Shown here: piece after piece, positions 1 through 64,000 of the stretch | Layout of the letters: each line of letters begins with the position of its first letter | How positions within the stretch are numbered: position 1 is the stretch's first letter | DNA from: Dehalococcoidia bacterium | GTDB lineage: Bacteria; Chloroflexota; Dehalococcoidia; Bin125 | Length of the DNA stretch: 64,000 bases | Assembly (NCBI GenBank): GCA_965211635.1 | Contig: OZ242948.1 | Span: 2,054,938-2,118,937 of the forward strand | Reading direction: 5' to 3' | Notes under the pieces: model-generated | Databases searched by the model: none | Told to the model about the DNA's origin: nothing | The model's input: the letters and a program-made list of their open reading frames with translations, nothing else | Made by a program: the position numbers and the translations under genes

Positions 1-394
1 CCAGAACGCGACCAAGCCGCCCAACCTTGCCCATCAACTCACGTTGCGCGACCGCTACGTCGAAGTCAGTGAATCCATCCTGCACTCGCTCGATCAGGTC
101 ATCCGACCCGACAATCTCAGCGCCCGCCTCCGTCGCTGATGCGGCGGCGTCACCTTCGGCGAACACGGCCACTCGAACCTCTTTGCCCAGGCCGTGCGGC
201 AGTCGTGCTGTGCCGCGCAACTGCTGGTCCGCATGCCGCACGTCCAGCCCGGTGCGGATGTGCAGCTCGACCGTCTCGTCAAACTTCGCGGTCGCCATTT
301 GCTTGACCAGCGCGACAGCCTCGGGCGGCGAGTAGTGCTGTTCCTTGGTGTACGACTCCAGCGCCGTGCGATATCGCTTGCCTCGCTTTGGCAT
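1..394 (-). CDS. rplA: 50S ribosomal protein L1, N-terminal part (gene runs off window start)
   Basis: Own minus-strand translation from ATG at ~392-394: MPKRGKRYRTALESYTKEQHYSPPEAVALVKQMATAKFDETVELHIRTGLDVRHADQQLRGT..., a classic L1 N-terminus. Lies directly downstream of rplK as in the conserved secE-nusG-rplK-rplA cluster. Absent from the ORF track because it is truncated by the window edge. Confidence 0.85.
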   Translation of the reverse strand, partial: MPKRGKRYRTALESYTKEQHYSPPEAVALVKQMATAKFDETVELHIRTGLDVRHADQQLRGTARLPHGLGKEVRVAVFAEGDAAASATEAGAEIVGSDDLIERVQDGFTDFDVAVAQRELMGKVGRLGRVL

Positions 395-396
395 CG

Positions 397-822
397 TTAG
401 CCCTCGACTTCCACGCCCATCGAACGCGCGGTGCCGGCAACCATGCGCATCGCGGCTTCGACGTCGTTTGCGTTCAGATCCTGCATCTTTTGTTCGGCGA
501 TGGCTCGCACCTGGTCCGAGCTGATCGAACCTGCAACCTCGCGCCGAGGCTCCGAGGCGCCCTTCTCCAGACCAGCCGCGCGACGGATCAGGTCCGAGGC
601 CGGGGGCGTTCGCAGCTCGAATGTGAAAGAGCGATCTTCATAGATCGTGATCTGCGCGGGTATCAACTCGCCCGCGCTGGATGCGGTGCGTTCGTTGTAG
701 CTCTTGACGAACTCCATGATGCCCACGCCATGCTGACCCAGGGCCGGGCCAACCGGTGGCGCCGGGCTTGCCTTGCCGGCCTCGAGCTGCAGCGTCAACA
801 CTGCTCGTACACGCTTCGCCAT
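397..822 (-). CDS. rplK: 50S ribosomal protein L11
   Basis: ORF track 141 aa, [43 protein letters not shown]...; textbook L11 N-terminal motif (PPVGPALGQ). Confidence 0.95.
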
Positions 823-912
823 CCAACCGTCTTCCTATCTCGCCGGCCGACCACGCCGACAGGCGCTGATTCGCAACTCAATCTCGTCGTTTTGGACGCA
901 CAAGTGGCTAGC

Positions 913-1827
913 TTACTGCTTCTCCACCTGGTCAAAGTCCAACTCAAGCGGCGTCTCGCGACCGAACATCGAGATGCGCACCCGCACTTTGCCCTTCTCC
1001 AGGTTGATCTCTTCAACCTCGGCGACCATGTCCACAAACGGACCATCGGTCAGCCGCACCGAGTCATTGACCGAGAATCCCACGCGCACTCGCGGCTCTT
1101 CGACCTGGGTCTGGCCGATAATCTTCGCGACCTGGGCGGGCGGCAACGGGATGGCGCGATCTCGAAGCTCTTCTCGCGTGCCAACGAATCCGGTTACGCC
1201 CGCTGTGCCGTTGACTACGTGCCACGACTGGTCAGACGGACCACCGGTCTCATCGTCCAACCGAATCTGGACCAGCACATACCCAGGCAGCAGCTTGCGC
1301 TCTACTTCCCGACGCTTGCCTCCGCGGATTTCAACCTCTTGTTGCGTGGGTACCAGCACGAAGCGTTTCTCCGGGCCGTCGCTCTTCGACTGACCGACGC
1401 GCTCCGGCGCGAGTTCGACGAACTCGTCCTCGACATCCATGTTGCGAATCCGCAAGTCGAGTGAATGTTGCACCCGATTCTCGTGGCCAGTGTAGGTGTT
1501 GATCGCGAACCAGGCGGCGCCGGCCTCCTGGATCCCCTCCAGGGAGAGCGCCGGCTCGGATTCTTCCTCTACCCGCTCGTCGCCGCTCAGGAACGTCGGT
1601 ATCGGGGTCGGAGCCTCTTCCAGCGGTTGGTCCAAACCGAGTTCGACCAACGCTTCGGCAGCCGTCGCATCGTACTCGGGTTCGTCCGACTCCGATTCGG
1701 TCTCGATACCCAGGGCCCGTGCGGCCGCGAGAACGTCCTGTAGCTCTCGCTCGGCTGCCGTCATCTCAGGACGTTCGAATCCGCTATCGCCCTCTGGCGC
1801 TTCACGTGTCTCTTGTGGTGTTGTCAT
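913..1827 (-). CDS. nusG: Transcription termination/antitermination factor NusG, with acidic ~110 aa N-terminal extension
   Basis: 304 aa. Core AWFAINTYTGHENRV...FVLVPTQQEVEIRGGKRREVERKLLPGYVLVQ... (NGN domain) and C-terminal KOW region (FSVNDSVRLTDGPFVDMVAEVEEINLEKGKVRVRISMFGRETPLELDFDQVEKQ). Position between secE and rplK. The true start may be internal (e.g. MTAAERELQ). Confidence 0.85.
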   Translation of the reverse strand: MTTPQETREAPEGDSGFERPEMTAAERELQDVLAAARALGIETESESDEPEYDATAAEALVELGLDQPLEEAPTPIPTFLSGDERVEEESEPALSLEGIQEAGAAWFAINTYTGHENRVQHSLDLRIRNMDVEDEFVELAPERVGQSKSDGPEKRFVLVPTQQEVEIRGGKRREVERKLLPGYVLVQIRLDDETGGPSDQSWHVVNGTAGVTGFVGTREELRDRAIPLPPAQVAKIIGQTQVEEPRVRVGFSVNDSVRLTDGPFVDMVAEVEEINLEKGKVRVRISMFGRETPLELDFDQVEKQ

Positions 1828-2261
1828 CAGGGCAACAGCGCTTCCTCAACCACGCGATTCAGTCCAAAGTCGATCGCACCCAGGAAAATGCCCACGGCGA
1901 TCGCGACAACCAGCACAACGACCGTCAGGTTGCCCGTCTCCTGGCGTGATGGCCAAACCACGCGGCGCAACTCGTCAATGATCGCCATGATCGCGCGGGG
2001 ATGTGTCAGTCGATAGAACAGACTCTGCACCCGCGGAGCATCACTGGTAGTAGGACGCGAGGAGGCGATCTCCCGCCTGGGGCGCGCCGGTAGCGACGCG
2101 GCATCCGACGCAGCCGCCGCCGGGTCAACGTTGTCGGCGGCTGGCGCGACGCTCTCCGGACGCGACACGTTCTGCCTGCTGGGACGCGGTGTCGCGGTCG
2201 CGGCCCGCGGTTGACCGCTCTTACGGCCCCGGCGCCGACGGTTGTCTCGCGTTCGGGCCAC
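1827..2261 (-). CDS. secE: Preprotein translocase subunit SecE (basic N-terminal extension; start uncertain)
   Basis: C-terminal part IMAIIDELRRVVWPSRQETGNLTVVVLVVAIAVGIFLGAIDFGLN matches the SecE TM helix and the (V/T)WP(S/T)R motif. Conserved position upstream of nusG. The arginine-rich N-terminus may or may not be translated; an alternative start is near 1988. Confidence 0.7.
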   Translation of the reverse strand: MARTRDNRRRRGRKSGQPRAATATPRPSRQNVSRPESVAPAADNVDPAAAASDAASLPARPRREIASSRPTTSDAPRVQSLFYRLTHPRAIMAIIDELRRVVWPSRQETGNLTVVVLVVAIAVGIFLGAIDFGLNRVVEEALLP

Positions 2262-2264
2262 GAT

Positions 2265-2426
2265 TCACCGCGTCTCCCGGTACTCACGACGCGTCCGGCA
2301 CTTGGGGCAGAACTTGGTCAGCTCCAGCCGGTCCGCGTCGTTGCGACGATTCTTCTTTGTGTGGTACGTGTGCGACTGGCACTCGCGGCAGCGCAGCGTG
2401 ATAAACACGCGATCACCCTTCGCCAT
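2265..2426 (-). CDS. rpmG: 50S ribosomal protein L33
   Basis: Internal start [53 protein letters not shown] (53 aa). CxxC...CxxC zinc ribbon typical of L33. The ORF track's longer 65 aa ORF (2265..2462) probably over-extends upstream. Confidence 0.85.
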
Positions 2427-2512
2427 TGCCAGCTCCCTTCTGCGCGCCTCAGCCGAATACACCCATCATCGCACGAATCGCGACTCGAGCGCTATTCCTG
2501 CGTAACTCGGCG

Positions 2513-3715
2513 CTATTCGACGATCGAGGTGACCGCGCCGGCGCCCACCGTGCGGCCGCCCTCGCGTATCGCAAAGCGCAGACCCTCCTCCAGCGCAATC
2601 GGCGAAATCAAGCGCACCGACATCTGCACGTTGTCCCCGGGCATCGCCATCTCCACACCCTCAGGCAGACCTATCTCGCCCGTCACGTCCGTCGTGCGAA
2701 TGTAAAACTGCGGTCGATAGCCGCTGAAGAACGGACTGTGCCGCCCGCCCTCGTCCTTCGACAGGATGTACACCTCCGCCTCGAACGCCGTGTGCGGCGT
2801 GATCGACCCCGGCGCCGCCAATACCTGACCGCGCGCAATCTCGTCGCGGTCTATGCCCCGCAAGAGACAGCCCACGTTGTCCCCCGCCTCGCCCGTCGGC
2901 AACGTCTTCTTGAACATCTCCACACCCGTCACCACCGTCGTCCGCGTGTCCTTGATCCCGACAATCTCAATCTCCTCCCCCGAGTTCACAATCCCACGCT
3001 CGATCCGACCCGTCGCCACCGTGCCACGTCCCTTGATCCCGAACACGTCCTCAATCGGCATCAAAAACGGCTGCTCCACCGGCCGCGGCGGCGTCGGCAC
3101 GTACTCGTCCACCGCCGCCATCAACTCCAAAATCGAGGCGTACTCCTCAGACCCCGGATCCCCAGACTCCGACTCCAGCGCCCCAAGCGCCGAACCCCGA
3201 ATCACCGGCACGTCGTCCCCAGGAAACTCGTAGTCCGACAACAACTCCCGCACCTCCAACTCGACCAAGTCCAGCAACTCCTCGTCGTCCATCATGTCCA
3301 CCTTGTTCAGATAGACCAGAATCCGCGGCACCCCCACCTGGCGCGCCAACAAAATGTGCTCCCGCGTCTGCGGCATCGGACCGTCCGGCGCCGCCACCAC
3401 CAAGATCGCCCCGTCCATCTGCGCCGCACCCGTAATCATGTTCTTGATGTAGTCCGCGTGCCCCGGCGCGTCAATGTGCGCGTAGTGCCGCGCCTCCGTC
3501 TCGTACTCCACGTGCGCAATCGCTATCGTGATCCCCCGCGCTCGCTCCTCCGGCGCGTTGTCAATCGAGTCGAAACTCGAAAACGACACCTTCTCGTTCG
3601 ACATCGCCAGCGTCTTCGTGATCGCCGCCGTCAGCGTCGTCTTGCCGTGATCCACGTGACCTATCGTGCCCACGTTCACGTGCGGCTTCGTCCGCTCATA
3701 GACCTGTCGCGCCAT
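2513..3715 (-). CDS. tuf: Elongation factor Tu
   Basis: 400 aa, [34 protein letters not shown]..., P-loop [22 protein letters not shown] plausible RBS AGGAGGA lies on the minus strand ~3728-3734. Confidence 0.97.
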
Positions 3716-3779
3716 CGTTGCGTCCTCCTGGTGACTGGCTGAATGACTCCTGGTCGGTAAGCGGAGCGGCGGCGGTGGA

Positions 3780-3855
3780 TGGAGCCCGCATCCAGACTTG
3801 AACTGGAGACCTCGTTCTTACCAAGAACGCGCTCTACCGACTGAGCTATGCGGGC
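3780..3855 (-). tRNA. tRNA-Thr (anticodon GGU)
   Basis: Minus-strand read: GCCCGCATAGCTCAGTCGGTAGAGCGCGTTCTTGGTAAGAACGAGGTCTCCAGTTCAAGTCTGGATGCGGGCTCCA. Clean cloverleaf: 7-bp acceptor, TTCAAGT T-loop, anticodon loop TTGGTAA, encoded CCA. Lies immediately upstream of tuf, as thrT does in E. coli. Confidence 0.85.
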
Positions 3856-3967
3856 CCGAGATTGCTGCCCAAACCTGCCGAGCTGCTCCGCTCCGATGAT
3901 TCGGTCGACTCAACGCCGGAGCCGCCAACGGCATAGCCATTCGCCGCGGCGACCTCTCTTCAGTTGC

Positions 3968-4053
3968 TGGTGCCGGGGGCAGGATTCGAACCTGCGAAGC
4001 CTTTCGGCGCCGGTTTTACAGACCGGTGGTATTAGCCACTCACCCACCCCGAC
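3968..4053 (-). tRNA. tRNA-Tyr (anticodon GUA), class II long variable arm
   Basis: Minus-strand read: GTCGGGGTGGGTGAGTGGCTAATACCACCGGTCTGTAAAACCGGCGCCGAAAGGCTTCGCAGGTTCGAATCCTGCCCCCGGCACCA. Anticodon stem CCGGT/ACCGG, loop CTGTAAA, long variable arm, GGTTCGAATCC T-arm, encoded CCA. Confidence 0.85.
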
Positions 4054-4155
4054 ACTGCTCACATCTTAGACCCACCGGCCCAGCCTCACAGCCCATGGCC
4101 GGGCCGCGAAGTGCTCACCGTCTGTTCACCAGCACGCAAACTGGCTGATTCAACC

Positions 4156-4231
4156 TGGAGCCCAAGGGGGGATTCGAACCCCCAACCTGCCGATTACAAA
4201 TCGGCTGCGCTGCCAATTGCGCCACCTGGGC
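4156..4231 (-). tRNA. tRNA-Thr (anticodon UGU)
   Basis: Minus-strand read: GCCCAGGTGGCGCAATTGGCAGCGCAGCCGATTTGTAATCGGCAGGTTGGGGGTTCGAATCCCCCCTTGGGCTCCA. Anticodon loop TTTGTAA, T-arm GGGGGTTCGAATCCCCC, encoded CCA. Confidence 0.85.
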
Positions 4232-4378
4232 CTATCTCGATACTAGTCCCACAGCGCCTCCGCGGTCTCAACTGCAATCGCGCAACAGACAACAGATCAG
4301 GCGTGTCAGGACTGAGACCAACAGGACAGTCACCAAGCCCTTATCCTGCCCCTGCGCTCATTCATCTCTCCAGGCGCC

Positions 4379-5134
4379 GTGAACAGGACTCCTATGACTC
4401 GGACTCTGCTCCTCTTGTCCACCACAGCCTTCGTTCTCTCCGTAGTCGGCTTCGTTGCCCTCTATTCATCGTCGCCGACAGCCCAGGCCCAGCCGCCCGT
4501 CTGCGTCAACCTGGCCCCTGGCGACCATACGTTCACCGCTCCGTCTCGCGATCGCCCCGGCGATGTATCGTTCACCGTCAGCGTGGGCGAAGGCGGCGTC
4601 GTCACCTCAGTGACCGAGCCGGGCGGACAGTCCCTACCGCCCCCGTTGATGCTTGAGCTCTTCGCCGGCGATGACCCTTACCCGCTCCCGGAGGGCGTCG
4701 CCATCGTCGAGTGCGACGCCGCCGACAGTCTGGCCGCGGGCGGCCAGGACAGCGGAGAGCTCTGCCTCAACCTCGAACCTGGCAGCTATGAGGAGTCCGT
4801 CAGCGCCAGCGGGCAGACCTACAACATCACTATCCACGTCGGCGAAAACGGCCGCTTGATCAGCGTCGACGTACTCGGACAGTCCTACGCGCCCTCCGAC
4901 GCGTTGGCCTTACTGGCGCAGTTCGGAGCTTCCGTCCCGCCCCACATCCAGATCCTCCCTTGTGAGCCAGTAGTCGGCGCCGCATATCCGACCACCGGCA
5001 CGGGCGGACTCGCCGACTCCGGCAGCCTTGGCGGACTCTGGGCCGGCCTGGCGACGTTGTCGGTGCTCGCAATCGCGATTGGCGCCGTCGTCCATCGGCG
5101 GCGGACGACAATCCGCGTCAAAGATGACCGCTAG
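4379..5134 (+). CDS. Secreted/cell-surface protein with N-terminal signal peptide and C-terminal sorting-signal-like tail (hypothetical)
   Basis: 251 aa. N-terminus MNRTPMTRTLLLLSTTAFVLSVVGFVALYSSSPTAQAQP is signal-peptide-like. C-terminus ...LPCEPVVGAAYPTTGTGGLADSGSLGGLWAGLATLSVLAIAIGAVVHRRRTT carries an (L/Y)PxTG-like motif, then a hydrophobic helix, then an RRR tail. No recognisable enzymatic motifs. Confidence 0.5.
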   Translation: MNRTPMTRTLLLLSTTAFVLSVVGFVALYSSSPTAQAQPPVCVNLAPGDHTFTAPSRDRPGDVSFTVSVGEGGVVTSVTEPGGQSLPPPLMLELFAGDDPYPLPEGVAIVECDAADSLAAGGQDSGELCLNLEPGSYEESVSASGQTYNITIHVGENGRLISVDVLGQSYAPSDALALLAQFGASVPPHIQILPCEPVVGAAYPTTGTGGLADSGSLGGLWAGLATLSVLAIAIGAVVHRRRTTIRVKDDR

Positions 5135-5148
5135 GCGGCAATGGGCAG

Positions 5149-6579
5149 CTAGAAGCGCAGCGCGCTTTCGACCAGCGGATCGGCGCTGGGCGCCTCCTCG
5201 ACCGCTTCAGGCTCGGGCAGGACCCGGCGCCACCTTGTGCCCTCCCGCGTGTCCTCGAGCGCAACTCCCAGTTCCGTCAGTCGGTCTCGGACCGAGTCAG
5301 CCAACTCGTACTGCTTCGCCCCGCGAAGTTCCTGGCGAATCGTCACCAGCAGATCGATGAACGGTGCCGCATCCGACTCGACCGACGCCGACACGCCGGC
5401 AAACCCCAACCCCAACACGCCGCCCAGCTCGACCAGCGCATCACGAGCCGCGCCCGCCGGACGTCCCTCAGCTCGCTCCCGATTGATCCCGCGAGCCAGG
5501 TCAAACAGCGTTGCCAGCGCTTGCGGCGTATTCAAGTCGTCCTCCAGCGCCGCAATGAACGCCTCACGAGCCGCACTGGGATCGATCGCTCCCTCGCCCT
5601 CAGTTAACGGCAATGTCACCGCCGTATGCAGACGCTCCGCGCCGCGAGCCGCCGACACTAGCGATTCCTCCGAGTACGTCAACGGAGAACGGTAGTGTCC
5701 GCCAAGCACGAACATCCGCAACCCGTCCGCGCCGTAGCGATCGAGCCCTTCCCGCAGCCGCACGATCCTGCCCGTCGACTTCGACATCTTCTCGCCGCCC
5801 ACCTGCATCATCGCGTTGTGCATCCAGTGCCGCACGAACGGCTCCTGCCCCGAAAACCCCTCCGACTGCGCAATCTCGTTCTCGTGATGCGGGAAGATCA
5901 GGTCCATTCCACCGCCATGCAGGTCAATCTGCTCGCCCAGGTAGCGAATCGACATTGCCGAGCACTCAATGTGCCAACCCGGACGGCCCGGACCCCAGGG
6001 ACTCTCCCACTGTGGCTCACCCGGCTTCGCGCCCTTCCACAGGGTGAAGTCCATCGGATGCTCTTTCTCGACGCCGATATCCGTCGGTTCCGCCGAGATC
6101 ATGTCGTCCAGCGTCCGACCCGACAGCTTCCCATAGCCCGGCATCTCTCGCACCCGGTAGTACACATCGCCGCCGGCCGGGTAGGCCATGCCCTTCTCAA
6201 TCAATCCGCCAATCAGGTCCATCATCTGCGGAATCTCCTCGGTCGCCCGAGGATGCACATCCGCAGGCGCGATCCCCAACTCGCGCCACTCGCCCATGAA
6301 TGAGGCAATCTGCCGCTCAGCAAGCTCTGTGACCGTCGTCCCCTCCTGCGCCGCCCGAGCGATCAGCTTGTCGTCGACATCCGTAAAGTTGTAGACCAGG
6401 CGCACCCGGCGACCGCGCCACTCCAGGTATCGGCGCAGCGTGTCAAAGATGATGATTGACATTGCGTGACCCAGGTGCGCGTCATCGTATGGCGTGATCC
6501 CGCACACGTACATCGAGACTGGATCGTCAACCGGTTCAAACGGCTGCTTGCGGCGTGTCAGCGTGTTGTACAGCTCCAC
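5149..6579 (-). CDS. cysS: Cysteine--tRNA ligase
   Basis: 476 aa, MELYNTLTRRKQPFEPVDDPVSMYVCGITPYDDAHLGHA (HIGH motif) and KMSKSTGRIV (KMSKS). Start codon appears to be GTG. Confidence 0.95.
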   Translation of the reverse strand: MELYNTLTRRKQPFEPVDDPVSMYVCGITPYDDAHLGHAMSIIIFDTLRRYLEWRGRRVRLVYNFTDVDDKLIARAAQEGTTVTELAERQIASFMGEWRELGIAPADVHPRATEEIPQMMDLIGGLIEKGMAYPAGGDVYYRVREMPGYGKLSGRTLDDMISAEPTDIGVEKEHPMDFTLWKGAKPGEPQWESPWGPGRPGWHIECSAMSIRYLGEQIDLHGGGMDLIFPHHENEIAQSEGFSGQEPFVRHWMHNAMMQVGGEKMSKSTGRIVRLREGLDRYGADGLRMFVLGGHYRSPLTYSEESLVSAARGAERLHTAVTLPLTEGEGAIDPSAAREAFIAALEDDLNTPQALATLFDLARGINRERAEGRPAGAARDALVELGGVLGLGFAGVSASVESDAAPFIDLLVTIRQELRGAKQYELADSVRDRLTELGVALEDTREGTRWRRVLPEPEAVEEAPSADPLVESALRF

Positions 6580-6609
6580 GGACCAACTCCCAAAGTTTCA
6601 GTCAACGAC

Positions 6610-6675
6610 CCGCTCCGCTTCCCCCTCTGGGGGAAGCTGTCCCGGAGGGACCGAAGGGGGGCGCTCCCGCGCCGA
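6610..6675. repeat. GC-rich modular palindromic repeat (family C copy) in the cysE-cysS intergenic spacer
   Basis: Modules CTTCCCCC-TCT-GGGGGAAG, CTGTCCC-GGA-GGGAC, GAAGGGGGGCGC. The same modules recur at 9655, 35705, 53590 and 61421. Confidence 0.6.
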
Positions 6676-6683
6676 CACCTAGC

Positions 6684-7403
6684 CTATCCCGCCGCCGTCT
6701 CGCCCGAACGCGACTCCTGCTCATCCACCTGGTCCCGCAACCGCCGCAGCTCCAGCCTCAAGTCCGACACCGAAGTCTCCAGCGCCTCGATCCGGTCATG
6801 TTCAGGATCCGGCAGACGCAGCACCGTATCGTCGCCCGGGTCGTAGTACGCCACCACGTGTCCGGGCACACCGACCACGGTCGAGTACTGCGGCACATTC
6901 GAAACCACCACCGCGCCGGCCCCAATCCTCGCGCCGGTGCCAATCGTCACCGCACCTACGATCGACGCGTTCGCCCCAACCAGCACCTCGTCGCCAAACG
7001 TTGGATGCCGCCGCTTGCGCATCGTCGAGGTCCCGCCAAGCGTCACACCCTGGTGCAGATGACAGCGCTTTCCAATCCGCGCCGTCTCTCCGATCACCAC
7101 ACCCATCCCGTGGTCAATCAGGCACGGCGCGGCAATCTGCGCGCCTGGATGGATCTCGATTCCCGTCGCCCAGCGCCCGAGATGCGACAACAAGCGGGGC
7201 AAGACAGGGACCCCGATTCGCAACAACCCGCCCGAGACCCGATGCAGCATCAATGCGTGAATGCCGGGATAGGCAAGTAACACTTCCAACCAGAACATCG
7301 CCGCCGGATCGCGCTCCAGCGTGAACTCGATGTCCGTCCACGTGTCATCGACGAACTGGAGATACCAGTCAACGACGCCTCGGATCGTGGACAGAACAGA
7401 CAT
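6684..7403 (-). CDS. cysE: Serine O-acetyltransferase with C-terminal coiled-coil-like extension
   Basis: 239 aa. N-terminal SAT helical domain (DPAAMFWLEVLLAYPGIHALMLHRVS) followed by hexapeptide repeats (IGETARIGKRCHLHQGVTLGG...VLVGANASIVGAVTIGTGARIGAGAVV). Adjacent to cysS. Confidence 0.9.
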   Translation of the reverse strand: MSVLSTIRGVVDWYLQFVDDTWTDIEFTLERDPAAMFWLEVLLAYPGIHALMLHRVSGGLLRIGVPVLPRLLSHLGRWATGIEIHPGAQIAAPCLIDHGMGVVIGETARIGKRCHLHQGVTLGGTSTMRKRRHPTFGDEVLVGANASIVGAVTIGTGARIGAGAVVVSNVPQYSTVVGVPGHVVAYYDPGDDTVLRLPDPEHDRIEALETSVSDLRLELRRLRDQVDEQESRSGETAAG

Positions 7404-7412
7404 GGCAGCAGC

Positions 7413-8594
7413 CTATACGTCCATCCGCGGCTTGCAGCGAACCCGAACCGTCGCCACTGCGTGCGCCGCAATGCCCTCCGCGCGCCCAAGCGCTCCCATA
7501 CCCTCCGCCGTCGTCGCCGCGACATTGACTGCAGTTATGTCAAGCTCCATCGCTTCGGAGAGTCGTTCCCGCATTGCCGCAACGTGCGGTCGAAGCCTCG
7601 GCCGCTCCGCGATCACTGTCGCATCCAGCGATTGCGGCCGCGCGCCCAGTTCTCCGAGCTTCGACACCACGACTCTCAGCATCTCCACCGAGTCGGCATC
7701 CTCCCACTCCGGCTCCGATGTGCCGAAGTGCGCGCCGATATCCCCAAGTCCCGCCGCTCCCAGCAACGCGTCGATGACTGCATGCGTCAACGCGTCCGCG
7801 TCCGAATGCCCGGCCAGACCATCCTCTCCCGAAAACTCGACTCCGCCCAGCACCAACGGCCGTCCCGCCTCAAATCGATGCGAGTCGATCCCAATCCCCG
7901 TGTGAATCTCGTAGCGAGCGCCCAACAGAGCTTCGGCCACAACCAGGTCGGACGGCGATGTGATCTTGGGATTCGGCCCACCCACGTCATGCACCACCAC
8001 TCGCTCACCTAGCCGCTCGACAAGCCCCGCGTCGTCGGTAGCAAGCACGCCGTCCATTCGAGCCGCCTGATGCGCTCGACGAAGAGTCTGGGCGCGGAAC
8101 ACCTGTGGCGTGGCTATAGTTCTCAACGTCGCTCGATCCGGCGTCGCGATGATCTCCTCTTCCTCTCCCACGAATTTGACCGTATCGACGGCCGGACCTC
8201 CCGCAATCACGCTCGAACCATCTCTTGCTCGCTCAATGCAACCGGCAATGCCGTCGGAAGTGATCAGCGGACGCGCGCCGTCGTGAACGGCAACGATGTC
8301 AATCGACCTGAGCGCCGCCAATCCGGCCCAGACCGAGTCCTGACGCTCCTTGCCACCGGTCACGAGCGCTCGAATCTTGTTCGATCCTCGGCAGAGTTCA
8401 GCAATAGCCGACCGATTTGCCGCCGATGTCACGACCACAATGTCATCTATCGCATCGCACCGCTCAAATGCTGCCAGAGTCCAACTCAGGACGGGTTCTC
8501 CATCCAGGTCGGCAAGTAGCTTGTCTCCACCGCCCATACGGCTGCTGCTGCCCGCAGCCAACACGATTGCTCCGATCCTCTGGCGTCCGGTCAC
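7413..8594 (-). CDS. ispDF: Bifunctional 2-C-methyl-D-erythritol 4-phosphate cytidylyltransferase / 2-C-methyl-D-erythritol 2,4-cyclodiphosphate synthase (IspDF fusion)
   Basis: 393 aa. N-terminus IGAIVLAAGSSSRMGGGDKLL (IspD). C-terminus HTGIGIDSHRFEAGRPLVLGGVEFSGEDGLAGHSDADALTHAVIDALLGAAGLGDIGAHF (IspF zinc/CDP-binding motifs). Confidence 0.9.
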   Translation of the reverse strand: MTGRQRIGAIVLAAGSSSRMGGGDKLLADLDGEPVLSWTLAAFERCDAIDDIVVVTSAANRSAIAELCRGSNKIRALVTGGKERQDSVWAGLAALRSIDIVAVHDGARPLITSDGIAGCIERARDGSSVIAGGPAVDTVKFVGEEEEIIATPDRATLRTIATPQVFRAQTLRRAHQAARMDGVLATDDAGLVERLGERVVVHDVGGPNPKITSPSDLVVAEALLGARYEIHTGIGIDSHRFEAGRPLVLGGVEFSGEDGLAGHSDADALTHAVIDALLGAAGLGDIGAHFGTSEPEWEDADSVEMLRVVVSKLGELGARPQSLDATVIAERPRLRPHVAAMRERLSEAMELDITAVNVAATTAEGMGALGRAEGIAAHAVATVRVRCKPRMDV

Positions 8595-9643
8595 GCCACA
8601 TGCTCCCTGGTTGCGAGTTGGGCGAACACCATCCGCCCTGCCTGCGTCTGGATTACGCGTTTCACAGTCAGGTCCCGGACCTCACCGATCGCCGATCCGC
8701 CTTCTTCGACCACCACCATCGTGCCATCGGCCAGGTAGCCAACACCCTGATTCTCCCCCCTGCCGGCTTCAATCAATTCGATCGTCAACGGTTCGCCGGG
8801 AAGCACATTCGTCTTCACCGCGTTGGCGAGCGCGTTGACATTCAACGTGCGCACACCCTCCAACTCGGCCACTCTGGCCAGGTTGGAGTCCGTCAGGGCC
8901 AGCGCCGCGCCGCGCTCTTTCGCTAACCGCAGGAGACGAGTATCCACGTCGCCTTCGTCCTCGGTCGACTCGTCATCGATTAGGTGCGTTGTTACCTGCT
9001 CTTCCGCCTGCAAGCGAGTCAGCAGCTCCAAACCTGTTCGACCTCTCCCACGACGCAGCGGATCCGAGCTGTCTGCCACGCGCCGAAGCTCGTCAAGGAC
9101 GAATCGGGGAACCACGATGTCAGCCAGCAGGAAGCCGCTCGCCGCCACCTCCACGATGCGCCCGTCGATGATCGCCGACGTGTCAAGGACGATCTCGGAT
9201 GGGACCGCTGGCCGCGTCGAAACAACGGACTCCGCCACTTCATCGGCGCGGCCGCGCACCGTATTGACGAAGCGCTCAACCTCGCCCCGGCGTCCCAGCG
9301 CCACCCCGACGCCAATCGGCGCCAGCAGGATCGCGACCCCGATTGGAGCAAACTCCCCGGCTGCTCCGGGCAGCGCGCCAAGCACCGGCGACAGCAATGC
9401 AGCGGCGACCAACGCCGCGACCAGACCAAACCCACCCAGCAGGATCTCCAGCGTCGACAGTGATCTCCAGATCCCCTGTCGAAACCACCACACCGGCTGA
9501 ATCGACCAATCGACCAGGCGCCGAAGTGTCTCCATGGCCATAGGCCTCAAGCGTCCCAAATTGAAATGGCGGCCATGCGGCCGCCAATCAGTCCAGAGCG
9601 GACAACCGCCCAATAACACCAGGCGCATCCCTGCGCACCTCAA
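8591..9643 (-). CDS. PIN + TRAM domain membrane-associated protein (YacL-like)
   Basis: 350 aa (true start probably internal, e.g. MAMETLRRL near 9541). N-terminal hydrophobic segments. PIN-like VLDTSAIIDGRIVEVAASGFLLADIVVPRFVLDELRRVA. C-terminal TRAM-like LTIELIEAGRGENQGVGYLADGTMVVVEEGG...RVIQTQAGRMVFAQL. Position upstream of ispD-cysE-cysS mirrors Bacillus yacL. Confidence 0.75.
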   Translation of the reverse strand: MRCAGMRLVLLGGCPLWTDWRPHGRHFNLGRLRPMAMETLRRLVDWSIQPVWWFRQGIWRSLSTLEILLGGFGLVAALVAAALLSPVLGALPGAAGEFAPIGVAILLAPIGVGVALGRRGEVERFVNTVRGRADEVAESVVSTRPAVPSEIVLDTSAIIDGRIVEVAASGFLLADIVVPRFVLDELRRVADSSDPLRRGRGRTGLELLTRLQAEEQVTTHLIDDESTEDEGDVDTRLLRLAKERGAALALTDSNLARVAELEGVRTLNVNALANAVKTNVLPGEPLTIELIEAGRGENQGVGYLADGTMVVVEEGGSAIGEVRDLTVKRVIQTQAGRMVFAQLATREHVA

Positions 9644-9654
9644 TCATACAAGAT

Positions 9655-9775
9655 TCCCCCAGCCCCTGCTCGATTCCCCTCTCCCCCCGCGCAAGCGGGG
9701 GGAGATGTCCCGTAGGGACAGAGGGGGGCACGCCGGCGCCCGCTCGGTCCCCAGCCCCTGCTTCACGCAGGGGCA
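9655..9775. repeat. GC-rich modular palindromic repeat (family C copy)
   Basis: CTCCCCCCGC-GCAA-GCGGGGGGAG (10-bp stem), ATGTCCCGTAGGGACAGAGGGGGG, CCCCTGC-TTCAC-GCAGGGG. Confidence 0.6.
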
Positions 9776-10260
9776 CGTTCGGTTTCCTCTGCCAACGCAA
9801 GCGCGGGCGTGACCCACCACGTGTAGCCCTCCGCCAGCGTCACAAACTCCGTCCACAGGTCCGACCCCGTCCAGATGTTTGGAAACGGGATCGGCTCGTC
9901 GGACTGTTCAGGAACCGGCACACCCAGCATCGCATTGACCGTCGCCGCGTCGGGGAAGGTCTCGAAGTAGAAGATGAACGCCACGCGGCGAATCTCTTCG
10001 TAGTCCGTCACCGAGAACAGGTGTAGCCGGCCGCCGAACAGCGCGGCCGCGCCTTCCGCCTGCTGTCGAATGTTCTCGTAGATCGCGTCGTAGTTCTCGC
10101 GACGCACATCGGCCAGGTTGAAGCCGAAGTACGGCGGCTCAAGCGACGGCATCTCCCGACAGAAGCGCGCGCCCCAGTCAGGCGCCTCCGCACTGACCGC
10201 CGGCAGAAGCTGGAAGCCCGACGCAAAGTCTCGCTGTGATGACCCTGACGGTGTCGCCAT
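9763..10260 (-). CDS. Hypothetical protein
   Basis: ORF track 9763..10338. Probable start at internal MATPSGSSQRDF... so that it does not overlap the divergent radical-SAM gene. No motif I can name. Its stop overlaps a repeat element. Confidence 0.4.
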   Translation of the reverse strand: MATPSGSSQRDFASGFQLLPAVSAEAPDWGARFCREMPSLEPPYFGFNLADVRRENYDAIYENIRQQAEGAAALFGGRLHLFSVTDYEEIRRVAFIFYFETFPDAATVNAMLGVPVPEQSDEPIPFPNIWTGSDLWTEFVTLAEGYTWWVTPALALAEETERAPA

Positions 10261-10313
10261 GCCGCTACGATACTCGACCTCATCGCCCTGCCCTCTGATA
10301 GCGTGAACCCACC

Positions 10314-12191
10314 ATGTCCGTCGTCGACATCGATCCACTCCTCCAGGGAGTCTCCAAGCCCGCCCGCTACGTCGGCGGCGAATGGAACGTGATTGAGCAC
10401 GACTGGAACGAGCGCAGCGTGCGCTGGGCCCTGATCTACCCCGACCTCTATGACATCGGTCAGTCCAACGGCGGACTCGCCATCCTCTACGACGTCCTCA
10501 ACCACACCCCGGACACCCTCGCCGAGCGCTGTTACACGCCCTGGCCCGACATGGCCGACAGCCTCCGCGCGCACGGACAACCGCTCTTCTCGCTCGAGAA
10601 CCGCCGCGGCCTGCGCGACTTCGACGCCCTCGGCTTCTCCCTTTCGTACGAGCTGACCTACACCAACATCCTCGAAATGCTGGACCTCTCCGGTATCCCC
10701 ATCCGCAGTCTCGACCGCGGCGAAGACGACCCGATCATCCTCGCCGGAGGCTCCGGCGCCCTGGTTCCCGAACCCCTCGCCCCCTTTATCGACGCGTTCG
10801 TCCTGGGCGAGGCGGAGGACGTGATCCTTGAGATCAACCAGCTCCTCCACGAGGCGAAGTCGCAGGCCGCATCGCGACTCGACCTGCTGCGCGCCCTCGC
10901 CCGGACCCCGGGCGTCTACGTCCCTCGCTTCTACGAATGGCGCTACGAAGCCGATGGCACCCCCGCCGAAGTCTTCGCCACCGACGACGCGGCCTCCGTG
11001 CCCGTCGTCAAGCGATTCCTCCAGGGTCTCCCGACGATCCTGACCAAACCGATCGTGCCCTACCTGCAGACCGTCCACGACCGCGCCGGGATCGAGATCC
11101 AGCGCGGCTGCACCCAGGGCTGCCGATTCTGCCAGGCCGGCATGATCTACCGTCCGCTACGAGAACGCACGCCCGAGGAAGTCGTCGCCGGCGCAAAGGA
11201 GCTCTTCCGCAACACCGGCTTCGACGACCTCTCGCTCGTTTCCCTCTCCTCCACCGATCACTCGCAGATCAAGGCCATTGTTCGAGCCCTGCGCGCCGAG
11301 TTCGGAGACGGCATCGGCGTCTCCCTGCCATCGACTCGCGTCGACAGCTTCAGCGTCGACGTCGCCTTGCTCTGCTCGCCGCGCAAGAAGCACTCGATGA
11401 CGTTCGCCCCCGAGGCCGGCTCGCAGCGGCTGCGCAACGCTGTTAGCAAGGTCGTGGACGAACAGGACCTGCTCGACGCCGCCCGCAACGCCTTCGAACA
11501 GGGCTGGACCTCGATCAAGCTCTACTTCATGGTCGGCCTGCCGACCGAGACGATGTCTGACGTGGAAGGCATCGTCGACTGGGCCGCCCAGGTCAAGCAG
11601 ATCGGCCGCCAGATCGTCGGCAACCGCGCCCGCGTCCGCGTCTCAACCTCCAACCATGTGCCCAAAGCGCACGCGCCCTTCCAGTGGGCGCGGCAAGAAA
11701 CGCCGGCCGAACTCGAGCCCAAGCATCAGCTCCTCAGGCAGATGACGCGCAAGGCAAGGCTCGACCTGAGCTGGAATGACCCCCAGGAATCGATCCTCGA
11801 AGGCGTCCTCTCGCGCGGCGATCGGCGACTCGCTCCGGTGATCGAGACCGCCTGGCGCAACGGCGCTCGCTTCGACGCCTGGAGTGAGCACTTCCGCGAA
11901 GACCTCTGGTGGAGCGCAATGTCGGAGCACGGCCTCGATCCTGCCTTCTACTGCCACCGCGAGCGCGACCTCTGGGAGCGCTTCCCCTGGATGCACATCG
12001 CCTCTGGCGTCTCCGAGGCCTTCCTGCGCAAAGAATGGCAACGCACCTGGAAAGAACTCACCACGGCCGACTGCCGCGAGGGCTGCAACGTCTGCGGGAT
12101 GGAACACGCCGCACAGCTCTGCGAACTCAAACTCGGCGACCTGATTGCCAAGCGTCGGGCGCCATCCGAGGAATTGATCAGCGTTCTGTAG
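10314..12191 (+). CDS. B12-binding-domain radical SAM protein (TIGR03960-like)
   Basis: 625 aa. N-terminal KPARYVGGEWNV...IYPDLYDIGQSNGGLAILY (B12-binding-like region) and CTQGCRFCQAGMIYRPLRER (radical SAM CxxxCxxC-type cluster). Confidence 0.8.
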   Translation: MSVVDIDPLLQGVSKPARYVGGEWNVIEHDWNERSVRWALIYPDLYDIGQSNGGLAILYDVLNHTPDTLAERCYTPWPDMADSLRAHGQPLFSLENRRGLRDFDALGFSLSYELTYTNILEMLDLSGIPIRSLDRGEDDPIILAGGSGALVPEPLAPFIDAFVLGEAEDVILEINQLLHEAKSQAASRLDLLRALARTPGVYVPRFYEWRYEADGTPAEVFATDDAASVPVVKRFLQGLPTILTKPIVPYLQTVHDRAGIEIQRGCTQGCRFCQAGMIYRPLRERTPEEVVAGAKELFRNTGFDDLSLVSLSSTDHSQIKAIVRALRAEFGDGIGVSLPSTRVDSFSVDVALLCSPRKKHSMTFAPEAGSQRLRNAVSKVVDEQDLLDAARNAFEQGWTSIKLYFMVGLPTETMSDVEGIVDWAAQVKQIGRQIVGNRARVRVSTSNHVPKAHAPFQWARQETPAELEPKHQLLRQMTRKARLDLSWNDPQESILEGVLSRGDRRLAPVIETAWRNGARFDAWSEHFREDLWWSAMSEHGLDPAFYCHRERDLWERFPWMHIASGVSEAFLRKEWQRTWKELTTADCREGCNVCGMEHAAQLCELKLGDLIAKRRAPSEELISVL

Positions 12192-12212
12192 GGAGAAAGA
12201 GGCCGGCAGCCT

Positions 12213-12692
12213 ATGTCACGAGACGTTCTCGAACATCTCATCTGGAGCCTCAACCAGTCATTCCAGGAAAAGAAGGAACACTCCCTGATCCAAAACCTCT
12301 CCTCGGTCACCACAAACGACCTCGACCAAGTGGTCCCCGGCGGTGGACGGACCATGCGGGACCTGATCGTGCACTGCGCCGCCGTCAAGTTCATGCACGC
12401 CAATCACGCCTTCGGCGACGCCACCGCCACCTTCTGGAACACTTGGACAGGCGACGAACCGGCCAGCGACGCCTCGTTTGAAGACCTGCTCGAATGGCTT
12501 GAGCAGGCGCACGCGGAGGTGATCAAGGCCGTCAACGACCTCAGCGACGACCGCGAACTCGGCGCTAAGCGTCCGACCTACTGGGGCGAAGCGCTGGAGA
12601 CTCGCTACATCCTTGACGCCATCGCCGTCCACGACGTCTACCACGCCGGAGAAATCAACCACCTCCGCGCGCTCATCCACCAGGTCCACTAA
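12213..12692 (+). CDS. DinB/DUF664-superfamily (damage-inducible, four-helix bundle) protein
   Basis: 159 aa, MSRDVLEHLIWSLNQS...DLIVHCAAVKFMHANHAFGD...YHAGEINHLRALIHQ. Histidine-rich DinB_2-like pattern. GGGAG RBS upstream. Confidence 0.7.
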   Translation: MSRDVLEHLIWSLNQSFQEKKEHSLIQNLSSVTTNDLDQVVPGGGRTMRDLIVHCAAVKFMHANHAFGDATATFWNTWTGDEPASDASFEDLLEWLEQAHAEVIKAVNDLSDDRELGAKRPTYWGEALETRYILDAIAVHDVYHAGEINHLRALIHQVH

Positions 12693-12737
12693 CGACGGCG
12701 CCGCTCTTCGCCGCATCCCGGACGCGCACACCGAGGC

Positions 12738-12821
12738 GTAGGCGCGACCCTTGTGCTCGCCCGCGTGGTTCGGTGGTTCGCAGAGCGCGGAAACGGGCAA
12801 CCACAAGGGTCGCCCCTACAG
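12738..12821. repeat. MITE-like inverted-repeat element, family B (CTGTAGGGGCGACCCTTGTGGTCGCCC ... GGGCGACCACAAGGGTCGCCCCTACAG)
   Basis: Left arm GTAGGCGCGACCCTTGTGCTCGCCC. Right arm GGGCAACCACAAGGGTCGCCCCTACAG. The right end supplies the TAG stop of the M16 peptidase gene. Confidence 0.65.
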
Positions 12822-14114
12822 CCGCAGCATGTCCTGCAATCGCTCAGCCTCCCCCGACGGACCCACGATCGCCAGGCGCAACTCGTCCTCCAACAGGTAC
12901 TCATTCGCGACCCGTTGGATGTCTTCAAGGGTCACCGCCTGGTAGTCCTCGTAGACCTCATCAACCGTGCGAAGCTCTCCGTGCAGCAACGTCTGACCGC
13001 CGTTCCAAGCCGAGACCGCACGGCTGTCCTCCATGCCCATCAACATCCGACCCGCTGCCAGCCGCTTCGCCCGATCCAACTCCTCGGCCGGAACGCCCTC
13101 GCGCAGTCGCGACACCTCACCCAGCGTCGCCTCGATCGCCGTCTCCACATTGTCGGGATCCACCCCCATCGCCACCTGAATCGCGCCGCTGTCGCGGTAC
13201 ATCGCCAGCGACGCGCCGACATCGTACGCGAGTCCAAGCTCTTCCCGAACCTTGAGGAACAGCCGCGAACTCATCCCGTCGCCAAGCATCGCCGTCATCA
13301 GGCCCAGGGCGAATCGGTCAGGATGGCGCGAGGTCATGCCGGGTAAGCCGATCGTGACCTGGGACTGCTCGGTCTCCTTGATGCGGAGCGCGACTCGTTG
13401 ACCGTCGTCCGAGATGCCCGCTGCCAACCGTTCCCCAGCCTCGGCTTCCGTCCAGTCCCGCGTCAACTCCGACACGCGCGAGAGCACCGCTTCGGCATCG
13501 ACATCGCCCGCCACCGACACCAGCGTGTTGGCCGGCGAGTACTGCGCCGACCAGTAGGCGACCGTGTCTTCGTGACCAATCGCCTTGACCGACTCCGGCG
13601 TACCGGCGATATCTCGGCCCAACGGCGTGCCGCGCCACATGAGCTCGGCCATCAGCTCACCCACCAACTGGAACGGCGAATCTTCAATCTGCGCCAGTTC
13701 CTCCAGCACCACGGACCGCTCGCGCTCCAGTTCAGCCGCTTCGAGCCGTGGTCGGCAGACCATGTCCACGATCACGTCCACGGCGGTCTGCCAGTCTGGT
13801 CCCGGCACCTTGGCGTAGTAGACCGTCATCTCGCGGTCGGTCGCCGCGTTGATGTAGCCGCCCACGCCTTCAATCGCAATCGACAGGTCTGCTGCTGTCG
13901 GGTGCATCTCCGACCCCTTGAACAGGCAGTGTTCCAACAGGTGAGAGACGCCCGCCAGCTCCTCACGTTCGTACTGAGCGCCCGCGCCGACATAGAAGGA
14001 CACCGCGACCGAGCGCGCCGAGGCCATCGGCTCGGTGATCACTCGCAGTCCGGAATTGAGTACATCAATGCGCCGCGTCGCGGGCGCCGCGGCGGCCACT
14101 ACTCCGCACCCCAC
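12816..14114 (-). CDS. M16 family zinc peptidase (insulinase/PqqL-like)
   Basis: 432 aa with inverted zinc motif HLLEHCLFKGS (HxxEH) near the N-terminus. Stop codon lies inside a family-B repeat. Confidence 0.85.
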   Translation of the reverse strand: MGCGVVAAAAPATRRIDVLNSGLRVITEPMASARSVAVSFYVGAGAQYEREELAGVSHLLEHCLFKGSEMHPTAADLSIAIEGVGGYINAATDREMTVYYAKVPGPDWQTAVDVIVDMVCRPRLEAAELERERSVVLEELAQIEDSPFQLVGELMAELMWRGTPLGRDIAGTPESVKAIGHEDTVAYWSAQYSPANTLVSVAGDVDAEAVLSRVSELTRDWTEAEAGERLAAGISDDGQRVALRIKETEQSQVTIGLPGMTSRHPDRFALGLMTAMLGDGMSSRLFLKVREELGLAYDVGASLAMYRDSGAIQVAMGVDPDNVETAIEATLGEVSRLREGVPAEELDRAKRLAAGRMLMGMEDSRAVSAWNGGQTLLHGELRTVDEVYEDYQAVTLEDIQRVANEYLLEDELRLAIVGPSGEAERLQDMLRL

Positions 14115-14758
14115 GTCGTGTCGCCCGAAGCGTCGTCACGCACAATGGTGTGCGCCATCGCACCCGCCACGAACTCGTCAATCGAAGCGCCGATCGTCGT
14201 ATCGTCGCCATGCCCGTTGAAGGTCAAGGTGTGTTCCGGCAATCCGTAGAGCTTCGTCACGATCGAACGTACCTCCTGCGTCACCTGCGGCATCCCCCGT
14301 GTGTTACCCGGTCCTCCGGGAAACAGCGTGTCGCCAACCACGCAATACGGATCGTCGGTGTCGGAGATGTAGTAGGAGACCGAACCGGTTGTGTGTCCAG
14401 GTGTGTGCAGCACCTCAAGGTCGGTACCGCCCAGCGGGATCGTCTCGCCGCCCTCAAGGTGGATGTCGATCTCAAGATCCGACTCGAGCCAGGGATGCTG
14501 TTCGTCGGCAACCGTGTCCGACGTGTGCATGTAAAACGGCACATTCGGACCCAACCGCTCGCGCAACTCGTGATACGACTTGATGTGATCGGGGTGCGAG
14601 TGGGTGAACAGGAGCATTTTCGGGGTCGCGCCCGACTCCTCGACGCCGGCCATCACCAGTTCATGCTGTGCGACGGCGTCGATAATCGCCGCGTCGCCAG
14701 TGCTTTTGTCAACCAGGACGAACGCGTTGTTCTCAAAGGGACCCCATGACATCTGCAT
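14099..14758 (-). CDS. MBL-fold metallo-hydrolase
   Basis: Motif LLFTHSHPDHI (HxHxDH) and LHTPGHTTGSVSYY. Probable start at MQMSWGPFENNAFVLV (the ORF track start 14818 is longer). Confidence 0.8.
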   Translation of the reverse strand: MQMSWGPFENNAFVLVDKSTGDAAIIDAVAQHELVMAGVEESGATPKMLLFTHSHPDHIKSYHELRERLGPNVPFYMHTSDTVADEQHPWLESDLEIDIHLEGGETIPLGGTDLEVLHTPGHTTGSVSYYISDTDDPYCVVGDTLFPGGPGNTRGMPQVTQEVRSIVTKLYGLPEHTLTFNGHGDDTTIGASIDEFVAGAMAHTIVRDDASGDTTWGAE

Positions 14759-14885
14759 CACGACGGTCCGCCAATACACTCGCAACAGTCGCGACTCCGC
14801 GTGCAGTTCCATGCTCACGTCGCACTCCGTTCAGTTGGCGCCAATCGGATGGTGTTCGCAGTGTAGCCAGCTCACAGGGTTCTCC

Positions 14886-16214
14886 ATGACCAACCAATCA
14901 CCCATCGACGCTTTGCGCGATGTCCTGCCTCTCACAGCCAATGCAATCGAAGACGGCGTACTCCGAGTCGGCGGTTGCGATGTTCGTGCTCTCGCCAACG
15001 AGTTCGGCACGCCGCTCTACATCTACGACGAGCACACGATCCGTCAGACCTGCCGCAACTACCTGCGCGACTTCCAATCGCAGATTCCGGGCGCCCGCGC
15101 GCACTACGCTGCAAAGGCTTGGCTCAGTCCGGCACTTGTCGAGATCCTCGTCGAAGAAGGCTTCGGCCTGGATGTTGTATCTGCCGGCGAGTTGCACGTC
15201 GCGCTTGCGGGAGGCATGGACCCCGAGCACATCGGTTTCCACGGCAACGGCAAGACGCCCGACGAGCTCGCGTTTGCGCTCGACTCAGGCGTCGGACGGG
15301 TCATTGTCGACAACGACGACGAGCTCGCCGTACTGGACGACATGACCCGTTCGCGGGCCACCGAGCAGCGAATCATGCTGCGCATCACGCCCGGCGTCGA
15401 TGCGCAGACCCACGTCAAAACCACGACCGGACTGCGAGACAGCAAGTTCGGCTTTCCACTACCGTCCGGCCAGGCCGAAGCGGCGTTGGTTCGAGCGCTC
15501 GAAGCTCCGTTCCTCGACGTGACCGGATTCCACATTCACCTCGGTTCGCCGCTCTTCAACATCGATCCATATGCCGACGGCATTGCCACGATCGGCGAGT
15601 TTGCCGCCGAAATGAAGGCTCGGCACGGCTACGAATGGCGCGAGTTCTCGCCCGGCGGCGGCATGGCCTTGACCTACACCGCAGCTCGCGTCGCTCCCGA
15701 GGTTGACCGCTATGCGGTGCACATCGCTGACGCGATCCACACCGCCTGCGACACGCACGGACTGCCAATCCCGGATGTCCACATCGAGCCGGGTCGCTCC
15801 GTCGTCGGACGCGCAGGCGTCGCTCTGTACTCCGTTGTCAGCCGTAAACACATCCCCGACACGCGGGATTATGTCACGGTCGACGGCGGGATGGCCGACA
15901 ACGTTCGGCCTGCGATGTACGACTCGAAGTACGAGGCGGCGGCGGCCGAACAGATGCTGACCATCCCCACCTTGACCGCGACCATCGCCGGCAAGTTCTG
16001 CGAATCCGGCGATGTGCTTGTCCGCGACGCGCAGCTTCCGTCGCTCCAACTCGGCGAACTGATCGCCATTCCCGCCAGTGGCGCGTATCAGATAGCGATG
16101 GAGAGCAACTACAACCTCGCCCTGCGGCCAGCCATCGTCATGGTGCAAGATGGGGATGCCCGGCTCGTCCGTCGGCGTCAGACGCTCGACGATCTGCTAC
16201 ATCTTGATCTGTGA
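14886..16214 (+). CDS. lysA: Diaminopimelate decarboxylase
   Basis: Internal start MTNQSPIDALRDV...FGTPLYIYDEHTIRQTCRNYLRDF...HYAAKAW...; PLP fold-III decarboxylase signature and C-terminal CESGD motif (GKFCESGDVLVRDAQLP). The ORF track's 536 aa version over-extends upstream. Confidence 0.9.
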   Translation: MTNQSPIDALRDVLPLTANAIEDGVLRVGGCDVRALANEFGTPLYIYDEHTIRQTCRNYLRDFQSQIPGARAHYAAKAWLSPALVEILVEEGFGLDVVSAGELHVALAGGMDPEHIGFHGNGKTPDELAFALDSGVGRVIVDNDDELAVLDDMTRSRATEQRIMLRITPGVDAQTHVKTTTGLRDSKFGFPLPSGQAEAALVRALEAPFLDVTGFHIHLGSPLFNIDPYADGIATIGEFAAEMKARHGYEWREFSPGGGMALTYTAARVAPEVDRYAVHIADAIHTACDTHGLPIPDVHIEPGRSVVGRAGVALYSVVSRKHIPDTRDYVTVDGGMADNVRPAMYDSKYEAAAAEQMLTIPTLTATIAGKFCESGDVLVRDAQLPSLQLGELIAIPASGAYQIAMESNYNLALRPAIVMVQDGDARLVRRRQTLDDLLHLDL

Positions 16215-17320
16215 TGACAACCGCACAGTCGCTGAGCAACTGGGGTCCTCACAGCGAGACACGAGGCGGTCGCACAGTTGAGGCCATGCTCGACTCAGGT
16301 CGACTCCCCCACGCGCTCCTGATAGTGGGACCGGTCGGCGTCGGTAAGCGCGATCTTGCGATTCGCACAGCCCAGGCATTGCTCTGCGAGTTGCCCGACT
16401 CGACTGGTCCCTGCCGCAGATGCCGCACCTGTCTACGGCTCCACGATCCCGCTCAGCCTTCGCTCGAACCGCAACACACTGATGTCGAGGTCGTAGGCCC
16501 CGGCTCGCTCTGCGCCGACTCGGACCACGACCACCGCAACACGCGCACAATCGGCATCTGCGTCATCAGACGCATCGAGCACGTCGCCACACTGGCCCCG
16601 TTCGAGGCCGACCGGCGCATTCTGATCATCGATCCCGCCGAAGCGATGACAGCGGACGCCGCCGATGCATTCCTCAAGACGCTGGAGGAGCCGCCCGAGC
16701 GCGTGCACTTCATCCTGCTTTCTTCGCGGGAAGCGCAACTCTCGGAGACGATTCGTTCCCGCTGCAGGACGATCACGCTTGCGCCGCTGCCGGCGGCGGA
16801 GCTCGACGCATGGCTGGAGCAGTGGGCCGCGGAGGCTGGCGCGACCCTCCCAAAGGAGACCGATCGGCGGGCCGAGCTTGCCCGACTGGCGCGTGGGCGA
16901 CCATGGTGGCTTCAGGCCAACCTGCGCGAAGGAGACCCGATCGCGCTGCGCAGTGCGCAGATCGACGATGCGATCCGCATTGCCCAGGCCGACCGAGCCG
17001 AGCGGCTCCAATGGTCCGACCAGCTTGTCGGACGCTCTGTTACCCCGCAGACTGTCGCCAACCTGGAGTTGATCCTCGACGCCTGGACTGATTGGTGGCG
17101 CGACCTCTGGTTGTCCCTCGATGGCCAGACCGGCGCCCTCACGCACGCTTCGCAGCGTGATCGGATCGAGCAGAGTGCGTCACTGTACGATCAACGACAC
17201 ATCACGCAGTTTCTTGAGCGCATTCAGCGCACCCGGGCACTGATTCAGCAAGGCGTTGCTGCCCGTCTCGCGCTTGATGTGCTGCTCCTCAACATCCCGC
17301 CCGCCAGGATTGAGCTATGA
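16211..17320 (+). CDS. holB: DNA polymerase III subunit delta-prime
   Basis: 369 aa, HALLIVGPVGVGKRDLAIRTAQALLCE...CRRCRTCLRLHDPAQ (AAA+ P-loop-like segment plus zinc module). ATGA overlap with lysA, followed by the PSP1 gene as in Firmicutes. Confidence 0.8.
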   Translation: MMTTAQSLSNWGPHSETRGGRTVEAMLDSGRLPHALLIVGPVGVGKRDLAIRTAQALLCELPDSTGPCRRCRTCLRLHDPAQPSLEPQHTDVEVVGPGSLCADSDHDHRNTRTIGICVIRRIEHVATLAPFEADRRILIIDPAEAMTADAADAFLKTLEEPPERVHFILLSSREAQLSETIRSRCRTITLAPLPAAELDAWLEQWAAEAGATLPKETDRRAELARLARGRPWWLQANLREGDPIALRSAQIDDAIRIAQADRAERLQWSDQLVGRSVTPQTVANLELILDAWTDWWRDLWLSLDGQTGALTHASQRDRIEQSASLYDQRHITQFLERIQRTRALIQQGVAARLALDVLLLNIPPARIEL

Positions 17321-18708
17321 ACGAATCGATAGACGCAGCAGACGAGAGCGGGGCGACGCGAGCGCCTGAGGCAGCCGCCGCTTCCCCCGTGAGGGAGACC
17401 TCGGAACATCATCAGCTCGCTGATAGCTCGGAAGTCGCGATCGGCATTCGCATCCGCGAGGCCGCGCGCATCTACCACTTCGCCGCGCCGCGCGGACAGG
17501 TCTTTGTCGGAGATTATGTCGTGGTCGATCGCGGCCGCGGCGATCAGCTCGCCCGCGTCGTCACTGTGCCCGATGACGACGCGCCCGCCAGCGACGTGTC
17601 GCGTGATGTCCGACCCATCGTCCGCCTCGCCGACGCCGACGACCGCGACCGCGCCACAGCGCAAGGTGAACGAGCCGATCAGATCCTGCAGGAGATGCGC
17701 TCATCCGCTGTCCGCGCCAGTCTGGGCCTGTATCCCGTCGCGGTGGAACTCAACCTCGACGGCGACCAGGGGACAGCCTGGTTCCAGGCCCCCGATCACG
17801 TTGATTTCCGTCCTTTGGTCGAAGAGATCGAAGACCGTTATGACGTGAAGCTCAAGATGCAACAGGCCAATCAGCGCGAGCGGGCGAGCCTGGTCGATGG
17901 CTACGACATCTGCGGCCTCCGACTCTGTTGCTCGAGTTGGATGACTGACTTCCCCCATGTCGGCATCAGAGTGGCCAAGGATCAGGACCTGTCCCTGAAC
18001 CCCGACAGCATCTCCGGGGTCTGCGGGCGCTTGCTCTGCTGCCTGACGTTTGAGCATGAGGTGTACAGGGAGATGCGCGGGACGCTGCCGCGAGTCGGCA
18101 AGCGGGTCAGCACTCCAGCCGGCATGGGTAGGGTGATCAAGCTCAATGTGCTGCAGCAGAAGGTCACGATCTCGCTCGATGATCATCCTCAGCGTGTCGA
18201 AGTTCCAGCCGAGGAGATCGGCCTGGCCGTGCGTACGGAAGACGCGCCCAATCAAGCCCTGGCTGAGGCTGAACAGCAACAGCGCGAAGCAGATAGACGC
18301 GCCGCCGACTTGCGCCAGGCGGCAGCCCCGACACATGATCCCTCAGACGTGGAGCAATCTGACACGTCCTCGGACCGGCCAAAGCGCCGACGTCGACGCC
18401 GCTCACGCAAGCCAAAGGGGGATGCGAGGCCGACAACGCCGACAGACGACGCGGAACGCTCGCAGATGGACTCCGACGAGGCGACCGAGGTCGCGCCGAA
18501 GCGCCCCTCAAGACGCCGGCGACGCGGTAGAGCGCCAGTAGTGGGTCAGGCAGAACCCGCCCAGTCCGCGGACCACGGCGGGGATACCGAAGGCGGCGCT
18601 ACGCCAGCGCAGCCGCCTAGCGACGAGTCACGCCGCTCGCGCCGACGCAGGCGTCGCTCACGTCGCCCGGTCAACAGACAGACCGACGACGACGGCGCGT
18701 CGGACTAG
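17317..18708 (+). CDS. PSP1 C-terminal domain protein (YaaT/RicT-like) with Arg-rich low-complexity tail
   Basis: 463 aa. Core DICGLRLCCSSWMTDFPHVGIRVAKDQDLSLNPDSISGVCGRLLCCLTFEHEVY (PSP1 Cys pattern). Last ~130 aa are R/P/D-rich (RRRRRSRKPKG...RRSRRRRRRSRRP). Conserved holB-yaaT synteny. Confidence 0.8.
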   Translation: MNESIDAADESGATRAPEAAAASPVRETSEHHQLADSSEVAIGIRIREAARIYHFAAPRGQVFVGDYVVVDRGRGDQLARVVTVPDDDAPASDVSRDVRPIVRLADADDRDRATAQGERADQILQEMRSSAVRASLGLYPVAVELNLDGDQGTAWFQAPDHVDFRPLVEEIEDRYDVKLKMQQANQRERASLVDGYDICGLRLCCSSWMTDFPHVGIRVAKDQDLSLNPDSISGVCGRLLCCLTFEHEVYREMRGTLPRVGKRVSTPAGMGRVIKLNVLQQKVTISLDDHPQRVEVPAEEIGLAVRTEDAPNQALAEAEQQQREADRRAADLRQAAAPTHDPSDVEQSDTSSDRPKRRRRRRSRKPKGDARPTTPTDDAERSQMDSDEATEVAPKRPSRRRRRGRAPVVGQAEPAQSADHGGDTEGGATPAQPPSDESRRSRRRRRRSRRPVNRQTDDDGASD

Positions 18709-18716
18709 GAATCCGC

Positions 18717-19697
18717 TCAAATCCCAAACTCGGCCGCTTCATCGTCGACCGCGCCGCCGCTGTCGGCGAACAGCGAGGCCAGCGACTCCAACTGTTCCTC
18801 GTCATACCAGTGGATCACGATGCGCCCGCCGGCGGCCGGACCTTTGGCGCCGGCGCGAACTTCAACCTTGGTGCCGAGCGCGGACTCGAGCCGTTTCGCG
18901 GCCCTGAGCATCGATGGCGACGCTACTGGCTCCGTCGACCTTGAGTTCGGCCTGGTCAACGCGCGCACCGCGTCCTCCAGGACACGAACCGTCCAGCCAC
19001 CGGTGATGGCTCGGTTCGCCAGGCCATGCCGCTCGTCCTCGGGCGCCCCGAGCAGCGCTCGTGCGTGTCCTTCGCTCAACGCGCCGGAAGACACCATGGC
19101 CTGAATCGCCTCCGGCAGTCGTCGCAACCGCAAGGCGTTGGCGACCGCTGCACGACTCTTGCCCACCTGCCCGGCAATCCGCTCCTGGGTCCAGCCCGAT
19201 TCAACGAGCTGCTCGAACGCCGCCGCCGTCTCGATCGGATTCAGATCGCTGCGCTGCAGGTTCTCGACCAGGGCTAATGTCAAGCCATCGGAGTCATGCT
19301 GCGAATCTGCCTGGACGACGACCGGAACCTCCGACAGCCCGGCCAGGCCAGCAGCTCGCCAGCGACGTTCGCCGGCGATCAGCTCGTAGCCGCCCGAGCC
19401 CTGCGCCCGCACCAACAACGGCTGCAGGATTCCGTGCTCGCGAATACTGGCGGCCAACTCCTCCAGCCCCTCACGCTCGAACTCCTGGCGTGGTTGCGAC
19501 GGATTCCTGGTGATCGATCCGATCGGCGCATGCAGCCGGCCGTCCGTTGCCTCCTGCTCCGCAGAGGACGGGATCAGGGAGTCCAGGCCTCGACCGAGTC
19601 GCCGCTTGCGCTTTTCCTCTTCGGTTAGCGGTTGGGGCGGCCGCGAACCGAAGGTTGTGATCTTCGGCTCCGACGTTGCGATCTCCGATTGAGTCAT
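18717..19697 (-). CDS. parB: Chromosome partitioning protein ParB/Spo0J
   Basis: 326 aa, LGRGLDSLIP, ...ITRNPSQPRQEF...LAASIREHGILQPLLVR...YELIAGERRWRAAGLAGL (ParB box, HTH). Confidence 0.9.
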   Translation of the reverse strand: MTQSEIATSEPKITTFGSRPPQPLTEEEKRKRRLGRGLDSLIPSSAEQEATDGRLHAPIGSITRNPSQPRQEFEREGLEELAASIREHGILQPLLVRAQGSGGYELIAGERRWRAAGLAGLSEVPVVVQADSQHDSDGLTLALVENLQRSDLNPIETAAAFEQLVESGWTQERIAGQVGKSRAAVANALRLRRLPEAIQAMVSSGALSEGHARALLGAPEDERHGLANRAITGGWTVRVLEDAVRALTRPNSRSTEPVASPSMLRAAKRLESALGTKVEVRAGAKGPAAGGRIVIHWYDEEQLESLASLFADSGGAVDDEAAEFGI

Positions 19698-20500
19698 GCC
19701 TGTACTCCATCCACGACGCCGCCTCGGTAGATCGTCGATGGCGGTAGCGCTGCAAGGCGGCGTAACAACTCTCCCGCCAGCTCCCGATACGCCTCCGCCC
19801 CTCGCGAAGTCGGAGCGTAGTCGATGATCGGTCGCTGATGGCTCGGCGCCTCCGACAGGCGGATCGAGCGCGGGATAATCGTATCAAATGTCGAACTGAT
19901 ATGCGATTTAAGTTGGGCCGCGACATCCTGCGACAGCCGCGTGCGACCGTCGTACATCGTCGCCACCACACCCAGGAGCTGCAGCCCCGGATGCAGGTGC
20001 AACTGCACTCGACGAATCGTTTCCCGCAGCGCAGTCAAGCCCTCCAGCGCTAGGTACTCGCACTGCACCGGCGCGATCGCGGCGTCCGCGGCGGCCAGCG
20101 CGTTCAATGTCATCAGACCGAGCGACGGGCCGCAGTCGATCAGGACCAGCTCGTACTGCGGCGCCACGTCTGCCAGCATCGCGCGCAGCACGAACTCCCG
20201 GTTCGGCCTGGATGCGAGCTCGAGCTCGGCCGCGACCAGGTCTATCGATGATGGCGCGATGTCGAGGTTGGGCCAGGCTGTAGGCACGACGCACTGCATG
20301 AGGGGCGCCTCGCCAAGCAGTGCGTCGAACATGCTGAGCGATGCGTGATTGGACCCAAGCGCCGACGTTGCGTTGGCCTGCGCGTCGGCATCAACCACAA
20401 GCGTGCGATGACCCATCTCCGCAGCGGCGGCAGCCAGATTGACGGTTGTCGTCGTCTTGCCGACGCCGCCCTTCTGGTTCGCGATCGCAACCACACTCAC
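19694..20500 (-). CDS. parA: Chromosome partitioning ATPase ParA/Soj
   Basis: 268 aa, MSVVAIANQKGGVGKTTTTVNLAAAAAEMGHRTLVVDADAQ (deviant Walker A KGGxGKT). ATGA overlap with parB. Confidence 0.9.
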   Translation of the reverse strand: MSVVAIANQKGGVGKTTTTVNLAAAAAEMGHRTLVVDADAQANATSALGSNHASLSMFDALLGEAPLMQCVVPTAWPNLDIAPSSIDLVAAELELASRPNREFVLRAMLADVAPQYELVLIDCGPSLGLMTLNALAAADAAIAPVQCEYLALEGLTALRETIRRVQLHLHPGLQLLGVVATMYDGRTRLSQDVAAQLKSHISSTFDTIIPRSIRLSEAPSHQRPIIDYAPTSRGAEAYRELAGELLRRLAALPPSTIYRGGVVDGVQA

Positions 20501-20566
20501 GTCGGTGCGCCTCCGGACATCGTGTTACCAAGATAATGGTCAACTCGTTACGTCGGGTAACCGACG

Positions 20567-21613
20567 CTATTCGTCACGGTACAGAATCCGCACCCGACGT
20601 GACGAGCCCTCGCCGAACGACTCGGTGCGCACATCCGGATCGTCCTGCAGTTGCAGGTGGATGATCCGCCGCTCCGCCGCCGGCATCACACCGAGGGTCA
20701 CCGGTTCGCCGCCATCTCGCACTTCAGACGCCGCACGTTGAGCCATTTCTTCCAGGGCCGTCTCGCGGCGGCGGCGGTAGCCATCGACATCGACGGTCAT
20801 CGGATTGTTGCCGTCCAGCGCTCGGCTCACGATCACGTTGACGACGTACTGCAGGGCTGACACGTGGGCTCCGTGCCGCCCAATCAGCAGGCCCAGGTCC
20901 TCTTCACCTACCGGGTTGACGTCGAGCACCGCCACCGCGTGACCGAGACCGTCCATCGGCGTTGCAGGATCACGGGCCGTGACGTCAACGTCGAATCCAA
21001 GCTGATGCGCAATGTCGGTCAGCACCTCGACCGCGAACTCGCGAGGGTTCTCATTCGGCTCGTAGTCAGGGTCCGCCAGCAGATCGAAGGGGCCAATCGG
21101 TTCGCGAGCAGGCTGACGATCGCGGGCCTCGTTGCGCGTCCCGGCACGACTGCGTCCCGGGCTTCTGGATCGCGTTCGTTCGCGCCTGCCCGAACTCGCC
21201 GGCTCTACCTGGCGAGGACGCGAGCGCGAGCGATGATCTGGCTGTACCTCCCGCTGTGTCTCGCCCGTGTCCGCGGCTTGCCGCGGCGCTCGCGACGCCA
21301 CAGGCCGTTGAGTCGTGGTTCGCCGAGCGGCAGGTCGCGGACGTTGGCCGGGCTCAACCTCGGTCAGGTCGGAGTAGTCGTCGATCTTGGGCAATGCCGA
21401 TGCATCATCGGGCGGGGCAGACGCGCTTGCCCCGGCGCGGGGCGTGACGCGCACCAGCGACTGCGCGTGACCAATTCCAAAAATGCCGGTCCGACCCTCC
21501 TCCAGCACCTCTACGTCGACCTGCGCGCGAGTCATCCTCAGACGCCGCAACGCAGCCTGGACCGCATCATCCACAGTTCGTCCCGATTGTTCGATTGGAT
21601 TGCGATTCGCCAT
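20567..21613 (-). CDS. Jag/KhpB RNA-binding protein (Jag_N, KH, R3H) with long low-complexity linker
   Basis: 348 aa. N-terminus GRTVDDAVQAALRRLRMTRAQVDVEVLEEGRTGIFG (Jag_N). C-terminus MPAAERRIIHLQLQDDPDVRTESFGEGSSRRVRILYRDE (R3H). Downstream of yidC as usual. Confidence 0.8.
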   Translation of the reverse strand: MANRNPIEQSGRTVDDAVQAALRRLRMTRAQVDVEVLEEGRTGIFGIGHAQSLVRVTPRAGASASAPPDDASALPKIDDYSDLTEVEPGQRPRPAARRTTTQRPVASRAPRQAADTGETQREVQPDHRSRSRPRQVEPASSGRRERTRSRSPGRSRAGTRNEARDRQPAREPIGPFDLLADPDYEPNENPREFAVEVLTDIAHQLGFDVDVTARDPATPMDGLGHAVAVLDVNPVGEEDLGLLIGRHGAHVSALQYVVNVIVSRALDGNNPMTVDVDGYRRRRETALEEMAQRAASEVRDGGEPVTLGVMPAAERRIIHLQLQDDPDVRTESFGEGSSRRVRILYRDE

Positions 21614-21697
21614 TGCCAGTTCTCCAACTCAGCATCGTGTCGGGCGTAGCCGGCGCACTTGAATCTGGTCGGCGGGCCCGGAGTATCCCACTTGCTG

Positions 21698-22633
21698 TTA
21701 GCGCGATCTGCTCGCGCGCCGTCTTCGTTGCCGTCTTCGTCTTGCTGCGCTCGTCGTCTTTCGAGCCGGGCGCTGCGGTTCCGGTTCGTCTGCTTCGACG
21801 ATCTCTGCCGATTGCTCGGCGATAGCCGTCGTGCCGTTGGCTGCAACCCCTGCAGCCGGAGCAGGAAGGGGCTCCGAGGAGAGCAGCCACTTCCATGACC
21901 AGCGCAGACCCTGGCGGTAGAAGTAGTAGTACCAGGAGGTGATGATTGTGAATACCGAGGTGACCAGCCAGTAGAGACCGAGCCCCGCCGGCACTTGCAA
22001 GGTGAAGAACCCGAACATGAACGGCATCATCCACAGCATGGTGCGATTCATGGACTCCGAGCGCTCGTCGCGCGGTCCCATCCGAGCGGTCGACACCTTC
22101 TGCTGAATGTACGCCGTCACGCCAACCATGATGGCGAGCGGCAGCGACTGCTCGAGCGAGGACGATCCCAGGTCCCAGAAGAGGAAGTCGCGATTGATAG
22201 GGATCGCCGACGTGATGTAGGACCAGTCGTACAGGTCGCTGGACAAGCGCAGCAACTGTTCGGGAGTGTCACCCAGCGTCCGTCGCAGCACCTGGTAGAG
22301 CGCGATCCAGATCGGCATCTGAACCAACAGCGGCCAGAGGCAACCGAGCGGATTGAAGCCTGCCTCGCGGTAGACCTTCATCAACTCTTCCTGGCGCCGT
22401 CGAGGGTCCTTGTACTTCTTCTGAATCTCCTGCATCCGCGGCTGCATCTCCTGCATCGAACGCGTTGCACGGAGCTGTCGCAGCGTGAGCGGATACGTAA
22501 TCACACGCACAATCAGGGTGAACAGGATGATTGCGACGCCGTAATTGTCATCGACGGCGTGGGCGATCACGATCAGCCCATTCATGATTGGGCCGATCAG
22601 AATGTCATTCCAGATAAAGTCGAGAATGTCCAT
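21698..22633 (-). CDS. yidC: Membrane protein insertase YidC (short, Gram-positive type)
   Basis: 311 aa, ...YPLTLRQLRATRSMQEMQPRMQEIQKKYKDPRRRQEELMKVYREAGFNPLGCLWPLLVQMPIWIALY..., characteristic YidC/Oxa1 TM2-3 region. Confidence 0.9.
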   Translation of the reverse strand: MDILDFIWNDILIGPIMNGLIVIAHAVDDNYGVAIILFTLIVRVITYPLTLRQLRATRSMQEMQPRMQEIQKKYKDPRRRQEELMKVYREAGFNPLGCLWPLLVQMPIWIALYQVLRRTLGDTPEQLLRLSSDLYDWSYITSAIPINRDFLFWDLGSSSLEQSLPLAIMVGVTAYIQQKVSTARMGPRDERSESMNRTMLWMMPFMFGFFTLQVPAGLGLYWLVTSVFTIITSWYYYFYRQGLRWSWKWLLSSEPLPAPAAGVAANGTTAIAEQSAEIVEADEPEPQRPARKTTSAARRRRQRRRRASRSR

Positions 22634-22663
22634 CGTGGTCCGTCTTAGCTCGTTTTCGGCATG

Positions 22664-23827
22664 CTAGTTCGGCGGGTAGAGTCTGACCGCCTGGTTGGCG
22701 CCCAACAGCACTGCGTACAGCACGCCGTCTTCGTCGCTGACCAGGATGCGGTCGTCCTTGAGGACTGCATTGGCCATCAAGTCCTTGGCCTTTTCCAGTT
22801 GGAACTGGCGCAATAGCGAACCGTCGCTTGCGTTGAGTTGATGGATCATCCCGCCTCGCGCGACGATCACGAGGATGCCGCCGCTGCTGTCAGGGTCGTC
22901 AAACTCAACGAACAGTGGACGCGCGCGAATTCGGTCGTCTGCCGCGTATGGCTGCAGCCAGCGGGGCTGGCCGCTGAGAGCGTCGAGGGCATAGACGTTG
23001 CCGCGAAGATCGGTCATGTAGATGACATCGCCGTGAATCAGAGGCGTGCCCCAGATCCAGTGCGAGGCCTGTGCGGTCCAGATCTGGGCGCCGGTTGCCG
23101 CATCGATTCCGTAGAAGATCCGGTCCAGTCCACCCACGTAGACGATGCCGTCGGCGGAGACTATCGAGCCGGCGATCCCCGCGTCAATTTCTATCTGCCA
23201 CGCCGGCGTTCCCGCTTCAGCGCCGGAGATGTGCAAGGCCGTCACCCTGCCATCCAGTCCGGCGACGATGAGTAACTTACCTCGATCTGTCTCGACCAGA
23301 ACCGGGCCGCTCCAGATTTGCAGGTCGGAGTCGCCGCTCCAGGTCCAGACAGACGAACCGGGTTGCTCGATATCTACAGCATGGACTCGATAGGCCGTAT
23401 CTGCCAGATAGACGCGTGTGCCTTCCACGACGAGGTCAGCGACGATTCGCGCCTCGGTGGCAAAGAGCTCACGTGCTGACTCCCCGTCTCCGCGTACTGC
23501 GTAGAGCACGCCGTCGGAGTAGCCGGAGAGCAGCCACTCCTCCGTCTCAGGCACCCAGACCGGATCGGCGTAAAAGGCGACCGGGTCGATCTCGAAGTCA
23601 AGCCCCGGGAATCTGCCGTCGTCGTCGGGAAACTCCCACGCGGCGGCGCCGAGATTGCCATCCAACAACTGCACCGCGACCACGGTGTTGTCTCCGGTTG
23701 GAGCGAGCAAGCGCGTGTCCGGTTCGAGCGGATCGGGAGTTGGCGCGGCCCAGCCGTCGGGCTGGTCGGCCACGTCACAGGCGGCGATCACGGGCAGCGT
23801 CAACAGCACAATCGCTGCGGCGACCAT
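22664..23827 (-). CDS. PQQ-like beta-propeller repeat lipoprotein (BamB-like fold)
   Basis: ORF track 22664..24004. Probable start at MVAAAIVLLTLPVIAACD (lipobox VIAAC). Repeated WxxxxDG / GxxYxxDxxxG blades (VYALDALSGQPRWLQ, LYAVLLG). Unusually inserted between yidD and yidC. Confidence 0.7.
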   Translation of the reverse strand: MVAAAIVLLTLPVIAACDVADQPDGWAAPTPDPLEPDTRLLAPTGDNTVVAVQLLDGNLGAAAWEFPDDDGRFPGLDFEIDPVAFYADPVWVPETEEWLLSGYSDGVLYAVRGDGESARELFATEARIVADLVVEGTRVYLADTAYRVHAVDIEQPGSSVWTWSGDSDLQIWSGPVLVETDRGKLLIVAGLDGRVTALHISGAEAGTPAWQIEIDAGIAGSIVSADGIVYVGGLDRIFYGIDAATGAQIWTAQASHWIWGTPLIHGDVIYMTDLRGNVYALDALSGQPRWLQPYAADDRIRARPLFVEFDDPDSSGGILVIVARGGMIHQLNASDGSLLRQFQLEKAKDLMANAVLKDDRILVSDEDGVLYAVLLGANQAVRLYPPN

Positions 23828-23863
23828 GCGAGAACGGATCGCAGGCGGGCTGGGCGCCGTTCG

Positions 23864-23879
23864 ATGTTTCACGTGAAAC
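23864..23879. promoter_or_regulatory. Perfect 14-16 bp palindrome TGTTTCACGTGAAACA (copy 1), candidate operator
   Basis: Read directly. ~40 nt upstream of the probable start of the BamB-like lipoprotein gene. Confidence 0.4.
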
Positions 23880-23990
23880 ACCCCAACGATCTCGCGCCAG
23901 ATCCACCGGAGCTGGCCGGACCGGGAGGATGACCAAGACAGTCGGCGCCGTGGCCCAGCAGCGGCGCCGGCGACTTGAGCCGGAAGAGTT

Positions 23991-24350
23991 TCAGATTGTT
24001 TCACGTGAAACGTCCTGCTCGCCTGTCGTCGTCATCTCGTTGTGCCGATTGCGGGCGCGCGTTGGCACCGGGTCGAATCCACCAGCATTCATCGGATTGC
24101 AGCGCAACAGGCGCCAGGCGCCAAGTCCGATGCCTACGACCGCGCCGCGCTGACAGACCGCATCGAGCATGTACTGGGAACAGGACGGCTCGAAGCGGCA
24201 GCGTGAACCCATCGCCGCAAAGAGCGGAGAAAGCACTATCTGGTAGCCGCGCAACGCCGTCAGTACGCCCCGATCGACGATCCGCGACAGCGGTGTCAGC
24301 AAACGAGTCAATGGCGCACGCACGTTCACCGGCGCCCTCGTCGGAATCAA
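23991..24350 (-). CDS. yidD: Membrane protein insertion efficiency factor YidD
   Basis: RGYQIVLSPLFAAMGSRCRFEPSCSQYMLDAVCQRGAVVGIGLGAWRLLRCNPMNAGGFDPVP, the canonical YidD Cys motif. Follows rnpA. Confidence 0.8.
   Translation of the reverse strand: MIPTRAPVNVRAPLTRLLTPLSRIVDRGVLTALRGYQIVLSPLFAAMGSRCRFEPSCSQYMLDAVCQRGAVVGIGLGAWRLLRCNPMNAGGFDPVPTRARNRHNEMTTTGEQDVSRETI
23997..24012. promoter_or_regulatory. Perfect palindrome GTTTCACGTGAAAC (copy 2), 133 bp from copy 1
   Basis: Read directly. Lies at the 3' end of yidD. Confidence 0.4.
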
Positions 24351-24787
24351 CTCCCACCTCTCGAACCATGCGTCGAACCATGCGTCGAACCATCCGTCGA
24401 ACCATGCGCTTCGGCGTCGCGCATCAATCCTCGCACCAACCTGGCCAGAGTTGCGTCGAGGGTGCGGAAGTCAGCTTCCGCCGAACCATCTCTCGCCACC
24501 ACAACCACATCCAATCCTGCGCACTTCCCTTCCTGGTTGAGCCGACGCGCTGATTCACGCAAACGCCTTCTGATGCGATTCCTGACCACCGCTCCTCCCA
24601 GCCGGGAACTGATGGCAAAGCCGAACCGGCATGGGCCATCGAGCGAGTCTTCAGCGCGTTGAAGGGCCCTCAACGCCAGCACTCCGCTGGATCGGCGTCG
24701 ACCGTCCTGGAACACTGCGTCAAACTCCGACTTTCGTCGCAGACGCTGATCGGCACGCTTCATGGTCCGCACGGCCTGATCGTTCAC
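24347..24787 (-). CDS. rnpA: Ribonuclease P protein component
   Basis: 146 aa, basic, RRKSEFDAVFQDGRRRSSGVLALRALQ... Positioned between rpmH and yidD. Start may be at MKRADQRLRRK. Confidence 0.8.
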   Translation of the reverse strand: MNDQAVRTMKRADQRLRRKSEFDAVFQDGRRRSSGVLALRALQRAEDSLDGPCRFGFAISSRLGGAVVRNRIRRRLRESARRLNQEGKCAGLDVVVVARDGSAEADFRTLDATLARLVRGLMRDAEAHGSTDGSTHGSTHGSRGGS

Positions 24788-24847
24788 GAGAATCGCTTAC
24801 CCGTTGGATGAGCGGGTTTCATGGACACCGGAACAGACTTGTGACGC

Positions 24848-24988
24848 TCAGACGACGGTCAGCCGACGACGGCCACGTGCGCGGCGGCGTTTGAGTACGG
24901 CGCGGCCGCCGCGGCTCGACATTCGCTTCAGGAATCCATGTTCCCGCTTGCGCGGAATCCGTTTTGGTTGATACGTGCGTTTCGGCAT
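24848..24988 (-). CDS. rpmH: 50S ribosomal protein L34
   Basis: Own minus-strand translation: [46 protein letters not shown] (46 aa). Not in the ORF track (<60 aa). Canonical L34, upstream of rnpA. Confidence 0.85.
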
Positions 24989-25128
24989 CGTCTCCCTCAA
25001 CACATCACAGGACACGCCGGCCCGGTCGTCGAAGAGCGGTAGGACAAGTACCGCTCAGTATAAGCCAGTCACGTCGGTTTCCACGTTGCCTGAGTTGCGT
25101 TCCTGCACAGTTGCCGCATGCCTGCTGC

Positions 25129-27597
25129 TCATTGGGCTGCCCGTTCTGTCGCCCGTTCAACCGCCTGGTACGCCGCCCAGGTCTCCAGAACATATCGCAC
25201 ATATGACCTGGTAGATCGGAAATCCATGGCCGCGAGGAATGCGTCGGGACCAGGCAGCAGCGCCTGGTCTTCCCAGCGGGCGGCATTCCCCGGTCCCGCG
25301 TTGTACGCGGCCAGGGCGATTAGCGGCTCGTTCGAGAACCCCTCCATTTGTCGAGCCAGGTACCAGGAACCGAATCGGATCGCCAGCTCCGGACGCGCCA
25401 GATCGGTGTGCTGGTAGGCAATCCCCAAACCTGCGGCAATGTCAGATCCCGTTAGCGGAATCACTTGCGTCAAGCCCACCTCGCCTGCCAATCCAGCGGC
25501 GTCGGCGTCATAGAGACTTTCTCGTCGGATCAGCGACCAAAGCAGCAGCGGATCCAGTCCCTCCGACCCAGCGTGCAGCGCCATCACATCCGGCCATGGC
25601 TTGGGGTAGGCCAATCGCAGCAAGTCAACCGGCGCCTCGGTCCAGGTCAGGCCGAAGAGGTCCAGCACACGCTCCGCGGCTCGAGCCGAGGCCGACGTCT
25701 CATTGTGCGCAGCGAGGAGTTGCGAGGCTTCAACTAGCTCCCAAGGATCGTCAGCCAGTCGGTCAATCCACTGCAAGAGCATCCGGTCCGCGGCATCATC
25801 CCAACCGCCAAGACGCAACTCTTGCGCGGCAAGCCACTCCGGCGCAGTCTGTAGATCGATCACGGAAGGATCTGCCTCGCCGGTCAAGCGAACGAGCCAA
25901 TCGTCGAGCGAGATATCGAGCGCGTCGGGCGATTCCAGTCCCAGTAGCGATGCCGCCCGCAGTCCGAAGTAGCCGCCTGGATCGCTCTCTACTACTTGTG
26001 ACCCCAAGTCGCTGGCCGACTCTACGTCGCCGGCCTCCCGGTACATCAATGCCGACCAGTAGAGAAACTCCAGCCTGACCCGCTCGCCCCAATAGTCTGC
26101 TCCGGTGTTGGCGATGTCACGAAACCGCTGCGCCGCCTCCAACCACTGACCCCTGGCAACTGCTCGCAGCGCCCAGCGCCGCGCCGCTTCCTCCGCTCGG
26201 GCGTGCTGCGGATGCTCAGTCCATACTCGGCGCCAGTATTCCCCAGCTACCGACAGGTCGCCATCGGCGGCGGCGAAGTCGGCCAGCCGCATCATCGACT
26301 CAGCTGCCAACGCGTCGCTGGAGTCGCGACCGATCACCGCGACATAACCAAGGGCGGCACTCTCCAGGTCCCCGTTCGCTTGATGGATCGCTGCGATGTA
26401 GAACTCTCCTGCGACCTGGTCCGCCACCACACTCGAACCGCCCAAGACGTTCAACATTGCTGCGCGCGCTTCAACCCAGCGCTGCTCCTCAAAGCGAATC
26501 AAACCGACAGTGAGTTCATCCACCAGGACTCCGGCATCGAGCAAGAACGCTAGCGCTTCGCTGCTCTCGGGATACTCCCGATATCCCTCAACCAGCGTGA
26601 GCCAGACCTCGTGGGCCGCCTTGGAGTCGCCGAGTTCAGATTGCAGTCTCCCCACCCGACTGAGCGCGGCCGCCTGATCGTCGCGCCAGGGAGACAGGTC
26701 GATCAGCTCGCCATAACGATCCAGTGCGGACTCCGCGTCGCCGCCGATGTCGAGCTCGGTCGCCAACAGGTGGATCGCTCGAAGCCGATCCTGAAACGAC
26801 AGCAATCCACCGAGCGACCGCCCAACCCATTCGATCGACTCGGCGCTTCGGCCGGCGCGTTGCAGCACGCGTCCGGTCTCGAGAGCGACAATGGCCCAGG
26901 CGGGACTATCGGAGTTGACGTAGCTGCGCATCGCTTCGACTGCGGCGTCTACCTGATTGCGCATCAGCGCGGCCTGAGCCGCCAGTAGCAATCTGCGACG
27001 CTGCTTGTCTGCAGATAGCGACTCTCCAAGTTCCATGAGAGCGATCTGAGCGTGCTCAGGCCGGTTCAGCTTGAGCAACAGCCGCGCATGGTCAAGCTGC
27101 AGTTCGGTCAAATCATCTACCGGCAGCGAGGAGCCCGAGAGCATGGCAGATTCGCGTAGGTTCAGCGCCTGCTCCCAGTAGCCGTTGCGCTCAAGCGCGT
27201 CAGCTTCTGCAATCTGCAACCGCACGGGATCGACCGCGCTACGTTCTGTCGTGACCGAGTCCTGTCCATCCTGCGCATCTGACGCGGGCGGAGCGACGGC
27301 CTCCGGCCTTGTTGGGACGGCAGTCCGCGTCTGCTGCTCGGCCGCCTCATCGGCATCTTCCCCACCGCATGCGACCAGCAGGGCGGAGGCGCAGCAAGCA
27401 ATGAGCAACGATATCGTCAGCCGAAGGTGAAGCGCGCGGGCAAGCTCAGCCACGACGGGTAGTATCACATCGATCCCGCGATTTCCCCTGCCATCGCCCA
27501 GATTCACTGTAGCGCCATGACTCGACTCTCGGTGACCAATGTTCCGGCGCCATCCGCCACGAACTGGGTCGAAACCGATCTCAAGGCTGTTCGACAT
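25129..27597 (-). CDS. TPR-repeat lipoprotein with C-terminal lytic transglycosylase (Slt/GEWL) domain
   Basis: 822 aa. Lipobox LLVACGG near the N-terminus (true start probably downstream of 27597, since the ORF overlaps divergent alr). C-terminal catalytic region RRESLYDADAAGLAGEVGLTQVIPLTGSD...ALAAYNAGPGNAARW (SLT domain). Confidence 0.8.
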   Translation of the reverse strand: MSNSLEIGFDPVRGGWRRNIGHRESSHGATVNLGDGRGNRGIDVILPVVAELARALHLRLTISLLIACCASALLVACGGEDADEAAEQQTRTAVPTRPEAVAPPASDAQDGQDSVTTERSAVDPVRLQIAEADALERNGYWEQALNLRESAMLSGSSLPVDDLTELQLDHARLLLKLNRPEHAQIALMELGESLSADKQRRRLLLAAQAALMRNQVDAAVEAMRSYVNSDSPAWAIVALETGRVLQRAGRSAESIEWVGRSLGGLLSFQDRLRAIHLLATELDIGGDAESALDRYGELIDLSPWRDDQAAALSRVGRLQSELGDSKAAHEVWLTLVEGYREYPESSEALAFLLDAGVLVDELTVGLIRFEEQRWVEARAAMLNVLGGSSVVADQVAGEFYIAAIHQANGDLESAALGYVAVIGRDSSDALAAESMMRLADFAAADGDLSVAGEYWRRVWTEHPQHARAEEAARRWALRAVARGQWLEAAQRFRDIANTGADYWGERVRLEFLYWSALMYREAGDVESASDLGSQVVESDPGGYFGLRAASLLGLESPDALDISLDDWLVRLTGEADPSVIDLQTAPEWLAAQELRLGGWDDAADRMLLQWIDRLADDPWELVEASQLLAAHNETSASARAAERVLDLFGLTWTEAPVDLLRLAYPKPWPDVMALHAGSEGLDPLLLWSLIRRESLYDADAAGLAGEVGLTQVIPLTGSDIAAGLGIAYQHTDLARPELAIRFGSWYLARQMEGFSNEPLIALAAYNAGPGNAARWEDQALLPGPDAFLAAMDFRSTRSYVRYVLETWAAYQAVERATERAAQ

Positions 27598-28662
27598 AAC
27601 GTTGGGGTGATCGGTCGGCGAGTGGCCCCTGCGTCAGTCGCCGCGGTCGTCAAGGCCGACGGCTATGGCCACGGCGCGGTTACGATCTCTCGAGCTGCTC
27701 TTGAAGCCGGAGCCTCGCAGTTGTGTGTATTCACGATCCCCGAAGCTGAACAGCTACGAGAGGCTGGGATCGAGGCGCCCATCCTGTGCTTGGGCCCAGT
27801 TCTGGAAGGCGATCCAGAGGTCGCCGCGGGTCTCAACGTGGCCGTCGTGGTCGACAGCGCTGAGACAGCACAGCGACTCGCCGCGGCAGCGCGGACCTCG
27901 GGGACGCTGTTTCGGGTTCACATAAACCTGGACAGCGGCATGCAGCGCTATGGGCGGCCTTACGAGGAAGCGGACTCCCTCGCCAGAGCAATCTCCGCTC
28001 ACCACGAACTGGTTCTCGAGGCTGTATTCACGCACTTTCCCGATGCGACCAATCCTGACCAGGACGCAACGCTCGGTGCTTTCGGACGGTTCCAGGAGAC
28101 CGCCGACCGACTGGGCGTGCCGATACGTCACACTTCTGCCTCGGCGGCCGCATTCGGTCTGCCCCAGACCGGGTTGAGCTTCATCCGCGCCGGCATCGCG
28201 CTATACGGCATTGATCCTGCGCCGCACATGTCGGACACGGGCGCCGACGAGCTGCGGCCGGTGCTCTCCTGGCGCGCAAGGCTGCTCACTGTCCGCGAGT
28301 TGAACGCCGGGGAGTCAGTCTCCTACGGCGGCCTGTGGACTGCCGACCGTGACTCGCGGATCGGCGTGATCGGCGCCGGATACGCCGACGGTCTACGCCG
28401 CGCGAGCTCTCCAGGCGGATTCGCCCTGATTCGTGGTCGGCGCGCACCGTATCGCGGCGCGATCTGCATGGATAGCGCCATGATCGACGTTACCGAAATC
28501 CCTGAGGCAGCCCCAGGCGATGTGGTCACCATCATCGGCGACGATGGCGAGTCGATGATTCCGGCGTGGGATCTCGCGCGCCTGGTCGACACGATCCCCT
28601 ACGAGATCTTCACCAGCATCTCCTCCCGAGTCCCTCGCGTCGTGATCGATGCGCCGGACTGA
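27517..28662 (+). CDS. alr: Alanine racemase
   Basis: 381 aa, AAVVKADGYGHGAVTISRAALEAGAS (PLP-Lys motif VKAxxYGHG). C-terminal domain present. Confidence 0.85.
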   Translation: MTRLSVTNVPAPSATNWVETDLKAVRHNVGVIGRRVAPASVAAVVKADGYGHGAVTISRAALEAGASQLCVFTIPEAEQLREAGIEAPILCLGPVLEGDPEVAAGLNVAVVVDSAETAQRLAAAARTSGTLFRVHINLDSGMQRYGRPYEEADSLARAISAHHELVLEAVFTHFPDATNPDQDATLGAFGRFQETADRLGVPIRHTSASAAAFGLPQTGLSFIRAGIALYGIDPAPHMSDTGADELRPVLSWRARLLTVRELNAGESVSYGGLWTADRDSRIGVIGAGYADGLRRASSPGGFALIRGRRAPYRGAICMDSAMIDVTEIPEAAPGDVVTIIGDDGESMIPAWDLARLVDTIPYEIFTSISSRVPRVVIDAPD

Positions 28663-28735
28663 CTCGAAGTTCATGACCGCACCGCAATCGAACTTGTCGG
28701 CAACCCGATCCATTCCTAGGATCACGAGTGGAGAT

Positions 28736-29344
28736 ATGCCCATGACACTTGCAACCCCGCGTTCCCCGCTCAGCATCTTCGGCATCGTTGCCGTTGCTGC
28801 CGCTGTGTGCGCTCTCCTGTTTGCCGGACCGGCCGGCGCGAGCGAGTACCTGATCCAGGAGGAGCCCGAGAGCGGCGCAACGGTGGCGGAGGCGCCACAC
28901 CAGATTCTGCTCACGTTTGATCGCGACCTGGCGCAAGTCGCGAACGCGCATCACGTCCAGGTCACTGATGCCGACGGGGAACGCGTAGACGACGGTAACG
29001 TCAACATCTCCAACTACAGCCTGCGAACGCTGGTCGTTCCAATCCACGCCGAGGGCGACGGCATGCTGGAGGTTTCGTACGACGTGCTGCTCGTTGATGG
29101 CCATCAGAACATCGAAGTCGCTTCTTCGTACAGCTTCTCGATCAATCACGATTTCGCGCCGATTGAGGGTGAAGATCTTGAAGCCCTGGCCGACGAAAAG
29201 TCCAGCCAGGCGCTGGTGCTGTGGACCATTGCGATCTTGCTAGGCGTCGCGCTCGTCGGCGGCCTGGTCTACTTCCTGCGCATGGCAACGGGGAACTCGC
29301 GCAGTTCGCTCGAACCGACCAATCGCAGCGTCTTCCGCGACTGA
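28736..29344 (+). CDS. CopC-domain-like periplasmic protein with C-terminal TM anchor (putative copper-binding)
   Basis: ORF track 28649..29344. Likely start MPMTLATPRSPLSIFGIVAVAAAVCALLFAGPAGA (signal). Then a CopC-like beta-sandwich pattern (EEPESGATVAEAPHQILLTFDRDL...VQVTDADGERVDDG...) and a C-terminal helix LVLWTIAILLGVALVGGLVYF. Assignment tentative. Confidence 0.45.
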   Translation: MPMTLATPRSPLSIFGIVAVAAAVCALLFAGPAGASEYLIQEEPESGATVAEAPHQILLTFDRDLAQVANAHHVQVTDADGERVDDGNVNISNYSLRTLVVPIHAEGDGMLEVSYDVLLVDGHQNIEVASSYSFSINHDFAPIEGEDLEALADEKSSQALVLWTIAILLGVALVGGLVYFLRMATGNSRSSLEPTNRSVFRD

Positions 29345-29373
29345 CCCGAACGACTGGCGCGATCGACTGGAAC

Positions 29374-30078
29374 CTAGCCTTCGTCCTCCCGGTCAGTCTG
29401 GCCGCTCTGTCGCGCCGTTGGAATCAGGGGCTGCGCGTCGTCGTCTCTACGCGGCTTGCGCTCGGGCAGGTCGAGGACACGCTGTTTGACATCGGCGACA
29501 TCGCTCGCTGACGCGCCTTCGGCCAGCAAGATCGCTGCCACTCCAGAGTCACGCATCGCCTCAAGATCGCCAACCGAGACGTCGGGCGGACACGTGACGC
29601 CCAGCGGCGAGGACGCAAGCAGAACAAGGCGTCGCAGCTCGAGAGCCGACGAGAGAGTCAGCGGAAACTCCAGCTCCGGCGAGATTGCCGTTGGCCGCAA
29701 GCTGCCCAGCGCGCGCGCCTCGGACTCATCGACGCGCCGGTCGAGCAAGCGGATGACGTAGTCCACGTCTTCGTCGAGCATGGCGTCGGCTCGGGCATCG
29801 TCCAACACAAACGAGACGAACGAGGCGCCGCTCTCTTTGGCGTTGGCGACGCTGTCACGCGTCAGGACAACAAGCCGCGCGCCCCAGATGTCGACTCCTG
29901 CGGCCTCGATGGCCTTCGCGTCTGAGTCGCTCAGCGCGACGCAGAAGTCGGCGCCCTCGACGAAGCCTATGGCTCCGACCAGCATCGAGGGGTGCTGTTG
30001 CTCCACGGCGGCGCCGAAGCCCATGCGCCGTTGCTGGCCCTTTCGTCGATCCCGAATCGCATCTGCGAGCTTGCCCAT
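29374..30078 (-). CDS. Hypothetical protein
   Basis: 234 aa, acidic, no motif I can name. Coding-like codon usage. Confidence 0.4.
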   Translation of the reverse strand: MGKLADAIRDRRKGQQRRMGFGAAVEQQHPSMLVGAIGFVEGADFCVALSDSDAKAIEAAGVDIWGARLVVLTRDSVANAKESGASFVSFVLDDARADAMLDEDVDYVIRLLDRRVDESEARALGSLRPTAISPELEFPLTLSSALELRRLVLLASSPLGVTCPPDVSVGDLEAMRDSGVAAILLAEGASASDVADVKQRVLDLPERKPRRDDDAQPLIPTARQSGQTDREDEG

Positions 30079-30187
30079 CGCGTTTCACCTCGCCTCTTCA
30101 GTAACTGCCGGATGTCCACTCGATTAGAATCCAGCTTAATTCAGCGTCGGAGACACCCGTTCGGTGCGCCTCGTTACGGAGTGGAAC

Positions 30188-30625
30188 ATGGACTTAGGCG
30201 ACTGGTTGACGTCCCCCTTCGGAAGCGAGGTGCTTGAGTGGGCGCCGATTCCCCTGCGGATTGTGCTGGGCATCATCTTCATTGATGCAGGCCTTGGAAA
30301 GTTCCGGCGTGGAATTGGCGGATTCTCCGGCTGGCTTGAGTCACTCGGAGTTCCGTTTCCCAGACTCGCCGGTCCGGGCGTGGCGACGATCGAACTCCTT
30401 GGCGGCCTGCTGTTGTTGGCCGGATTGCTCGTGCCCTGGGTCGCGATTCCTCTGGCGATCAACATGATGGTCGCGACCTACGTGAACAAGTTCAAAGAGG
30501 GTTTGCCCTTCCAGGGATCGTCGGACAAGCAGGGCTATGAACTCGACGTTCTGATGGTCTTCGCTTGCATTGGGCTAATCCTCATGGGCGCCGGCCCAGC
30601 ATCGATTGATTCGATACTTTCGTAA
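30188..30625 (+). CDS. DoxX family membrane protein
   Basis: Probable start MDLGDWLTSPF... Four TM helices (RIVLGIIFIDAGLGKF, ATIELLGGLLLLAGLLVPWVAIPLAINMMVATY, LMVFACIGLILMG) typical of DoxX. Confidence 0.7.
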   Translation: MDLGDWLTSPFGSEVLEWAPIPLRIVLGIIFIDAGLGKFRRGIGGFSGWLESLGVPFPRLAGPGVATIELLGGLLLLAGLLVPWVAIPLAINMMVATYVNKFKEGLPFQGSSDKQGYELDVLMVFACIGLILMGAGPASIDSILS

Positions 30626-30708
30626 CCGCCGAGCACACCGAAGAGCACTCTCGGGATACGCTGACACGCGGCGTACGCGATTGCATGTGTGTCAAGGGAT
30701 TCCGATAG

Positions 30709-32928
30709 ATGGAGCGTTGGTCGGCGTTCGTCGCGGAGCATCCGTGGCGCGTGATTCTGATGTGGGTGCTGCTGGTGTTGATCGCCGGCGGCTTGATGAG
30801 CAGATTCGGCGGCGAGCTGACCGACTCGTTCACGGTCCCTGGCACAGAATCCCAGGCCGCCTTCGACCTCCTTGCGGAGCGCTTTCCCGCTCGCTCCGGC
30901 TCCGAACTCGTCGCGGTGTTCCATGCCACTGAAGGCAGCGTGCGGGACAGCGAAGCTCAGACGGCGATTGCGTCCTTCGCCCGTCATGCAGCCACAGTCG
31001 ACGACGTCGCGCTGGTCACGCTCCCCGATCAACGTCCCGGCAGCATCTCACGCGACGGACGCACTGCACTCGTTCGTGTGGCGTACGGCAAACAGGCGAA
31101 CGATCTGTCGCACGACAGCATCGCCGCAGTGGTCGAGTTTGGTGAGACGCTTCGTTCCGACGCCCTGCAGATCGACTTCACCGGCGAGCCGATTCGCGAG
31201 TATGAGACTGAAGAACCGGGTGCGGCTGAGCTGGTTGGCCTCGCTGCGGCCTTGATCATTCTGATCATCGGCTTCGGCTCGATCTTCGCCGCGGGCATGC
31301 CGCTTGTGTCCGCCCTGGTCGGGCTTGCAGTTGGCACGGTCGGGGTGTTCGTCGCGGCCGCGTCGCTGGACATCACCACAGTGGCGCCCCAGTTCGGCGC
31401 GATGCTCGGCATCGGCGTCGGGATCGACTACGCGCTCTTCGTGATCGCCCGCTTCCGCGAGCAGCTCGCAACCGGCGTCGATCCTCGCGAGGCGGGGCGC
31501 GCTGCTGTCACTACGGCCGGGCGCGCAGTTGCCTTTGCCGGCTCAATCGTCGTGGTCGCCCTGCTCGGACTATTCGCGATCGGCATTCCGCTGATTGCCA
31601 ATCTGGGTCTCGCTGCCGCGCTCGTCGTGCTGCTTGAAATGCTTGTCGCAGTTTCGCTGTTGCCGGCAATGCTGGTGCTGATCGGCCGTCGCATCGACAG
31701 GTTCTCGATTCCAGCCTTGCGCTACACCGCCGGCGGCGAACACGGGCGCTGGTACCGCTTCTCACGTCGAATCGAGCGCCGATCATGGCTCTACCTCGTG
31801 CTTGGCACGGTCATCCTGCTGGTGCTCACCGCGCCAGTCTTCACAATGGAGATGGGAGTCTCGGACGATGGCAATCGGCCGGACACCTACACCTCACGAC
31901 GCGCTTACGACTTGATCTCCCACGCGTTCGGACCTGGAGTCAATGGAGCGCTGTTCGCCGTCGTCGACAATCCCGATCAACGGCTTTCGCAGGGTGAGCT
32001 TGATGCGGTGAGCCAGGCGCTCGCGAGCACGCACGGCGTCGCCGCAGTGCTGCCGCCCAACGCGACGCAGAGCGGGGAAACCGCGCTGATCTTCCTCTAC
32101 CCGACCACGGCCCCGCAGGAGGCCGAGTCGCGAGAGCTCGTCAACCGCCTGCGGGAAACCGCCGTCCCAGCCGCGCTCGCCAGCGTTTCGCCACGCACGA
32201 CGATCTACATTGCCGGCACCACCGCCGCGTTCGAGGACGTGACGGCCAAGCTGATTTCTCGCCTGCCCTACTTCTTCGTGATCGTGATCGGTGTTTCCAT
32301 CCTGCTGCTGATGATGGCGTTTCGGTCCATCCTGGTACCGCTCAAGGCCGCGATCCTCAACATGCTCGCGATTGGCTCGGCGCTCGGTTTCATTGTCGTC
32401 ATTTTCCAATGGGGCTGGGGCCTGGAGCTGATCGGTCTCGACCGGACAGGTCCGATTGAGTCGTTCATCCCCATGTTCATGTTCGCCATCCTCTTCGGCC
32501 TCTCGATGGACTATGAGGTGTTCCTGCTTTCAAGGATCCGCGAGCACTGGTTGGAGACGGGCGACTCTGGGGAGTCAGTCGCCTTCGGCATTGGCGCGTC
32601 TGCACGGGTCATCACCGCGGCGGCGGCGATCCTGATCGCCGTGTTTGGCAGTTTCGCGTTCTTCGGTGACGAACGCGCGGTCAAGGAGTTCGGCATGGGC
32701 ATGGCGTTTGCGATCTTCATCGACGCCACGCTCGTGCGACTGGTCCTTGTTCCGGCGTTCATGCAGATCGCCGGCCCTGCCAACTGGTACATGCCTCGCT
32801 GGCTCGACAACCTGTTGCCGGGTCTGACCATCGATCCGCCTATCCCCGTCCGCACCCGCGTCAGGCGGATGCTTGGAGTCGCATTGCACATGGTCCTTGC
32901 GAGGCCTCAGAAGTCGGCGATGTACTAA
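30709..32928 (+). CDS. MMPL family (RND superfamily) transporter
   Basis: 739 aa. Two 6-TM bundles separated by soluble domains. N-terminus MERWSAFVAEHPWRVILMWVLLVLIAGGLMSRFGGELTDSFTVPGTESQAAFDLLAERFP is typical MMPL. Confidence 0.85.
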   Translation: MERWSAFVAEHPWRVILMWVLLVLIAGGLMSRFGGELTDSFTVPGTESQAAFDLLAERFPARSGSELVAVFHATEGSVRDSEAQTAIASFARHAATVDDVALVTLPDQRPGSISRDGRTALVRVAYGKQANDLSHDSIAAVVEFGETLRSDALQIDFTGEPIREYETEEPGAAELVGLAAALIILIIGFGSIFAAGMPLVSALVGLAVGTVGVFVAAASLDITTVAPQFGAMLGIGVGIDYALFVIARFREQLATGVDPREAGRAAVTTAGRAVAFAGSIVVVALLGLFAIGIPLIANLGLAAALVVLLEMLVAVSLLPAMLVLIGRRIDRFSIPALRYTAGGEHGRWYRFSRRIERRSWLYLVLGTVILLVLTAPVFTMEMGVSDDGNRPDTYTSRRAYDLISHAFGPGVNGALFAVVDNPDQRLSQGELDAVSQALASTHGVAAVLPPNATQSGETALIFLYPTTAPQEAESRELVNRLRETAVPAALASVSPRTTIYIAGTTAAFEDVTAKLISRLPYFFVIVIGVSILLLMMAFRSILVPLKAAILNMLAIGSALGFIVVIFQWGWGLELIGLDRTGPIESFIPMFMFAILFGLSMDYEVFLLSRIREHWLETGDSGESVAFGIGASARVITAAAAILIAVFGSFAFFGDERAVKEFGMGMAFAIFIDATLVRLVLVPAFMQIAGPANWYMPRWLDNLLPGLTIDPPIPVRTRVRRMLGVALHMVLARPQKSAMY

Positions 32929-33080
32929 CGCCGACTTGCGCGTAGATCGGTTACGGTCGGCCCCGCGCAGGCGGGGCCGCGTGGCGCTTTTCGGTCGAGT
33001 CGCCCCCGCCTGTGGAGACCTTTGCGTAAGTCGTCGGCCGCTGGGGTTCGGTGAGTGTTGCTGTCTGCCGACCAGAAACC

Positions 33081-33165
33081 CAGATGGATTCCCGCCTGCG
33101 CGGGAATGACGGAGTATGGGATTGCTCACAAGTCTCCCTGCGAGGGGGCGACTTGTCTGTTGAGC
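33081..33165. repeat. Repeat family A copy (GGATTCCCGCCTGCGCGGGAATGACGG hairpin) plus flanking GC hairpin
   Basis: ATTCCCGC-CTGC-GCGGGAAT perfect hairpin followed by TGACGGAG. The identical 27-mer recurs at 53768, 55610, 56284; inverted at 56141; variant at 48315. Confidence 0.65.
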
Positions 33166-33179
33166 TCAGCAGGGTCCGG

Positions 33180-35168
33180 CTACTCGCGCCGCTCGACCTC
33201 GATCTGCCACTCTGTAATGCCGGGCTCGTCGGAGCTGAGTTCGACGACCCAAGGGCCAGCGGCGGATTCGTTGCTAACGAAGATTGCCTGAGCCAGGCAT
33301 TGACCACCGCCGGCGCAAGATACGAGCACTCGTCCCTCGACAACAACGCTGCCCTCGATGTTGGTCACGGTCAGGCGACTCAGCGCTCCGTCAGCGCCGA
33401 TCACTGAGACGATGATCTCGAAGGAACCGTCCTGGTCTTCCACCAGCAAGCCGTTGCCGACCGACTGTGACCCCAATCCGAGCAACGTAGCCCGCAGTCC
33501 TGTGTCGTCGCCGATGCCCCGCAGTGAGATCGTGGGCGGAGGAGAAGGAGCCGGCAGCATCGCCGACATCATGGACTCGTCGTCCTCTTCCGTCATTGCC
33601 TCCTCGGACTCTCGTCCCGGCGCGCGTGGGCCGCTGATCTGCGAGACGGTCAGCAGGTACGGGCCGCTCGACGCATGAGATCGTTCGCTCACTGTCAAGC
33701 GGACGACGCCGTCCACGGTTGGCTCGATAGTCAGTTGGGAGTCAAGGTTGAAGGGGCCGCCGCCGCTGTCATCGTCGGCAGCGGCGATGCCAGCTCCCTC
33801 GATGGCTAGGTAAGAGTCCAAAAGCAGACTCTGCACCGACGCCTCATATACGCCGCCGGCGTAGACCTGTAGTTCGAATGTGTCAACGTCGCCGGCGATA
33901 TCAATCTGACCGATGAACGGCTCGTCGATGGCCAGCGATGCGAGCGTCTCGGCTTCCGCCTCGACAACCGACCGCAAGGCAACGTTGGAGCTGACCTCGT
34001 ATGTGGCCGGCTCGGTCATTGCCTCCGATGGCTCGCCATCACCCATCTCCATGGCCATCGCCATCTCGGGGGAAATGACGATCTCGTACGGCCCGGCAGC
34101 CTCGGTCGCGAGGGCGACGATGGTAGCGCCACTCACCAGGTTCGCTTCCTGTCGCAGCTCTCCTGCTCCGTCGAACAGATTCAGCGACGAGGGGGTCTCG
34201 GTGCGTACGGTGAGCAGCACGCGTCCTTCGCTCTCTTGCTCGGAGAGGAAGAGCGATGCCGACTGTCGACCTTCGGCAATGGTCAGGGTGTGCTCCATTG
34301 CGGTCACGACCGTCGGGACCGGTGCGGCGCTCTCTTCCATCTGCTCGGTACTCAGGCTGCGCGCGAGATCGCCGGTGGAGACGTAGATGCCAAGTCCGGC
34401 GATCGATGCGGGAGCGACGCCGATCACCGTACCCGTCGCGTCAACCAGGACCATGCCGGCGGTCGCAAGGGGCAGCAAGATATCGGTGCGCAGGAGGCTG
34501 CGCTGACCAGGCGTCCACTCGCTGATTCCGCTCAGGATGCCAGAGAAGATCGAAGGCAAGGCATCGGAGGAATCGCCGCTGGCGAAGCCAACGGAGTAGA
34601 CCGAGGAACCGGGCCGTAGGCTCTCGCCGTCGCCGAGGCGCGCGGCGGGCAACAGCCTGATGGTGGAGACATCAACAGGTCCGAGATAGGCGAGGCCAGT
34701 CAGGGCATCCTGTCCGAGGACCTGGAGCCCGTTGAGGATTTCGCCGTTGGAGAGCGAAACATCTGCTGACGTCGCTCCGCCGAGGGCTGCGCCGTCGACC
34801 AGCACCAGGCCTTCGCTGATCACCAGTCCTGTCGCGGCAGCATTGCCCGCCTTGACGCGAGCGATGCTGGGGAAGAGGATGCTGTAGGCGCGTTCGCCCT
34901 CGCCTCCACCCCGAGCGACAGGTGGCGGCGGTGGTCCTGCAGGCTCCGCGGGCGGCGGCGCGGCCGATCTGGCCGGCGGCGTCGCCGTCCCCGGCTCTGC
35001 CTGCTGAGCCTGCTGCTGCTCGGCTGCCTGTTGTTGCTGTTCCTGCTCATCTTCGTCGTCGGTACCAACCAGATCACAGGCGCTGAGGATCAAGGCGGAG
35101 GCGATGATGAGCGCAACCAGCCAGAGTCCGCCGCGGCGCAGACGTGTGGACAGCATCAATTCCTTCAT
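33180..35168 (-). CDS. Large secreted lipoprotein with trypsin-like (possibly inactive) region and pre-peptidase C-terminal (PPC) domain
   Basis: ORF track 33180..35312. Probable start MKELMLSTRLRRGGLWLVALIIASALILSAC (lipobox). Q/E-rich and P-rich linkers. PPC-like segment DIAGDVDTFELQVYAGGVYEASVQSLLLDSYLAIEGAGIAAADDDSGGGPFNLDSQLTIEPTVDGVVRLTVS. No clear catalytic GDSGG. Confidence 0.55.
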   Translation of the reverse strand: MKELMLSTRLRRGGLWLVALIIASALILSACDLVGTDDEDEQEQQQQAAEQQQAQQAEPGTATPPARSAAPPPAEPAGPPPPPVARGGGEGERAYSILFPSIARVKAGNAAATGLVISEGLVLVDGAALGGATSADVSLSNGEILNGLQVLGQDALTGLAYLGPVDVSTIRLLPAARLGDGESLRPGSSVYSVGFASGDSSDALPSIFSGILSGISEWTPGQRSLLRTDILLPLATAGMVLVDATGTVIGVAPASIAGLGIYVSTGDLARSLSTEQMEESAAPVPTVVTAMEHTLTIAEGRQSASLFLSEQESEGRVLLTVRTETPSSLNLFDGAGELRQEANLVSGATIVALATEAAGPYEIVISPEMAMAMEMGDGEPSEAMTEPATYEVSSNVALRSVVEAEAETLASLAIDEPFIGQIDIAGDVDTFELQVYAGGVYEASVQSLLLDSYLAIEGAGIAAADDDSGGGPFNLDSQLTIEPTVDGVVRLTVSERSHASSGPYLLTVSQISGPRAPGRESEEAMTEEDDESMMSAMLPAPSPPPTISLRGIGDDTGLRATLLGLGSQSVGNGLLVEDQDGSFEIIVSVIGADGALSRLTVTNIEGSVVVEGRVLVSCAGGGQCLAQAIFVSNESAAGPWVVELSSDEPGITEWQIEVERRE

Positions 35169-35363
35169 CTCGTCTCCCGTCGCTCTCTGGGCACAATCAA
35201 GCGCCAAGCCAGCAGCGTTTCCGGCCCCGCTCGGTGTCTGGGGATTGTTATCGGAGTGTATCCCACATCTGAATCTCGCGACCCCCCGGAGGAGGCGCGA
35301 TACTGACCTCAACGCGTACGAGCGGAGTACCCCACTGGGACTGGAATGGACAGGTGCGAGGAT

Positions 35364-35696
35364 ATGCAGTACATCCTGCTAGTGCGGCTGTGGCCGGAGG
35401 GAATCGACGCCACCGCAGAGAATCCGCAGGCCCCGCTGGAGGCAGAACGCAGCGTCTCGATTCCCGGCGTCAGCGCACTTGGAATCTACGCTGTGCTTGG
35501 ACCCTACGACTTCACCGCGATTATCGATGCTCCCGACAATGACGCGGCCGCACGCTGGTCGATTGCCTTCTCAACCCGGATTCGCGGAGAGATCACGACC
35601 ATGCCGGCGGTGCCGATTTCGCACCTGCAGGATCAGGGCGGCGGGAGAGACGTTGAGCAGATGTCGGAGCCGTTGCCGGGGCAAACGGGAGGATAG
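35364..35696 (+). CDS. GYD domain protein
   Basis: MQYILLVRLWPEGIDATAE...GVSALGIYAVLGPYDFTAIIDAPDNDAAARWSIAF, the GYD family signature (L..GPYD). Confidence 0.7.
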   Translation: MQYILLVRLWPEGIDATAENPQAPLEAERSVSIPGVSALGIYAVLGPYDFTAIIDAPDNDAAARWSIAFSTRIRGEITTMPAVPISHLQDQGGGRDVEQMSEPLPGQTGG

Positions 35697-35704
35697 GAGC
35701 GGCT

Positions 35705-35852
35705 CTCACTCCCGCTGCCCTCCCCGCCTTCGCGGGGACAGGCTCTTGGGGGGAAGCTCCCGCGTAGCGGGTGAAGGGGGGACCGCCGACATCGGTGGCT
35801 GGCCGGACCCCCCTCTGCCTTCGGCATCTCCCCCCGCGCTGCGGGGGGAGAG
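35705..35852. repeat. GC-rich modular palindromic repeat (family C copy) between the GYD gene and tRNA-Thr(CGU)
   Basis: CCCCGC-CTTC-GCGGGG, CTCTTGGGGGGAAGCTCCCGCGTAGCGGGTGAAGGGGGGACC, CTCCCCCCGC-GCTG-CGGGGGGAG. Confidence 0.6.
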
Positions 35853-35897
35853 GTAGTTTGGGAGATGGCGCGCACCACGCTTGATGGACTGGCGTGC

Positions 35898-35972
35898 TGG
35901 AGCCGGCGGGGGGATTCGAACCCTCGGCCTACGGTTTACGAAACCGTTGCTCTACCACTGAGCTACGCCGGC
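35898..35972 (-). tRNA. tRNA-Thr (anticodon CGU)
   Basis: Minus-strand read: GCCGGCGTAGCTCAGTGGTAGAGCAACGGTTTCGTAAACCGTAGGCCGAGGGTTCGAATCCCCCCGCCGGCTCCA. Anticodon loop TTCGTAA, one A-C mismatch in the T-stem, encoded CCA. Confidence 0.8.
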
Positions 35973-36137
35973 GTCGGTGCACATCTGAGCGTATCGCACG
36001 AGTTTCTCCGAGCCGACCGACGTTTGACCCTCCAGGGGGCCCAAGCAAGCGCCTGTAGAGCCGTCGAAACAGTACAAGGCGATAGTGATGCTCTATAGGT
36101 AGAGCTCTATACCTGATGCTTGTTCTATGGTGCCCAT

Positions 36138-36800
36138 ATGTTCCGTTTGACCGTGTCTACGCCCGACGACGAACTGGTCCCACCCCTACAACCCGCGCTT
36201 GAACGAGCCGGGTTGCAAGTCGTTCGCTACACGCCGGCTGAAGGTGCGGAACCCGACCCCGCCGCCGCCCCGGACGTTCTCCTACTCGACTGGCGCGCAG
36301 CGCTCCCGCTCTCCAAACCCTCGGAGGTCCGCGCCTGGCCTGAGGCTATGCGCCTCGCGGTCGTGCGACCGATCGACGCGATCCAGCTCAGTCCAGCACA
36401 CGAACTGGACGACTTTATTCTGGCGCCCGTGCACGAGGCCGAGCTCGTCGCTCGCGTGCAACTCGTCCTCTGGCGACATGGTCGCGCACTCTCGCGTAAC
36501 ACGCTGGAGGCCGGCGACTTGATCGTTGACACCTCGAACTACCAGGTGTTCGAAGGCGGTCGCTCGATAACCCTGACGTTCAAGGAGTTTGAGCTGCTGC
36601 GCTTCCTGATGACTCACAACCAGCAGGTCTTCACTCGCGAGACGCTGCTCAACCGGGTCTGGGGTTACAACTACTATGGCGGCTCGCGCACCGTTGACGT
36701 GCACATCCGGCGGCTGCGCTCCAAACTCGAGGCCGGTGGTCAGCGCTACGTCGAGACCGTGCGCAATGTTGGCTATCGATTCGGCCTGCCCCTGCGCTGA
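36138..36800 (+). CDS. OmpR/PhoB-family winged-helix response regulator with divergent receiver domain (GlnR-like orphan regulator)
   Basis: C-terminal trans_reg_C: LEAGDLIVDTSNYQVFEGGRSITLTFKEFELLRFLMTHNQQVFTRETLLNRVWGYNYYGGSRTVDVHIRRLRSKLE...VETVRNVGYRF. N-terminal receiver-like ~110 aa with weak acidic pocket. Sits directly upstream of two glnA genes. ATG at 36138 preferred over the track's TTG at 36120. Confidence 0.7.
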   Translation: MFRLTVSTPDDELVPPLQPALERAGLQVVRYTPAEGAEPDPAAAPDVLLLDWRAALPLSKPSEVRAWPEAMRLAVVRPIDAIQLSPAHELDDFILAPVHEAELVARVQLVLWRHGRALSRNTLEAGDLIVDTSNYQVFEGGRSITLTFKEFELLRFLMTHNQQVFTRETLLNRVWGYNYYGGSRTVDVHIRRLRSKLEAGGQRYVETVRNVGYRFGLPLR

Positions 36801-36866
36801 CGAATGCATGGTTCGTTGAGACAATCGCGACACACAACGCGGCCCTCAGAGGCGCACACGGCGGGC

Positions 36867-36882
36867 GTAACTCAGGTGTAAC
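36867..36882. promoter_or_regulatory. GlnR-box-like direct repeat GTAAC-N6-GTAAC upstream of glnA
   Basis: GTAACtcaggtGTAACtcaatc, ~150 nt upstream of the glnA ATG. Matches the actinobacterial GlnR half-site pattern GTnAC-N6-GnAAC. Confidence 0.35.
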
Positions 36883-37032
36883 TCAATCGCCATTTGCACG
36901 GAGCGGGTCGGCCATAGGCTGAGTCTCGGCAAACGTAGACGCCGCGCGGCATAAGCCAGCGCAACGCGCAGGCAGACGGATGACCGGACCCCAATCTCCG
37001 CGCGGTACCGAGAGACAGAGAGGCATGAGCCC

Positions 37033-38451
37033 ATGGCTACCCTTGGCGACATCCAGAACCTGATCCAGGATCAGGGCATCCGTCGCGTTGATCTGTTGGT
37101 GACCGACCTGATCGGCCGCTGGCAGCACTTCAGCATTCCCGCGTCGAAGGTAGACGAGGACCTGGTCAACCGCGGACAGGGCTTCGACGGTTCCTCGCTG
37201 CGCGGCTTCCAGAGCATCGACGAATCGGACATGCTGCTGCGGCCGGACCTTGACTCGGCGCGGCTGGACCCGACCGAGACCGTGCCGACGCTGAAGTTCA
37301 TCTGCGACGTCCATGATCCGGTGACCGGCGACCGTTACAGCCGCGACCCGCGCTACGTGGCGACCAAGGCCGAGCAGCACATGATCGACTCGGGGATTGC
37401 CGATCAGGCCTTTTTCGGTCCGGAGCTTGAGTTCTTCCTGTTCGACCACGTCCAGTTCCAGATGTCGATCAACCAGGCCTTCTACGTCGTCGAGTCGGAC
37501 GAGGCAGACTGGAACAGCGGACGCGACGAGGACGAAAACAACCTCGGCTACAAGATCCCACCCAAGCAGGGCTACTCGCCGACCGCGCCGTTCGACACGC
37601 TGAGTGACATCCGCTGGGAGATGGCCGACGCGATGGAAGCGGTGGGGATGGAGTTGGAGGTGCACCACCACGAAGTCGCGACCGGCGGCCAGGGTGAGAT
37701 CGCGACGCGATTCAACACGCTGCGCAACAAGGCGGACGAGACCCAGTGGTACAAGCACATCGTGCGCAACGTGGCCAAGGCGAACGGCAAGTCGGCCACC
37801 TTCATGCCCAAGCCGCTCTACGGCGACAACGGCACCGGCATGCACTGCCACCAGTCGCTGTGGAAGGACGGCTCGCCGCTCTTCTACGAGTCCGGCCGGT
37901 ACGCCGATCTCTCCGACACCGCCCGACACTACATCGGCGGCCTGCTCAAGCACGGCTCGGCGCTGCTCGCATTCTGCGCGCCGACGACCAACTCCTACAA
38001 GCGCCTGGTGCCCGGCTTCGAGGCGCCGATCTACCTGGCCTTCTCACAGCGCAACCGCTCGGCGGCGGTCCGTATCCCGACCTACGAGACCTCGCCGAAC
38101 AGCAAGCGGATCGAGTTCCGCCCGCCCGACGCCTCGGCCAACACGTACTTGGCGTTCTCGGCGATGCTGATGGCCGGACTGGACGGGATCCGCAAGCGGA
38201 TCGAGCCGGACGACCCCGTCGACACCGACATCTACGAGTTGAGTCCTGAGGAAGCCGCCGGCATCCCTTCGGTCCCGCACTCGCTCGAAGGCTCGCTCCA
38301 GGCCCTCGCCGAAGACCACGACTTCCTGATGGAAGGCGGCGTCTTCACCCAGGATCTGATCGACGAGTACCAGGACTTCAAGCTGACGGAGGCGCGGGAC
38401 GTCTTCATGCACCCGGTCGCGGCGGAGTTCTTCCACTACTACCACATCTAG
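37033..38451 (+). CDS. glnA: Glutamine synthetase, type I
   Basis: 472 aa, MATLGDIQNLIQDQGIRRVDLLVTDLIGRWQHFS...; GS beta-grasp plus catalytic domain (FGPELEFFLFD, MPKPLYGDNGTGMHCHQSLW). Confidence 0.95.
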   Translation: MATLGDIQNLIQDQGIRRVDLLVTDLIGRWQHFSIPASKVDEDLVNRGQGFDGSSLRGFQSIDESDMLLRPDLDSARLDPTETVPTLKFICDVHDPVTGDRYSRDPRYVATKAEQHMIDSGIADQAFFGPELEFFLFDHVQFQMSINQAFYVVESDEADWNSGRDEDENNLGYKIPPKQGYSPTAPFDTLSDIRWEMADAMEAVGMELEVHHHEVATGGQGEIATRFNTLRNKADETQWYKHIVRNVAKANGKSATFMPKPLYGDNGTGMHCHQSLWKDGSPLFYESGRYADLSDTARHYIGGLLKHGSALLAFCAPTTNSYKRLVPGFEAPIYLAFSQRNRSAAVRIPTYETSPNSKRIEFRPPDASANTYLAFSAMLMAGLDGIRKRIEPDDPVDTDIYELSPEEAAGIPSVPHSLEGSLQALAEDHDFLMEGGVFTQDLIDEYQDFKLTEARDVFMHPVAAEFFHYYHI

Positions 38452-38504
38452 GACGGGCTCTCGCAGTCTCGCCTGTCTCGGAAGGGCGACCGATCTTCTC
38501 AGGT

Positions 38505-38572
38505 TTTGTAGGGGCAGCCCTTGTGGCTGCCCTCCCAGTCGGGCGGGCGACCACAAGGGTCGCCCCTACAGC
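38505..38572. repeat. MITE-like inverted-repeat element, family B, between the two glutamine synthetase genes
   Basis: TGTAGGGGCAGCCCTTGTGGCTGCCC ...18 nt... GGGCGACCACAAGGGTCGCCCCTACAG. The terminal CTGTAG/CTACAG are inverted. Confidence 0.7.
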
Positions 38573-38592
38573 CGAGGGACCGGGAAACAACA

Positions 38593-39942
38593 ATGACCAG
38601 CCTTGATGCAGACCTTAACGCTCCACCGAACGAGCATCAGCACGTCCTGAACGCCTGCCGCGAACATGACGTTCGCTTCGTGCGGCTCTGGTTCACCGAC
38701 CTGCTGGGTCAACTGAAATCCGTGGCGATCACGATTGACGAGCTGCCGGCCGCGCTCGAAAAGGGCGTCGAGTTCGACGGCGCGTCGATCGAGGGATTCG
38801 CCCGACACGACGAGTCGGACATGGTGGCGCTTCCTGATCCGGACACGTTCGTGGTCCTGCCCTGGCGACCTGAGCAGCACCGCGTTGCACGGATGATCTG
38901 CGACATCCACCGGCGCAACGGCGAGCCGTTTGAGGGCGACCCACGCCGCGTGCTGCGCCGCCAGCTCGAGTCGGCGCAACAGCGCGGTTACACCTTCTAT
39001 GTCGCTCCGCAGATCGAGTACTTCTACTTCCGCGCGCCGGACGATCCGTCACCGCTGGACTCGGGCGGATACTTCGATCTCTCCCCGCTCGACACGGCGA
39101 CGGATCTGCGTCGGGAGACTGTGCTAACGCTGGAGGAGATGGGTATCGGGGTTGAGTCTTCGCATCACGAAGCGGCGCCCTCTCAGCACGAGATCGACCT
39201 TCGCTACACCGACGCGTTGACCATGGCCGACCAGGTGATGACCACGCGCCTGGTGGTCAAGGAGGTCGCCATCAAGCAAGGGGTACACGCGACGTTCATG
39301 CCCAAGCCGCTCAACGGCGTCAATGGCTCCGGGATGCACGTGTACCTCTCGCTCTGGGACCATGAGCAGAATCTGTTCTACGAGGAAGGCGGCGGTCTCT
39401 CTGAGACTGCGCGTTCCTTCCTTGCCGGTCTGCTTGCCTACACGCCGCAGTTCACGTTGATCACCAACCAGTGGTCGAACAGTTACAAGCGCCTCGCGCC
39501 GGGGACCGAGGCGCCTGTGTACCTGACCTGGTCACACGCGAATCAGTCGGACCTGGTCCGCATTCCCGAGTACGAGCCGGGCGACGCGGAGTCGAGCCGG
39601 CTGGAGTATCGCGGCGCCGACTCGGCGACGAATCCGTACCTCGCGTTTTCGGTCTTCCTGGCGGCCGGTCTGCGCGGCATTGACGAGGGCTTGGCCCCGC
39701 CGCCGGCGGCCGAGGACAACGTCTTCGAACTGACTTCGACCCAGCGGGCGGCTCGCAGCATTCTCGAGATGCCAACCACCCAAGGTCGGGCGATCGAAGC
39801 CTTTGCGGCATCGGAGTTGATGAAGACGATTCTGGGAGAGTACGTCTGGACGACGGTGTTGGAGAACAAGCGGCTGGAGTGGAACGAGTACCGCTCACAG
39901 GTCACTGACTACGAGCTGCGTCGATACCTGGCCGTGCTGTAA
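38593..39942 (+). CDS. Glutamine synthetase, type I (second, shorter paralogue)
   Basis: Start MTSLDADLNAPPNEHQHVLNACREHDVRFVRLWFTDLLGQLKSV...; MPKPLNGVNGSGMHVYLSLW. The 24 upstream codons in the ORF track (38521..) are a family-B repeat, not coding. Confidence 0.9.
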   Translation: MTSLDADLNAPPNEHQHVLNACREHDVRFVRLWFTDLLGQLKSVAITIDELPAALEKGVEFDGASIEGFARHDESDMVALPDPDTFVVLPWRPEQHRVARMICDIHRRNGEPFEGDPRRVLRRQLESAQQRGYTFYVAPQIEYFYFRAPDDPSPLDSGGYFDLSPLDTATDLRRETVLTLEEMGIGVESSHHEAAPSQHEIDLRYTDALTMADQVMTTRLVVKEVAIKQGVHATFMPKPLNGVNGSGMHVYLSLWDHEQNLFYEEGGGLSETARSFLAGLLAYTPQFTLITNQWSNSYKRLAPGTEAPVYLTWSHANQSDLVRIPEYEPGDAESSRLEYRGADSATNPYLAFSVFLAAGLRGIDEGLAPPPAAEDNVFELTSTQRAARSILEMPTTQGRAIEAFAASELMKTILGEYVWTTVLENKRLEWNEYRSQVTDYELRRYLAVL

Positions 39943-39978
39943 GCGGCCGAGAGATTCTGCAGTCGAGGCGAAGACCGC

Positions 39979-41016
39979 TCAAAGAGGTTTGCGGGCCAGG
40001 AAGCAATAGAGCGGCGTGAAGATGCCAGTTTGACCGCCGGCAATGTAGGCCTGCGCGGTACGATCCATCATCCCAATCACGTCTGTCGAACCCTCTGGGA
40101 ATATCCTCAACAGCTCGGCCAAACGAGTTCCGCCGAGGAACACCCGACGTCCCAACAGGCTCTTGAGGATCCCACCTCGCGCGCCGCCGTACCACTCGAC
40201 GGGTCGATACCAGGGAATGCTGGCGCCGTCCTGCACGATGCCAAGGTCCTGCCCCTCGACCACCTCGAATCCAACCGCATCGAGCGCGCGATCCACTTCG
40301 CCGGTGGTGGCGATCTCCTTGAGCGCGATCCCCTGCTGCAACTCCCGCTTGATTTCCTGGTGTTGAGGATCGCCCGGCGCGAATCGGTCGGTCATGCACA
40401 TCTCTTGACCCCAGAAGAGCGCGCCTGGTTTGAGCACGCGGTAGATCTCGGCGAAGGCGCCTTCCTTGTCCGGTGCGTGACAGGTCGATTCGATCGCGTA
40501 ACCGCGGTCGAACGTGGCGTCGGCGATGGCGCTCATGTCCATGAAACTGGCGCAGAGGTAGTCGACCATCTCCTCGAGACCCGCGTCGGCGCTGAGCGAC
40601 CTTGCCAGGTCCAACTGGCGCTCATTGATGTTGACGCCGGTGACGCGGACGTCGGCTTCACGGGCAACGCGGCGCATGGGGCCGCCAACGCCGCATCCAA
40701 CATCGATGACGTTCATGCCCGGTTGCAGTTCCAAGCTCCTAATGATCTGGCGCTGGTGCCTGATCTGGGAGTCTTCCAGGCGCTCGTCGGGTGCGAGCGG
40801 GGCGAAGTGCAGGGATTCGCCCCAGCCGAAGACCATGAACTCGTTGCAGAGGTCGTAGTAGTCCTTGACCGTCTGGGTGTGGTCGTAGGCAGCGCTGTCA
40901 TGATTGATTTCGGCGCGTTCCATCCAGCCTTCGAGATGCCGAAGCCGACGTTGGACAACGCCTTCGCTTCCGCGATACGCCGATTTCAGCCGTCGGGAGA
41001 GTTCAAACAGTTGCAT
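39979..41016 (-). CDS. Class I SAM-dependent methyltransferase of the sterol C-24 methyltransferase (Erg6/SMT)-like family
   Basis: 345 aa, YYDLCNEFMVFGWGESLHFA (SMT region I; compare yeast Erg6 YYDLxTDLYEYGWGSSFHF), SAM motif VIDVGCGVGGP. C-terminal region consistent with Sterol_MT_C. Confidence 0.75.
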   Translation of the reverse strand: MQLFELSRRLKSAYRGSEGVVQRRLRHLEGWMERAEINHDSAAYDHTQTVKDYYDLCNEFMVFGWGESLHFAPLAPDERLEDSQIRHQRQIIRSLELQPGMNVIDVGCGVGGPMRRVAREADVRVTGVNINERQLDLARSLSADAGLEEMVDYLCASFMDMSAIADATFDRGYAIESTCHAPDKEGAFAEIYRVLKPGALFWGQEMCMTDRFAPGDPQHQEIKRELQQGIALKEIATTGEVDRALDAVGFEVVEGQDLGIVQDGASIPWYRPVEWYGGARGGILKSLLGRRVFLGGTRLAELLRIFPEGSTDVIGMMDRTAQAYIAGGQTGIFTPLYCFLARKPL

Positions 41017-41079
41017 GGAGCCTCTTGCCGCGAGCGCTGAGTACTGTCCCGATTAAGTCAAGACGCCAGTGAGTGTGGA

Positions 41080-42645
41080 CTAGTTGCCGACAGCAGCCGC
41101 AGAGAGTGCTGCCGCCTGCTCGAACAGGCCCTCGGTTGAGCTGTGGATGACGTCGAAGAGCGGCGTCGGGTAGAGGCCGATGAAGAGGACACCTGCGACG
41201 AGCACGACCAGTGCTCCGGCCAGCGGCCTGGAGACGTGGAAGCGGGCGCGGTCGGAGCCCTCGGGCTCGTAGAGGTACATCTGCTTGATCACCATCAGGT
41301 AGTAGTAGAGCGAGACGAACGAAACGGTCACACCGATCGCGCCCAACCACAGGAAGCCGTTGTTGAATGCGGCCTGGAAGATGATGAACTTGGTCGCAAA
41401 GCCTGCGAACAGGGGCATGCCTGCAAGCGAGAACAATGCGGCCGCGATCGCGAACGCCAAGAACGGTTGGCGTTCGGCCAGCCCCCTCAGGTCCACGATG
41501 TCGTCGCGGCCGGTGCGGTTGTAGAAGGCGATGATCGCTGCGAATACGGCGATGTTGGTTGTGACATAGCCGATGAGGTGTAAGACGAGGGCCGAGGCGG
41601 CGTCCTGGGATTGTGTGATGTTGGCAGCGTCGAGCGCGACGATTCCAACCAAGAGATAGCCGACCTGGGAGATCGAGGAATAGGCCATCAGCCGCTTGAA
41701 GTTGGTCTGCTGGAGCGCCATGAGGTTACCGACGATCATCGTGACGGCGGCCAGGATGCCGACGAACCAGACCCACTCGGCGGCGGCGGGCAGGAAGGCT
41801 TCGGAGAAGAGTCGCAGGAAGAAGGCAAAGGCCGCGGCCTTGCCGCCGGCGCTGAGGAATGCGGTGATCGGCAAGGGCGCGCCCTGGTATGCGTCCGGCG
41901 TCCACTGGTGGAAGGGCACAGCCGAGACCTTGAAGCCGAGTCCGGCAGTGATCAGCACGAGTCCGATCAGCAGACCTGGCCGCGCGCCGTCGGGGTCGAC
42001 GCCGCCGCTGCCGCCGGCGAAGGATGCAAGCTGGCCGGCGATACTGCGCGTGCCCTCGACGACGTCGGGGCCGATCGCCGAGTATGTGGTGCTGCCGGTG
42101 ACGCCGTAGATCAGCGAGATGCCGTAGAGCATCAGCGCTGAGGAGAACGCGCCGAGCAGCATGTACTTGAGCGAGCCCTCGTTGGAGAACGGATTGAGCT
42201 TGTTGAAGCCGACGAGGATGTAGAAGCTGAACGAAAGCAGCTCAAGCGAGAGGTACGCCGTCAACAGCTCGCGCGATGCCGCCAGGAGCATCATGCCCAG
42301 CGTCGCGAAGACGATCAGGCCGTAAAACTCAGCGTGGTTCTTGAGACGGTCGCCGGCGAACTGGACGGCGGCCATCACCGTGAAGAATGCGATTCCCAGG
42401 AAGAACACGCGGAACAGCACGGTGAAGTGATCGACTGCGAGCACGCCGCCGAAGTCGTCGTTGGTGTCCCAATAGGCAACGGCCGTGACGATCGCGATGA
42501 TCGCCAGTCCGACTGCGGTGGCGTAGCCGAACCACTTTTGGTCGACCTGGCGGAAGATCAACGCAGCCGCGATCACGACCACGGCCAGACCGGCCATGAC
42601 GAATTCGGGGATGATCAGTTGATATTCGAGGTCCATCAGGTTCAC
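41080..42645 (-). CDS. nuoN: NADH-quinone oxidoreductase subunit N
   Basis: 521 aa polytopic antiporter-like subunit. Last gene of the nuo cluster. Confidence 0.9.
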   Translation of the reverse strand: MNLMDLEYQLIIPEFVMAGLAVVVIAAALIFRQVDQKWFGYATAVGLAIIAIVTAVAYWDTNDDFGGVLAVDHFTVLFRVFFLGIAFFTVMAAVQFAGDRLKNHAEFYGLIVFATLGMMLLAASRELLTAYLSLELLSFSFYILVGFNKLNPFSNEGSLKYMLLGAFSSALMLYGISLIYGVTGSTTYSAIGPDVVEGTRSIAGQLASFAGGSGGVDPDGARPGLLIGLVLITAGLGFKVSAVPFHQWTPDAYQGAPLPITAFLSAGGKAAAFAFFLRLFSEAFLPAAAEWVWFVGILAAVTMIVGNLMALQQTNFKRLMAYSSISQVGYLLVGIVALDAANITQSQDAASALVLHLIGYVTTNIAVFAAIIAFYNRTGRDDIVDLRGLAERQPFLAFAIAAALFSLAGMPLFAGFATKFIIFQAAFNNGFLWLGAIGVTVSFVSLYYYLMVIKQMYLYEPEGSDRARFHVSRPLAGALVVLVAGVLFIGLYPTPLFDVIHSSTEGLFEQAAALSAAAVGN

Positions 42646-44162
42646 CGTCCGGTCAGCGAACTGAGCGTGAACAGTCCGCCGATCTGATCAATATTCGGCA
42701 GTTCCGCCACGGTGGGAGCGATGCGGTCGACGAAGGGGTCGGGCCAGACACCCATCGCGACGATTGGGGCGATGAGCACGATGGCGGCGGCGATCTCCCA
42801 GCGCGAGAGTTCCTTGAGATTCTCCCAACGCGGGTTGAAGGGTCCAAGCGCGGCGCGGCCCATCAGTCGCAGCACATAGATTGCGGTCAGCGCGGCGGAG
42901 AGGATGCCCAGCGCGGCGAAGAGCGGGAAGGTATCGATCGTGCCGACGAAGATGTGGAACTCGGCCACGAAGCCCGACAGTCCGGGTAAGCCGAGCGAGG
43001 TGAGGCCGGCGATACCGAAGAAGATCACGAACAACGGCATCTTGCGCACGAGCCCGCCGAACACGCGAATGTCGCGCGTATGCGCCTGGTCATAGAGTCC
43101 ACCGACCATGGCGAAGAAGAGGGCGGTCATCACGCCGTGCGAGAACATCTGCAAGACCGCGCCGTTGACGCCGATGTTGTTCATCGTCCCCAGACCCATC
43201 AGGACGAAGCCCATATGGGAAACGGATGAATAGCCGATCACGAATTTGAGGTCGGTCTGGTGGATCGCCGAGATAGCTCCGTAGACCGCGGCCACGCCGC
43301 CGAGGACGAGCAAGACGGGCATCCAGAAGTCAGTCCCGGCGGGCAGGATTTCCATGCCCAGACGGATGATGCCGAACGCGCCCAGCTTCATCAGCACGCC
43401 CGCGTGCAGCATCGAGACGGCCGTCGGGGCGGCCACGTGGCCATCGGGCGACCAGGTGTGGAAGGGGAAGAGGCCGGCCAGGACTCCGCAGCCGATCATG
43501 AAGAACGGGAAGAACGTGTTGGCGAAGCTGCGCCCGAACTCGATCTCGCGCAGCACGGCCATGTCGAACGTGCCGGCGCCGGCCTCGGCGAAGACGGCGA
43601 AGATGCCGACGAAGATCAGCACGGAGCCGCCGACCAGGACCATGGTCAGCTTCATCGCGCCGTATTCCTTGTTGGTCGAGCCCCAGATCACGATCAACAG
43701 GTACATCGGCAGGACGGCGAGTTCGTAGGCGAAGAACCAGAAGAACAGATCCTGGCCGATGTAGACGCCGTATACGCCGGTGAAGAGCGCCATGAAGAGG
43801 ATGAAGAAGTCCTTGACGCGGTGGGTGATTTTCCAGGAGACGAGCACGCCGGCGAAGCCGACCAGGCCGTTGAGCAGGACCATGGGCGCGGCAATGCCGT
43901 CAACAGCCAGGTGCAGCGAGATGCCGTTCTCGCCGAGGAAGCCGATGTTCTCGATCCAGGGGTACTGGAGGTTGAACTGGTAGCCGCCCTCGGCGAAGTC
44001 GTAGACGGCGAAGATCCAGATCGAGTCGATCAGCGTGGCGGTCGTGGTGATCAAGGCGATCCAGCGCACGACATTGGCGTGCCGCGAGGGCACGAAGATC
44101 GTGAGCAGCATCGCTGCCCCGGGAATCAGCAAGAGCAGGAGGAGAGCTTCACCTGCGTCCAC
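42642..44162 (-). CDS. nuoM: NADH-quinone oxidoreductase subunit M
   Basis: 506 aa antiporter-like subunit. ATGA overlap with nuoN. Confidence 0.9.
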   Translation of the reverse strand: MDAGEALLLLLLIPGAAMLLTIFVPSRHANVVRWIALITTTATLIDSIWIFAVYDFAEGGYQFNLQYPWIENIGFLGENGISLHLAVDGIAAPMVLLNGLVGFAGVLVSWKITHRVKDFFILFMALFTGVYGVYIGQDLFFWFFAYELAVLPMYLLIVIWGSTNKEYGAMKLTMVLVGGSVLIFVGIFAVFAEAGAGTFDMAVLREIEFGRSFANTFFPFFMIGCGVLAGLFPFHTWSPDGHVAAPTAVSMLHAGVLMKLGAFGIIRLGMEILPAGTDFWMPVLLVLGGVAAVYGAISAIHQTDLKFVIGYSSVSHMGFVLMGLGTMNNIGVNGAVLQMFSHGVMTALFFAMVGGLYDQAHTRDIRVFGGLVRKMPLFVIFFGIAGLTSLGLPGLSGFVAEFHIFVGTIDTFPLFAALGILSAALTAIYVLRLMGRAALGPFNPRWENLKELSRWEIAAAIVLIAPIVAMGVWPDPFVDRIAPTVAELPNIDQIGGLFTLSSLTGR

Positions 44163-44193
44163 GCTGTGCGCCTCTTTCTTTCCGTATCGCTCG

Positions 44194-46128
44194 TTATCCG
44201 CGCAGCAGGAAGGCGAGGCCGCCCGCGAGGGCGACGCCGATCACCATGAGCAGCGCATAGTCGGGAATTCGTCCAGTGACGTGGTAGCGCAGCCAGTAGG
44301 CGGCGTAGCGCGTCGCGTCGGCCGGCGCATTGATGCCGGTGTCATTGACGATCATGCGGTCGAACCAGGCCACGACTCGGGCCAGCGGCAGCATCGCGCG
44401 GTCGATGCCCCACTGGTAGGCCTCGTCGAAGTAGAACTTGTTCTCGATCACTGCAGCCAGTCGGGGCTGGAACTCGCGCACGGCCTGGGCGCGATGAGCG
44501 TTTCGTCCCCAGAAGAACCAGTACGCGGTCAAGAATCCGAGCAGTGAGACAGTGCCGGTTACCGCGGCGATCGAGTTGGAGAAGTGGAAGTCGTGGGGCT
44601 CGGGGAAGTAGACGTAGTTGTTGATGCCGCCGGGGAAGCCGAGCGCGTCACCGACCTGGTCGAATGCGACGAACCCGATCAGGAAGGTGAGCACGGCGAG
44701 AAAGACGAGCGGGATCAGGATGGTTGGGGATGCCTCGCGGGCGCGGCGGATCACCGCAATGTCCTTGGGCGGACCGAAGAAGGTGATGATCACCAGCCGC
44801 GCCATGTAGAGCGCCGAGAGGAAAGCGGCGATTCCGAGCAGGATGGCAATGGCGGTGTTGGCGCCGCCAAGCGTGGCGACGAAAATCTCGTCCTTGGAGA
44901 AGAAGCCGGACAGCGGAGGGATGCCGGCCAGCGCGACTGAGGAGATGATGAAGGTCGAGGCGGTCACCGGCATGCGCCACCAGAGTCCGCCGAGCTTGCG
45001 CGCGTCTTGCTCCTCGGTCATGTGGATTACGGATCCGGAGCCGAGGAAGAGACAGGCTTTGAAGAAGGCATGCGTGAGCAGATGGAACATGGCAATGCCG
45101 ACGGCGCCGACCCCCAGGGCGACGAACATGAATCCCAGTTGCGACACAGTGGAGTAGGCGAGCACTCGCTTGATGTCGTTTTGCGCCAGCGCCATCATCC
45201 CTGCGAGCAGCGCGGTAGTCAGGCCGACCGCGAGCACGACGTTGGAGGCGCCCGGGGTGACCTCGAAGACGGGCAGCAGCCGCGCGACCAGGTAGACGCC
45301 GGCAACGACCATGGTGGCGGCGTGGATCAGCGCGGAGACGGGTGTGGGGCCTTCCATCGCGTCGGGCAGCCAGACATGGAAGGGCACCTGGGCCGACTTG
45401 CCGGCCGCGCCCAGGAAGAGCATCAGGGTTGAGAGTGTGAGGTAGCCGTCGCCCATGACCTGGGGCAGGTCGTTGACGCGGCCTGCTTCTGCGGCGGCGA
45501 TGATGTCGGAGATCTGGAAGGACCCGGTTGCGCGCCAGAAGAGGATGATGCCGATAAACAGGCCGACATCGCCCAATCGCGTGGTGACGAACGCCTTCTT
45601 GGCCGCCTCGACGGCGGAGCGGCGCTCGTAGTAGAAGCCAATCAAGAGGAAGGAACAGAGACCGACGCCCTCCCAGGCGACAAACATCAGCAGAAGGTTG
45701 TCGGCCAGGACCAGGGTCAGCATCATCGCCACGAACAGCGAGAGCACGGCGAAATACCACCAGTAGCGCGGCTCGGGACGTCCGTGGTGTCTGAGGTAGT
45801 TGGTCGAGTAGATGTTGACCATCAGCGCCACGGTCGCGACCACGAAGACCATCACCATTGCGATCGAATCGACCGTGAACCCGAGGCGGACGACGAAGCT
45901 GTCGAAGTTGATCCAGTCGGTGCCGACGTTGCGGATTCCACCTAGACCGGCGCCCAGCCAGTCGAGGTGGGATTCAAGCACGAAAAAGAAGAGCACAAAC
46001 ACGGCGAGCGCCGCGCCCACGGAGATGAAGTCGCCGCCGCGCGGCAGCTTGCGACCGAAGAGGAACAGGACGACGAAGGAGATGGCCGGGATCGCCGGCA
46101 AAATCCATGCGTGGTCAGCCCAGATCAT
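44194..46128 (-). CDS. nuoL: NADH-quinone oxidoreductase subunit L
   Basis: 644 aa, longest antiporter-like subunit with C-terminal helix extension. Confidence 0.9.
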   Translation of the reverse strand: MIWADHAWILPAIPAISFVVLFLFGRKLPRGGDFISVGAALAVFVLFFFVLESHLDWLGAGLGGIRNVGTDWINFDSFVVRLGFTVDSIAMVMVFVVATVALMVNIYSTNYLRHHGRPEPRYWWYFAVLSLFVAMMLTLVLADNLLLMFVAWEGVGLCSFLLIGFYYERRSAVEAAKKAFVTTRLGDVGLFIGIILFWRATGSFQISDIIAAAEAGRVNDLPQVMGDGYLTLSTLMLFLGAAGKSAQVPFHVWLPDAMEGPTPVSALIHAATMVVAGVYLVARLLPVFEVTPGASNVVLAVGLTTALLAGMMALAQNDIKRVLAYSTVSQLGFMFVALGVGAVGIAMFHLLTHAFFKACLFLGSGSVIHMTEEQDARKLGGLWWRMPVTASTFIISSVALAGIPPLSGFFSKDEIFVATLGGANTAIAILLGIAAFLSALYMARLVIITFFGPPKDIAVIRRAREASPTILIPLVFLAVLTFLIGFVAFDQVGDALGFPGGINNYVYFPEPHDFHFSNSIAAVTGTVSLLGFLTAYWFFWGRNAHRAQAVREFQPRLAAVIENKFYFDEAYQWGIDRAMLPLARVVAWFDRMIVNDTGINAPADATRYAAYWLRYHVTGRIPDYALLMVIGVALAGGLAFLLRG

Positions 46129-46144
46129 CAGCGCACGCTCCCGC

Positions 46145-46459
46145 TTACCACTTGAGGAGATTCACTTCGTCGACGTTGGCGGTGGCTCGGTTGCGGAAGG
46201 TCCGCACGACGATGCCCAGCGCGAGCGCGACCTCGGCGGCCGCGATCACGATGATGAAGAAGGCGAAGACAATCCCGGTGATGTTGCCGAAGTCGACGTG
46301 ACCATAGACGGCGAAGGCGACCATGTTGAGCGACACGGCGTTGAGCATGAGCTCGACCGAGAGCAGGATCAGTACCGCGTTGCGACGCGTGAGCACGCCC
46401 ATTGCGCCAATGGCGAAGAGCACCGCGTTGACGACGAGGATGTGCTCGAGTGGCGGCAT
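46145..46459 (-). CDS. nuoK: NADH-quinone oxidoreductase subunit K
   Basis: 104 aa, three-TM, MPPLEHILVVNAVLFAIGAMGVLTRRNAVLILLSVELMLNAV. Confidence 0.9.
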   Translation of the reverse strand: MPPLEHILVVNAVLFAIGAMGVLTRRNAVLILLSVELMLNAVSLNMVAFAVYGHVDFGNITGIVFAFFIIVIAAAEVALALGIVVRTFRNRATANVDEVNLLKW

Positions 46460-46977
46460 CAGTTCTCATCCTCGTCTGGTGAGGCGAGCATGATCGCGCC
46501 GTCAAGCGCAATCGAGAGCAGCACGCCGACGATGATGAAGGGCACAATCCAGAGGGTGAAGATGGCGTCGCCAATCGCTTGCAGGCCAACCGGCTCGAAG
46601 GCGGCTGAGGACTCGGGTGTGGTCCAGGTGGTCGCGACGATGCCACCGATTAGTGCGGCCAGCAGGCCAAGCGCAGCGGCGACGCCCAGCGGACGCGAGC
46701 GTCCGAAGAGCGCCTGCGGGCGCTCGCGAGCGCGTGTCAGCATCAACGCGAAGAGGATCAGGATGACGACGGCGGAACCGTAGATCAGGAGCTGGACGAG
46801 GGCGATGAACTCAACCGTGAGGATCAAGTAGATTCCGGCGACGCCGGCGAGCGAGGCAATGAAGAAGAGCGCGGCGTAGACGATGTTACCCACGGTGACC
46901 ACGCCAATCGCGGAGATCAGCATGACCACGGCCAGGATCCAGAACACCACCTGGGTTGCGGTTACGCCGTCCTCCAC
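46459..46977 (-). CDS. nuoJ: NADH-quinone oxidoreductase subunit J
   Basis: 172 aa, VVFWILAVVMLISAIGVVTVGNIVYAALFFIASLAGVAGIYL. Confidence 0.9.
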   Translation of the reverse strand: MEDGVTATQVVFWILAVVMLISAIGVVTVGNIVYAALFFIASLAGVAGIYLILTVEFIALVQLLIYGSAVVILILFALMLTRARERPQALFGRSRPLGVAAALGLLAALIGGIVATTWTTPESSAAFEPVGLQAIGDAIFTLWIVPFIIVGVLLSIALDGAIMLASPDEDEN

Positions 46978-47005
46978 TGGTCCCCTCTCCCTCTGCTCTG
47001 GATGA

Positions 47006-48214
47006 CTAGTCGCCGCCGGCTTCGACCGGGGTGACTTCGGGTGCGGTGATCACGCGCGGCGTGGCCGGCGTGGTCTGTACGGTCCGGGCGCCCTGGCCCT
47101 GCTTGCGGCTCATGATGTAGTAGACCAGTCCGCCGAGCGCGACGAGCAGCCCGAACGAGACCAGGCCCACGACCCAGTCGGCGCCGCCATAGGCGAGGAT
47201 GATGCCGTTGGCGATGACCTGAAGAATGGCGAAGGGCAGCAGAACCTTCCAAGAGAACGACATGAGCTGGTCGATGCGCAGCCGGGGGAAGAGTGCGCGG
47301 GAGCCGATCACGAGCACGATCATGACCGAGGTTTTGACAAAGGTCAGCACGATCTGCAATCCGAGTCCGACATCGGCTCCGAAGGGCCAGTTCCAGCCGC
47401 CAAGGAAGAGCGACGAGGCGAGCACGACGAGCAGGAAGAGCGCGGTGTACTCGGCGAGGAAGAACATACCCCAACGCATGCCGGAGTACTCGACGAAGTA
47501 GCCGCCGACAACCTCAGACTCGGCGATCGGCATGTCGAACGGCGGGCGGTGCAGTTCGGCCAGCATGCCGACGATGAAAATGAAGAAACCAAGCGGCTGC
47601 AGCAGGATGTACGGCGTTGTGGTCTGATCGCCGACGATGGCGTTGATCGATCCGGCGGCAGAAGCGTCGCCGTCAACGGCAAGGCGTCCGGCGGCGACCA
47701 TCACCACCGCGACGACGATCAGCAACATTGGGATTTCGTAGGAGATGGCCTGGGCGGCGGCTCGGACTCCACCGAGCAGGGCGTACTTGTTGTCCGAGCC
47801 CCAGGCGGCCATGACGACGCCGACGATGTTCAGGCCGAGCACGCCGAAGACGAACAGCAGGCCCAGATTAAGGTCGCGGATGAACCAGGTCTCGGTAAAG
47901 GGCATGGGCACGAATACGAGAAAGACCGGGACGAAGGCCATGTAGGGCGCCAGCTCGAAGGCCCAGCGATCGGCCGTGATCGGCCGGACGTCTTCCTTGG
48001 TAATGAGCTTGAGCGCGTCGGCGATTGATTGGAGTGTGCCGACGGGACCGGTGCGGGTTGGACCGACCCGCGCCTGGAAACGCGCAAGGATTTTCCGCTC
48101 GAGGTAGATCAGGGCGAACGCCATGATCGTCATCAGTGCGACGATGAAGATGATGCGCAGCAGCGCATCAATCCAGTCGGGCATGCTGACGCCTGCGAAC
48201 TCGCTCAGGACCAT
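47006..48214 (-). CDS. nuoH: NADH-quinone oxidoreductase subunit H with ~35 aa C-terminal extension
   Basis: LIYLERKILARFQARVGPTRTGPVGTLQSIADALKL, canonical NuoH/ND1. No nuoI gene lies between nuoH and nuoJ. Confidence 0.9.
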   Translation of the reverse strand: MVLSEFAGVSMPDWIDALLRIIFIVALMTIMAFALIYLERKILARFQARVGPTRTGPVGTLQSIADALKLITKEDVRPITADRWAFELAPYMAFVPVFLVFVPMPFTETWFIRDLNLGLLFVFGVLGLNIVGVVMAAWGSDNKYALLGGVRAAAQAISYEIPMLLIVVAVVMVAAGRLAVDGDASAAGSINAIVGDQTTTPYILLQPLGFFIFIVGMLAELHRPPFDMPIAESEVVGGYFVEYSGMRWGMFFLAEYTALFLLVVLASSLFLGGWNWPFGADVGLGLQIVLTFVKTSVMIVLVIGSRALFPRLRIDQLMSFSWKVLLPFAILQVIANGIILAYGGADWVVGLVSFGLLVALGGLVYYIMSRKQGQGARTVQTTPATPRVITAPEVTPVEAGGD

Positions 48215-48289
48215 TTAGCGCATCCCCACCCGCTGTTGCGGCAACTCACGCAGGTTACACGCGATCCGGCTTATGCCCATCCTGTCGGG

Positions 48290-48450
48290 AGGGCCACTGA
48301 TGCCGGGAAATCGAGATTCCCGCCTCCGCGGGAATGACGGAGGTGGAGGCGGGAATGACGGAGGTGGAGGCGGGAATGACGGAGGTGGAGGCGGGAATGA
48401 CGGAGGTGGAGGCGGGAATGCGGGAGGTGGGGGCGGGAATGACGGAGATG
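48290..48450. repeat. Family A hairpin followed by ~5.5 tandem copies of a 21-bp unit (GGAGGTGGAGGCGGGAATGAC), in the nuoD-nuoH spacer
   Basis: GATTCCCGCCTCCGCGGGAATGACGG then GGAGGTGGAGGCGGGAATGAC x5 (last copies degenerate). The antisense ORF 48215..48457 translating as PPPPPSF repeats is an artefact of this array. Confidence 0.7.
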
Positions 48451-48456
48451 GTGGCA

Positions 48457-49620
48457 TTAGCGGTCAACCTCGCAGAGCACGATGTCAATCGAGCCGAGGG
48501 CGACGACGGCGTCGGCGAGGTATGTGTTGAGCACCTGCGGCCTGAGTGACGAGAGGTTGTGAAAGCATGGCGAGCGCATCTTCACACGCCAGGGCTTGTC
48601 GGTGCCGTCGGAGACCATGTAGATGCCGTACTCGCCGCGTGGGTTTTCCTGGCGCATGTAGATCTCGCCGGGTTCCGGGCGCAAGCGGGCGGGCATGCGT
48701 TCGGGCATGATCGGGCCTGAGGTCGGCATCTGCTCGAGCGCCTGGCGGAGGATGGTGACGGACTGGCGCATCTCTTCGAGACGCACGAGGTAGCGGTCGT
48801 AGACGTCGCCGCGCTCGCCCACAGGGATTTCCCAGTGGAAGCGGTCGTAAATCGAGTAGGGCTCGTCGACGCGCAGGTCGAAGGGCACGCCGGAGGCGCG
48901 CAGCATGGGGCCGGTGACGCCGTAGCCAATCGCCTCGTCGGCGGTCATTGCGCCGATGTCGCGGCAGCGGGCGACGAAGACCTCGTTGTTGGTCATCAGC
49001 TCGTCGACGTCGGTGATGCCGACTTCGACCTGGTCGAGGACCCAGTGCGAGTCTTCGACAAAGGTCTCGTGCGGCTCCCAGGCGAGTCCGCCGACGCGGA
49101 AGTAGTTGTACATGATGCGGTCGCCGCAGACGGCCTCGAACAGGTCCTGGATACGCTCGCGCTCCTTGAAGGTCCAGGTGAAGGCGGTGCCGAAGTAGCC
49201 GACGTCGGTGCCGAAGGCGCCCATGAACATGAAGTGCGAAAGGATGCGGTTGAGCTCGGCCAGGATCAGTCGGACGTACTCGGCGCGTTCGGGGATCTCG
49301 ATGCCGGCGAGGCGCTCGACGGCGTTGACGTAGACCCACTCGGAGTTGAAGGCGGCGAGGTAGTCGGTGCGGTCCTGGTAGCCGAGCGCGCCTCGGTAGT
49401 CGAGGTTTTCGGAGAGCTTCTCACCGCCGCGGTGCATGTAACCGATGTAAGGGATGGCGTCCTTAACGATCTCGCCGTCGACGGTGAGGACCATGCGGAA
49501 CACGCCGTGGGTCGCGGGGTGCTGGGGCCCGATGTTGATGTTCATGTCGACGGTCTCGAACTCGCGCTCGACGACAACGGGTTCGGTCAGGACTTCGCCT
49601 TCGAAGGTTTGCTGGACCAC
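48457..49620 (-). CDS. nuoD: NADH-quinone oxidoreductase subunit D (49 kDa)
   Basis: 387 aa, NIGPQHPATHGVFRMVLTVDGEIV... Confidence 0.9.
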   Translation of the reverse strand: MVQQTFEGEVLTEPVVVEREFETVDMNINIGPQHPATHGVFRMVLTVDGEIVKDAIPYIGYMHRGGEKLSENLDYRGALGYQDRTDYLAAFNSEWVYVNAVERLAGIEIPERAEYVRLILAELNRILSHFMFMGAFGTDVGYFGTAFTWTFKERERIQDLFEAVCGDRIMYNYFRVGGLAWEPHETFVEDSHWVLDQVEVGITDVDELMTNNEVFVARCRDIGAMTADEAIGYGVTGPMLRASGVPFDLRVDEPYSIYDRFHWEIPVGERGDVYDRYLVRLEEMRQSVTILRQALEQMPTSGPIMPERMPARLRPEPGEIYMRQENPRGEYGIYMVSDGTDKPWRVKMRSPCFHNLSSLRPQVLNTYLADAVVALGSIDIVLCEVDR

Positions 49621-49643
49621 GCGGTCTTCTCCTTCGTATTCCG

Positions 49644-50642
49644 TTAGTCGCCGCGCAACTGCGCGCGCCTGGCGGCGGCGAGTTCACGGCCGACACGGAT
49701 GCGTTCTGCCTGTGCGGCTGCGCGACCTTCGGGGTCTTCTTCGGCGTCTGGAATGGTGGGTAGCTCGGGCGGCGGCGGCGCGGGGGGTCGGTCGTCCTGA
49801 ACCGGAGCCGCGGACGGCGCGGCCTGGGTCGCCGGGGCGGCAGCCGGAGCAGCCGCCGGGGGCGGCGGCGGAGCGGCGCCTTCGGGTCGGGGCCCTCCGG
49901 CGGGCGGCGCGCCAGCCAGGCGTTCGGCGCGGCGGACGGCCGCCAGTTCTCGGGCGCGGGCGACGCGCTCGGCCTGCTCGGCGCGGCGCTGCTCGCGTTC
50001 TTCCTCGGTCATGTCCTCAACGCGCTTGCGCTCGGGAGCGGCGGCTGTGGGCGTTTCAGCAGCCTCTTCCTCTTCGGCAGGCTCGGGCGGCGGGTGTTGC
50101 TTGGTGAAGAACTCAACGTCGACGCCCTGCTCCATCTCGATCGGCGCGAGTGGATAGCTCTTGCGCAGCGGGTGAATGTCAATGTCTTCGTCGAGCAACA
50201 GGTTGCGTGGGTCGGGATGGCCGATGAACTCGATGCCGAACATCTCGCGGCATTCACGCTCGGCCCAGTCGGCCATCGGATAGAGGTCGGCGACCGATTC
50301 GACGACAGCGCCTTCCGATGGCAGCCAGGACTTGATCGTGACGGCCTGGCGCTGGGGAATCGAGTACAGGTGATAAACGATTTCGAGGCCGCGGTCTTCC
50401 CAGTCGACGGCGGTCTGGTTGCGCAGCAGGTTCATCTGCAGGCGATCGTCGTCGCGGCCGCGCTCGAGCACCTCGTGGATGGCGTCGGAGGGAATGGTCA
50501 GCGCGACGTCGTCGCCCTTGGTCAGGGCTGCCTCGAAGCTGATCAGCGGCATGACCTCGCGATAGGTCTCGGCGATCGAACCGGGCGGCGGCTCGTTGCT
50601 CGTCGGCTCTTCAGGAGCAGCGGGAGTGCGGCGTGACGTCAT
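49644..50642 (-). CDS. nuoC: NADH-quinone oxidoreductase subunit C (30 kDa) with ~150 aa Ala/Pro/Glu-rich C-terminal tail
   Basis: N-terminal ~180 aa NuoC fold (EIVYHLYSIPQRQAVTIKSWL...YPMADWAERECREMFGIEFIGHPD). The tail PPPEPAEEEEAAETPTAAAPERKRVEDMTEEEREQRRAEQ...APPPPPAAAPAAAPATQAAPSAAP... is low complexity. Confidence 0.85.
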   Translation of the reverse strand: MTSRRTPAAPEEPTSNEPPPGSIAETYREVMPLISFEAALTKGDDVALTIPSDAIHEVLERGRDDDRLQMNLLRNQTAVDWEDRGLEIVYHLYSIPQRQAVTIKSWLPSEGAVVESVADLYPMADWAERECREMFGIEFIGHPDPRNLLLDEDIDIHPLRKSYPLAPIEMEQGVDVEFFTKQHPPPEPAEEEEAAETPTAAAPERKRVEDMTEEEREQRRAEQAERVARARELAAVRRAERLAGAPPAGGPRPEGAAPPPPPAAAPAAAPATQAAPSAAPVQDDRPPAPPPPELPTIPDAEEDPEGRAAAQAERIRVGRELAAARRAQLRGD

Positions 50643-50648
50643 AGTCGA

Positions 50649-51221
50649 TCAGTAACCCCGCGCGCGTTCTTCGACGATTTTCTCCTGCAGGGCCAGGAGG
50701 CCGTCGATCAGAGCTTCGGGACGCGGCGGACAGCCGGGAACGTAGACATCCACAGGGACGATGTTGTCGACGCCCTGGACGACGCGGTCGTACTGGGTGT
50801 AGGGGCCGCCGTTGGTGGCGCAGGCGCCCATGGAAATGACCCACTTGGGATGCGGCATTTGCTCGTAGAGCAGCTTGACCGCGGGCGCCATCTTCTTGGT
50901 CACGGTGCCTGCCACGATCATCACGTCGGACTGCCTGGGCGAAGGCCAGGGGACGATGCCGAAGCGGTCGAGGTCGTGGTTGGCCATGTAGGTGGCGATC
51001 ATTTCAATGGCGCAGCAGGCGAGACCGAAGGTCATCGGCCACAACGAAGACTTGCGCGCAGCGGAAATCAGCGCCTCTGCAGGCGCCTGCATCACGCCGG
51101 GGAGGACGACCTTGTAGGGAACGGTGGGCGGCGCGTCATCGACCGCCTGGAGCCGGAGCGATTCGGGGGAGATGATGACGGGCGTCGGGTCGCCCATGTG
51201 TGGTGGCTGAGAGGTCGTCAT
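50649..51221 (-). CDS. nuoB: NADH-quinone oxidoreductase subunit B (20 kDa, N2 cluster)
   Basis: 190 aa, [11 protein letters not shown]...CPPRPEAL; conserved Cys ligands. Confidence 0.9.
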
Positions 51222-51246
51222 GCGTCCCGTCTCGCTTCGTGTTGCG

Positions 51247-51636
51247 TTAGTTGCGTTGCCAGTCGAAGACGCCCTTGCGCCAAGCGTAGGCCAGCGCGAT
51301 CAGCAGGGTTCCGATGAACAGCACCATCTGCCAGAGAATCACCTTGCCGAACTCTGGCCCGTCCATCAGACCGAGGAACGAAACGGCCCAGGGCAAGAGG
51401 AAGACGACCTCGACATCGAAGACGAGGAACAGCAGGGCGTATGTGTAGTAGCGCACGTGAACCTGGGCCCAGTTGCGCCCGATCGGCAGCATGCCGCACT
51501 CGTAGACCTGTCCCTTGAGCGCGGTGCGGCGCTGAGGCGCGAGCAGCTTGGTCGCCAACAGCGCGGTGAGGACGAGCATGATCCCGACCGGGATCGCGAC
51601 CAGCACTGCGCCGTAGTTCTCGAACAGTTCAGACAC
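51247..51636 (-). CDS. nuoA: NADH-quinone oxidoreductase subunit A
   Basis: 129 aa, YECGMLPIG...[15 protein letters not shown]. Confidence 0.9.
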
Positions 51637-51764
51637 GACTACCTGCCGTCACCCGCACTGGAGATGAGCACCAGATTTCGTGGTGCGAAGAGATCGTACC
51701 CGCGCTCAGTGATCAGGGTCAATGTTTGGCCGAACCAAGCGGGTGCCTATGAGGAGATTTCCGC

Positions 51765-51842
51765 CTGTAGGGGCGCCCCTTGTGCGTGCCCGCGGCATAC
51801 ATCGCCGTCCTACAGGCAGGGCGCCCACAAGGGGCGCCGCTA
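51765..51842. repeat. MITE-like inverted-repeat element, family B (divergent copy), between nuoA and the GNAT gene
   Basis: CTGTAGGGGCGCCCCTTGTGCGTGCCC ... TCCTACAGGCAGGGCGCCCACAAGGGGCGCCGCTAC. Overlaps the GNAT stop codon. Confidence 0.6.
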
Positions 51843-52334
51843 CCGGGACCCATCAGGCAGATCGCGTTCGTACTTGAACTCGACCGTGTCGTTGACGTCG
51901 TCTAGCTTGCGGGTGTCGGACTTGACGTAACCAAGGCGCTCGTAGAGGCGGTGGGCGTCTTCGAAGCGGGTGTCGGACCAGAGTTCAATACGCGAGGCGC
52001 CCTGCTCCCGCGCCCAGTCGACCGCGGTTTCGAAGAGGCGGCGACCAAGACCCTTGCCGCGCAGGTGGGCGTCGAGATAGAGGCGGTGCAGCTCGACGGT
52101 CGGTCCATCGATCCGATTTGCGGCGATCGACCCGACGACCTCGCCCGTGTCGTCGCGCATCACCCACATTGCACCGATCGGTGCGCGGTAGGGAAAGGCG
52201 TGCTCCTCGGACAGCAGGTCCCAGAACTCGTCCTCGGGGTCCCAGATGAAGCCGTATTCGTCGAACACGCGGTGGATCAGTTGGATTACTTCCGGACAGG
52301 CGTCGTGGCCGGTCGGTTCAATCGGGAAGGTCAT
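51840..52334 (-). CDS. GNAT family N-acetyltransferase
   Basis: 164 aa, RLYLDAHLRGKGLGRRLFETAVDWAREQGASRIELWSD (acetyl-CoA binding motif A). Stop codon overlaps a family-B repeat. Confidence 0.8.
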   Translation of the reverse strand: MTFPIEPTGHDACPEVIQLIHRVFDEYGFIWDPEDEFWDLLSEEHAFPYRAPIGAMWVMRDDTGEVVGSIAANRIDGPTVELHRLYLDAHLRGKGLGRRLFETAVDWAREQGASRIELWSDTRFEDAHRLYERLGYVKSDTRKLDDVNDTVEFKYERDLPDGSR

Positions 52335-52393
52335 GGCGCGTTACCCTGCTGACTGAATCGACAGATCTGCATCAGGTTGGTGAGGAGCACGAT

Positions 52394-53536
52394 ATGGGAC
52401 CGCTGAGCGGCATTCGCATCATTGAATTCCAGGGCATCGGACCGGGACCGTTCTGCGGGATGATTCTGTCCGACATGGGCGCGGACATCGTGCGCATCGA
52501 CCGAGCGTCGAACGCGCCCTCGGAGGCGCCGGCGAATCCGCCCGGCGATTTGCTGGCTCGAGGCCGGCGTTCGATCGCGCTGGATTTGAAGAATCCCGAG
52601 GGCGTCGAGGTGGCAATGAAGCTGATCGAAGGCGCTGATGCGCTGTTCGAGGGCTTCCGGCCAGGTGTGATGGAACGCCTGGGATTGGGTCCGGACGTGT
52701 GCCTGGAGCGCAACCCGAAGCTGGTCTACGGGCGAATGACGGGTTGGGGACAGGAGGGTCCCTACGCGCAGATGGCGGGGCATGACATCAACTACATCTC
52801 GCTAGCTGGAGCGCTTGCGCCGATCGCACGCAAGGGACAGGCGCCGGTGCCGCCGCTGAACCTGGTCGGCGACTTCGGCGGCGGCGGCATGTATCTCGCT
52901 GTGGGCATGTTGGGCGCGTTGATCGAGGCGCAACGCTCGGGCAAGGGTCAAGTGGTGGACGCGGCGATGGTGGACGGCGCGTCGTCGCTGATCACTTCCG
53001 TGCATGCGGGACTGGCGACGGGCGGCTGGCGTCGCGGCCGCGCGGCCAACGTGCTCGACACGGGCGCGCACTTCTACGATGCCTACGAGACGCTGGACGG
53101 CAAGTACGTCTCGATTGGCTCGATCGAGCCGCAGTTCTACGCCGAGCTGCTGCACCTGCTGGGCTTGGAGAACGAGGAACTGCCGCGCCAGATGGACAAC
53201 ACGCGCTGGCCGGAGCTGAAGGAGCGGGTGACGGCGATCTTCCGCACGAAAACCCGCACGGAGTGGGAAGCGATCTTCGAGGGATCGGACGTCTGCTTTG
53301 GACCAGTGCTGGAGCCGTGGGAGGCGCCGAACCACCCACACGCAAAGGCTCGCGGCGCGTTCGAAGAGGTCGCGGGCATCGTGCAGCCTGCGCCCGCGCC
53401 GAGGTTCAGCCGGACGAAGTCGGCGATCCAGGGTCCGCCGGCGTATCCGGGTGAGCACACGGACGAGATCCTCGCCGAGATCGGACTGAACGGGTCGCAG
53501 GGCGAGGAGTTGAAGACGGCGGGCGCCGTTCGCTAG
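52394..53536 (+). CDS. CoA transferase family III (CaiB/BaiF; alpha-methylacyl-CoA racemase-like)
   Basis: 380 aa, GIRIIEFQGIGPGPFCGMILSDMGADIVRIDR...; typical family-III N-terminal motif and an Asp-containing active-site region. Confidence 0.8.
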   Translation: MGPLSGIRIIEFQGIGPGPFCGMILSDMGADIVRIDRASNAPSEAPANPPGDLLARGRRSIALDLKNPEGVEVAMKLIEGADALFEGFRPGVMERLGLGPDVCLERNPKLVYGRMTGWGQEGPYAQMAGHDINYISLAGALAPIARKGQAPVPPLNLVGDFGGGGMYLAVGMLGALIEAQRSGKGQVVDAAMVDGASSLITSVHAGLATGGWRRGRAANVLDTGAHFYDAYETLDGKYVSIGSIEPQFYAELLHLLGLENEELPRQMDNTRWPELKERVTAIFRTKTRTEWEAIFEGSDVCFGPVLEPWEAPNHPHAKARGAFEEVAGIVQPAPAPRFSRTKSAIQGPPAYPGEHTDEILAEIGLNGSQGEELKTAGAVR

Positions 53537-53589
53537 GCCAGTCGTCCACTCGGAGCGCATCTTCGCTCTTGCTCTTTGAGAACCAGGCG

Positions 53590-53930
53590 CCCTCTCTCTT
53601 CCCTCTCCCCCCGCTCCGCGGGGGGAGCTGCCGAAGGCAGTGAGGGGTCCGAGAAAGTGGCAGTTGGCGGCGCCCCCCTTCAGTCCCCCCGCCGACGGAG
53701 ACCTTAGCGAAACTCGTCGGCCGCCGGGTTCGGTATGTTTTCCTGTTCGCTGACCGAATAGCCGGATGGATTCCCGCCTGCGCGGGAATGACGGAATGTG
53801 CGATTACGCGCAGGTCTCCTTACGCGGGGGCAGGCTCTACGGGACAGCTTCCCTCCAGGGGGAAGCGGGTTTCGCGCAATCGGACACGAACAAGCCCCCG
53901 ACGCTGCGCGTCGGGGGCTTGTGTTGATGC
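53590..53930. repeat. Composite ~340-bp array of family C and family A repeat modules filling the CoA-transferase/groEL intergenic region
   Basis: CTCCCCCCGC-TCCG-CGGGGGGAG, GGCGCCCCCC..., GGATGGATTCCCGCCTGCGCGGGAATGACGG (53768), CTACGGGACAGCTTCCCTCCAGGGGGAAG, CCCCCGACGC-TGC-GCGTCGGGGG. Confidence 0.65.
53880..53920. terminator. GC-rich hairpin, candidate bidirectional intrinsic terminator between the CoA-transferase gene and groEL
   Basis: AAGCCCCCGACGC-TGC-GCGTCGGGGGCTT, a 13-bp perfect stem. T-rich runs on both flanks (minus-strand reading: ...GCUUGUUCGUGU directly after groEL stop). Confidence 0.4.
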
Positions 53931-53948
53931 TCGTTGGAGCGGTTGGAC

Positions 53949-55643
<1,695 letters not shown>

Positions 55644-55940
55644 CTAGACGACCAGCTTGGCGAGGACCTCGCGCTCTTCGAGCACGATCAGGTCCTCGTT
55701 GTCGATCTGGATTTCCTGGCCGGTGTACTTCTTGTAGAGGATGCGGTCGCCCAGCTCGATGTCGAGCGGGACGCGGTTGCCGTCGTCATCGCGCTTGCCC
55801 GGGCCCACGGCGATGACCTCACCCTGCTGCGGCTTTTCCTTGGCCGAGTCGGGGATGACGATGCCAGAGGACAGGACCTGCTCCTGCTGGAGGGGCTTGA
55901 TCACGAGGCGGTCGTTGAGCGGCTTGAGCTCGGTGGCCAT
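55644..55940 (-). CDS. groES: Co-chaperonin GroES
   Basis: Internal start MATELKPLNDRLVIKPLQQEQVLSSGIVIPDSAKEKPQQGEVIAVGPG... (98 aa). The ORF track version (..56003) over-extends through the CIRCE operator. Confidence 0.9.
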   Translation of the reverse strand: MATELKPLNDRLVIKPLQQEQVLSSGIVIPDSAKEKPQQGEVIAVGPGKRDDDGNRVPLDIELGDRILYKKYTGQEIQIDNEDLIVLEEREVLAKLVV

Positions 55941-55990
55941 AGTGCGGTCTTCCATTCCCTTGTTGCTGGTTGCTTGCCTGAGTTGAGACG

Positions 55991-56018
55991 TTAGCACTCT
56001 CACACTTCGAGTGCTAAC
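55991..56018. promoter_or_regulatory. CIRCE operator (HrcA binding site) for groESL
   Basis: Perfect TTAGCACTC-N9-GAGTGCTAA inverted repeat read directly, ~50 nt upstream of the groES start. Confidence 0.85.
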
Positions 56019-56024
56019 GAGTGA

Positions 56025-56053
56025 ATCGTAGGCAAGGAATCTGGCTGCTGCAA
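56025..56053 (-). promoter_or_regulatory. Putative sigma-A type promoter of groESL (TTGCAG-17-TACGAT) just upstream of CIRCE
   Basis: Minus-strand reading cTTGCAGcagccagattccttgccTACGATtcactcg followed by CIRCE. Spacing and position match the Bacillus-type groESL promoter-operator layout. Confidence 0.45.
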
Positions 56054-56139
56054 GAGCGTCGGGCGTTGCAGTGTGGTCGTTACGTCAGGATTGGAGTGTT
56101 GCGTAATCCACTGAACTAAGCACGAGCCGTTGTCGCCGT

Positions 56140-56400
56140 CATTCCCACCGTATCCGTCACTCCATCGCAGGCGGGAATCCATCCGGCACAGCGGTTGCGT
56201 GAGGAACCGGCTGTCGCCTTCCAATCTTAACTGCAGTCGAGCAGGCGCGACAGTCGGCGCTGCGTACGGAGGTCGTCCTGCATGGATTCCCGCCTGCGCG
56301 GGAATGACGGAGGGAGCGCGGGAATGACGGAGGGGGCGCGGGAATGACGGGGAGGGGGGCGCGGGAATGACGGAGGGGGGCGCGGGAGCGATGTGCGGTT
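56140..56400. repeat. Inverted pair of family A units flanking ~95 bp, followed by four tandem ~20-bp units (GCGCGGGAATGACGGAGGGG)
   Basis: Left unit inverted (CGTCATTCCCACCGTATCCGTCACTCCATCGCAGGCGGGAATCCATCC). Right unit direct (GGATTCCCGCCTGCGCGGGAATGACGG at 56284). Then AGGGAGCGCGGGAATGACGG x4. Confidence 0.65.
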
Positions 56401-56514
56401 CATCCACCGAGGCTTCGTGTACAGCCTTGACAACCGCGGCGCGGGACTGATCGATGCGGGGTCGTGGGCTAAGGTGACCGCATACGCCGACGAGCCATGC
56501 GGGGGTGCGCTGCG

Positions 56515-57462
56515 ATGAGTCGATACATGGGCGACCCGATTGTCTTCACGGGCAATGCGCATCCGCAGCTGGCGCAAGACGTCTGCGCGGCGCTCGACGT
56601 CGAGCTGGGCTGCGCCAATGTGTTCGACTTCGCCAACGGCAACACGTTCGTCCAATTCCTCGACAACATCCGCGAACGGGACGTGTTCCTGATCCAGCCG
56701 GGGGCGAAGCCGGTCAACCACCACCTGGTTGAGCTGCTGATCATGATCGACGCGGCGCGGCGCGCGTCGGCCGGGCGGATCACGGCGGTCGTGCCCTATT
56801 TCGCCTACGGCCGGTCGGACAAGAAGGACCAGCCGCGGGTGCCGATCACGGCGCGGCTGTTCGCCGACCTGATCCAGACCGCCGGCGCCGACCGGATGCT
56901 GACCATGGACCTGCACGCCGGGCAGATACAGGGCTTCTTCCACATCCCGACGGACGAGCTGACAGCGCAGCGGCTGTTGGCTGAGCACTTCCGTTCACAG
57001 GGGTTCGATGGCGTGGTGGTGTCGCCTGATTTCGGGGGGGCCAAGCGGGCGCGAGCGATGGCGGATTTGCTCAACCTGCCGGTGGCGATCGCGGAGAAAC
57101 GGCGGACGGGCAACGACGACCGTGCGGAGATGCTGCAACTGATTGGCGAAGTCGGCGGGCGTGACGCGCTGATCATCGATGATGAGATTGTCACGGCCGG
57201 CACGCTCTGCGAAGTGGCGGAGTTGTTGCGCAGTGAGGGCGCGCAGCGGATCCGGGCGGCGGCCATCCACGGGATTCTGTCACCTCCGGCTCTGGAGCGG
57301 TTGGCGATGAGTCCGATTGCTTCGGTCGTGCTGACCGACACGCTGTCGTTGCCCGAGGATGATCAGGGGGCGGAGTTAGAGACGGTCTCGGTCGCGCCGC
57401 TGCTCGGCGAGGCGATCCGTCGGATCCACGAGGGGGACTCGGTCGGGGCGCTGTTCCGGTAG
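56515..57462 (+). CDS. prs: Ribose-phosphate pyrophosphokinase
   Basis: IVFTGNAHPQLAQDVCAALDVELG...VVPYFAYGRSDKKDQPRVPITARL...; PRPP-binding loop DDEIVTAGT. Start MSRYMGD (track 56497). Confidence 0.9.
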   Translation: MSRYMGDPIVFTGNAHPQLAQDVCAALDVELGCANVFDFANGNTFVQFLDNIRERDVFLIQPGAKPVNHHLVELLIMIDAARRASAGRITAVVPYFAYGRSDKKDQPRVPITARLFADLIQTAGADRMLTMDLHAGQIQGFFHIPTDELTAQRLLAEHFRSQGFDGVVVSPDFGGAKRARAMADLLNLPVAIAEKRRTGNDDRAEMLQLIGEVGGRDALIIDDEIVTAGTLCEVAELLRSEGAQRIRAAAIHGILSPPALERLAMSPIASVVLTDTLSLPEDDQGAELETVSVAPLLGEAIRRIHEGDSVGALFR

Positions 57463-57567
57463 GGGAACCCGGCAGCCTGCGGCTGGGTCGATTCACGGGC
57501 ATCTTCGTCACCGTTATACTGGATGTGTATGCCTGCGAGCGTGGGCAGGCTGATTGGGGACTGACGG

Positions 57568-60306
<2,739 letters not shown>

Positions 60307-60308
60307 GT

Positions 60309-61196
60309 ATGGCGAGCAGCGAACCGTCGACCGAGTCGGGCGGCGACGTCCCGTTCCCGCATCTCGCCGAGCGCGACGGCGCTGCCGACACCGGCTTCGC
60401 GCCCGACATCGATCCTGACGATCGTGCGCTTGACGGTCAGCTGATCGAGTCCGGTCCGGATACGCTGCTGGCCTCATTCTGCTCGCAGGTCCTCGGGGGG
60501 CGGCCGTGGTTCGACGCGCTGCTCGATTGCATCCGCGACTGGGAACCTCCGCGCGAGGTCGTCGATGGGCGCGAGTATGTCTACCTGATCGAGCAGGAGG
60601 CCTTCGACTGGTTGCTGCTGGCCGAGCGCATCTGCGACGCGGCTCCGCCAGGATTGCTGCCGGCGCACGAGGTCGAAGCGATGCTGGTGGACGAGTCGCC
60701 GCCGGTGGCGCTGAGCGAGCCGGAGTTCCAGGAACGGCTGGGCACGCCCAAGTACTGGGCGCACCTGAACTTCCTCTATGGCGTGCGGGTCGAGCAAGCG
60801 CTGCACCTGGCGATGGAGCGGGTGCTGCAGAAGGAGCGCAGCGGGTTGTCGTTCTCGCACCAGCGGCAAGAACTGGATGCGGATGTGTTTGGACGGGTTT
60901 ACGGCGCTCGGCAGGCGGACCTGCTGCGCGAGTACCGGGCTGCAAACAACCGCGAGCACATCGACCCGGAGCGGATCGAGCATGCCGAGTGGCAGGCGTT
61001 CACCTATTGGCTGTTCCGTCGCCGGCTGGAGCGTCAGGATCCGGCCCGAGTCGCGAGCGACACGCGGCAGGGGCTGGAGATGCTGTACGAACTGGAAGCG
61101 GCTCGACAGAGGCGCCGGCGACGACGAACGGTCGTGTCGGCCGGCCCGACTGACGAGTCGGACGTCATTGACGGCGTACTGGTCGGCGTAGGCTAG
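60309..61196 (+). CDS. Hypothetical protein
   Basis: Probable start MASSEPSTESGG... (track start 60252 overlaps the secA end). Acidic N-terminus, no motif I can name. Ends with an Arg-rich tract. Confidence 0.4.
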   Translation: MASSEPSTESGGDVPFPHLAERDGAADTGFAPDIDPDDRALDGQLIESGPDTLLASFCSQVLGGRPWFDALLDCIRDWEPPREVVDGREYVYLIEQEAFDWLLLAERICDAAPPGLLPAHEVEAMLVDESPPVALSEPEFQERLGTPKYWAHLNFLYGVRVEQALHLAMERVLQKERSGLSFSHQRQELDADVFGRVYGARQADLLREYRAANNREHIDPERIEHAEWQAFTYWLFRRRLERQDPARVASDTRQGLEMLYELEAARQRRRRRRTVVSAGPTDESDVIDGVLVGVG

Positions 61197-61286
61197 GTTC
61201 GGCGCGCTCGATGGCTGGCACGCGCCGAACCCGCAACCTCACCCCACTTGCCACACCCCAGACCCTCGATCAAGCGGAGTTCAGCA

Positions 61287-64000
61287 GTGACCACCTCTGA
61301 ATTCGACCTGTCCATCCTCAGCGAACTGAGCGGCGCCTACGACGCCTCAGTCGTCGAGGATCCGATCTACGCCTACTGGGAAGACAATGGCTGGTTCCGA
61401 CCGAGCGGACCTTCTCTCTCCGCCTCGGCGGAGCCTGTCCGCGCGGAGGCGGGGAGGGAGGCGACGCAGGTAGAGGGGGATTCGGTCGCGGGATCCAGAG
61501 GGACCCCCTCTGTCCCTACGGGACAGCTCCCCCTGCCAGGGGGAGCGGAGGCTCGGAAGCCGTTCACGGTGATCATGCCGCCGCCCAATGTGACGGGAGT
61601 GTTGCACCTGGGTCATGCAGTGACGCTGACGATCGAGGACGTATTGATCCGTTGGCACAGAATGCTCGGCGAGCCGACGCTCTGGTTGCCGGGGCTGGAC
61701 CATGCGGGAATCGCGACGCAAAGCGTGGTCGAGCAGCAACTCGCGCGCGAGGGGATGACGCGGCACGACCTCGGTCGTGACGCCTTCGAGGAACGTGTCT
61801 GGGATTGGGTCGGCGTGACCCGACCGCGGATCACCGCGCAGGCTCGGCGGATGGGCGCGTCGTGTGACTGGGAGCGGACAGCGTTCACGCTCGACCCGAC
61901 GCCGCGCGCGGCGGTGCGCAAGACGTTCGTCGATCTGTTCAAGGACGGCAAGATCTATCGCGGCGCGCGGATCATCAACTGGGATCCGCAGATGCTGACG
62001 GCGCTCTCGGATGTCGAAGTCGAGTACGAAGAGGAAGACGGGTACCTCTGGCACGTGCGCTATCCATTCGTGGACGAGCGCGGGAACGAACTCGACGACG
62101 GCGTGGTGATTGCCACAACGCGTCCCGAAACGATTCCGGCCGACGTGGCGATCGCGGTGCATCCGGACAGCGAGCGCTGGCAACCGCACCTGGGCCGGCG
62201 CGTGCGACTGCCGCTGCGCGGCTTCAGTCGGCTGATCCCGCTGGTCGCGGACAGCGCGGTCGACCTGGAGTTCGGCACCGGGGCGCTGAAGATCACGCCC
62301 GGTCACGATCAGCTCGACTTCGAGATCGGCGAGCGGCACGGGCTGGAGCCGATCCGCGTCGTTGACTGGGACGGCTCGATGACGGCCGAGGCCGGACTGT
62401 ACGCCGGGATGGATCGGGACGGAGCTCGCACCCTGGTCGCGCAGCATCTCGAAGAGGACGGCTACCTGGTTGAGACCGAGGCGCACGTACACAACGTGGG
62501 GCACTCGCAGCGCTCGGGCGTCGTGGTGGAGCCGCTGGTCTCGAACCAGTGGTTCGTCGACACCGACGATCTGGCGGCCGAGGCGGCGCGGGTCGTGCGC
62601 GAGGGCGAAGTCAAGATTGTGCCCGAGCGCTCGACCTCGGTCTACCTGCAGTGGATGGACAACATCCGTCCCTGGTGCATTTCGCGCCAGCTCTGGTGGG
62701 GACACCGGATTCCTGCCTGGTACTGCACCGTCTGCGACGCCGCGGCGATCATTCGCGGCGACGACGGAGAGATCACGATCGACGAGGACTCGCATCCGAT
62801 AGTCGAGATGGAGGATCCGACAGCCTGCCCGACCTGCGGCAGGTCGGATCTGGTCCAGGATCCGGATGTGCTGGACACGTGGTTCTCGTCCGGCCTGTGG
62901 ACGCATTCGACGCTTGGTTGGCCCGAGACGAGCGACGACCTGTCGCGCTTCTATCCCTCGTCGGTGATGGAGACGGGCTACGACATCCTCTTTTTCTGGG
63001 TCGCGCGAATGATCATGCTGGGCTGCTTCAACATGGGCGAGCCGCCCTTCCACACGGTCTACCTGCATGGTTTGGTCCGCGACGCGCAGGGTCGGAAGAT
63101 GTCGAAGTCGCTGGACAACGTGGTCGATCCGCTGGAGAAGGCGGACCAGTACGGGATGGACGCGCTGCGCTTCACGCTTGCGACCGGCTCGACGCCGGGC
63201 AACGACATGCGCCTCACGGATGAGCGGCTTGAGGGGTCGCGCAACTTCGCCAACAAGCTCTGGAACGGGGCGAGGTTTGTCCTCGGCGAGATTGCGAATG
63301 CGGCGGATGTCGCCCAGGCTTCGTCCGGCGTAGGGGCAACCCTTGTGGTTGCCCGTCCGGACGAAGATGCGACCAACGATACGAACGGGCGACCACAAGG
63401 GTCGCCCCTACAGGAGCCGTTGGAGGACCGTTGGATTCTGTCGCGACTGCAGGCAGTAACGGACTCGGTGGATGAGTTGCTGCGCCAGTTCCAACTCGGC
63501 GAGGCGGGGCGGCAGATCCAGGACTTTCTCTGGGGCGAGTTCTTTGACTGGTACGTCGAGGCGAGCAAGGTGAGGCTGCGCAACGGGGATGCGTCGCCGC
63601 TGCCCGTGTTGGTCACGGTGCTGGACGGTGGATTGCGGCTGCTGCATCCGTGGATGCCGTTCGTGACCGAGGCGATCTGGCAACAGCTTCGGCCGTACGT
63701 ATCTGGGGAAGAGACGACGGCGTTGATCGGAGCTCGCTATCCGCAGCCCGGTGACCGGGAGAGGGACCTTGAGGCGGAAGCGGCCTTTAGCGCGGTGCAG
63801 GAGATCGTCACGGCCGTGCGCCAGGTGCGCGCCGATTACCGCGTCCAGGCCGGACAGTGGGCGGAGGCGTACGTCCTTCCGCGGATTGAGGTCGCCAATG
63901 CGGTCAGCGCCTCGGCGCCGATCGTTGAGGTCCTCTCGAGAGCGCGCCCGCTGACCATCGTCTCGAATCGTGAAGAGGCGCCGACGGAGCAGATTGCGTC
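61287..64000 (+). CDS. valS: Valine--tRNA ligase (5' ~900 codons; runs off window end) carrying two in-frame repeat-element insertions
   Basis: Own translation from GTG ~61287 (GGAG RBS 8 nt upstream): TTSEFDLSILSELSGAYDASVVEDPIYAYWEDNGWFRPS-[insert]-KPFTVIMPPPNVTGVLHLGHAVTLT... (HIGH), later GRKMSKSLDNVVDP (KMSKS) ~63090. Not in the ORF track because it has no stop inside the window. Confidence 0.9.
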   Translation, partial: MTTSEFDLSILSELSGAYDASVVEDPIYAYWEDNGWFRPSGPSLSASAEPVRAEAGREATQVEGDSVAGSRGTPSVPTGQLPLPGGAEARKPFTVIMPPPNVTGVLHLGHAVTLTIEDVLIRWHRMLGEPTLWLPGLDHAGIATQSVVEQQLAREGMTRHDLGRDAFEERVWDWVGVTRPRITAQARRMGASCDWERTAFTLDPTPRAAVRKTFVDLFKDGKIYRGARIINWDPQMLTALSDVEVEYEEEDGYLWHVRYPFVDERGNELDDGVVIATTRPETIPADVAIAVHPDSERWQPHLGRRVRLPLRGFSRLIPLVADSAVDLEFGTGALKITPGHDQLDFEIGERHGLEPIRVVDWDGSMTAEAGLYAGMDRDGARTLVAQHLEEDGYLVETEAHVHNVGHSQRSGVVVEPLVSNQWFVDTDDLAAEAARVVREGEVKIVPERSTSVYLQWMDNIRPWCISRQLWWGHRIPAWYCTVCDAAAIIRGDDGEITIDEDSHPIVEMEDPTACPTCGRSDLVQDPDVLDTWFSSGLWTHSTLGWPETSDDLSRFYPSSVMETGYDILFFWVARMIMLGCFNMGEPPFHTVYLHGLVRDAQGRKMSKSLDNVVDPLEKADQYGMDALRFTLATGSTPGNDMRLTDERLEGSRNFANKLWNGARFVLGEIANAADVAQASSGVGATLVVARPDEDATNDTNGRPQGSPLQEPLEDRWILSRLQAVTDSVDELLRQFQLGEAGRQIQDFLWGEFFDWYVEASKVRLRNGDASPLPVLVTVLDGGLRLLHPWMPFVTEAIWQQLRPYVSGEETTALIGARYPQPGDRERDLEAEAAFSAVQEIVTAVRQVRADYRVQAGQWAEAYVLPRIEVANAVSASAPIVEVLSRARPLTIVSNREEAPTEQIA
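61421..61556. repeat. Family C modular repeat lying in-frame inside the valS coding sequence
   Basis: GAGCCTGTCCGCGCGGAGGCGGGGAGGGAGG..., GGACCCCCTCTGTCCCTACGGGACAGCTCCCCCTGCCAGGGGGAGCGG; same modules as the intergenic copies. Confidence 0.65.
63328..63414. repeat. Family B inverted-repeat element lying in-frame inside valS
   Basis: GTAGGGGCAACCCTTGTGGTTGCCC ...32 nt... GGGCGACCACAAGGGTCGCCCCTACAG; translated as ...GVGATLVVARPDEDATNDTNGRPQGSPLQ... Confidence 0.7.

Follow-up and report, generated by a model that had tools for sequence, protein, structure and literature searches.

Two palindromes between yidD and a lipoprotein gene in a Dehalococcoidia chromosome as predicted parS sites of a ParABS system

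In a 64-kb stretch of DNA from an uncultured Dehalococcoidia lineage (the window, by which we mean the whole stretch that was analysed), the same short palindrome occurs twice between yidD and the gene for a PQQ/BamB-like lipoprotein. What kind of protein do such sites serve, and in which process? An earlier note on this DNA had proposed the operators of a dimeric transcription factor, acting in pairs through DNA looping on the lipoprotein gene. From the sequences of the two copies, the proteins encoded around them and 80 related loci, we conclude, with a probability of about 0.93, that the palindromes are chromosomal parS sites, that is, centromere-like loading sites of a ParABS segregation system.

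The two palindromes and the parS consensus

The two copies and the gene that runs into one of them are as follows.

23865–23880, no strand assigned: candidate parS site 1 (copy 1, lipoprotein-proximal), a perfect 16-bp palindrome TGTTTCACGTGAAACA and an exact match
23997–24012, no strand assigned: candidate parS site 2 (copy 2, yidD-proximal), TGTTTCACGTGAAACG on the plus strand and CGTTTCACGTGAAACA on the gene strand
23991–24350, minus strand: yidD, with the Pfam YidD domain at residues 29–95 of 119 and a tail that crosses site 2

The 14-mer GTTTCACGTGAAAC has two exact matches in the 64-kb window, at 23866–23879 and 23998–24011, which confirms the duplication reported before. Dinucleotide-preserving shuffles lead one to expect 0.08–0.10 matches, and two matches were seen in 0 of 100 shuffles. 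Read as a 16-mer, site 2 has a single mismatch, at the outermost base; the description of the copies as perfect palindromes thus holds for the 14-mer in both and for the 16-mer in copy 1, but not for the 16-mer in copy 2. Their spacing is 132 bp from start to start rather than the stated 133 bp. With 37.5% GC in a window of ~64% GC, the 16-mer is AT-richer than the genome around it, and copy 2 does lie over the last codons of yidD (...DVSRETI*), both as had been observed.

No third copy of the palindrome was found within the window at up to three mismatches. The similarity between the two copies is limited to the 15–16-bp element and their flanks are unrelated, which rules out a local duplication carrying flanking sequence, an origin that the earlier note itself had raised. 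Local duplication and a repeat family were both rejected on these two grounds.

Compared with the parS consensus TGTTNCACGTGAAACA, site 1 has no mismatches and site 2 has one. A table of parS sequences in a review gives TGTTNCACGTGAAACA for B. subtilis and C. glutamicum, GTTTCACGTGAAAC for M. smegmatis and TGTTTCACGTGAAACA for H. neptunium (PMC7022226), and in M. tuberculosis the perfect palindrome TGTTTCACGTGAAACA is found at two sites, 1–2 kb upstream of parB (Casart et al., PMC2346475). Site 1 has exactly the parS sequence published for M. tuberculosis and H. neptunium, and the papers that full-text searches listed for this string all deal with ParB, parS, Noc, the replication origin or chromosome organisation. 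The CACGTG core, which had been thought unusual for bacterial operators, is that of a palindrome which is a hallmark of chromosomal parS. What survives of the operator proposal is that the sites are predicted to serve a dimeric helix-turn-helix DNA-binding protein; the looping operator pair does not.

The same 16-bp sequence or consensus is shared by the chromosomal parS of B. subtilis (Spo0J sites), mycobacteria, H. neptunium, C. crescentus and C. glutamicum. As in mycobacteria, the sites are few and close to parAB, in an origin-region cluster of rpmH, rnpA, yidC, jag and parAB, and, like the mycobacterial sites in or near gidB and parA (PMC2346475), they may also fall within genes. The locus differs from known parS systems in its host, an uncultured lineage of Dehalococcoidia (Chloroflexota), in having no rsmG/gidB between jag and parA, and in sites that appear to be built into the junction of the yidD stop and the lipoprotein start, with a conserved AGGA and frame-preserving spacing. 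We found no description of parS in Dehalococcoidia, or at a yidD junction, in the literature searched, an absence which is no proof of novelty; parS is one of the best-known bacterial cis elements, and the present case is a new instance of it in an uncultured Dehalococcoidia lineage.

ParA, ParB and the origin-region gene cluster

The genes surrounding the sites, other than yidD and the lipoprotein gene, were identified as follows, the first four from the open reading frame listing and profile matches.

24848–24988, minus strand: rpmH
24347–24787, minus strand: rnpA
21698–22633, minus strand: yidC
20567–21613, minus strand: jag/khpB
19694–20500, minus strand: parA, partition ATPase, with Pfam AAA_31/CbiA/ParA-type matches and a deviant Walker A motif, KGGVGKT, at residues 10–16
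18717–19697, minus strand: parB, the predicted cognate parS-binding CTP-dependent clamp of 326 aa, with Pfam ParB_N, HTH_ParB and ParB_C

All lie on the minus strand, closely packed, in the order rpmH-rnpA-yidD-lipoprotein-yidC-jag-parA-parB. ParA and a complete ParB are thus encoded 3.4–4.3 kb downstream of the sites in the same co-directional gene string, and the two genes overlap by 4 nt. ParB scores above the cut-off of the NCBIfam model TIGR00180 (parB_part), and its best matches in the PDB are the Spo0J/ParB entries 1vz0, 7bnk and 6t1f (T. thermophilus Spo0J, M. xanthus ParB and C. crescentus ParB). Its motifs are LGRGL at residues 34–38, GERRWRA (the CTP box) at 109–115, GKSR at 179–182 and GHAR at 210–213. 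A gap-free alignment to Caulobacter ParB over the recognition helices shows that Q162, G170, K171, S172, R173, N178, G201 and R204 are kept, and all of the parS-contact residues listed by Jalal et al. (10.1101/724823) are conserved. The specificity positions R182, A188, R193 and G210 (own numbering) read R/A/R/G and place the protein in the RXXG class. In its CTP box and its parS-type specificity residues the protein resembles the ParB of chromosomal ParABS systems, and the intact Walker A motif of ParA together with the retained LGRGL sequence, the ParA-stimulating peptide of ParB, points to an active partition system.

The steps by which such a system works are established for the ParABS family (PMC7022226), and we infer them for this organism. 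A ParB dimer, encoded 4.2–4.3 kb downstream, would recognise each 16-bp site through its helix-turn-helix. Binding of parS, with CTP at the GERRWRA box, would cause the N-terminal domains of ParB to close into a clamp, which would then leave parS and slide onto the flanking DNA. Because the clamps slide off parS, a few sites could nucleate a large ParB–DNA partition complex over the region from rpmH to parB. The LGRGL peptide would stimulate nucleoid-bound ParA-ATP, so that duplicated origin regions are moved apart, and the partition complex would probably also load the SMC condensin. Two sites instead of one would, on this mechanism, provide redundancy and not a looping geometry.

The sites fall in a classical origin-region gene cluster and the window is chromosomal in content, with rpmH, rnpA, yidC, the nuo operon, secA and groEL. 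GC skew changes from negative to positive, the polarity of an origin, over a broad region at ~30–41 kb, 6–17 kb from the sites. Neither dnaA nor dnaN was present among the large open reading frames scanned in the 64-kb window, and the window contains no cluster of DnaA boxes (four one-mismatch matches, where 3.3 are expected), so origin proximity is read only from the skew and the gene content; by these the position of the sites near the origin is supported, not proven. The gene that follows rpmH in this lineage encodes an SLT transglycosylase rather than DnaA. Two adjacent glutamine-synthetase (GlnA type I) paralogues are found near the sign change of the skew, at 37033–39942 on the plus strand. 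At the 3′ end of rnpA (24350–24405), just upstream of the rnpA/yidD overlap, is a tandem 12-nt repeat, cgtcgaaccatg on the plus strand in ~3 copies, which gives the C-terminal tail of RnpA the sequence ...GSTDGSTHGSTHGS....

Related loci and the competing explanations

A YidC-centred scan with one genome per species gave 80 loci, in which YidC identity ranges from 99% to 35%; most are titled as Dehalococcoidia or Chloroflexota MAGs and two carry other labels. Counting only loci long enough to judge, with parS defined by at most two mismatches and parA-parB located after jag, parS was found in 41 of the 42 loci that have parAB and in none of the 22 that lack it (Fisher p = 3e-16, a value that is overstated, as the co-occurrence mostly follows one phylogenetic split and so reflects shared ancestry). 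These 22 loci have the lipoprotein gene but neither parAB nor the palindrome; it is parAB that the palindrome tracks, and not the lipoprotein, contrary to what had been suggested when the comparison was first proposed. Nor is the lipoprotein gene oddly inserted into the operon, as had been thought, since each of the 78 loci that cover that DNA has a homologue, down to 24% identity, at this place between yidD and yidC.

The 1.12 Mb of related DNA contains 75 sites, of which 73 are located between the 3′ end of yidD and the 5′ end of the lipoprotein gene and the other two in rnpA. With such a bias in position a dispersed repeat family is excluded, in agreement with the earlier remark that the element is unrelated to the GC-rich repeat families and with the lack of further copies in the 64 kb. 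There is one site in 14 loci, there are two in 29 and three in 1, with a spacing of 39–186 bp; two loci, in which rnpA carries the second site, have 668 bp instead. No helical phasing of the spacing is conserved among the related loci. The position of the sites is conserved in 43 related loci, and an equivalent of site 2 lies at the 3′ end of yidD in 40. Information content is 1.92 bits per position both in the equivalents of site 1 (flanks 0.31–0.33) and in those of site 2 (flanks 0.38–0.40). The 16-mer is conserved at all three codon positions, and coding constraint alone is therefore no explanation for it.

Some loci show features of their own. L023, the one locus with parAB but no parS, has no match at up to three mismatches along all of its 16.9 kb, and the centromere of that genome has presumably been relocated. 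The lipoprotein of L023 (6700–6900) begins MTRFHPLPLIRRRF.... Three parAB-less loci (L073:6821–6836, L075:6035–6050 and L077:6821–6836) each have one palindrome, perfect or nearly so, AGTTTCGA(T/C)CGAAACT, in the gap between yidD and the lipoprotein gene. It combines the arms of parS with a different core and might be the diverged centromere of a ParB whose gene lies elsewhere, or a coincidence. In lipoprotein-proximal second sites, complementarity of the flanks lengthens the palindrome by 2–6 bp; examples are L010, L011, L020, L022, L028 and L031 (cgaaatTG...CAatttcg), L037 and L038 (ggggTG...CAcccc) and the window itself at 23855–23890. The mean paired run in the flanks of second sites is 1.8 with Watson–Crick pairs and 2.6 with G–U pairs included, against 0.1–0.3 at first sites (P ≤ 0.001 relative to re-paired flanks). 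A flank preference of ParB, an RNA hairpin and the mode of origin of these sites are all possibilities.

How do these results bear on the view of the palindromes as operators, through which a dimeric transcription factor would control the lipoprotein gene by looping between phased sites? Two strong dyads do lie close to the 5′ end of that gene, ParB-family proteins can repress (KorB is among the PDB matches), and effects of ParB–parS on neighbouring promoters have been proposed or demonstrated in mycobacteria and S. pneumoniae. The sequence is nevertheless that of the parS consensus, the lipoprotein gene occurs in 22 related loci without palindrome or parAB, and the analysis of phase described below puts the sites inside coding sequence. 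With one to three sites per locus at spacings that vary from 39 to 186 bp, a looping pair is not supported, and the idea of helical phasing, put forward from a distance of ~12.5 turns, was rejected. Since the palindrome follows parAB (41/42 against 0/22) and probably lies within the coding sequence of the lipoprotein, we consider control of lipoprotein expression from an operator pair very unlikely. One might accept the sites as true parS and still suppose that their main selected role is ParB-mediated (auto)regulation of the operon from rpmH to parB, not segregation. The string of co-directional genes in which they lie has parA-parB at its end, the overlap of parS with a promoter in mycobacteria was proposed to regulate gidB/parA (PMC2346475), and transcriptional roles of ParB have been noted in a limited number of species. 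Such roles have, however, been shown for few genes and species (PMC7022226), and here ParA retains its Walker A motif and ParB its LGRGL peptide. A scan of 23500–25300 for sigma-70 promoters and intrinsic terminators, uninformative for Chloroflexota promoters, gave 0 sites and hence no promoter at the palindromes. Regulation as the main role thus seems unlikely to us, while a secondary effect of ParB binding on operon expression is possible.

The remaining explanations fare worse. If the palindrome had been selected as an mRNA hairpin for translation at the junction of the yidD stop and the lipoprotein start, with only a coincidental likeness to parS, one could point to the start codon and Shine–Dalgarno sequence that adjoin or fall within it, to the folding of copy 1 RNA at −12.5 kcal/mol (z = −2.6, a modest value) and to the later sites whose extended flank complementarity includes G–U pairs. 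Yet copy 2 is unremarkable (−6.3 kcal/mol, z = −0.44), and where a hairpin should show compensatory changes the parS sequence is kept with hardly any variation at any of the 16 positions, with an ACGT core in 74 of 77 GTTTC-N4-GAAAC motifs; the element is moreover absent exactly where parAB is absent. A search of 22500–25500 against Rfam at a permissive threshold gave no match. A palindrome unavoidably yields a hairpin, and we hold selection of the hairpin as such to be highly improbable.

We put equally little trust in binding by some other ParB-family paralogue, Noc-like or KorB-like, in place of the partition ParB. The Noc model TIGR04285 gives the lowest E-value of the NCBIfam models for the ParB of the window, and Noc and KorB chains are among its PDB matches, but the Noc score of 197.5 bits is far below the cut-off of 315, whereas parB_part passes. 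The Noc-binding site (NBS) of Firmicutes resembles the element described here in being palindromic, 16 bp long and the target of a ParB-family CTPase, whose DNA-contact residues are mostly those of ParB. In its half-site, positions 1 and 6 are A and C, where the present sites have G and T, as in parS, and the specificity residues of Noc are Q173/K179/K184/R201 in contrast to the parS-type R173/G201 of ParB (10.1101/724823); the protein here has R/A/R/G. A ParB-family protein together with a palindromic site is also found in the operators of KorB (OB) and in plasmid centromeres (P1 parS, F sopC), and KorB (PDB 8qa8) demonstrates that the family can act in transcriptional repression. The KorB match has E = 8e-15, however, compared with 1e-46 to 1e-52 for chromosomal ParB/Spo0J, and the window is chromosomal. 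The OB and plasmid centromere sequences are not known to be related to the sites described here. As for chance palindromes, a dispersed repeat or a local duplication, nothing more than the presence of two copies speaks for them; with the shuffles, the single pair in 64 kb, the unrelated flanks and a position conserved across 43 related loci on the other side, we give them practically no weight.

The sites within the coding sequence of yidD and, probably, of the lipoprotein gene

The reading of the palindromes as parS leaves the question of how they fit between two genes that are so closely packed. Two further features are needed here.

22664–24004, minus strand: long form of the PQQ/BamB-like beta-propeller lipoprotein (open reading frame listing, Pfam PQQ_2), with the central GTG of site 2 as its start
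24013–24016, minus strand: AGGA, a Shine–Dalgarno-like core which adjoins site 2, 8 nt upstream of the central GTG at 24004–24002

The stop codon of yidD (TGA, 23993–23991) lies 3 nt past site 2. YidD of parAB-less relatives ends at the domain boundary (...GGYDPVP*), whereas the proteins of the parS-bearing clade continue in a poorly conserved tail through the first parS (DVSRET) to a stop exactly 3 nt later; the tail of the parS-bearing proteins is therefore lineage-specific. Around the yidD-proximal site the frame is conserved as tcAGGA, then TGTTTCACGTGAAACA, then nnnTGA (L001–L040), and the central GTG (or an ATG formed from A+TG) is in the lipoprotein frame, in which the 16-mer reads (M/L/V)FHVKQ/H. 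A Shine–Dalgarno core is present within −14 to −1 of 26 of the 38 first sites in loci of the close clade, compared with 1 of the 23 later sites.

Between the lipoprotein-proximal parS and the Cys codon of the lipobox there are ~19 distinct distances, from 68 to 209 nt, all in a single phase (p ~ 3e-10), which would place this site within the translated 5′ end of the gene. Of the 19 distinct spacings between paired sites 16 are divisible by 3 (p = 7e-6), and only the frame of the lipoprotein is open in every one of the 25 in-phase inter-site segments; antisense frames are open in 15–19 of them. It had been stated that one palindrome sits ~40 nt upstream of the lipoprotein start. Copy 1 does lie 38 nt before the ATG at 23827, but the comparison of loci indicates that the true start is further upstream. 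Initiation at this ATG would give MVAAAIVLLTLPVIAAC, without a charged n-region, and the longer forms add K/R. The inter-site DNA has no codon signature, its GC content at the three codon positions being flat (0.665/0.633/0.655) in comparison with the gene body (0.697/0.457/0.795), and substitutions between the sites are nearly even over codon positions (72/49/77). Neither measure favours translation of this stretch, in contrast to the statistics of length and phase, and only the length of this DNA appears constrained.

From these data we favour, as rather likely, a start of lipoprotein translation at the first parS, at GTG 24004; the assignment of the palindromes to parS does not depend on it. 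The open reading frame is then probably 22664–24004, with both parS sites in its 5′ coding region, and site 1 most likely encodes an N-terminal region ahead of the hydrophobic core of the signal peptide. The yidD-proximal site has the appearance of a stop/start junction with translational coupling that is built on a centromere, one 16-mer under three constraints: as a DNA-binding site, as the C-terminus of a protein and as a translation start. We regard it as unlikely that the centromere is hard-wired into the translational-coupling junction of a membrane-insertase operon, with a second, in-frame parS translated in the N-terminal region of the lipoprotein. Were the junction functional, ParB clamp loading would take place on the same DNA as the transcription, translation and membrane insertion of the lipoprotein. 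The origin region could then be anchored at the membrane (transertion), or expression of yidD-lipoprotein-yidC-jag-parAB could be sensitive to ParB occupancy.

The finding itself is real but ordinary, and the overlap of stop, start and parS with its frame-preserving spacing is a minor curiosity. For annotation, the element would be identified as the centromere of the chromosome and the window marked as probably close to the origin, the false lead of a lipoprotein regulon is removed, and it is suggested that the lipoprotein start be moved upstream, to GTG 24004. Throughout the class Dehalococcoidia the gene between yidD and yidC encodes the PQQ-propeller lipoprotein, a conserved but uncharacterised member of the membrane-insertase operon. 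Dehalococcoidia lineages that have parS and parAB at this locus, set beside those that have neither there, offer a clean natural comparison for chromosome segregation.

What the first reader, a model, noticed from the sequence alone, without database searches (positions are those of the whole stretch)
38505..38572. Family B: 65-90 bp MITE-like elements with terminal inverted repeats CTGTAG...CTACAG around a hairpin-forming 21-mer
Four copies occur in 64 kb: 12738, 38505, 51765 and 63328. All share the same architecture: two inverted copies of GGGCGACC-ACAAG-GGTCGCCC (itself an 8-bp stem hairpin), separated by a variable 10-35 nt spacer and capped by CTGTAG / CTACAG.

Three copies sit at gene ends or starts: between dinB-like and the M16 peptidase, between the two glnA genes, and between nuoA and the GNAT gene. 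This fits either a transcription-terminator/REP-like role or a non-autonomous transposable element. I could not find target-site duplications by eye.
Basis: seen in the sequence. Interest (0 to 1): 0.6.

Follow-up and report, generated by a model that had tools for sequence, protein, structure and literature searches.

The report
GTAG-tagged REP doublets (REPINs)
The four elements are pairs of small GTAG-headed DNA hairpins (REP doublets, or REPINs), a well-described kind of miniature mobile DNA moved by a RAYT transposase. They are a real but ordinary example; one copy sits in frame inside the essential valS gene.

Summary
The window holds exactly eight copies of a 25-nt unit, GTAG-GGGCnnCC-CTTGT-GGnnGCCC, arranged as four inverted doublets with the GTAG heads pointing outward. 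The doublets are at 12738-12819, 38508-38569, 51767-51843 and 63330-63411, with spacers of 12-32 nt. About 0.01 matches are expected by chance.

The two variable stem positions co-vary, and each doublet folds into one long hairpin. This is the architecture of GTAG-tagged REPs and REPINs. The same 25-mer occurs in genomes of more than 15 phyla. Elsewhere it flanks genes for REP-associated tyrosine transposases (RAYT/TnpA-REP), or lies in frame inside them.

Close relatives have empty sites, so the elements come and go. There are no target-site duplications, no T-tracts and no Rfam family.

- Doublet 4 is not intergenic. It lies in frame in a permissive loop of valS.
- The TAG of the GTAG head supplies the stop codon of two neighbouring genes.

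Both behaviours, and REPs inside RAYT genes, are already published. The verdict is a new member of a known kind, of low-to-moderate interest. The cognate RAYT of this genome could not be looked for.

The parts
12738..12819 (.). Doublet 1 (82 bp). Left unit 12738-12762 (+) is GTAGGCGCGACCCTTGTGCTCGCCC. A 32-nt spacer follows. Right unit 12795-12819 (-) is GTAGGGGCGACCCTTGTGGTTGCCC. It lies between the convergent DinB_2 gene (12213-12692 +) and the M16 peptidase gene (12816-14114 -).
   Evidence: 42.2 and 48.3 bits; fold -29 to -36 kcal/mol, z -4.0 and -7.3; flanking genes
12816..12818 (-). Stop codon TAG of the M16 peptidase ORF. It is the TAG of the GTAG head of the right unit of doublet 1.
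   Evidence: (…QDMLRL*)
38508..38569 (.). Doublet 2 (62 bp), the copy named in the finding. Left unit 38508-38532 (+) is GTAGGGGCAGCCCTTGTGGCTGCCC. A 12-nt spacer follows. Right unit 38545-38569 (-) is GTAGGGGCGACCCTTGTGGTCGCCC. It lies between two tandem glnA paralogues (37033-38451 + and 38593-39942 +).
   Evidence: 47.0 and 51.1 bits; fold -28/-29 kcal/mol, z -6.0/-6.6; genes
51767..51843 (.). Doublet 3 (77 bp). Left unit 51767-51791 (+) is GTAGGGGCGCCCCTTGTGCGTGCCC. A 27-nt spacer follows. Right unit 51819-51843 (-) is GTAGCGGCGCCCCTTGTGGGCGCCC. It lies downstream of the GNAT gene (51840-52334 -) and upstream of nuoA (51247-51636 -). It is absent from the orthologous site of relative L187.
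   Evidence: 44.5 and 42.8 bits; empty site shown
51840..51842 (-). Stop codon TAG of the GNAT gene. It is the TAG of the GTAG head of the right unit of doublet 3. The relative L187 ends the same protein one residue earlier with its own TGA.
   Evidence: …ERDLPDGSR* against …ERDLSDST*
63330..63411 (.). Doublet 4 (82 bp). Left unit 63330-63354 (+) is GTAGGGGCAACCCTTGTGGTTGCCC. A 32-nt spacer follows. Right unit 63387-63411 (-) is GTAGGGGCGACCCTTGTGGTCGCCC. It lies in frame inside valS and is translated as VGATLVVARPDEDATNDTNGRPQGSPLQ.
   Evidence: 49.3 and 51.5 bits; fold -31/-32 kcal/mol, z -7.6; loop alignment
61290..64000 (+). valS (valine-tRNA ligase), the host gene of doublet 4. It runs off the window end. 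The doublet sits in the variable linker between NKLWNG…GEI and EDRWILSRL.
   Evidence: (best homologues 86% identical, PF00133/PF08264)

Best explanation
Each 25-nt unit is a GTAG-tagged repetitive extragenic palindrome (REP). On the strand that reads GTAG, the unit folds into an 8-bp GC-rich stem (GGGCnnCC/GGnnGCCC, with a GGG/CCC foot) and a CTTGT loop. Two units in inverted orientation, heads outward, with a spacer that is canonically 32 nt, make a REPIN. A REPIN is a non-autonomous element that can also fold as one long hairpin.

Such elements are bound as folded single-stranded DNA, then cut and rejoined, by a REP-associated HUH/tyrosine transposase (RAYT, also called TnpA-REP). Here the enzyme would be of the subclass whose genes themselves carry REPs in frame (Quentin's subclass 2.4), encoded elsewhere in the genome. 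This mechanism leaves no target-site duplication.

The unit has a stop codon in only one of six frames. Copies therefore survive in intergenic DNA, as the last codon of a gene (GTAG donating TAG), and in permissive protein loops such as the valS linker.

- **Shown here:** the architecture, stem covariation, folding, multi-copy dispersal, presence/absence among relatives, and the association of this exact unit with RAYT genes in other genomes.
- **Inferred:** that this genome encodes the cognate RAYT, and the cleavage and strand-transfer steps, which are taken from published in-vitro work on E. coli, Stenotrophomonas and Marinomonas enzymes.
- **Possible but untested:** any secondary effect of the transcribed hairpins on mRNA 3' ends.
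For: **Copy number.** There are eight units against 0.01-0.28 expected by chance, and exactly eight by covariance model.

**Architecture.** GTAG is directly 5' of the stem in 8 of 8 units. All units are in +/- doublets. The doublets fold at -28 to -36 kcal/mol, z -4 to -7.6.

**Stem covariation.**
- In 14 units, 96.4% of cells are paired and 13 cells show double changes; 0 of 500 shuffles reach this.
- In about 240 units from other genomes, the two free stem positions are GG/CC 52, GA/TC 42, AA/TT 37, AC/GT 31, GC/GC 17 and AG/CT 14.
- G·T pairs outnumber A·C mismatches on the GTAG strand by roughly 4 to 1.

**Mobility.**
- The syntenic relative L187 (ValRS 86% identical) has no unit in 22.8 kb and an empty nuoA/GNAT site.
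- The valS loop is empty in L184, carries a family-B doublet in L185 and L186, and carries other repeats in further relatives.

**RAYT link.**
- In L069, a protein that passes NCBIfam's cut-off for 'REP-associated tyrosine transposase' (82.1 bits against a cut-off of 80) is flanked by 3 + 4 doublets containing this unit.
- Of the 120 best homologues of the RAYT L147:106-753, 101 carry at least one family-B unit peptide in frame between the HUH and Tyr motifs (left VGAxLVxA in 85, right AxTRxAPT in 91; most carry both).

**Literature.**
- GTAG REPs include Chloroflexi; dimers, TAG donation and intragenic copies are described (PMC3733652).
- The REPIN concept is from PMC3116915.
- Subclass 2.4 has a 3-G·C foot and REPs inside tnpA-REP genes (PMC6006769).
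- Recognition of the ssDNA hairpin plus GTAG, and cleavage at CT/CA, are in PMC8266576.
Against: - No RAYT is encoded in the 64-kb window. The source genome is not in the searchable collections: the best ValRS hit is 86% identical and an exact look-up failed. The cognate enzyme is therefore unverified for this organism.
- Spacers of different copies are no more alike than shuffled sequence (0.48 against 0.45 ± 0.09), while units are about 90% identical. This does not fit simple recent copy-and-paste of whole REPINs.
- RAYTs of a sister subclade (L181-L183) carry a different palindrome and no family-B unit. The link therefore holds only for one subclade.
- Transposition itself was not observed.
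Confidence: 0.85

Rival explanations
1. The hairpins are primarily host regulatory elements, either transcription terminators or 3'-end mRNA stabilisers placed after genes. On this view, any resemblance to mobile REPs is secondary.
For: - Three of four copies lie directly downstream of a gene.
- The stems are strong.
- The excess of G·T over A·C pairs on one strand would fit function as RNA. Di Nocera et al. argue that many REPs are transcribed.
- Units are conserved while spacers drift, which suggests selection on the hairpins.
Against: - No T-run follows any of the hairpins, and the terminator scan finds nothing at the elements.
- One copy is inside an essential ORF, where termination would be lethal.
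- Syntenic relatives do without them.
- The identical 25-mer occurs in many phyla and inside RAYT genes. A locally evolved terminator would not do this.
- G·T pairs are also stable in ssDNA.

This role is not exclusive of the REP reading. It could be an exapted side-effect.
Confidence: 0.1
2. They are classical MITEs: deletion derivatives of an IS element with terminal inverted repeats, moved by a DDE transposase.
For: They are of similar size (62-82 bp), have inverted termini and are dispersed as multiple copies.
Against: - There is no target-site duplication at any of the four copies.
- The 'TIR' is an autonomous hairpin unit. Elsewhere it occurs singly, in tandem, and paired with a different unit.
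- No IS with these ends was seen.
- The only transposase gene recurrently adjacent to the units in the loci examined is a Y1/HUH RAYT.
Confidence: 0.02
3. They are a structured non-coding RNA gene or cis-regulatory RNA family.
For: The hairpin is stable and co-varying.
Against: - No Rfam family reaches threshold. The only hits are miRNA-precursor hairpins at 19-29 bits against gathering scores of 62-100.
- The element is symmetric, the same on both strands.
- It occurs in ORFs, after genes and inside transposase genes.
Confidence: 0.03

Closest known systems
GTAG-tagged REP super-family (Di Nocera et al. 2013, PMC3733652)
   Same: It shares the unpaired GTAG at the 5' foot of a 20-40 bp GC-rich palindrome and the units lying close together in opposite orientation. 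It is located between unidirectional and convergent genes and has G·T pairs in the stems. The TAG of GTAG is used as a stop codon, and occasional copies lie entirely inside ORFs. The family is reported in Chloroflexi.
   Different: This particular consensus (GGGCnnCC-CTTGT-GGnnGCCC) was not found in the paper's main text. Its supplements were not searched.
REPIN-RAYT systems (Bertels & Rainey 2011, PMC3116915)
   Same: REP doublets are inverted repeats with a spacer that fold into a hairpin. Doublets predominate over singlets, and the elements are proximal to RAYT genes (here).
   Different: Here the spacer sequence is not conserved between copies; only its length is. The two arms are systematically different at the two variable stem pairs. 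The RAYT of this genome was not seen.
TnpA-REP / TnpA-Y1 subclass 2.4 REPtrons (Quentin et al. 2018, PMC6006769)
   Same: It matches the 'canonical long REP' whose stem foot is three G·C pairs. REPs are inserted in frame within the tnpA-REP gene between the HuH and Tyr motifs, and the subclass is scattered over many phyla. Here 101 of 120 RAYT homologues carry at least one family-B unit peptide at that place, most of them both.
   Different: Assignment of these RAYTs to subclass 2.4 rests on the shared features, not on a phylogeny with the authors' reference set.
E. coli REP/BIME and TnpA-REP (YafM)
   Same: It shares the GTAG head, the hairpin, the alternating orientation and recognition as folded ssDNA by a HUH enzyme. 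E. coli YafM, with its sequence recalled from memory, detects the L069 RAYT at E = 2e-8.
   Different: E. coli REPs are imperfect palindromes with a conserved bulge and conserved linker motifs, and belong to another RAYT group. The stems here are perfect or nearly so.
Rickettsia palindromic elements (RPE)
   Same: Both are palindromic repeats found in frame inside genes for functional proteins. Here the gene is valS. The parallel is drawn in PMC3733652.
   Different: No sequence relationship was tested. RPEs are longer, AT-rich and have no known RAYT.

Membership tests
REP, GTAG super-family | Short (20-40 bp) palindromic unit forming a GC-rich stem-loop | tested here: met
   The unit is 25 nt with an 8-bp stem and a 5-nt loop. 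In the stem, 96.4% of cells are paired, with double compensatory changes at two pairs.
REP, GTAG super-family | Conserved unpaired GTAG tetranucleotide at the 5' foot of the stem | tested here: met
   8 of 8 window units have it. Of 14 aligned units, 13 have GTAG and one has GTGG.
REP, GTAG super-family | High copy number dispersed through the genome | tested here: inconclusive
   There are 8 units in 64 kb against 0.01 expected. The rest of the genome is not available. Other genomes show several separate loci each.
REP, GTAG super-family | Predominantly extragenic, between unidirectional or convergent genes | tested here: met
   Three of four doublets qualify: one lies between convergent genes and two between unidirectional genes. 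The fourth is intragenic but in frame.
REPIN | Two REPs in inverted orientation with a short spacer, able to fold as one hairpin | tested here: met
   All four doublets qualify, at -28 to -36 kcal/mol and z -4 to -7.6.
REPIN | Doublets over-represented relative to singlets | tested here: met
   8 of 8 units in the window are in doublets. In other genomes, 72 of 237 units pair with a like unit and many others pair with a different unit type.
REPIN-RAYT system | A cognate RAYT (HUH + catalytic Tyr, Y1_Tnp) in the same genome | not testable with these tools
   There is no RAYT in the window.
REPIN-RAYT system | RAYT genes physically associated with this REP type | tested here: met
   The L069 RAYT is flanked by 3 + 4 doublets. 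Six of the 120 genome stretches of up to 8 kb fetched around a unit contain RAYT ORFs in 5 loci. In the RAYT subclade, 101 of 120 members carry at least one family-B unit peptide in frame, most of them both.
TnpA-REP subclass 2.4 REP (Quentin 2018) | Long canonical REP whose stem foot is three consecutive G·C pairs; REP copies inserted in frame in tnpA-REP between HuH and Y | tested here: met
   The GGG…CCC foot is invariant or nearly so. Embedded copies are shown.
MITE (DDE-type) | Terminal inverted repeats flanked by a target-site duplication | tested here: not met
   There are no direct repeats at the four junctions.
Intrinsic (Rho-independent) terminator | GC-rich hairpin immediately followed by a T/U run | tested here: not met
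   No terminator-like site is found at any of the three intergenic doublets.
Any Rfam RNA family | Match at the family's gathering score | tested here: not met
   Only three tRNAs are found in the window. The sub-threshold hits are miRNA hairpins only.

The most novel reading that the evidence does not exclude
The same 25-nt REP is kept almost base for base in genomes of more than 15 phyla, including genomes of 33-48% G+C and contigs classed as viral. A complete doublet of it is carried in frame inside the gene of its own RAYT subclade. RAYT plus embedded REPIN could therefore be a self-contained unit. On this reading the internal copy acts as the master that reseeds REPINs after horizontal transfer, and selection on the units (not the spacers) keeps them recognisable. 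That would contrast with the prevailing picture of strictly vertical, lineage-specific REPIN-RAYT pairs.
Probability: 0.2. Interest if true: 0.55.

Novelty: new member of a known kind. Interest (0 to 1): 0.25.

Why it matters
For annotation, these repeats explain three things in this Chloroflexota genome: odd extra peptides in essential proteins (valS here), TAG stop codons at gene ends, and likely assembly breaks. Recognising them prevents spurious small-ORF calls such as VGATLVVA or GRPQGSPLQ peptides.

For biology, the locus gives a clean natural example of REPIN gain, loss and replacement at one permissive protein loop among close relatives. It also extends the GTAG-REP / subclass-2.4 RAYT system into uncultured, probably sponge-associated Chloroflexota. 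It opens no new mechanism.

Tried and rejected
- **Source contig.** An exact look-up of a window protein found nothing. The best ValRS relative is only 86% identical, so the genome is not in the collections.
- **RAYT in a close relative.** I tried matching the contig lengths of RAYT hits to those of ValRS relatives. There was no coincidence.
- **RAYT in the window.** A RAYT profile run against all six-frame ORFs of the window found none.
- **Flanks of three L147a-type RAYT genes.** These genes are not flanked by family-B units. They carry a different 'double-foot' palindrome, GTAGGGGCGGTTCGCGAACCGCCCCTAC, so they are cognate to another REP type.
- **Stop-free-frame test.** I used the test to ask how many units in other genomes are intragenic. 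It was uninformative because high-GC DNA has long open frames everywhere.
- **Generic GTAG-hairpin scan.** The window shows no excess over shuffles apart from family B.
- **Rejected readings.** Terminator, Rfam RNA, segmental duplication (flanks and spacers unrelated), and CRISPR or tandem array (spacing irregular, units inverted).

Full report
**1. Observation**

The sequence at 38505-38572 and at the three other sites is as described. Each site has a left unit reading GTAG-GGGCnnCC-CTTGT-GGnnGCCC, a spacer, and the reverse complement of a second unit ending in CTAC.

- From GTAG to CTAC, the doublets span 12738-12819, 38508-38569, 51767-51843 and 63330-63411. The spacers are 32, 12, 27 and 32 nt.
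- The 21-mer core with up to 3 mismatches gives 6 matches against 0.01 expected. A pattern that leaves the inner stem free gives 7 matches against 0.28 expected.
- A covariance model built from 14 units finds exactly eight units in the window at 42-51 bits. The next candidate scores 17.7 bits and is a chance partial match inside an ORF.
- GTAG is present in all eight units.

**2. Anatomy**

The unit's 8-bp stem is supported by covariation. In 14 units (8 from the window, 6 from relatives), 96.4% of cells are paired. The two inner pairs show 13 double-change cells across the types AU, GC, CG and GU, and no shuffle out of 500 reaches these values.

About 240 further units were fetched with a pattern that leaves those two positions free. 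Their combinations are overwhelmingly complementary: GG/CC 52, GA/TC 42, AA/TT 37, AC/GT 31, GC/GC 17 and AG/CT 14. On the GTAG strand, G·T pairs outnumber A·C mismatches by roughly four to one. This points to one functional single strand.

Each doublet also folds as one long hairpin, at -28 to -36 kcal/mol with z-scores of -4 to -7.6 on either strand. No direct repeats flank the doublets.

**3. Context in the window**

- Doublet 1 lies between the convergent DinB_2 and M16-peptidase genes.
- Doublet 2 lies between two tandem glnA paralogues.
- Doublet 3 lies downstream of a GNAT gene and upstream of nuoA.

In doublets 1 and 3, the stop codon of the minus-strand gene is the TAG of the right unit's GTAG head. 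For GNAT, the orthologue in a relative ends one residue earlier with its own TGA.

Doublet 4 is not intergenic. It lies in frame in valS and is read as VGATLVVARPDEDATNDTNGRPQGSPLQ, between the conserved NKLWNG…GEI and EDRWILSRL segments. The unit has a stop in only one of its six frames, as the sequence shows directly.

**4. Mobility**

ValRS homologues show that this linker is short in distant relatives (about 60% identity). Among the closest relatives it is variably occupied:
- by a family-B-like peptide in P0004, P0009 and P0010;
- by peptides derived from other repeat families, such as RGEMPKAEG and GPLSRSATAPPEG;
- or by nothing.

At the DNA level, L185 and L186 carry 82-bp family-B doublets with 32-nt spacers at this loop. 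L184 is empty, and L187 carries a different repeat.

L187 is syntenic with the window from nuoB to valS. It has no family-B unit in 22.8 kb and an empty site between nuoA and GNAT. The elements are therefore gained, lost or replaced on the time-scale that separates genomes with 80-86% identical ValRS.

**5. Relatives elsewhere and the enzyme**

The pattern GTAGGGGCNNCCCTTGTGGNNGCCC has 21 fixed bases.

- The hits include Chloroflexota, Acidobacteriota, Latescibacterota, Bacteroidota, several proteobacterial classes, Planctomycetota, Firmicutes, Gemmatimonadota and others.
- Several genomes contribute more than one locus.
- The 25-mer stands out unchanged in genomes of 33-48% G+C.

Six ORFs in five of the 120 genome stretches match a RAYT profile. 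In L069, a protein that passes NCBIfam's cut-off for 'REP-associated tyrosine transposase' (82.1 bits against 80) and Pfam Y1_Tnp is flanked by three doublets upstream and four downstream. Each of these doublets pairs a family-B unit with a second unit type.

The RAYT L147:106-753 contains a family-B doublet in frame. Of its 120 best homologues, 101 carry at least one family-B unit peptide, the left unit read as VGAxLVxA (85) or the right as AxTRxAPT (91), between the HUH motif and the Tyr helix; most carry both.

A sister subclade (2869 proteins at E ≤ 1e-10, many labelled RayT by JGI) carries RGGSRTAPT at the same place. This peptide is encoded by the perfect palindrome GTAGGGGCGGTTCGCGAACCGCCCCTAC.

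**6. What is already known**

All these features are in the literature.
- Di Nocera et al. 2013 defined the GTAG REP super-family in eight phyla including Chloroflexi. They reported units in opposite orientation, location between unidirectional and convergent ORFs, G·T pairs, GTAG termini providing TAG stop codons, and REPs entirely within ORFs, which they compared with Rickettsia RPEs.
- Bertels and Rainey 2011 defined REPINs.
- Quentin et al. 2018 described TnpA-Y1 subclass 2.4. [quoted passage not shown] It has canonical long REPs with a three-G·C foot and 'double-foot' REPs, and REPs inserted in frame in the tnpA-REP gene between HuH and Y.
- Corneloup et al. 2021 showed that TnpA-REP enzymes recognise folded single-stranded REPs strand-specifically through GTAG and the hairpin, and cleave at CT or CA.

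**7. Mechanism**

The most likely account is that these are REPINs mobilised by a subclass-2.4-type RAYT acting on folded ssDNA, without target duplication. Copies persist wherever they are tolerated.

I put this at 0.85. The architecture, covariation, polymorphism and RAYT association in other genomes are shown. The presence of the enzyme in this genome and the chemistry are inferred.

A role of the transcribed hairpins at mRNA 3' ends is possible. It is not supported as a classical terminator, because no T-tract is present.

**8. Open point**

Units are about 90% identical between copies. Spacers are no more similar than shuffled sequence (0.48 against 0.45 ± 0.09), although their length of 32 nt recurs.

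At the valS loop, the units are better conserved (92-100%) than the flanking coding DNA (67-85%), with a compensatory double change in the left stem. Either the copies are old and only the units are under selection or homogenised, or the units move singly. This was not resolved.

**9. Verdict**

This is a real feature, correctly spotted and essentially correctly interpreted. It is a new member of a known kind (GTAG REP / REPIN, cognate to subclass-2.4 RAYTs). Interest is low to moderate.

The cross-phylum constancy of the 25-mer, together with its residence inside its own transposase gene, is the only aspect that might repay further work.

Noticed in passing
window 61427-61550 (inside valS, N-terminal part): A second in-frame insertion in valS (…GPSLSASAEPVRAEAGREATQVEGDSVAGSRGTPSVPTGQLPLPGGAEA…) is made of other GC-rich repeat families; these are arms I1, I3, I4 and I18. 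Close homologues have only about 10 residues here. The window's ValRS therefore carries repeat-derived peptides at two loops.
   Followed up: partly
window 33084, 48312, 53766, 55608, 56153 (-), 56282; tandem arrays 48307-48474 and 56298-56402: This is another repeat family, ATGGATTCCCGCCTGCGCGGGAATGACGGA, with the hairpin TTCCCGC-CTGC-GCGGGAA and no GTAG head. It is sometimes followed by 20-21-nt tandem repeats of GCGGGAATGACGGAGGTGGAG.
   Followed up: no
window 35804-35853 / 53602-53651; 6613-6659 / 61504-61550; 35713-35745 / 61431-61463: These are further GC-rich inverted-repeat families, such as CCTCTCCCCCCGC…GCGGGGGGAG…GCCGAAGGCAG. The peptide of one of them (GEMPKAEG) fills the valS linker in the closest relatives, in place of the family-B doublet. 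Different repeat families therefore alternate at one protein loop.
   Followed up: partly
L181:4287-4314, L182:4284-4311 and 2802-2825, L183:4275-4302: RAYT genes of a sister subclade contain the perfect 'double-foot' palindrome GTAGGGGCGGTTCGCGAACCGCCCCTAC in frame, encoding RGGSRTAPT. It is sometimes present in 2-3 tandem copies in homologues. This is already described for subclass 2.4 by Quentin et al. 2018.
   Followed up: yes
L139 (33% GC), L066 (40% GC), L131 (45% GC), L082 (46% GC); L001-L060: The GC-rich 25-mer occurs unchanged in AT-rich genomes (Marinamargulisbacteria, Bacteroides, Chryseobacterium, Rheinheimera) and in 60 contig stretches classed as viral. Many hits lie within about 100 bp of a contig end, as expected if assemblies break at a multi-copy repeat.
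   Followed up: partly
window doublets, L185:2909-2990, L186:11915-11996, L160:2641-2706: The spacer length (32 nt) recurs, but the spacer sequence is not conserved between copies while the units are. Left and right arms differ systematically: the right arm is mostly of the GA/TC type and the left arm is variable.
   Followed up: partly
window 37033-38451 and 38593-39942: Two tandem glutamine synthetase paralogues share an 80%-identical 69-nt stretch. They are separated only by doublet 2.
   Followed up: no
window 24361-24408: There is a short tandem repeat of a 12-nt unit, TCGAACCATGCG, in about four copies (family D20).
   Followed up: no
L182:2512-4561: Two RAYT paralogues lie 1 kb apart, with a PIN-domain gene between them and a DDE transposase downstream.
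   Followed up: no

Follow-up and report, generated by a model that had tools for sequence, protein, structure and literature searches.

Short GC-rich palindromes piled in intergenic DNA, often between convergent genes, are known from E. coli, Pseudomonas, and Neisseria as REP, BIME, and REPIN elements. Rickettsia palindromic elements (RPE) are palindromic repeats that lie in frame within essential protein-coding genes. In Neisseria, the REPIN master sequence is the 21-mer ATTCCCGCGCAGGCGGGAATC, which goes with a Group 2 RAYT (Bertels et al., bioRxiv 10.1101/2021.07.10.451892). The dRS3 core ATTCCC-N8-GGGAAT belongs to arrays of neisserial intergenic mosaic elements (NIMEs), in which several dRS3 copies flank RS elements of approximately 50–150 bp, and NIMEs were described as Neisseria-specific (PMC1797815). 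A further system comprises the Neisseria Transformation Sequence (NTS) and the Ssn-related motif (SRM). For binding by SsnA, a GIY-YIG nuclease of 94 aa, the NTS hairpin must be single-stranded DNA, and cutting takes place 3 nt upstream of the motif; Ssn is inactive on RNA (Nat Commun 2025, PMC11893778). Along with the SRM, a genome is expected to encode a small cd10448 GIY-YIG Ssn nuclease, the gene of which is often flanked by the motif, and a wide phylogenetic spread of the motif has been reported before (PMC11893778). Transposition of NTS or SRM has never been demonstrated, and IS-like behaviour was raised only as a hypothesis (PMC11893778).

Here, we analysed a 64-kb stretch of DNA (the window; all positions refer to it unless a locus is named) from a Chloroflexota genome of the GTDB class Dehalococcoidia. 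A gap of 412 nt (53537-53948) separates a convergent CoA-transferase gene and groEL and contains a repeat array of 340 bp. The features of the region are as follows.

52394-53536, plus strand: CaiB/BaiF-type CoA-transferase gene; homologues carry PF02515
53552-53569, plus strand: weak terminator-like hairpin with a T-rich tail, 16 nt past the CoA-transferase stop, called by consensus scan only; not a repeat
53597-53657, plus strand: intact family-C unit, consisting of CCCTCT, first hairpin CCCCCCGC-tcc-GCGGGGGG, AGCT, second hairpin GCC-gaa-GGC, and AGTGAGGGG
53673-53878, minus strand: second family-C unit, inverted, with interrupted second hairpin; first hairpin at 53848-53865, tail TGAAGGGGGG at 53682-53673
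53685-53836, minus strand: small hairpin module AGCCTGCCCCCGC ... GCGGGGGG with arms at 53824-53836 and 53685-53692, inside the second hairpin of the family-C unit
53693-53823, minus strand: 131-nt insert in the loop of the module, bounded by GGAGACC (53697-53703) and GGTCTCC (53813-53819); holds the NTS
53766-53794, minus strand: family-A hairpin, assigned to the NTS/Ssn-related motif, CGTCATTCCCGCGCAGGCGGGAATCCAT on the minus strand; dRS3 core at 53770-53789
53890-53922, minus strand: predicted intrinsic-terminator hairpin of groEL with a 15-bp stem and a 3-nt loop, 26 nt past the groEL stop
53949-55577, minus strand: groEL (PF00118)
55644-55940: groES, upstream of groEL
55991-56017: CIRCE operator, upstream of groEL

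The original prediction described the region as a mosaic of recurring hairpin repeats of the REP/BIME kind. Its coordinates and main sequences were right, and the description as a mosaic of recurring repeats of the REP/BIME/NIME kind holds as well, chance or low-complexity GC-rich matches being ruled out by shuffles and simulations. The window contains 21 perfect hairpins with a stem of at least 8 bp, mostly intergenic, versus 7.5 ± 2.3 in first-order Markov simulations of the window. Single-strand folding of the array region yielded z scores of -4.7 and -4.9 for the two strands. At the gathering threshold, Rfam returned three tRNAs from the window and no match for the repeats, and a permissive Rfam scan of the array region gave sub-threshold noise only. 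None of the ORFs overlapping the repeats has any Pfam family. For annotation, the repeats flag spurious ORFs (peptides of the MDSRLRGNDG type) and account for insertions in ValRS. GroEL homologues with 95–98% identity came from ENA/NCBI MAG chromosomes, another had 93% identity, and a CoA-transferase homologue had 96%. For the GroEL protein of the window itself, no identical entry was on record.

The family-A hairpin

As predicted, the family-A 27-mer GGATTCCCGCCTGCGCGGGAATGACGG at 53768-53794 recurs: the window holds six matches with up to three mismatches, three of them exact (the others at 33084 and 56282), where zero are expected. On the minus strand, the sequence CGTCATTCCCGCGCAGGCGGGAATCCAT agrees with the published NTS CGTCATTCCCGCGMAVGCGGGAATCYRG at 27 of 28 positions. 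When the window was searched with CGTCATTCCCGCGMAVGCGGGAATCYRG and at most one mismatch, as in PMC11893778, the minus strand of 53766-53793 was recovered with a single mismatch, the last G being replaced by T. The copies at 33084 and 56282 carry the same single mismatch, and a copy at 48312 has two. The more general SRM pattern HGTCWYN(0-2)YYVSBRHN(0-5)WNVSBRGN(0-2)RNCYNB matched three times in the window, including 53766, compared to 0.88 ± 0.94 matches in simulated sequence. The hairpin has a perfect stem of 8 bp and a loop of 4 nt and is present in the MFE and centroid DNA folds of both strands. The dRS3 core ATTCCC-N8-GGGAAT is exact at 53770-53789 and occurs also at 33088, 48316, and 56286. 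Judged by sequence, family A is thus the NTS/Ssn-related motif with a dRS3 core, and its core also equals the Neisseria REPIN master 21-mer.

The motif is widely distributed. The exact 27-mer was found in 52 stretches of viral contigs with a GC content of 43 to 70%, and the exact 29-mer in at least 118 genome stretches across many phyla, among them Pseudomonadota, Chloroflexota, Planctomycetota, Bacteroidota, Desulfobacterota, Acidobacteriota, Latescibacterota, and Patescibacteria. With respect to local GC skew, the orientation of the NTS was divided 36 to 24 among loci (p = 0.16); we make no claim on an orientation bias in Chloroflexota because it is confounded by G-rich repeat arrays.

At two positions in the window, 48328-48453 and 56298-56402, the full NTS is followed by tandem copies of its half-site GCGGGAATGACGG with spacers of 7–9 nt. 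The same half-site pattern with other spacers occurs in unrelated Dehalococcoidia loci and in viral contigs of low GC content (43–46%) that are probably neisserial. In all sequence compared, counting 10-mers of equal length, orphan half-sites numbered 136 on the GACGG side, the side cut by Ssn, versus 29 on the other, and tandem half-sites 71 versus 0, with periods of 18–25 nt. The amplified half carries the CGTCA determinant and the Ssn cut site mapped in PMC11893778, the main text of which makes no mention of tandem half-site arrays. A CRISPR-like array was considered for the tandem repeats of 20–21 nt and rejected, the units being NTS half-sites and the spacers measuring 7–9 nt. Half-site number varies between relatives: the nuoH-nuoD gap holds the NTS and five 21-nt half-sites in the window and the same NTS with one half-site in L178. 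In this gap, L179 has a degenerate copy, L176 two different SRM variants, and L177 none.

Nested architecture of the array

Family C is a lineage-specific repeat of two hairpins that is defined in the present analysis and appears to be new. Its consensus of approximately 55 nt consists of CCyCTC, a first hairpin (C-run/G-run), AG(A/C)T, a second hairpin, and AGAGGGGGG. The intact unit folds as two hairpins upon a short closing stem. With the covariance model R1, the intact unit (53597-53652) scored 66.4 bits (E ~1e-15), this copy being among the six sequences from which R1 was built. In total, R1 gave 11 hits with E < 5e-6 in the window, L099, and L171, 6 of which were model-building sequences; of the strong copies, the window has seven, L171 two, and L099 three less one weaker. 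Weaker copies were present in L172 and L176, and more distant Dehalococcoidia gave marginal matches only. The second hairpins vary by compensation (GTCCC/GGGAC, GTCAC/GTGAC, GCC/GGC, GCCCC/GGGGC, and CCCGC/GCGGG). In the family as a whole, 89% of cells are paired and four pairs are changed on both sides, which is above shuffle and slide controls. With respect to the neighbouring genes, units are found in either orientation.

Several of the modules originally listed could be assigned to this family. The CTCCCCCCGC hairpin at 53605-53627 does recur, with an exact copy at 35828 (0.06 expected) and another at 9680 that has a 4-nt loop, although its own loop measures 3 nt and not 4 as had been stated. 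The CTTCCCTCCAGGGGGAAG module at 53848-53865 has no exact recurrence; it is nevertheless the first hairpin of a family-C unit recognised by R1, the 5' part of which (53824-53878) scored 46 bits. A GTCCC-GTA-GGGAC hairpin, found intact at 9707 and 61512, had been reported for the array too, but here it exists only as a match with two mismatches. On the minus strand, its halves GTCCCGTAG (GTCCC GTAG, 53845-53837) and GGAC (53686-53683, overlapping the arm of the inner module) lie approximately 150 nt apart, with a nested insertion between them.

From 53878 onwards, the minus strand of the second unit shows the order first hairpin (53865-53848), GTCCC GTAG, AGCCTGCCCCCGC, the 131-nt insert, GCGGGGGG, GGAC, TGAAGGGGGG. 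When the 131-nt insert was removed, the minus strand aligned with composite family-C units in L171 (9214-9309) and L172, in which the inner hairpin has a loop of 7 nt, "acttgat". The small module with this loop occurs in L171, L172, and L173–L175, and loop variants are found in L176, L081, and at 35722 of the window. An identical string of 24 nt, AGCCTGCCCCGCACTTGATGCGGG (AGCCTGCCCCGC-acttgat-GCGGG), sits in three different host hairpins. Its deletion exactly restores GTCTC-gta-GAGAC in L171, restores GCC-gaa-GGC in L172, identical to the uninterrupted unit of L176, and restores the SRM-variant hairpin CGTCATTGCCGCG...CGCGGCAATC in L173.

A second copy of the inner part escaped the original prediction: 53686-53831 is approximately 80% identical to 33003-33149, and the two define a unit with a length of about 146 nt. 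Arms and insert are both present at 33003-33149, where family-C context is lacking. Thus, family A is not embedded in family-C modules as such, as had been proposed, but rides in the 131-nt insert. Only these two copies of the insert are known, and their mutual identity is approximately 80%. Neither blastn nor nhmmer revealed further copies of the 146-nt unit in 170 to 181 loci, nor did two metagenome scans; the right arm of the insert partially resembles L095 (471-510). Neither a target-site duplication nor a defined target sequence was identified.

These data show that the architecture is nested, a family-C unit containing a small hairpin module that contains the 131-nt insert and, within it, the NTS. 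The proposal that the modules combine freely or recombine is less suitable than independent nested insertions, to which both the alignment with L171 and L172 after removal of the insert and the excision of the 24-nt string point. Given this anatomy, the "array" consists of four things: an intact family-C unit, a triply nested family-C unit, the predicted groEL terminator, and the weak terminator-like hairpin of the CoA-transferase gene. Such nesting of hairpins within hairpins appears to be new.

The terminal hairpin, originally listed as a repeat module with a 13-bp stem, is present, but its stem has 15 bp and it does not recur in the window. A hairpin occupies the same position in L171–L175, where the sequence is different and compensating changes keep the pairing. 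As a hairpin follows groEL in all relatives with different but self-complementary sequence, it behaves as a terminator would, and from this comparison it is taken to be the groEL terminator, conserved in position and covarying in sequence, rather than a repeat module. Like Rho-independent terminators, it is GC-rich and lies just after the groEL stop. In contrast to them, it has a weak T-tract (TTCGTGT), due to which the terminator consensus scan gave no call, and the likeness covers this terminal hairpin only and not the repeats.

Among the closest described systems is NTS/SRM with SsnA (PMC11893778), with which the region shares, apart from the sequence match and the fit to the SRM pattern, a hairpin with an oriented, unpaired 5' CGTCA and an intergenic, multi-copy, clustered, and cross-phylum occurrence. 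The region differs in its host, in the lack of an ssn gene in the sequence searched, and in the location of the NTS within an insert bounded by inverted repeats. The resemblance to Neisseria dRS3/NIME (PMC1797815) includes the exact core, intergenic mosaics with other short repeats, and an array length that varies between relatives. However, 53537-53948 contains a single dRS3, and a degenerate inverted pair is located at 56136-56310; true dRS3-spacer-dRS3 arrays occur in other Dehalococcoidia loci (L155, L168, and L063). NIME-like mosaics, once thought to be Neisseria-specific, are extended to Chloroflexota by the present observations. Unlike BIMEs, the region lacks alternating Y and Z REPs and specific linkers, and its modules belong to at least three unrelated, nested repeat families. 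REPINs consist of two inverted REPs less than 130 bp apart that form a long hairpin, whereas family A is a singlet here; doublets of inverted REPIN type are formed by family B at 38512/38545 and 63334/63387. Family A, the mosaic habit of the NIME/BIME type, and the wide phylogenetic spread are already known.

Repeat turnover and the inversion junction

Of the orthologous sites in close relatives, some carry these repeats, some lack them, and some carry different ones. Past the groEL terminator, L171 contains nothing more (gap of 122 nt), L172 other hairpins of family-C type, and L173–L175 other SRM variants and inserted genes. The content thus ranges from nothing to 500 nt of unrelated repeats at a GroEL identity of 96–98%. 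At the site of the 33-kb copy, the gap between the MMPL and peptidase genes measures 251 nt in the window, 172 nt in L180, and 12 nt in L181, with MMPL being 85–92% identical to that of relatives. The gap of L180 holds a different hairpin, the 131-nt insert is absent from both sites, and no NTS was found in the 22-kb loci of L180 and L181. As the relatives are either empty (12 nt) or carry a different hairpin, this site is uninformative on the insertion target. The groES-groEL spacer contains a hairpin in every relative, with the repeat family differing.

In valS of the window, a family-C unit and a family-B doublet are inserted in frame; four relatives have neither insertion. These insertions and the one-sided half-site arrays appear to be new. 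The in-frame position is reminiscent of RPE, although sequences and host are unrelated and the comparison covers families C and B elsewhere in the window, not the array.

Seven relatives share the gene order nuo, acetyltransferase, CoA-transferase (+), (SIS-domain gene (+)), valS (-), a gene of ~300 aa (-), secA (-), ..., prs (-), groES (+), groEL (+), rpoC (-). In the window, CoA-transferase (+) is directly followed by groEL (-), groES (-), prs (+), secA (+), a gene of 314 aa (+), and valS (+). By blastn, 43062-53529 is colinear with L176 and L178, and 57566-64000 is reversed. Based on gene order and blastn we concluded that the array region is the left junction of an inversion of approximately 10 kb that is specific to the present genome, the other junction lying beyond the window. 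The inverted segment reaches from groEL as far as valS and presumably includes the SIS-domain gene located behind the CoA-transferase gene in relatives. The two family-C units stand tail to tail across the junction.

Origin of the mosaic

In our view, it is rather probable that non-autonomous hairpin repeats have accumulated in this stretch, a 3' intergenic region permissive to them, beside the groEL terminator and at an inversion junction. The hairpin repeats are probably selfish. With regard to the mechanism of insertion and half-site amplification and to the enzymology in this lineage, we infer that each family would spread via a hairpin intermediate that is single-stranded. A nuclease or transposase specific for sequence or structure, with its gene at another place in the genome, would make or process this intermediate; candidates are Ssn in the case of the NTS and perhaps an enzyme of Y1/RAYT type in that of the families bearing GTAG. 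New copies would land preferentially in or beside existing hairpins and so generate the mosaic, and the array as a whole would have no dedicated cellular function. Incidental effects might include extra RNA hairpins in two 3' UTRs and short inverted homology favouring rearrangement.

REP elements act as terminators, exonuclease barriers, or processing sites in some E. coli operons. By analogy, the hairpins in the 3' UTRs and the groES-groEL spacer could be functional RNA elements that terminate transcription, block 3' exonucleases, or serve as sites of processing by which mRNA stability and the groES:groEL ratio are set. Since the genes are convergent, both strands are probably transcribed; the predicted folding is very strong, the pairing of family C is kept by compensatory changes, and the presence of some hairpin in the groES-groEL spacer of every relative despite the differing family hints that some hairpins are selected for a role at the RNA level. 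For the array, we nevertheless consider such a role unlikely in view of the variable content past the terminator in relatives with nearly identical GroEL and of family-C units that occur in both orientations to transcription and even inside coding sequence. Moreover, the unpaired flanks of the NTS (CGTCA...CC) are conserved across phyla, which fits protein recognition better than an RNA stem, and both the inactivity of Ssn on RNA (PMC11893778) and the lack of an Rfam match speak against such a role.

If a RAYT (Y1 transposase) mobilised a REP/REPIN-BIME system of the classical kind, with family A as the REP and the other modules as BIME-like linkers, this would account for the identity of the 21-mer core with the Neisseria REPIN master sequence, for REPIN-like inverted NTS pairs in the Dehalococcoidia locus L078 and in L185/L186, and for the inverted doublets of a separate REP family with leading GTAG in the window. 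We doubt this account too. The NTS copies of the window are mostly singlets, the degenerate pair mentioned above being the sole inverted one, and they lack the GTAG/GTGG tetranucleotide with which RAYT-type REPs begin; the other modules are no linkers but repeat families in their own right, and the published experimental partner of the NTS is Ssn (PMC11893778). No RAYT-like sequence was detected by tblastn in the window or in 175 loci, a search with an E. coli RAYT sequence as query and of limited sensitivity. Very unlikely, in our view, is an origin of the mosaic chiefly from recombination, in which the inversion joined two repeat-bearing intergenic regions and homologous or illegitimate exchange between short palindromes shuffled the modules. 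The array is located exactly at the left inversion junction relative to the seven relatives, both ancestral intergenic regions carry palindromic repeats in relatives, and the tail-to-tail family-C units would fit. Recombination explains the juxtaposition of left and right parts but not the precise nesting, which also occurs at unrearranged sites in relatives.

Beyond the accumulation of selfish hairpin repeats favoured here, an active insertion system targeted by DNA structure is conceivable, if improbable: small elements, for which the 24-nt module and the 131-nt NTS carrier are candidates, would enter other extruded hairpins with precision, either in the loop or in the 3' arm, and the one-sided half-site arrays would be footprints left where Ssn nicked repeatedly and repair of the slipped or flap type ensued. 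If true, a GIY-YIG nuclease would drive a new class of non-autonomous mobile DNA that invades even coding sequences. For the multiplication of NTS/dRS3 and REP-like hairpins, the window and its relatives represent a natural experiment on mechanism, and the observations yield testable predictions on a hairpin-targeted mechanism involving single-stranded DNA.

Neither the REP-associated transposase proposed as a search target in the original prediction nor an Ssn gene was found in the window or in approximately 230 kb of relatives' loci. Searches for Ssn by tblastn and with an HMM of 6 Ssn homologues covered the 64-kb window, 11 loci of close relatives, and 29 Chloroflexota blocks, all without a match. 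Elsewhere, L002 and L080 have Ssn-like genes immediately next to the NTS, and in L054 and L114 such genes lie no more than approximately 260 nt from it.

Inversion junction and chaperonin spacer

Comparison of window positions 53530-53940 with L171-L178 revealed that a segment of at least 10 kb, extending from groEL to valS, is inverted in this genome relative to seven relatives. The window also lacks two genes that the relatives carry, one encoding a protein of 611-680 amino acids between secA and prs and a SIS-domain gene that follows the CoA-transferase gene. In the window and in L171, L172, and L173, a hairpin is always present in the spacer between groES and groEL while the repeat family forming it differs, in the window being NTS (family A, the Ssn-related motif). 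This could reflect either selection for any mRNA hairpin or an insertion hot spot. The elements around groES are:

55610-55636: decayed NTS, spacer hairpin of the window
L171 9935-10000, L172 9928-10000, L173 9934-10000: spacer hairpins of the relatives, CTTCTCCCCC/GGGGGAGAC, TTCTCCCCCC/GGGGGAGAAC or CCGCTCCGCC/GGCGGAGGG
55991-56017: canonical CIRCE operator upstream of groES, TTAGCACTC-N9-GAGTGCTAA

Repeats within valS and within other hairpins

Two repeat-bearing insertions were identified in valS, of which 905 codons lie within the window with zero stop codons. The first is in frame and adds a net length of about 129 nt; the linker between WFRP and PFTVIMPPPN comprises 54 amino acids as compared to 10-11 in L171, L172, L173, and L176. 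The second, which also maintains the reading frame, is a REPIN-like (inverted) doublet of family B, arranged as GTAGGGGCAACCCTTGTGGTTGCCC, 31 nt, and GGGCGACCACAAGGGTCGCCCCTAC and encoding a peptide that includes GVGATLVVARPDEDATNDTNGRPQGSPLQ; it is missing in L171, L172, L176, and L178.

~61287 to beyond the window end, + strand: valS
61403-61559: first insertion, also containing a CTCCGCC/GGCGGAG hairpin
61497-61545: complete family-C unit (two-hairpin repeat) inside the first insertion
63330-63411: family-B doublet

Family B constitutes a third repeat family, GTAGGGGCGACC-cttgt-GGTCGCCC, and frequently occurs in such doublets. Its leading GTAG is typical of REPs of the RAYT (Y1-type REP-associated transposase) type. 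Copies are located at 12794, 38512/38545, 51818, and 63334/63387 and in L078, L090, L124, and L130.

Three host hairpins that differ from one another each carry an identical 24-nt mini-hairpin, AGCCTGCCCCGCACTTGATGCGGG, inserted immediately 3' of their loop (L171 9266-9289; L172 11787-11811; L173-175 11767-11791). Excision of AGCCTGCCCCGCACTTGATGCGGG perfectly restores each of the three hosts, and this pattern suggests an insertion targeted to DNA structure. Variants occur at L176 11169, L081 1557, and window position 35722.

Half-sites, subtypes and arrays of NTS

The NTS half-site GCGGGAATGACGG, followed by a short spacer, is tandemly repeated at 48328-48453 and 56298-56402 and in nine further loci (L078, L090, L109, L112, L124, L134, L155, L003, and L046). 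The tandem arrays consist exclusively of the GACGG side, which is the side of Ssn cleavage (71 versus 0 for the other side, with periods of 18-25 nt), and orphan halves numbered 136 versus 29, respectively. Copy number varies among close relatives, with five half-sites in the window versus one at the equivalent site of L178.

A single genome can hold several NTS subtypes (ATTCCCGC/GCGGGAAT, ATACCCGCG/CGCGGGTAT, and ATTGCCGCG/CGCGGCAAT), as observed at L095 250-510, L173 11700-12100, and L176 5300-5500 and 12320-12780. All of these retain the CGTCA lead. Their coexistence hints at several Ssn paralogues or relaxed specificity.

NIME (neisserial intergenic mosaic element) arrays have been described as specific to Neisseria; similar regular NTS-spacer-NTS arrays, with periods of approximately 60, 79, 96, and 213 nt, occur here in chromosomes of Dehalococcoidia MAGs (L155 602-1139 and 6613-7272; L168 6564-6832; L063 1922-2095 and 7264-7468). 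A distinct MITE-like element with an inverted NTS pair, bounded by GAATGGCACTTAAGCC and GGCTTAAG..GTGCCATTC, was observed at two loci of a microbial-mat metagenome (L185 1830-2040 and L186 2190-2400).

Coding potential, orientation and GC skew

At 56282-56310, 33084-33112, and 53766-53794, the repeat reads ATG GAT TCC CGC CTG CGC GGG AAT GAC GG, translating to MDSRLRGNDG. Repeats of this type readily provide a source of spurious small ORFs, e.g. 53798-54031 and 56000-56407, neither of which matched a Pfam family.

The window contains five NTS copies that are intact or nearly so (33086, 48314, 53768, 55610, and 56284), and every one of them is on the same strand and to the right of a change in GC-skew sign. 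Across 60 genome loci, NTS orientation relative to local skew was not significantly biased (36 versus 24, p = 0.16). The sign change maps to ~18700-25000, the skew being negative below ~22 kb and positive above ~40 kb, and this region may represent a replication origin. Genes resembling parA/parB and yidC/jag are located close by, and a 12-nt sequence, TCGAACCATGCG, is tandemly repeated four times at 24361-24408.

Follow-up and report, generated by a model that had tools for sequence, protein, structure and literature searches.

The window, a stretch of 64,000 nt from an uncultured Chloroflexota bacterium, ends within valS, the gene for valine–tRNA ligase (ValRS). The gene runs past the window end and the C-terminal coiled coil of the enzyme is therefore missing from the translation. 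The gene order secA-hypothetical-valS is common to the orthologous loci, and the HIGH (LHLGHA) and KMSKS motifs of ValRS are both intact. An earlier note on this DNA had placed an in-frame inverted-repeat element with a 32-nt spacer in valS, between the KMSKS region and the anticodon-binding domain, and this was confirmed. The features discussed below are:

61287–64000, plus strand: valS (valine–tRNA ligase), probable GTG start at 61287
63330–63413, plus strand: whole in-frame insertion in valS, 84 nt or 28 codons (25 + 32 + 25 nt and AG)
63330–63354, plus strand: left REP unit GTAGGGGCAACCCTTGTGGTTGCCC, with GTAG foot, 8-bp stem (GGGCAACC/GGTTGCCC) and CTTGT loop
63355–63386, plus strand: spacer, 32 nt, peptide RPDEDATNDTN
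63387–63411, minus strand: right REP unit, minus-strand sequence GTAGGGGCGACCCTTGTGGTCGCCC, 0 mismatches
12738–12819, no strand assigned: intergenic doublet of the same family, 32-nt spacer, past the stop of the upstream plus-strand ORF
38508–38569, no strand assigned: intergenic doublet of the same family, 12-nt spacer, flanked by two glnA-like genes and 5' of ATG 38593
51767–51843, no strand assigned: intergenic doublet of the same family, 27-nt spacer, arms more degenerate

The valS frame runs through the insert as ...SSG VGATLVVARPDEDATNDTNGRPQGSPLQ EPLEDRW... with zero stops. The left unit is read as VGATLVVA and the right unit, on the plus strand, as GRPQGSPL. From this frame and the stop-codon logic, the 28-codon insert is presumably translated. 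The trailing AG of the insertion equals a CT dinucleotide 5' of the minus-strand GTAG, and the arms can be extended to 30 nt at 90% complementarity. Each unit forms a hairpin of its own, the left one with −9.5 kcal/mol as DNA (z = −4.2) and the right one with −10.5 kcal/mol (z = −5.4), while the RNA hairpin of the whole insertion reaches −58.6 kcal/mol (z = −7.6). Scanning for terminators and promoters close to the element gave no matches; lacking a T-run, the element is no intrinsic terminator within valS. Searching the whole 64-kb window against Rfam 15 at the gathering score returned three tRNAs only and no family at the repeats.

The window holds four doublets in 64 kb, three of them intergenic. 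The earlier note had listed these three at 12738, 38505 and 51765, in agreement with the positions given above, and all three lie outside credible genes. It was also right that the longest glnA2 ORF reads through the repeat at 38508–38569: this ORF begins at TTG 38521 within the repeat, giving the peptide GRPQGSPLQ. The in-frame ATG 38593, 3' of the repeat, is likely the true glnA2 start. As DNA, the window doublets fold with −26.6 to −32.1 kcal/mol (z −3.7 to −7.3). The spacer of the valS copy is unrelated to those of the other copies, and with different spacers in all four, the copies show no evidence of having multiplied very recently. Copies of the family are scattered, and orthologous sites may be occupied or empty; L123, the closest relative, for example, has no element where the window has the 51767 copy.

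Each of the eight window units opens with GTAG, and all are paired in inverted orientation with the GTAG feet outside and spacers of 12–32 nt, against 0.00 units expected from 100 dinucleotide-preserving shuffles. When other tetranucleotides were used as the tag in a hairpin scan, 0–8 matches were obtained, with GATG also giving 8 at about 2.5 times the tag occurrences, so that the enrichment for GTAG is only modest by this measure. Across the fetched loci, 55 doublets have their feet outside and 13 inside. All well-preserved units have the form GTAG-GGG....CCC, with three G-C pairs at the stem foot. A fixed dinucleotide 5' of GTAG was sought in 245 units; CT is not fixed there, but the position is pyrimidine-rich (CC, CT, TT or TC in 139 of the 245). 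The family is nearly identical across more than 10 phyla.

The stem is under pairing constraint. In other genomes we collected 156 copies as exact matches to a pattern that does not force stem pairing, and the variable stem positions were fully complementary in 149 of these, compared with 49 expected from the marginals. The left arm of the window copy differs from those of the valS copies in L121 and L122 by one compensated pair of differences, and this pair changes two amino acids (T to A and V to A). As both compensated changes alter an amino acid, the constraint lies on the nucleic acid and not on the protein. The conserved feature of the insert is thus the DNA/RNA hairpin.

The earlier note had described the element as MITE-like, which is apt for a dispersed, non-coding inverted-repeat element, but not for its build. 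Classical MITEs are deletion derivatives of DDE insertion sequences, carry target-site duplications, and would be mobilised in trans via their terminal inverted repeats. The window copies resemble bacterial MITEs such as Correia/NEMIS and RUP in being small (82–87 nt), non-autonomous and bounded by inverted termini, and also in that some of these MITEs sit in frame in genes. An IS110-family transposase gene is moreover found directly downstream of valS in L122. The hallmarks of a MITE, a target-site duplication and a parent DDE insertion sequence, were however not found for the window copies: none of the four lies between direct repeats, and no insertion sequence with these ends was seen. The arms are instead autonomous GTAG-footed hairpins with compensation within each arm, single units and tandem unit arrays also exist, and units lie inside Y1/RAYT genes and not at the ends of insertion sequences. 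A MITE origin is accordingly very improbable. With no target-site duplication, and with each arm forming a GTAG-footed hairpin with a compensated stem, the element is best read as a REP doublet (REPIN/BIME).

This REP family can be linked to RAYT-like transposases through other genomes. The same units occur in frame within Y1-transposase genes, directly behind the HuH motif, in L055 (103–747 and 1832–2419, both on the minus strand), L116 and L044, and REP-derived peptides (VGAPLVGA...RATTRVAPT) are found at this post-HuH site in 99 of 116 homologues. These genes match Pfam Y1_Tnp and the NCBIfam family 'REP-associated tyrosine transposase' (E 1e-11 to 1e-16), with 44–61 bits, below the equivalog cut-off of 80. 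A phmmer comparison of the L055 protein with solved structures gave no match at E ≤ 0.01. The RAYT genes of the other genomes match subclass 2.4 of TnpA_REP in motifs, REP type and in-frame REPs; the published traits of this subclass are the motifs NH[IFV]H, WQ and YIxNNP, a stem foot of three G-C pairs, and tnpA_REP genes that contain REPs in frame (PMC6006769). A tblastn search of the 64-kb window and the orthologous loci found no Y1/RAYT gene. A cognate RAYT in the source genome is for this reason putative and mobilisation by it is inferred. On balance, the valS element is probably a GTAG-tagged REP doublet (REPIN/BIME) of the TnpA_REP subclass 2.4 (RAYT group 4) type, which a RAYT would have moved into a single loop, where the insertion has been tolerated.

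The earlier note had proposed an alignment of ValRS orthologues as a way to see whether the segment is unique to this genome. The element is indeed absent in 116 of 120 ValRS homologues, among them the closest orthologues (86% identity), but the family is also found in this ValRS loop in P0004, P0009 and P0010. L123, the closest syntenic relative (84–94% nucleotide identity), aligns to the window as far as 63292 and resumes at 63417, the element falling in the gap between. Short repeats can mislead assemblers, and the insertion might in principle be a sequencing error or a repeat-induced chimeric join. Yet the flanks are collinear with the orthologues on both sides, the insert is exactly 28 stop-free codons, and the same family occupies the same loop in independent assemblies from other samples, which together make an artefact hardly credible.

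The valS copies in L121 and L122 are 84 nt long and in the same frame as in the window, and the right arm is identical in all three lineages. This would fit a single ancient insertion in the ancestor of the clade, inherited and later deleted or overwritten in most descendants, so that it was left in the window lineage, P0004/P0009 and P0010. The spacers of L121 and L122 share 19 of 32 positions, and in neither locus do the ≈16–23 kb fetched contain any family member besides the valS copy, which is unexpected if landing were random and may point to site preference or inheritance. Other evidence does not agree with common descent. Counted from the conserved LEDRW, the insertion points lie at 0, 2 and 10 codons, and the window and L121 spacers are identical at only 11 of 32 positions, a random level, although the flanking gene is ≈83–86% identical. 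In none of 100 bootstraps did the holders of the element form a single clade, whereas each of them groups with non-holders at 98–100. Since well-supported non-holder clades thus separate the holders, common descent would require the element to have been lost or replaced many times independently. We consider a single ancient insertion unlikely. The three lineages are not sister to one another, and with their differing insertion points and spacers they appear, as far as the sequences can tell, to represent parallel insertions in one ValRS loop.

The loop itself has been filled in more than one way. Other lineages bear other palindromes at this position, and in each of the ValRS loops, the second, N-terminal one included, a palindrome of some kind is found in many of the orthologues that form the closest group (≈77–86% identity). 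A loop filled by several elements may be one where insertions land repeatedly, or one where they are tolerated. The insert comprises ValRS residues 680–707 (in the 902-aa translation from 61293) and falls between the Pfam domains tRNA-synt_1 (88–641) and Anticodon_1 (712–859). In the AF2 model this segment is a coil with pLDDT 51–62, flanked by helices 643–678 and 710–731, and the loop measures 44 aa in the window ValRS compared with 13 aa in the equivalent loop of the T. thermophilus enzyme. We take the 28 residues to be a flexible surface loop which ValRS tolerates, and the peptide is predicted to be a passenger.

The element might also have been kept for a function, either as an mRNA hairpin with a role in pausing or regulation, or as a 28-residue loop that serves as an interaction surface. 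A structure as stable as the RNA hairpin described above, lying inside an essential ORF, is compatible with such a co-option, and so are the arms, perfectly kept in three lineages while the loop sequence around them varies, and the palindromes borne by both loops in the closest group. The occupying element differs between sister lineages, however, and the close orthologues P0022, P0026 and P0031 have plain short loops. The peptide is a low-confidence coil, and conserved arms would be expected of every REP in the family just the same: the intergenic copies are as well conserved as the valS ones. Co-option is in our judgement decidedly improbable, and the tolerated RAYT-moved REP doublet is the reading followed below.

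In-frame copies were also seen elsewhere, in other phyla, namely in AcrB (L042) and a Ser/Thr kinase (L120), and a further one in the linker of a TilS-deaminase protein (L071). Of the remaining long ORFs that run across REP units at other loci, most were high-GC artefacts or lay upstream of the true start, and they were discarded. A 56-aa concatenated REPIN peptide searched against 5.8 billion proteins gave 26 candidates with one match at E = 2.8, in a tool unsuited to short repeat-derived peptides.

For the insertion we propose the following course. A RAYT encoded elsewhere in the genome would nick the single-stranded REP hairpin beside its GTAG foot and copy or move the doublet, and in one event an 84-nt copy would have entered the loop between the catalytic body of ValRS and the helical anticodon-binding domain. 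To our knowledge, the insertion mechanism of RAYT-like Y1 transposases has not yet been demonstrated. As valS is essential, only insertions that are a multiple of 3 nt and free of stops would survive. A REP unit contains a stop (the TAG of GTAG) in just one of six reading frames, and a doublet with a 32-nt spacer together with the CT/AG dinucleotide makes up exactly 28 codons. The repeated gain of palindromes at this loop and at the N-terminal loop could mean that the sites are permissive, or that resident palindromes draw new ones. Under the second option both loops would be true hot spots of insertion or recombination, where a resident palindrome extrudes on ssDNA and recruits the next REP/RAYT-type insertion, the families succeeding one another. 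This we regard as conceivable but doubtful.

REPIN populations of Pseudomonas consist of near-identical copies, unlike the window copies with their unrelated spacers. REPIN-RAYT systems were reportedly described by Bertels and Rainey in 2011. The Rickettsia palindromic elements (RPEs), found in an AT-rich obligate intracellular alphaproteobacterium, resemble the valS doublet in being palindromic and in frame at tolerated surface positions, a likeness in behaviour only. According to the account of Ogata et al. (2000) given in PMC3733652, RPEs lie in frame in many protein-coding genes, essential ones included, and are translated and surface-exposed. PMC3733652 describes RPEs as longer or CGTC-tagged (RPE-4, RPE-6), unlike the GTAG-tagged units here; they are also unrelated in sequence. 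The likeness to the REPIN-RAYT systems of PMC6006769 includes the long hairpin formed by an inverted REP doublet, the three G-C pairs at the stem foot, the RAYT motifs and the patchy distribution across many phyla.

In-frame REP dimers in genes, those for tRNA synthetases included, have been reported before (Di Nocera 2013, PMC3733652; Quentin 2018, PMC6006769). In the study by Di Nocera, De Gregorio and Rocco (2013, BMC Genomics 14:522; PMC3733652), GTAG REP dimers share with the valS doublet the GTAG foot, the short G+C-rich stem-loop and the inverted pairing. Their spacers span 20–100 nt, and most of them lie between genes, with a smaller share in frame inside known genes, where they encode 20–30 aa. 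Published hosts include the tRNA synthetase genes glyS and ileS, and the phyla include Chloroflexi, although the Chloroflexi family GTAG-23 is clustered in blocks whereas the window copies are dispersed doublets. We found neither valS among the hosts in the supplementary list nor any repeated independent filling of one loop in the portion of the paper at hand. The earlier note had thought it striking that two different repeat families sit in frame in one gene. This is less remarkable than it seems, as palindromes are present in both loops in many closest-group orthologues, and in-frame REP dimers are already on record (PMC3733652). The locus brings to light neither a novel type of element nor a novel mechanism: the type of insertion is documented, and the repeated independent occupation of one loop adds to it.

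With these qualifications, valS offers a clean case of a REP doublet apparently translated inside an essential enzyme, with syntenic orthologues with and without the element as controls and what appear to be three parallel events. It also ties this REP family to subclass 2.4 RAYTs whose coding sequences themselves contain it. For universal marker genes such as valS, insertions of this sort lengthen and break up the alignments, and REP doublets give rise to false ORF extensions like the one at the start of glnA2. REP doublets could act as lineage markers in Chloroflexota MAGs and, should the hot-spot reading prove true, valS would be a natural reporter for the target choice of RAYT-like Y1 transposases.

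The valS frame stays open across the in-frame repeat element that the earlier note had placed in this gene, and the element proved to be two inverted units with a 32-nt spacer, read as VGATLVVA-RPDEDATNDTN-GRPQGSPL-Q. The net insertion is 63330–63413, or 28 codons (25 + 32 + 25 nt plus AG). The ValRS protein (translated from 61293) has the Pfam domains tRNA-synt_1 at residues 88–641 and Anticodon_1 at residues 712–859, with unbroken HIGH and KMSKS motifs.

61287 (probable GTG start) to past the window end, forward strand: valS, from ORF reading
63330–63354, forward strand: left REP unit, GTAGGGGCAACCCTTGTGGTTGCCC
63387–63411, reverse strand: right REP unit, GTAGGGGCGACCCTTGTGGTCGCCC

Folded as DNA, each 25-nt arm forms a hairpin (−9.5 and −10.5 kcal/mol) in which a GTAG foot leads into an 8-bp stem that starts GGG and is capped by a CTTGT loop. 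This anatomy is that of a GTAG-tagged REP; as an inverted pair of such REPs, the element is a REPIN/BIME-type unit. The whole doublet also folds as one long hairpin (−31 kcal/mol, z = −7.2 as DNA; −58.6 kcal/mol, z = −7.6 as RNA), and where units differ, the compensating change lies within the unit (GCAACC/GGTTGC, GCAGCC/GGCTGC, GCGACC/GGTCGC), not across the doublet. The previous label of MITE-like thus fits an inserted element with inverted repeats but not the class: a classical MITE was rejected, since none of the window doublets is flanked by a target-site duplication and the arms are self-folding, GTAG-footed hairpins. No Rfam family was found at the doublet, and a terminator-like T-run is absent after the valS element.

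A scan of 185,579 species-representative genomes with the pattern GTAGGGGCRRCCCTTGTGGYYGCCC, in which pairing of RR with YY was not imposed, gave at least 120 loci. Full stem complementarity was seen in 149 of the 156 matches listed, against 49 expected from marginal frequencies. Labels among these loci, with the exact 25 nt and four degenerate positions allowed, include Chloroflexota, Acidobacteriota, Latescibacterota, Zixibacteria, Alpha-, Gamma- and 'Delta'-proteobacteria, Thermodesulfobacteriota, Bacteroidota, Kapabacteria, Planctomycetota, Deinococcales and Firmicutes; closed chromosomes are among the matches listed, and so are isolates (Flavonifractor plautii ATCC 29863). Such cross-phylum identity suggests a REP-RAYT pair that may be evolving very slowly or spreading horizontally. 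Some loci (L056 6112–6316; L083 325–621; the L005 7253 region) show head-to-tail arrays with 45-nt and 34-nt periods, as well as partial-unit stutters (...GCCCgatccgaCCCTTGTGGTCGCCC...) that resemble products of slippage or repeated nicking.

The unit search and gene context also bear out three intergenic occurrences in the window:

12738–12819: intergenic doublet of the valS REP family
38508–38569: intergenic doublet of the valS REP family
51767–51843: intergenic doublet of the valS REP family

Their spacers are 32, 12 and 27 nt, and the window holds 8 REP units in total, compared with 0 in 100 dinucleotide-preserving shuffles. As had been noticed, the longest-ORF start of glnA2 is pulled into the 38508 copy (TTG 38521 lies within the doublet); the in-frame ATG 38593 is plausibly the true start of this second glnA-like gene. 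Two glnA-like genes lie side by side here (37033–38451 and 38593–39942), with a common 69-nt stretch that is 80% identical.

The best ValRS homologues are Chloroflexota MAG proteins (86% identical) that share the window's secA-hypothetical-valS synteny. Along the closest syntenic locus, L123, nucleotide identity to the window is 84–94%, and within valS the alignment breaks exactly twice, at 61425–61558 and 63292–63417. It is also broken at an intergenic doublet (51729–51859), a site that is empty in L123. In the protein alignment the stretch from ANKLWNGARFVLGE to LEDRWILSRL is hypervariable within the closest group (~77–86% identity), but distant orthologues have a short, plain version of it. 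The residual flanks (15 + 2 residues) fit the ~18 residues that this loop has in P0031 and other orthologues lacking the element. The ~30 extra residues are therefore absent from distant orthologues, as proposed, but not confined to this genome, as the same family also occurs in the homologues P0004/P0009 and P0010.

The loop has 13 residues in Thermus thermophilus ValRS (1GAX) and 44 in the window protein. An AlphaFold2 model (76 sequences, mean pLDDT 85.6) gives the insert as coil (residues 679–704, block pLDDT 51–62) between helices 643–678 and 710–731, and on this model the element is predicted to encode a flexible surface loop. The sole other poorly modelled segment is an N-terminal insertion at residues 42–85 (pLDDT <50), the site of the other of the two repeat insertions that the earlier note had placed in frame in valS.

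61404–61560 (residues ~42–85): second in-frame valS insertion, lengthening the stretch between YWEDNGWFRP and KPFTVIMPPPNVTG by ~43 residues
33084–33120, 48307–48474, 53766–53802, 55608–55644, 56282–56402: third repeat family, ATTCCCGC-CTGC-GCGGGAAT then GACG

The second insertion comprises at least three palindromes (61413–61430/61442–61459; 61472–61479/61504–61511 with GTAG/CTAC feet; GCTCCCCCTG/CAGGGGGAGC at 61526–61546). Its window form is absent from 120 of 120 homologues, and pieces of it recur at 9698–9727, 35718–35745 and 6630–6651. Read on the opposite strand, the third family is a palindrome with a CGTC tag, like Di Nocera's CGTC REPs; tandem arrays of 20 or 21 nt (GCGGGAATGACGGAGGTGGAG) follow it at 48307–48474 and 56298–56402. 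A 12-nt tandem repeat, TCGAACCATGCG, occurs four times at 24361–24408.

The REP family lies in the same ValRS loop in P0004/P0009 (locus L121) and P0010 (L122), with frame and 84-nt length identical to the window. Insertion points in the three holder lineages are 0, 2 and 10 codons before LEDRW, and the spacers agree at 11/32 positions between window and L121 and at 19/32 between L121 and L122. In a neighbour-joining ValRS tree (100 bootstraps, 805 ungapped columns) the holders were monophyletic in 0/100 bootstraps; the window grouped with P0001–P0007 (98), P0004/P0009 with P0011 (100), and P0010 joined the 'SPLQGE' set (99). A single old insertion that was later replaced many times is the less likely account, as insertion points and spacers differ and holders are never monophyletic. 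We favour at least two independent insertions into this loop, and probably three.

In the holders' clades, non-holders have palindromes of another kind at this position, C5-loop-G5 hairpins read as SPLQGEVPKAEG or PLSRSATAPPEGE (tandem in P0034), and the N-terminal loop is likewise palindrome-bearing across orthologues. Hairpins of the C5-6/G5-6 type, e.g. CTCCCCCTTGCAGGGGGAG plus TGCCGAAGGCGGAGGGGG, occur in valS loops of L123, L124 and L125 and in P0034, P0038–P0042 and P0058, with up to 3–4 tandem copies and at times in both loops of one ValRS. At a single orthologous locus (L122 13276–14223) an IS110-family transposase gene (DEDD_Tnp_IS110 + Transposase_20) lies directly downstream of valS. 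IS110/IS1111 elements are known to target REPs.

Of the six frames in which the REP unit can be read, a single one has a stop codon, the TAG of GTAG. Together with the CT/AG dinucleotide, a doublet whose spacer is 32 nt has a length divisible by three, and this spacer is found in each of the three valS copies (window, L121, L122). Other genic copies, with peptides that come from other frames, are:

L042 3451–3631: AcrB-family transporter AcrB (Symbiothrix MAG), four units in frame, RGNPCGCPV
L120 2044–2108: catalytic domain of a Ser/Thr protein kinase, in frame, VGATLVVA/RAGTRPAPT
L071 5767–5839: linker of a TilS-deaminase reading frame (Deinococcales MAG), REP units
RAYTs: in-frame REP peptides VGAPLVGA/RATTRVAPT

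Judged from these reading frames, no frame is favoured, and the filter acts against stops and frameshifts only. Where the window arm differs from that of L121/L122, the change is compensated and is non-synonymous on both sides, which shows that it is the hairpin that is maintained, not the peptide.

REPs of this family were also found within Y1 transposase genes:

L055 (Chloroflexota chromosome) 103–747, reverse strand: 214-aa ORF, in-frame doublet directly after PNHIHGII
L055 1832–2419, reverse strand: 195-aa ORF, 'double-foot' palindrome GTAGGGGCGGTTCGCGAACCGCCCCTAC after the HuH site and again just 3' of the stop
L116 1–348 and L044 5717–6137: partial or frameshifted Y1 ORFs, same REP-in-gene arrangement as L055

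Their proteins match NCBIfam 'REP-associated tyrosine transposase' with E of 1e-11 to 1e-16, under the equivalog cut-off; Pfam Y1_Tnp is also matched by RAYT-like proteins. For TnpA_REP subclass 2.4 (RAYT group 4) the published description gives NH[IFV]H, WQ and YIxNNP motifs, REPs whose stem foot has three G-C pairs, REPs of the double-foot type, and insertion of REPs in frame within tnpA_REP (Quentin et al., 2018; PMC6006769). The L055, L116 and L044 genes and their REPs agree with this description; after WQ the first L055 ORF has QGFHQH, not RNYYEH. REP-derived peptides (e.g. VGAPLVGA...RATTRVAPT) lie between HuH and WQ in 99 of the 116 homologues with recognisable motifs among P0122–P0241, RATTRVAPT being the window right arm read in the third frame, and some RAYT-like proteins (P0188, P0191) hold 2–7 tandem copies. 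In-frame REPs after HuH are known for subclass 2.4 (PMC6006769), and their near-universality among the homologues is striking. No Y1/RAYT-like gene was found within the 64-kb window, and we infer that a RAYT may have moved the doublets in this organism.

The catalogue of GTAG- and CGTC-tagged REPs by Di Nocera et al. (2013; PMC3733652), which includes Chloroflexi, reports intragenic REPs, with glycyl- and isoleucyl-tRNA synthetase genes among the hosts; over half of these intragenic REPs form dimers or groups, which encode 20–30 residues. There it is argued that survival is limited to tolerated insertions, and Quentin et al. (2018; PMC6006769) reached the same conclusion for tnpA_REP itself. 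Set against these published in-frame REPs, the valS doublet adds one more case to a phenomenon already on record. Less familiar is that, in one clade, several palindromic families have repeatedly and independently used the same pair of loops in a single essential enzyme.
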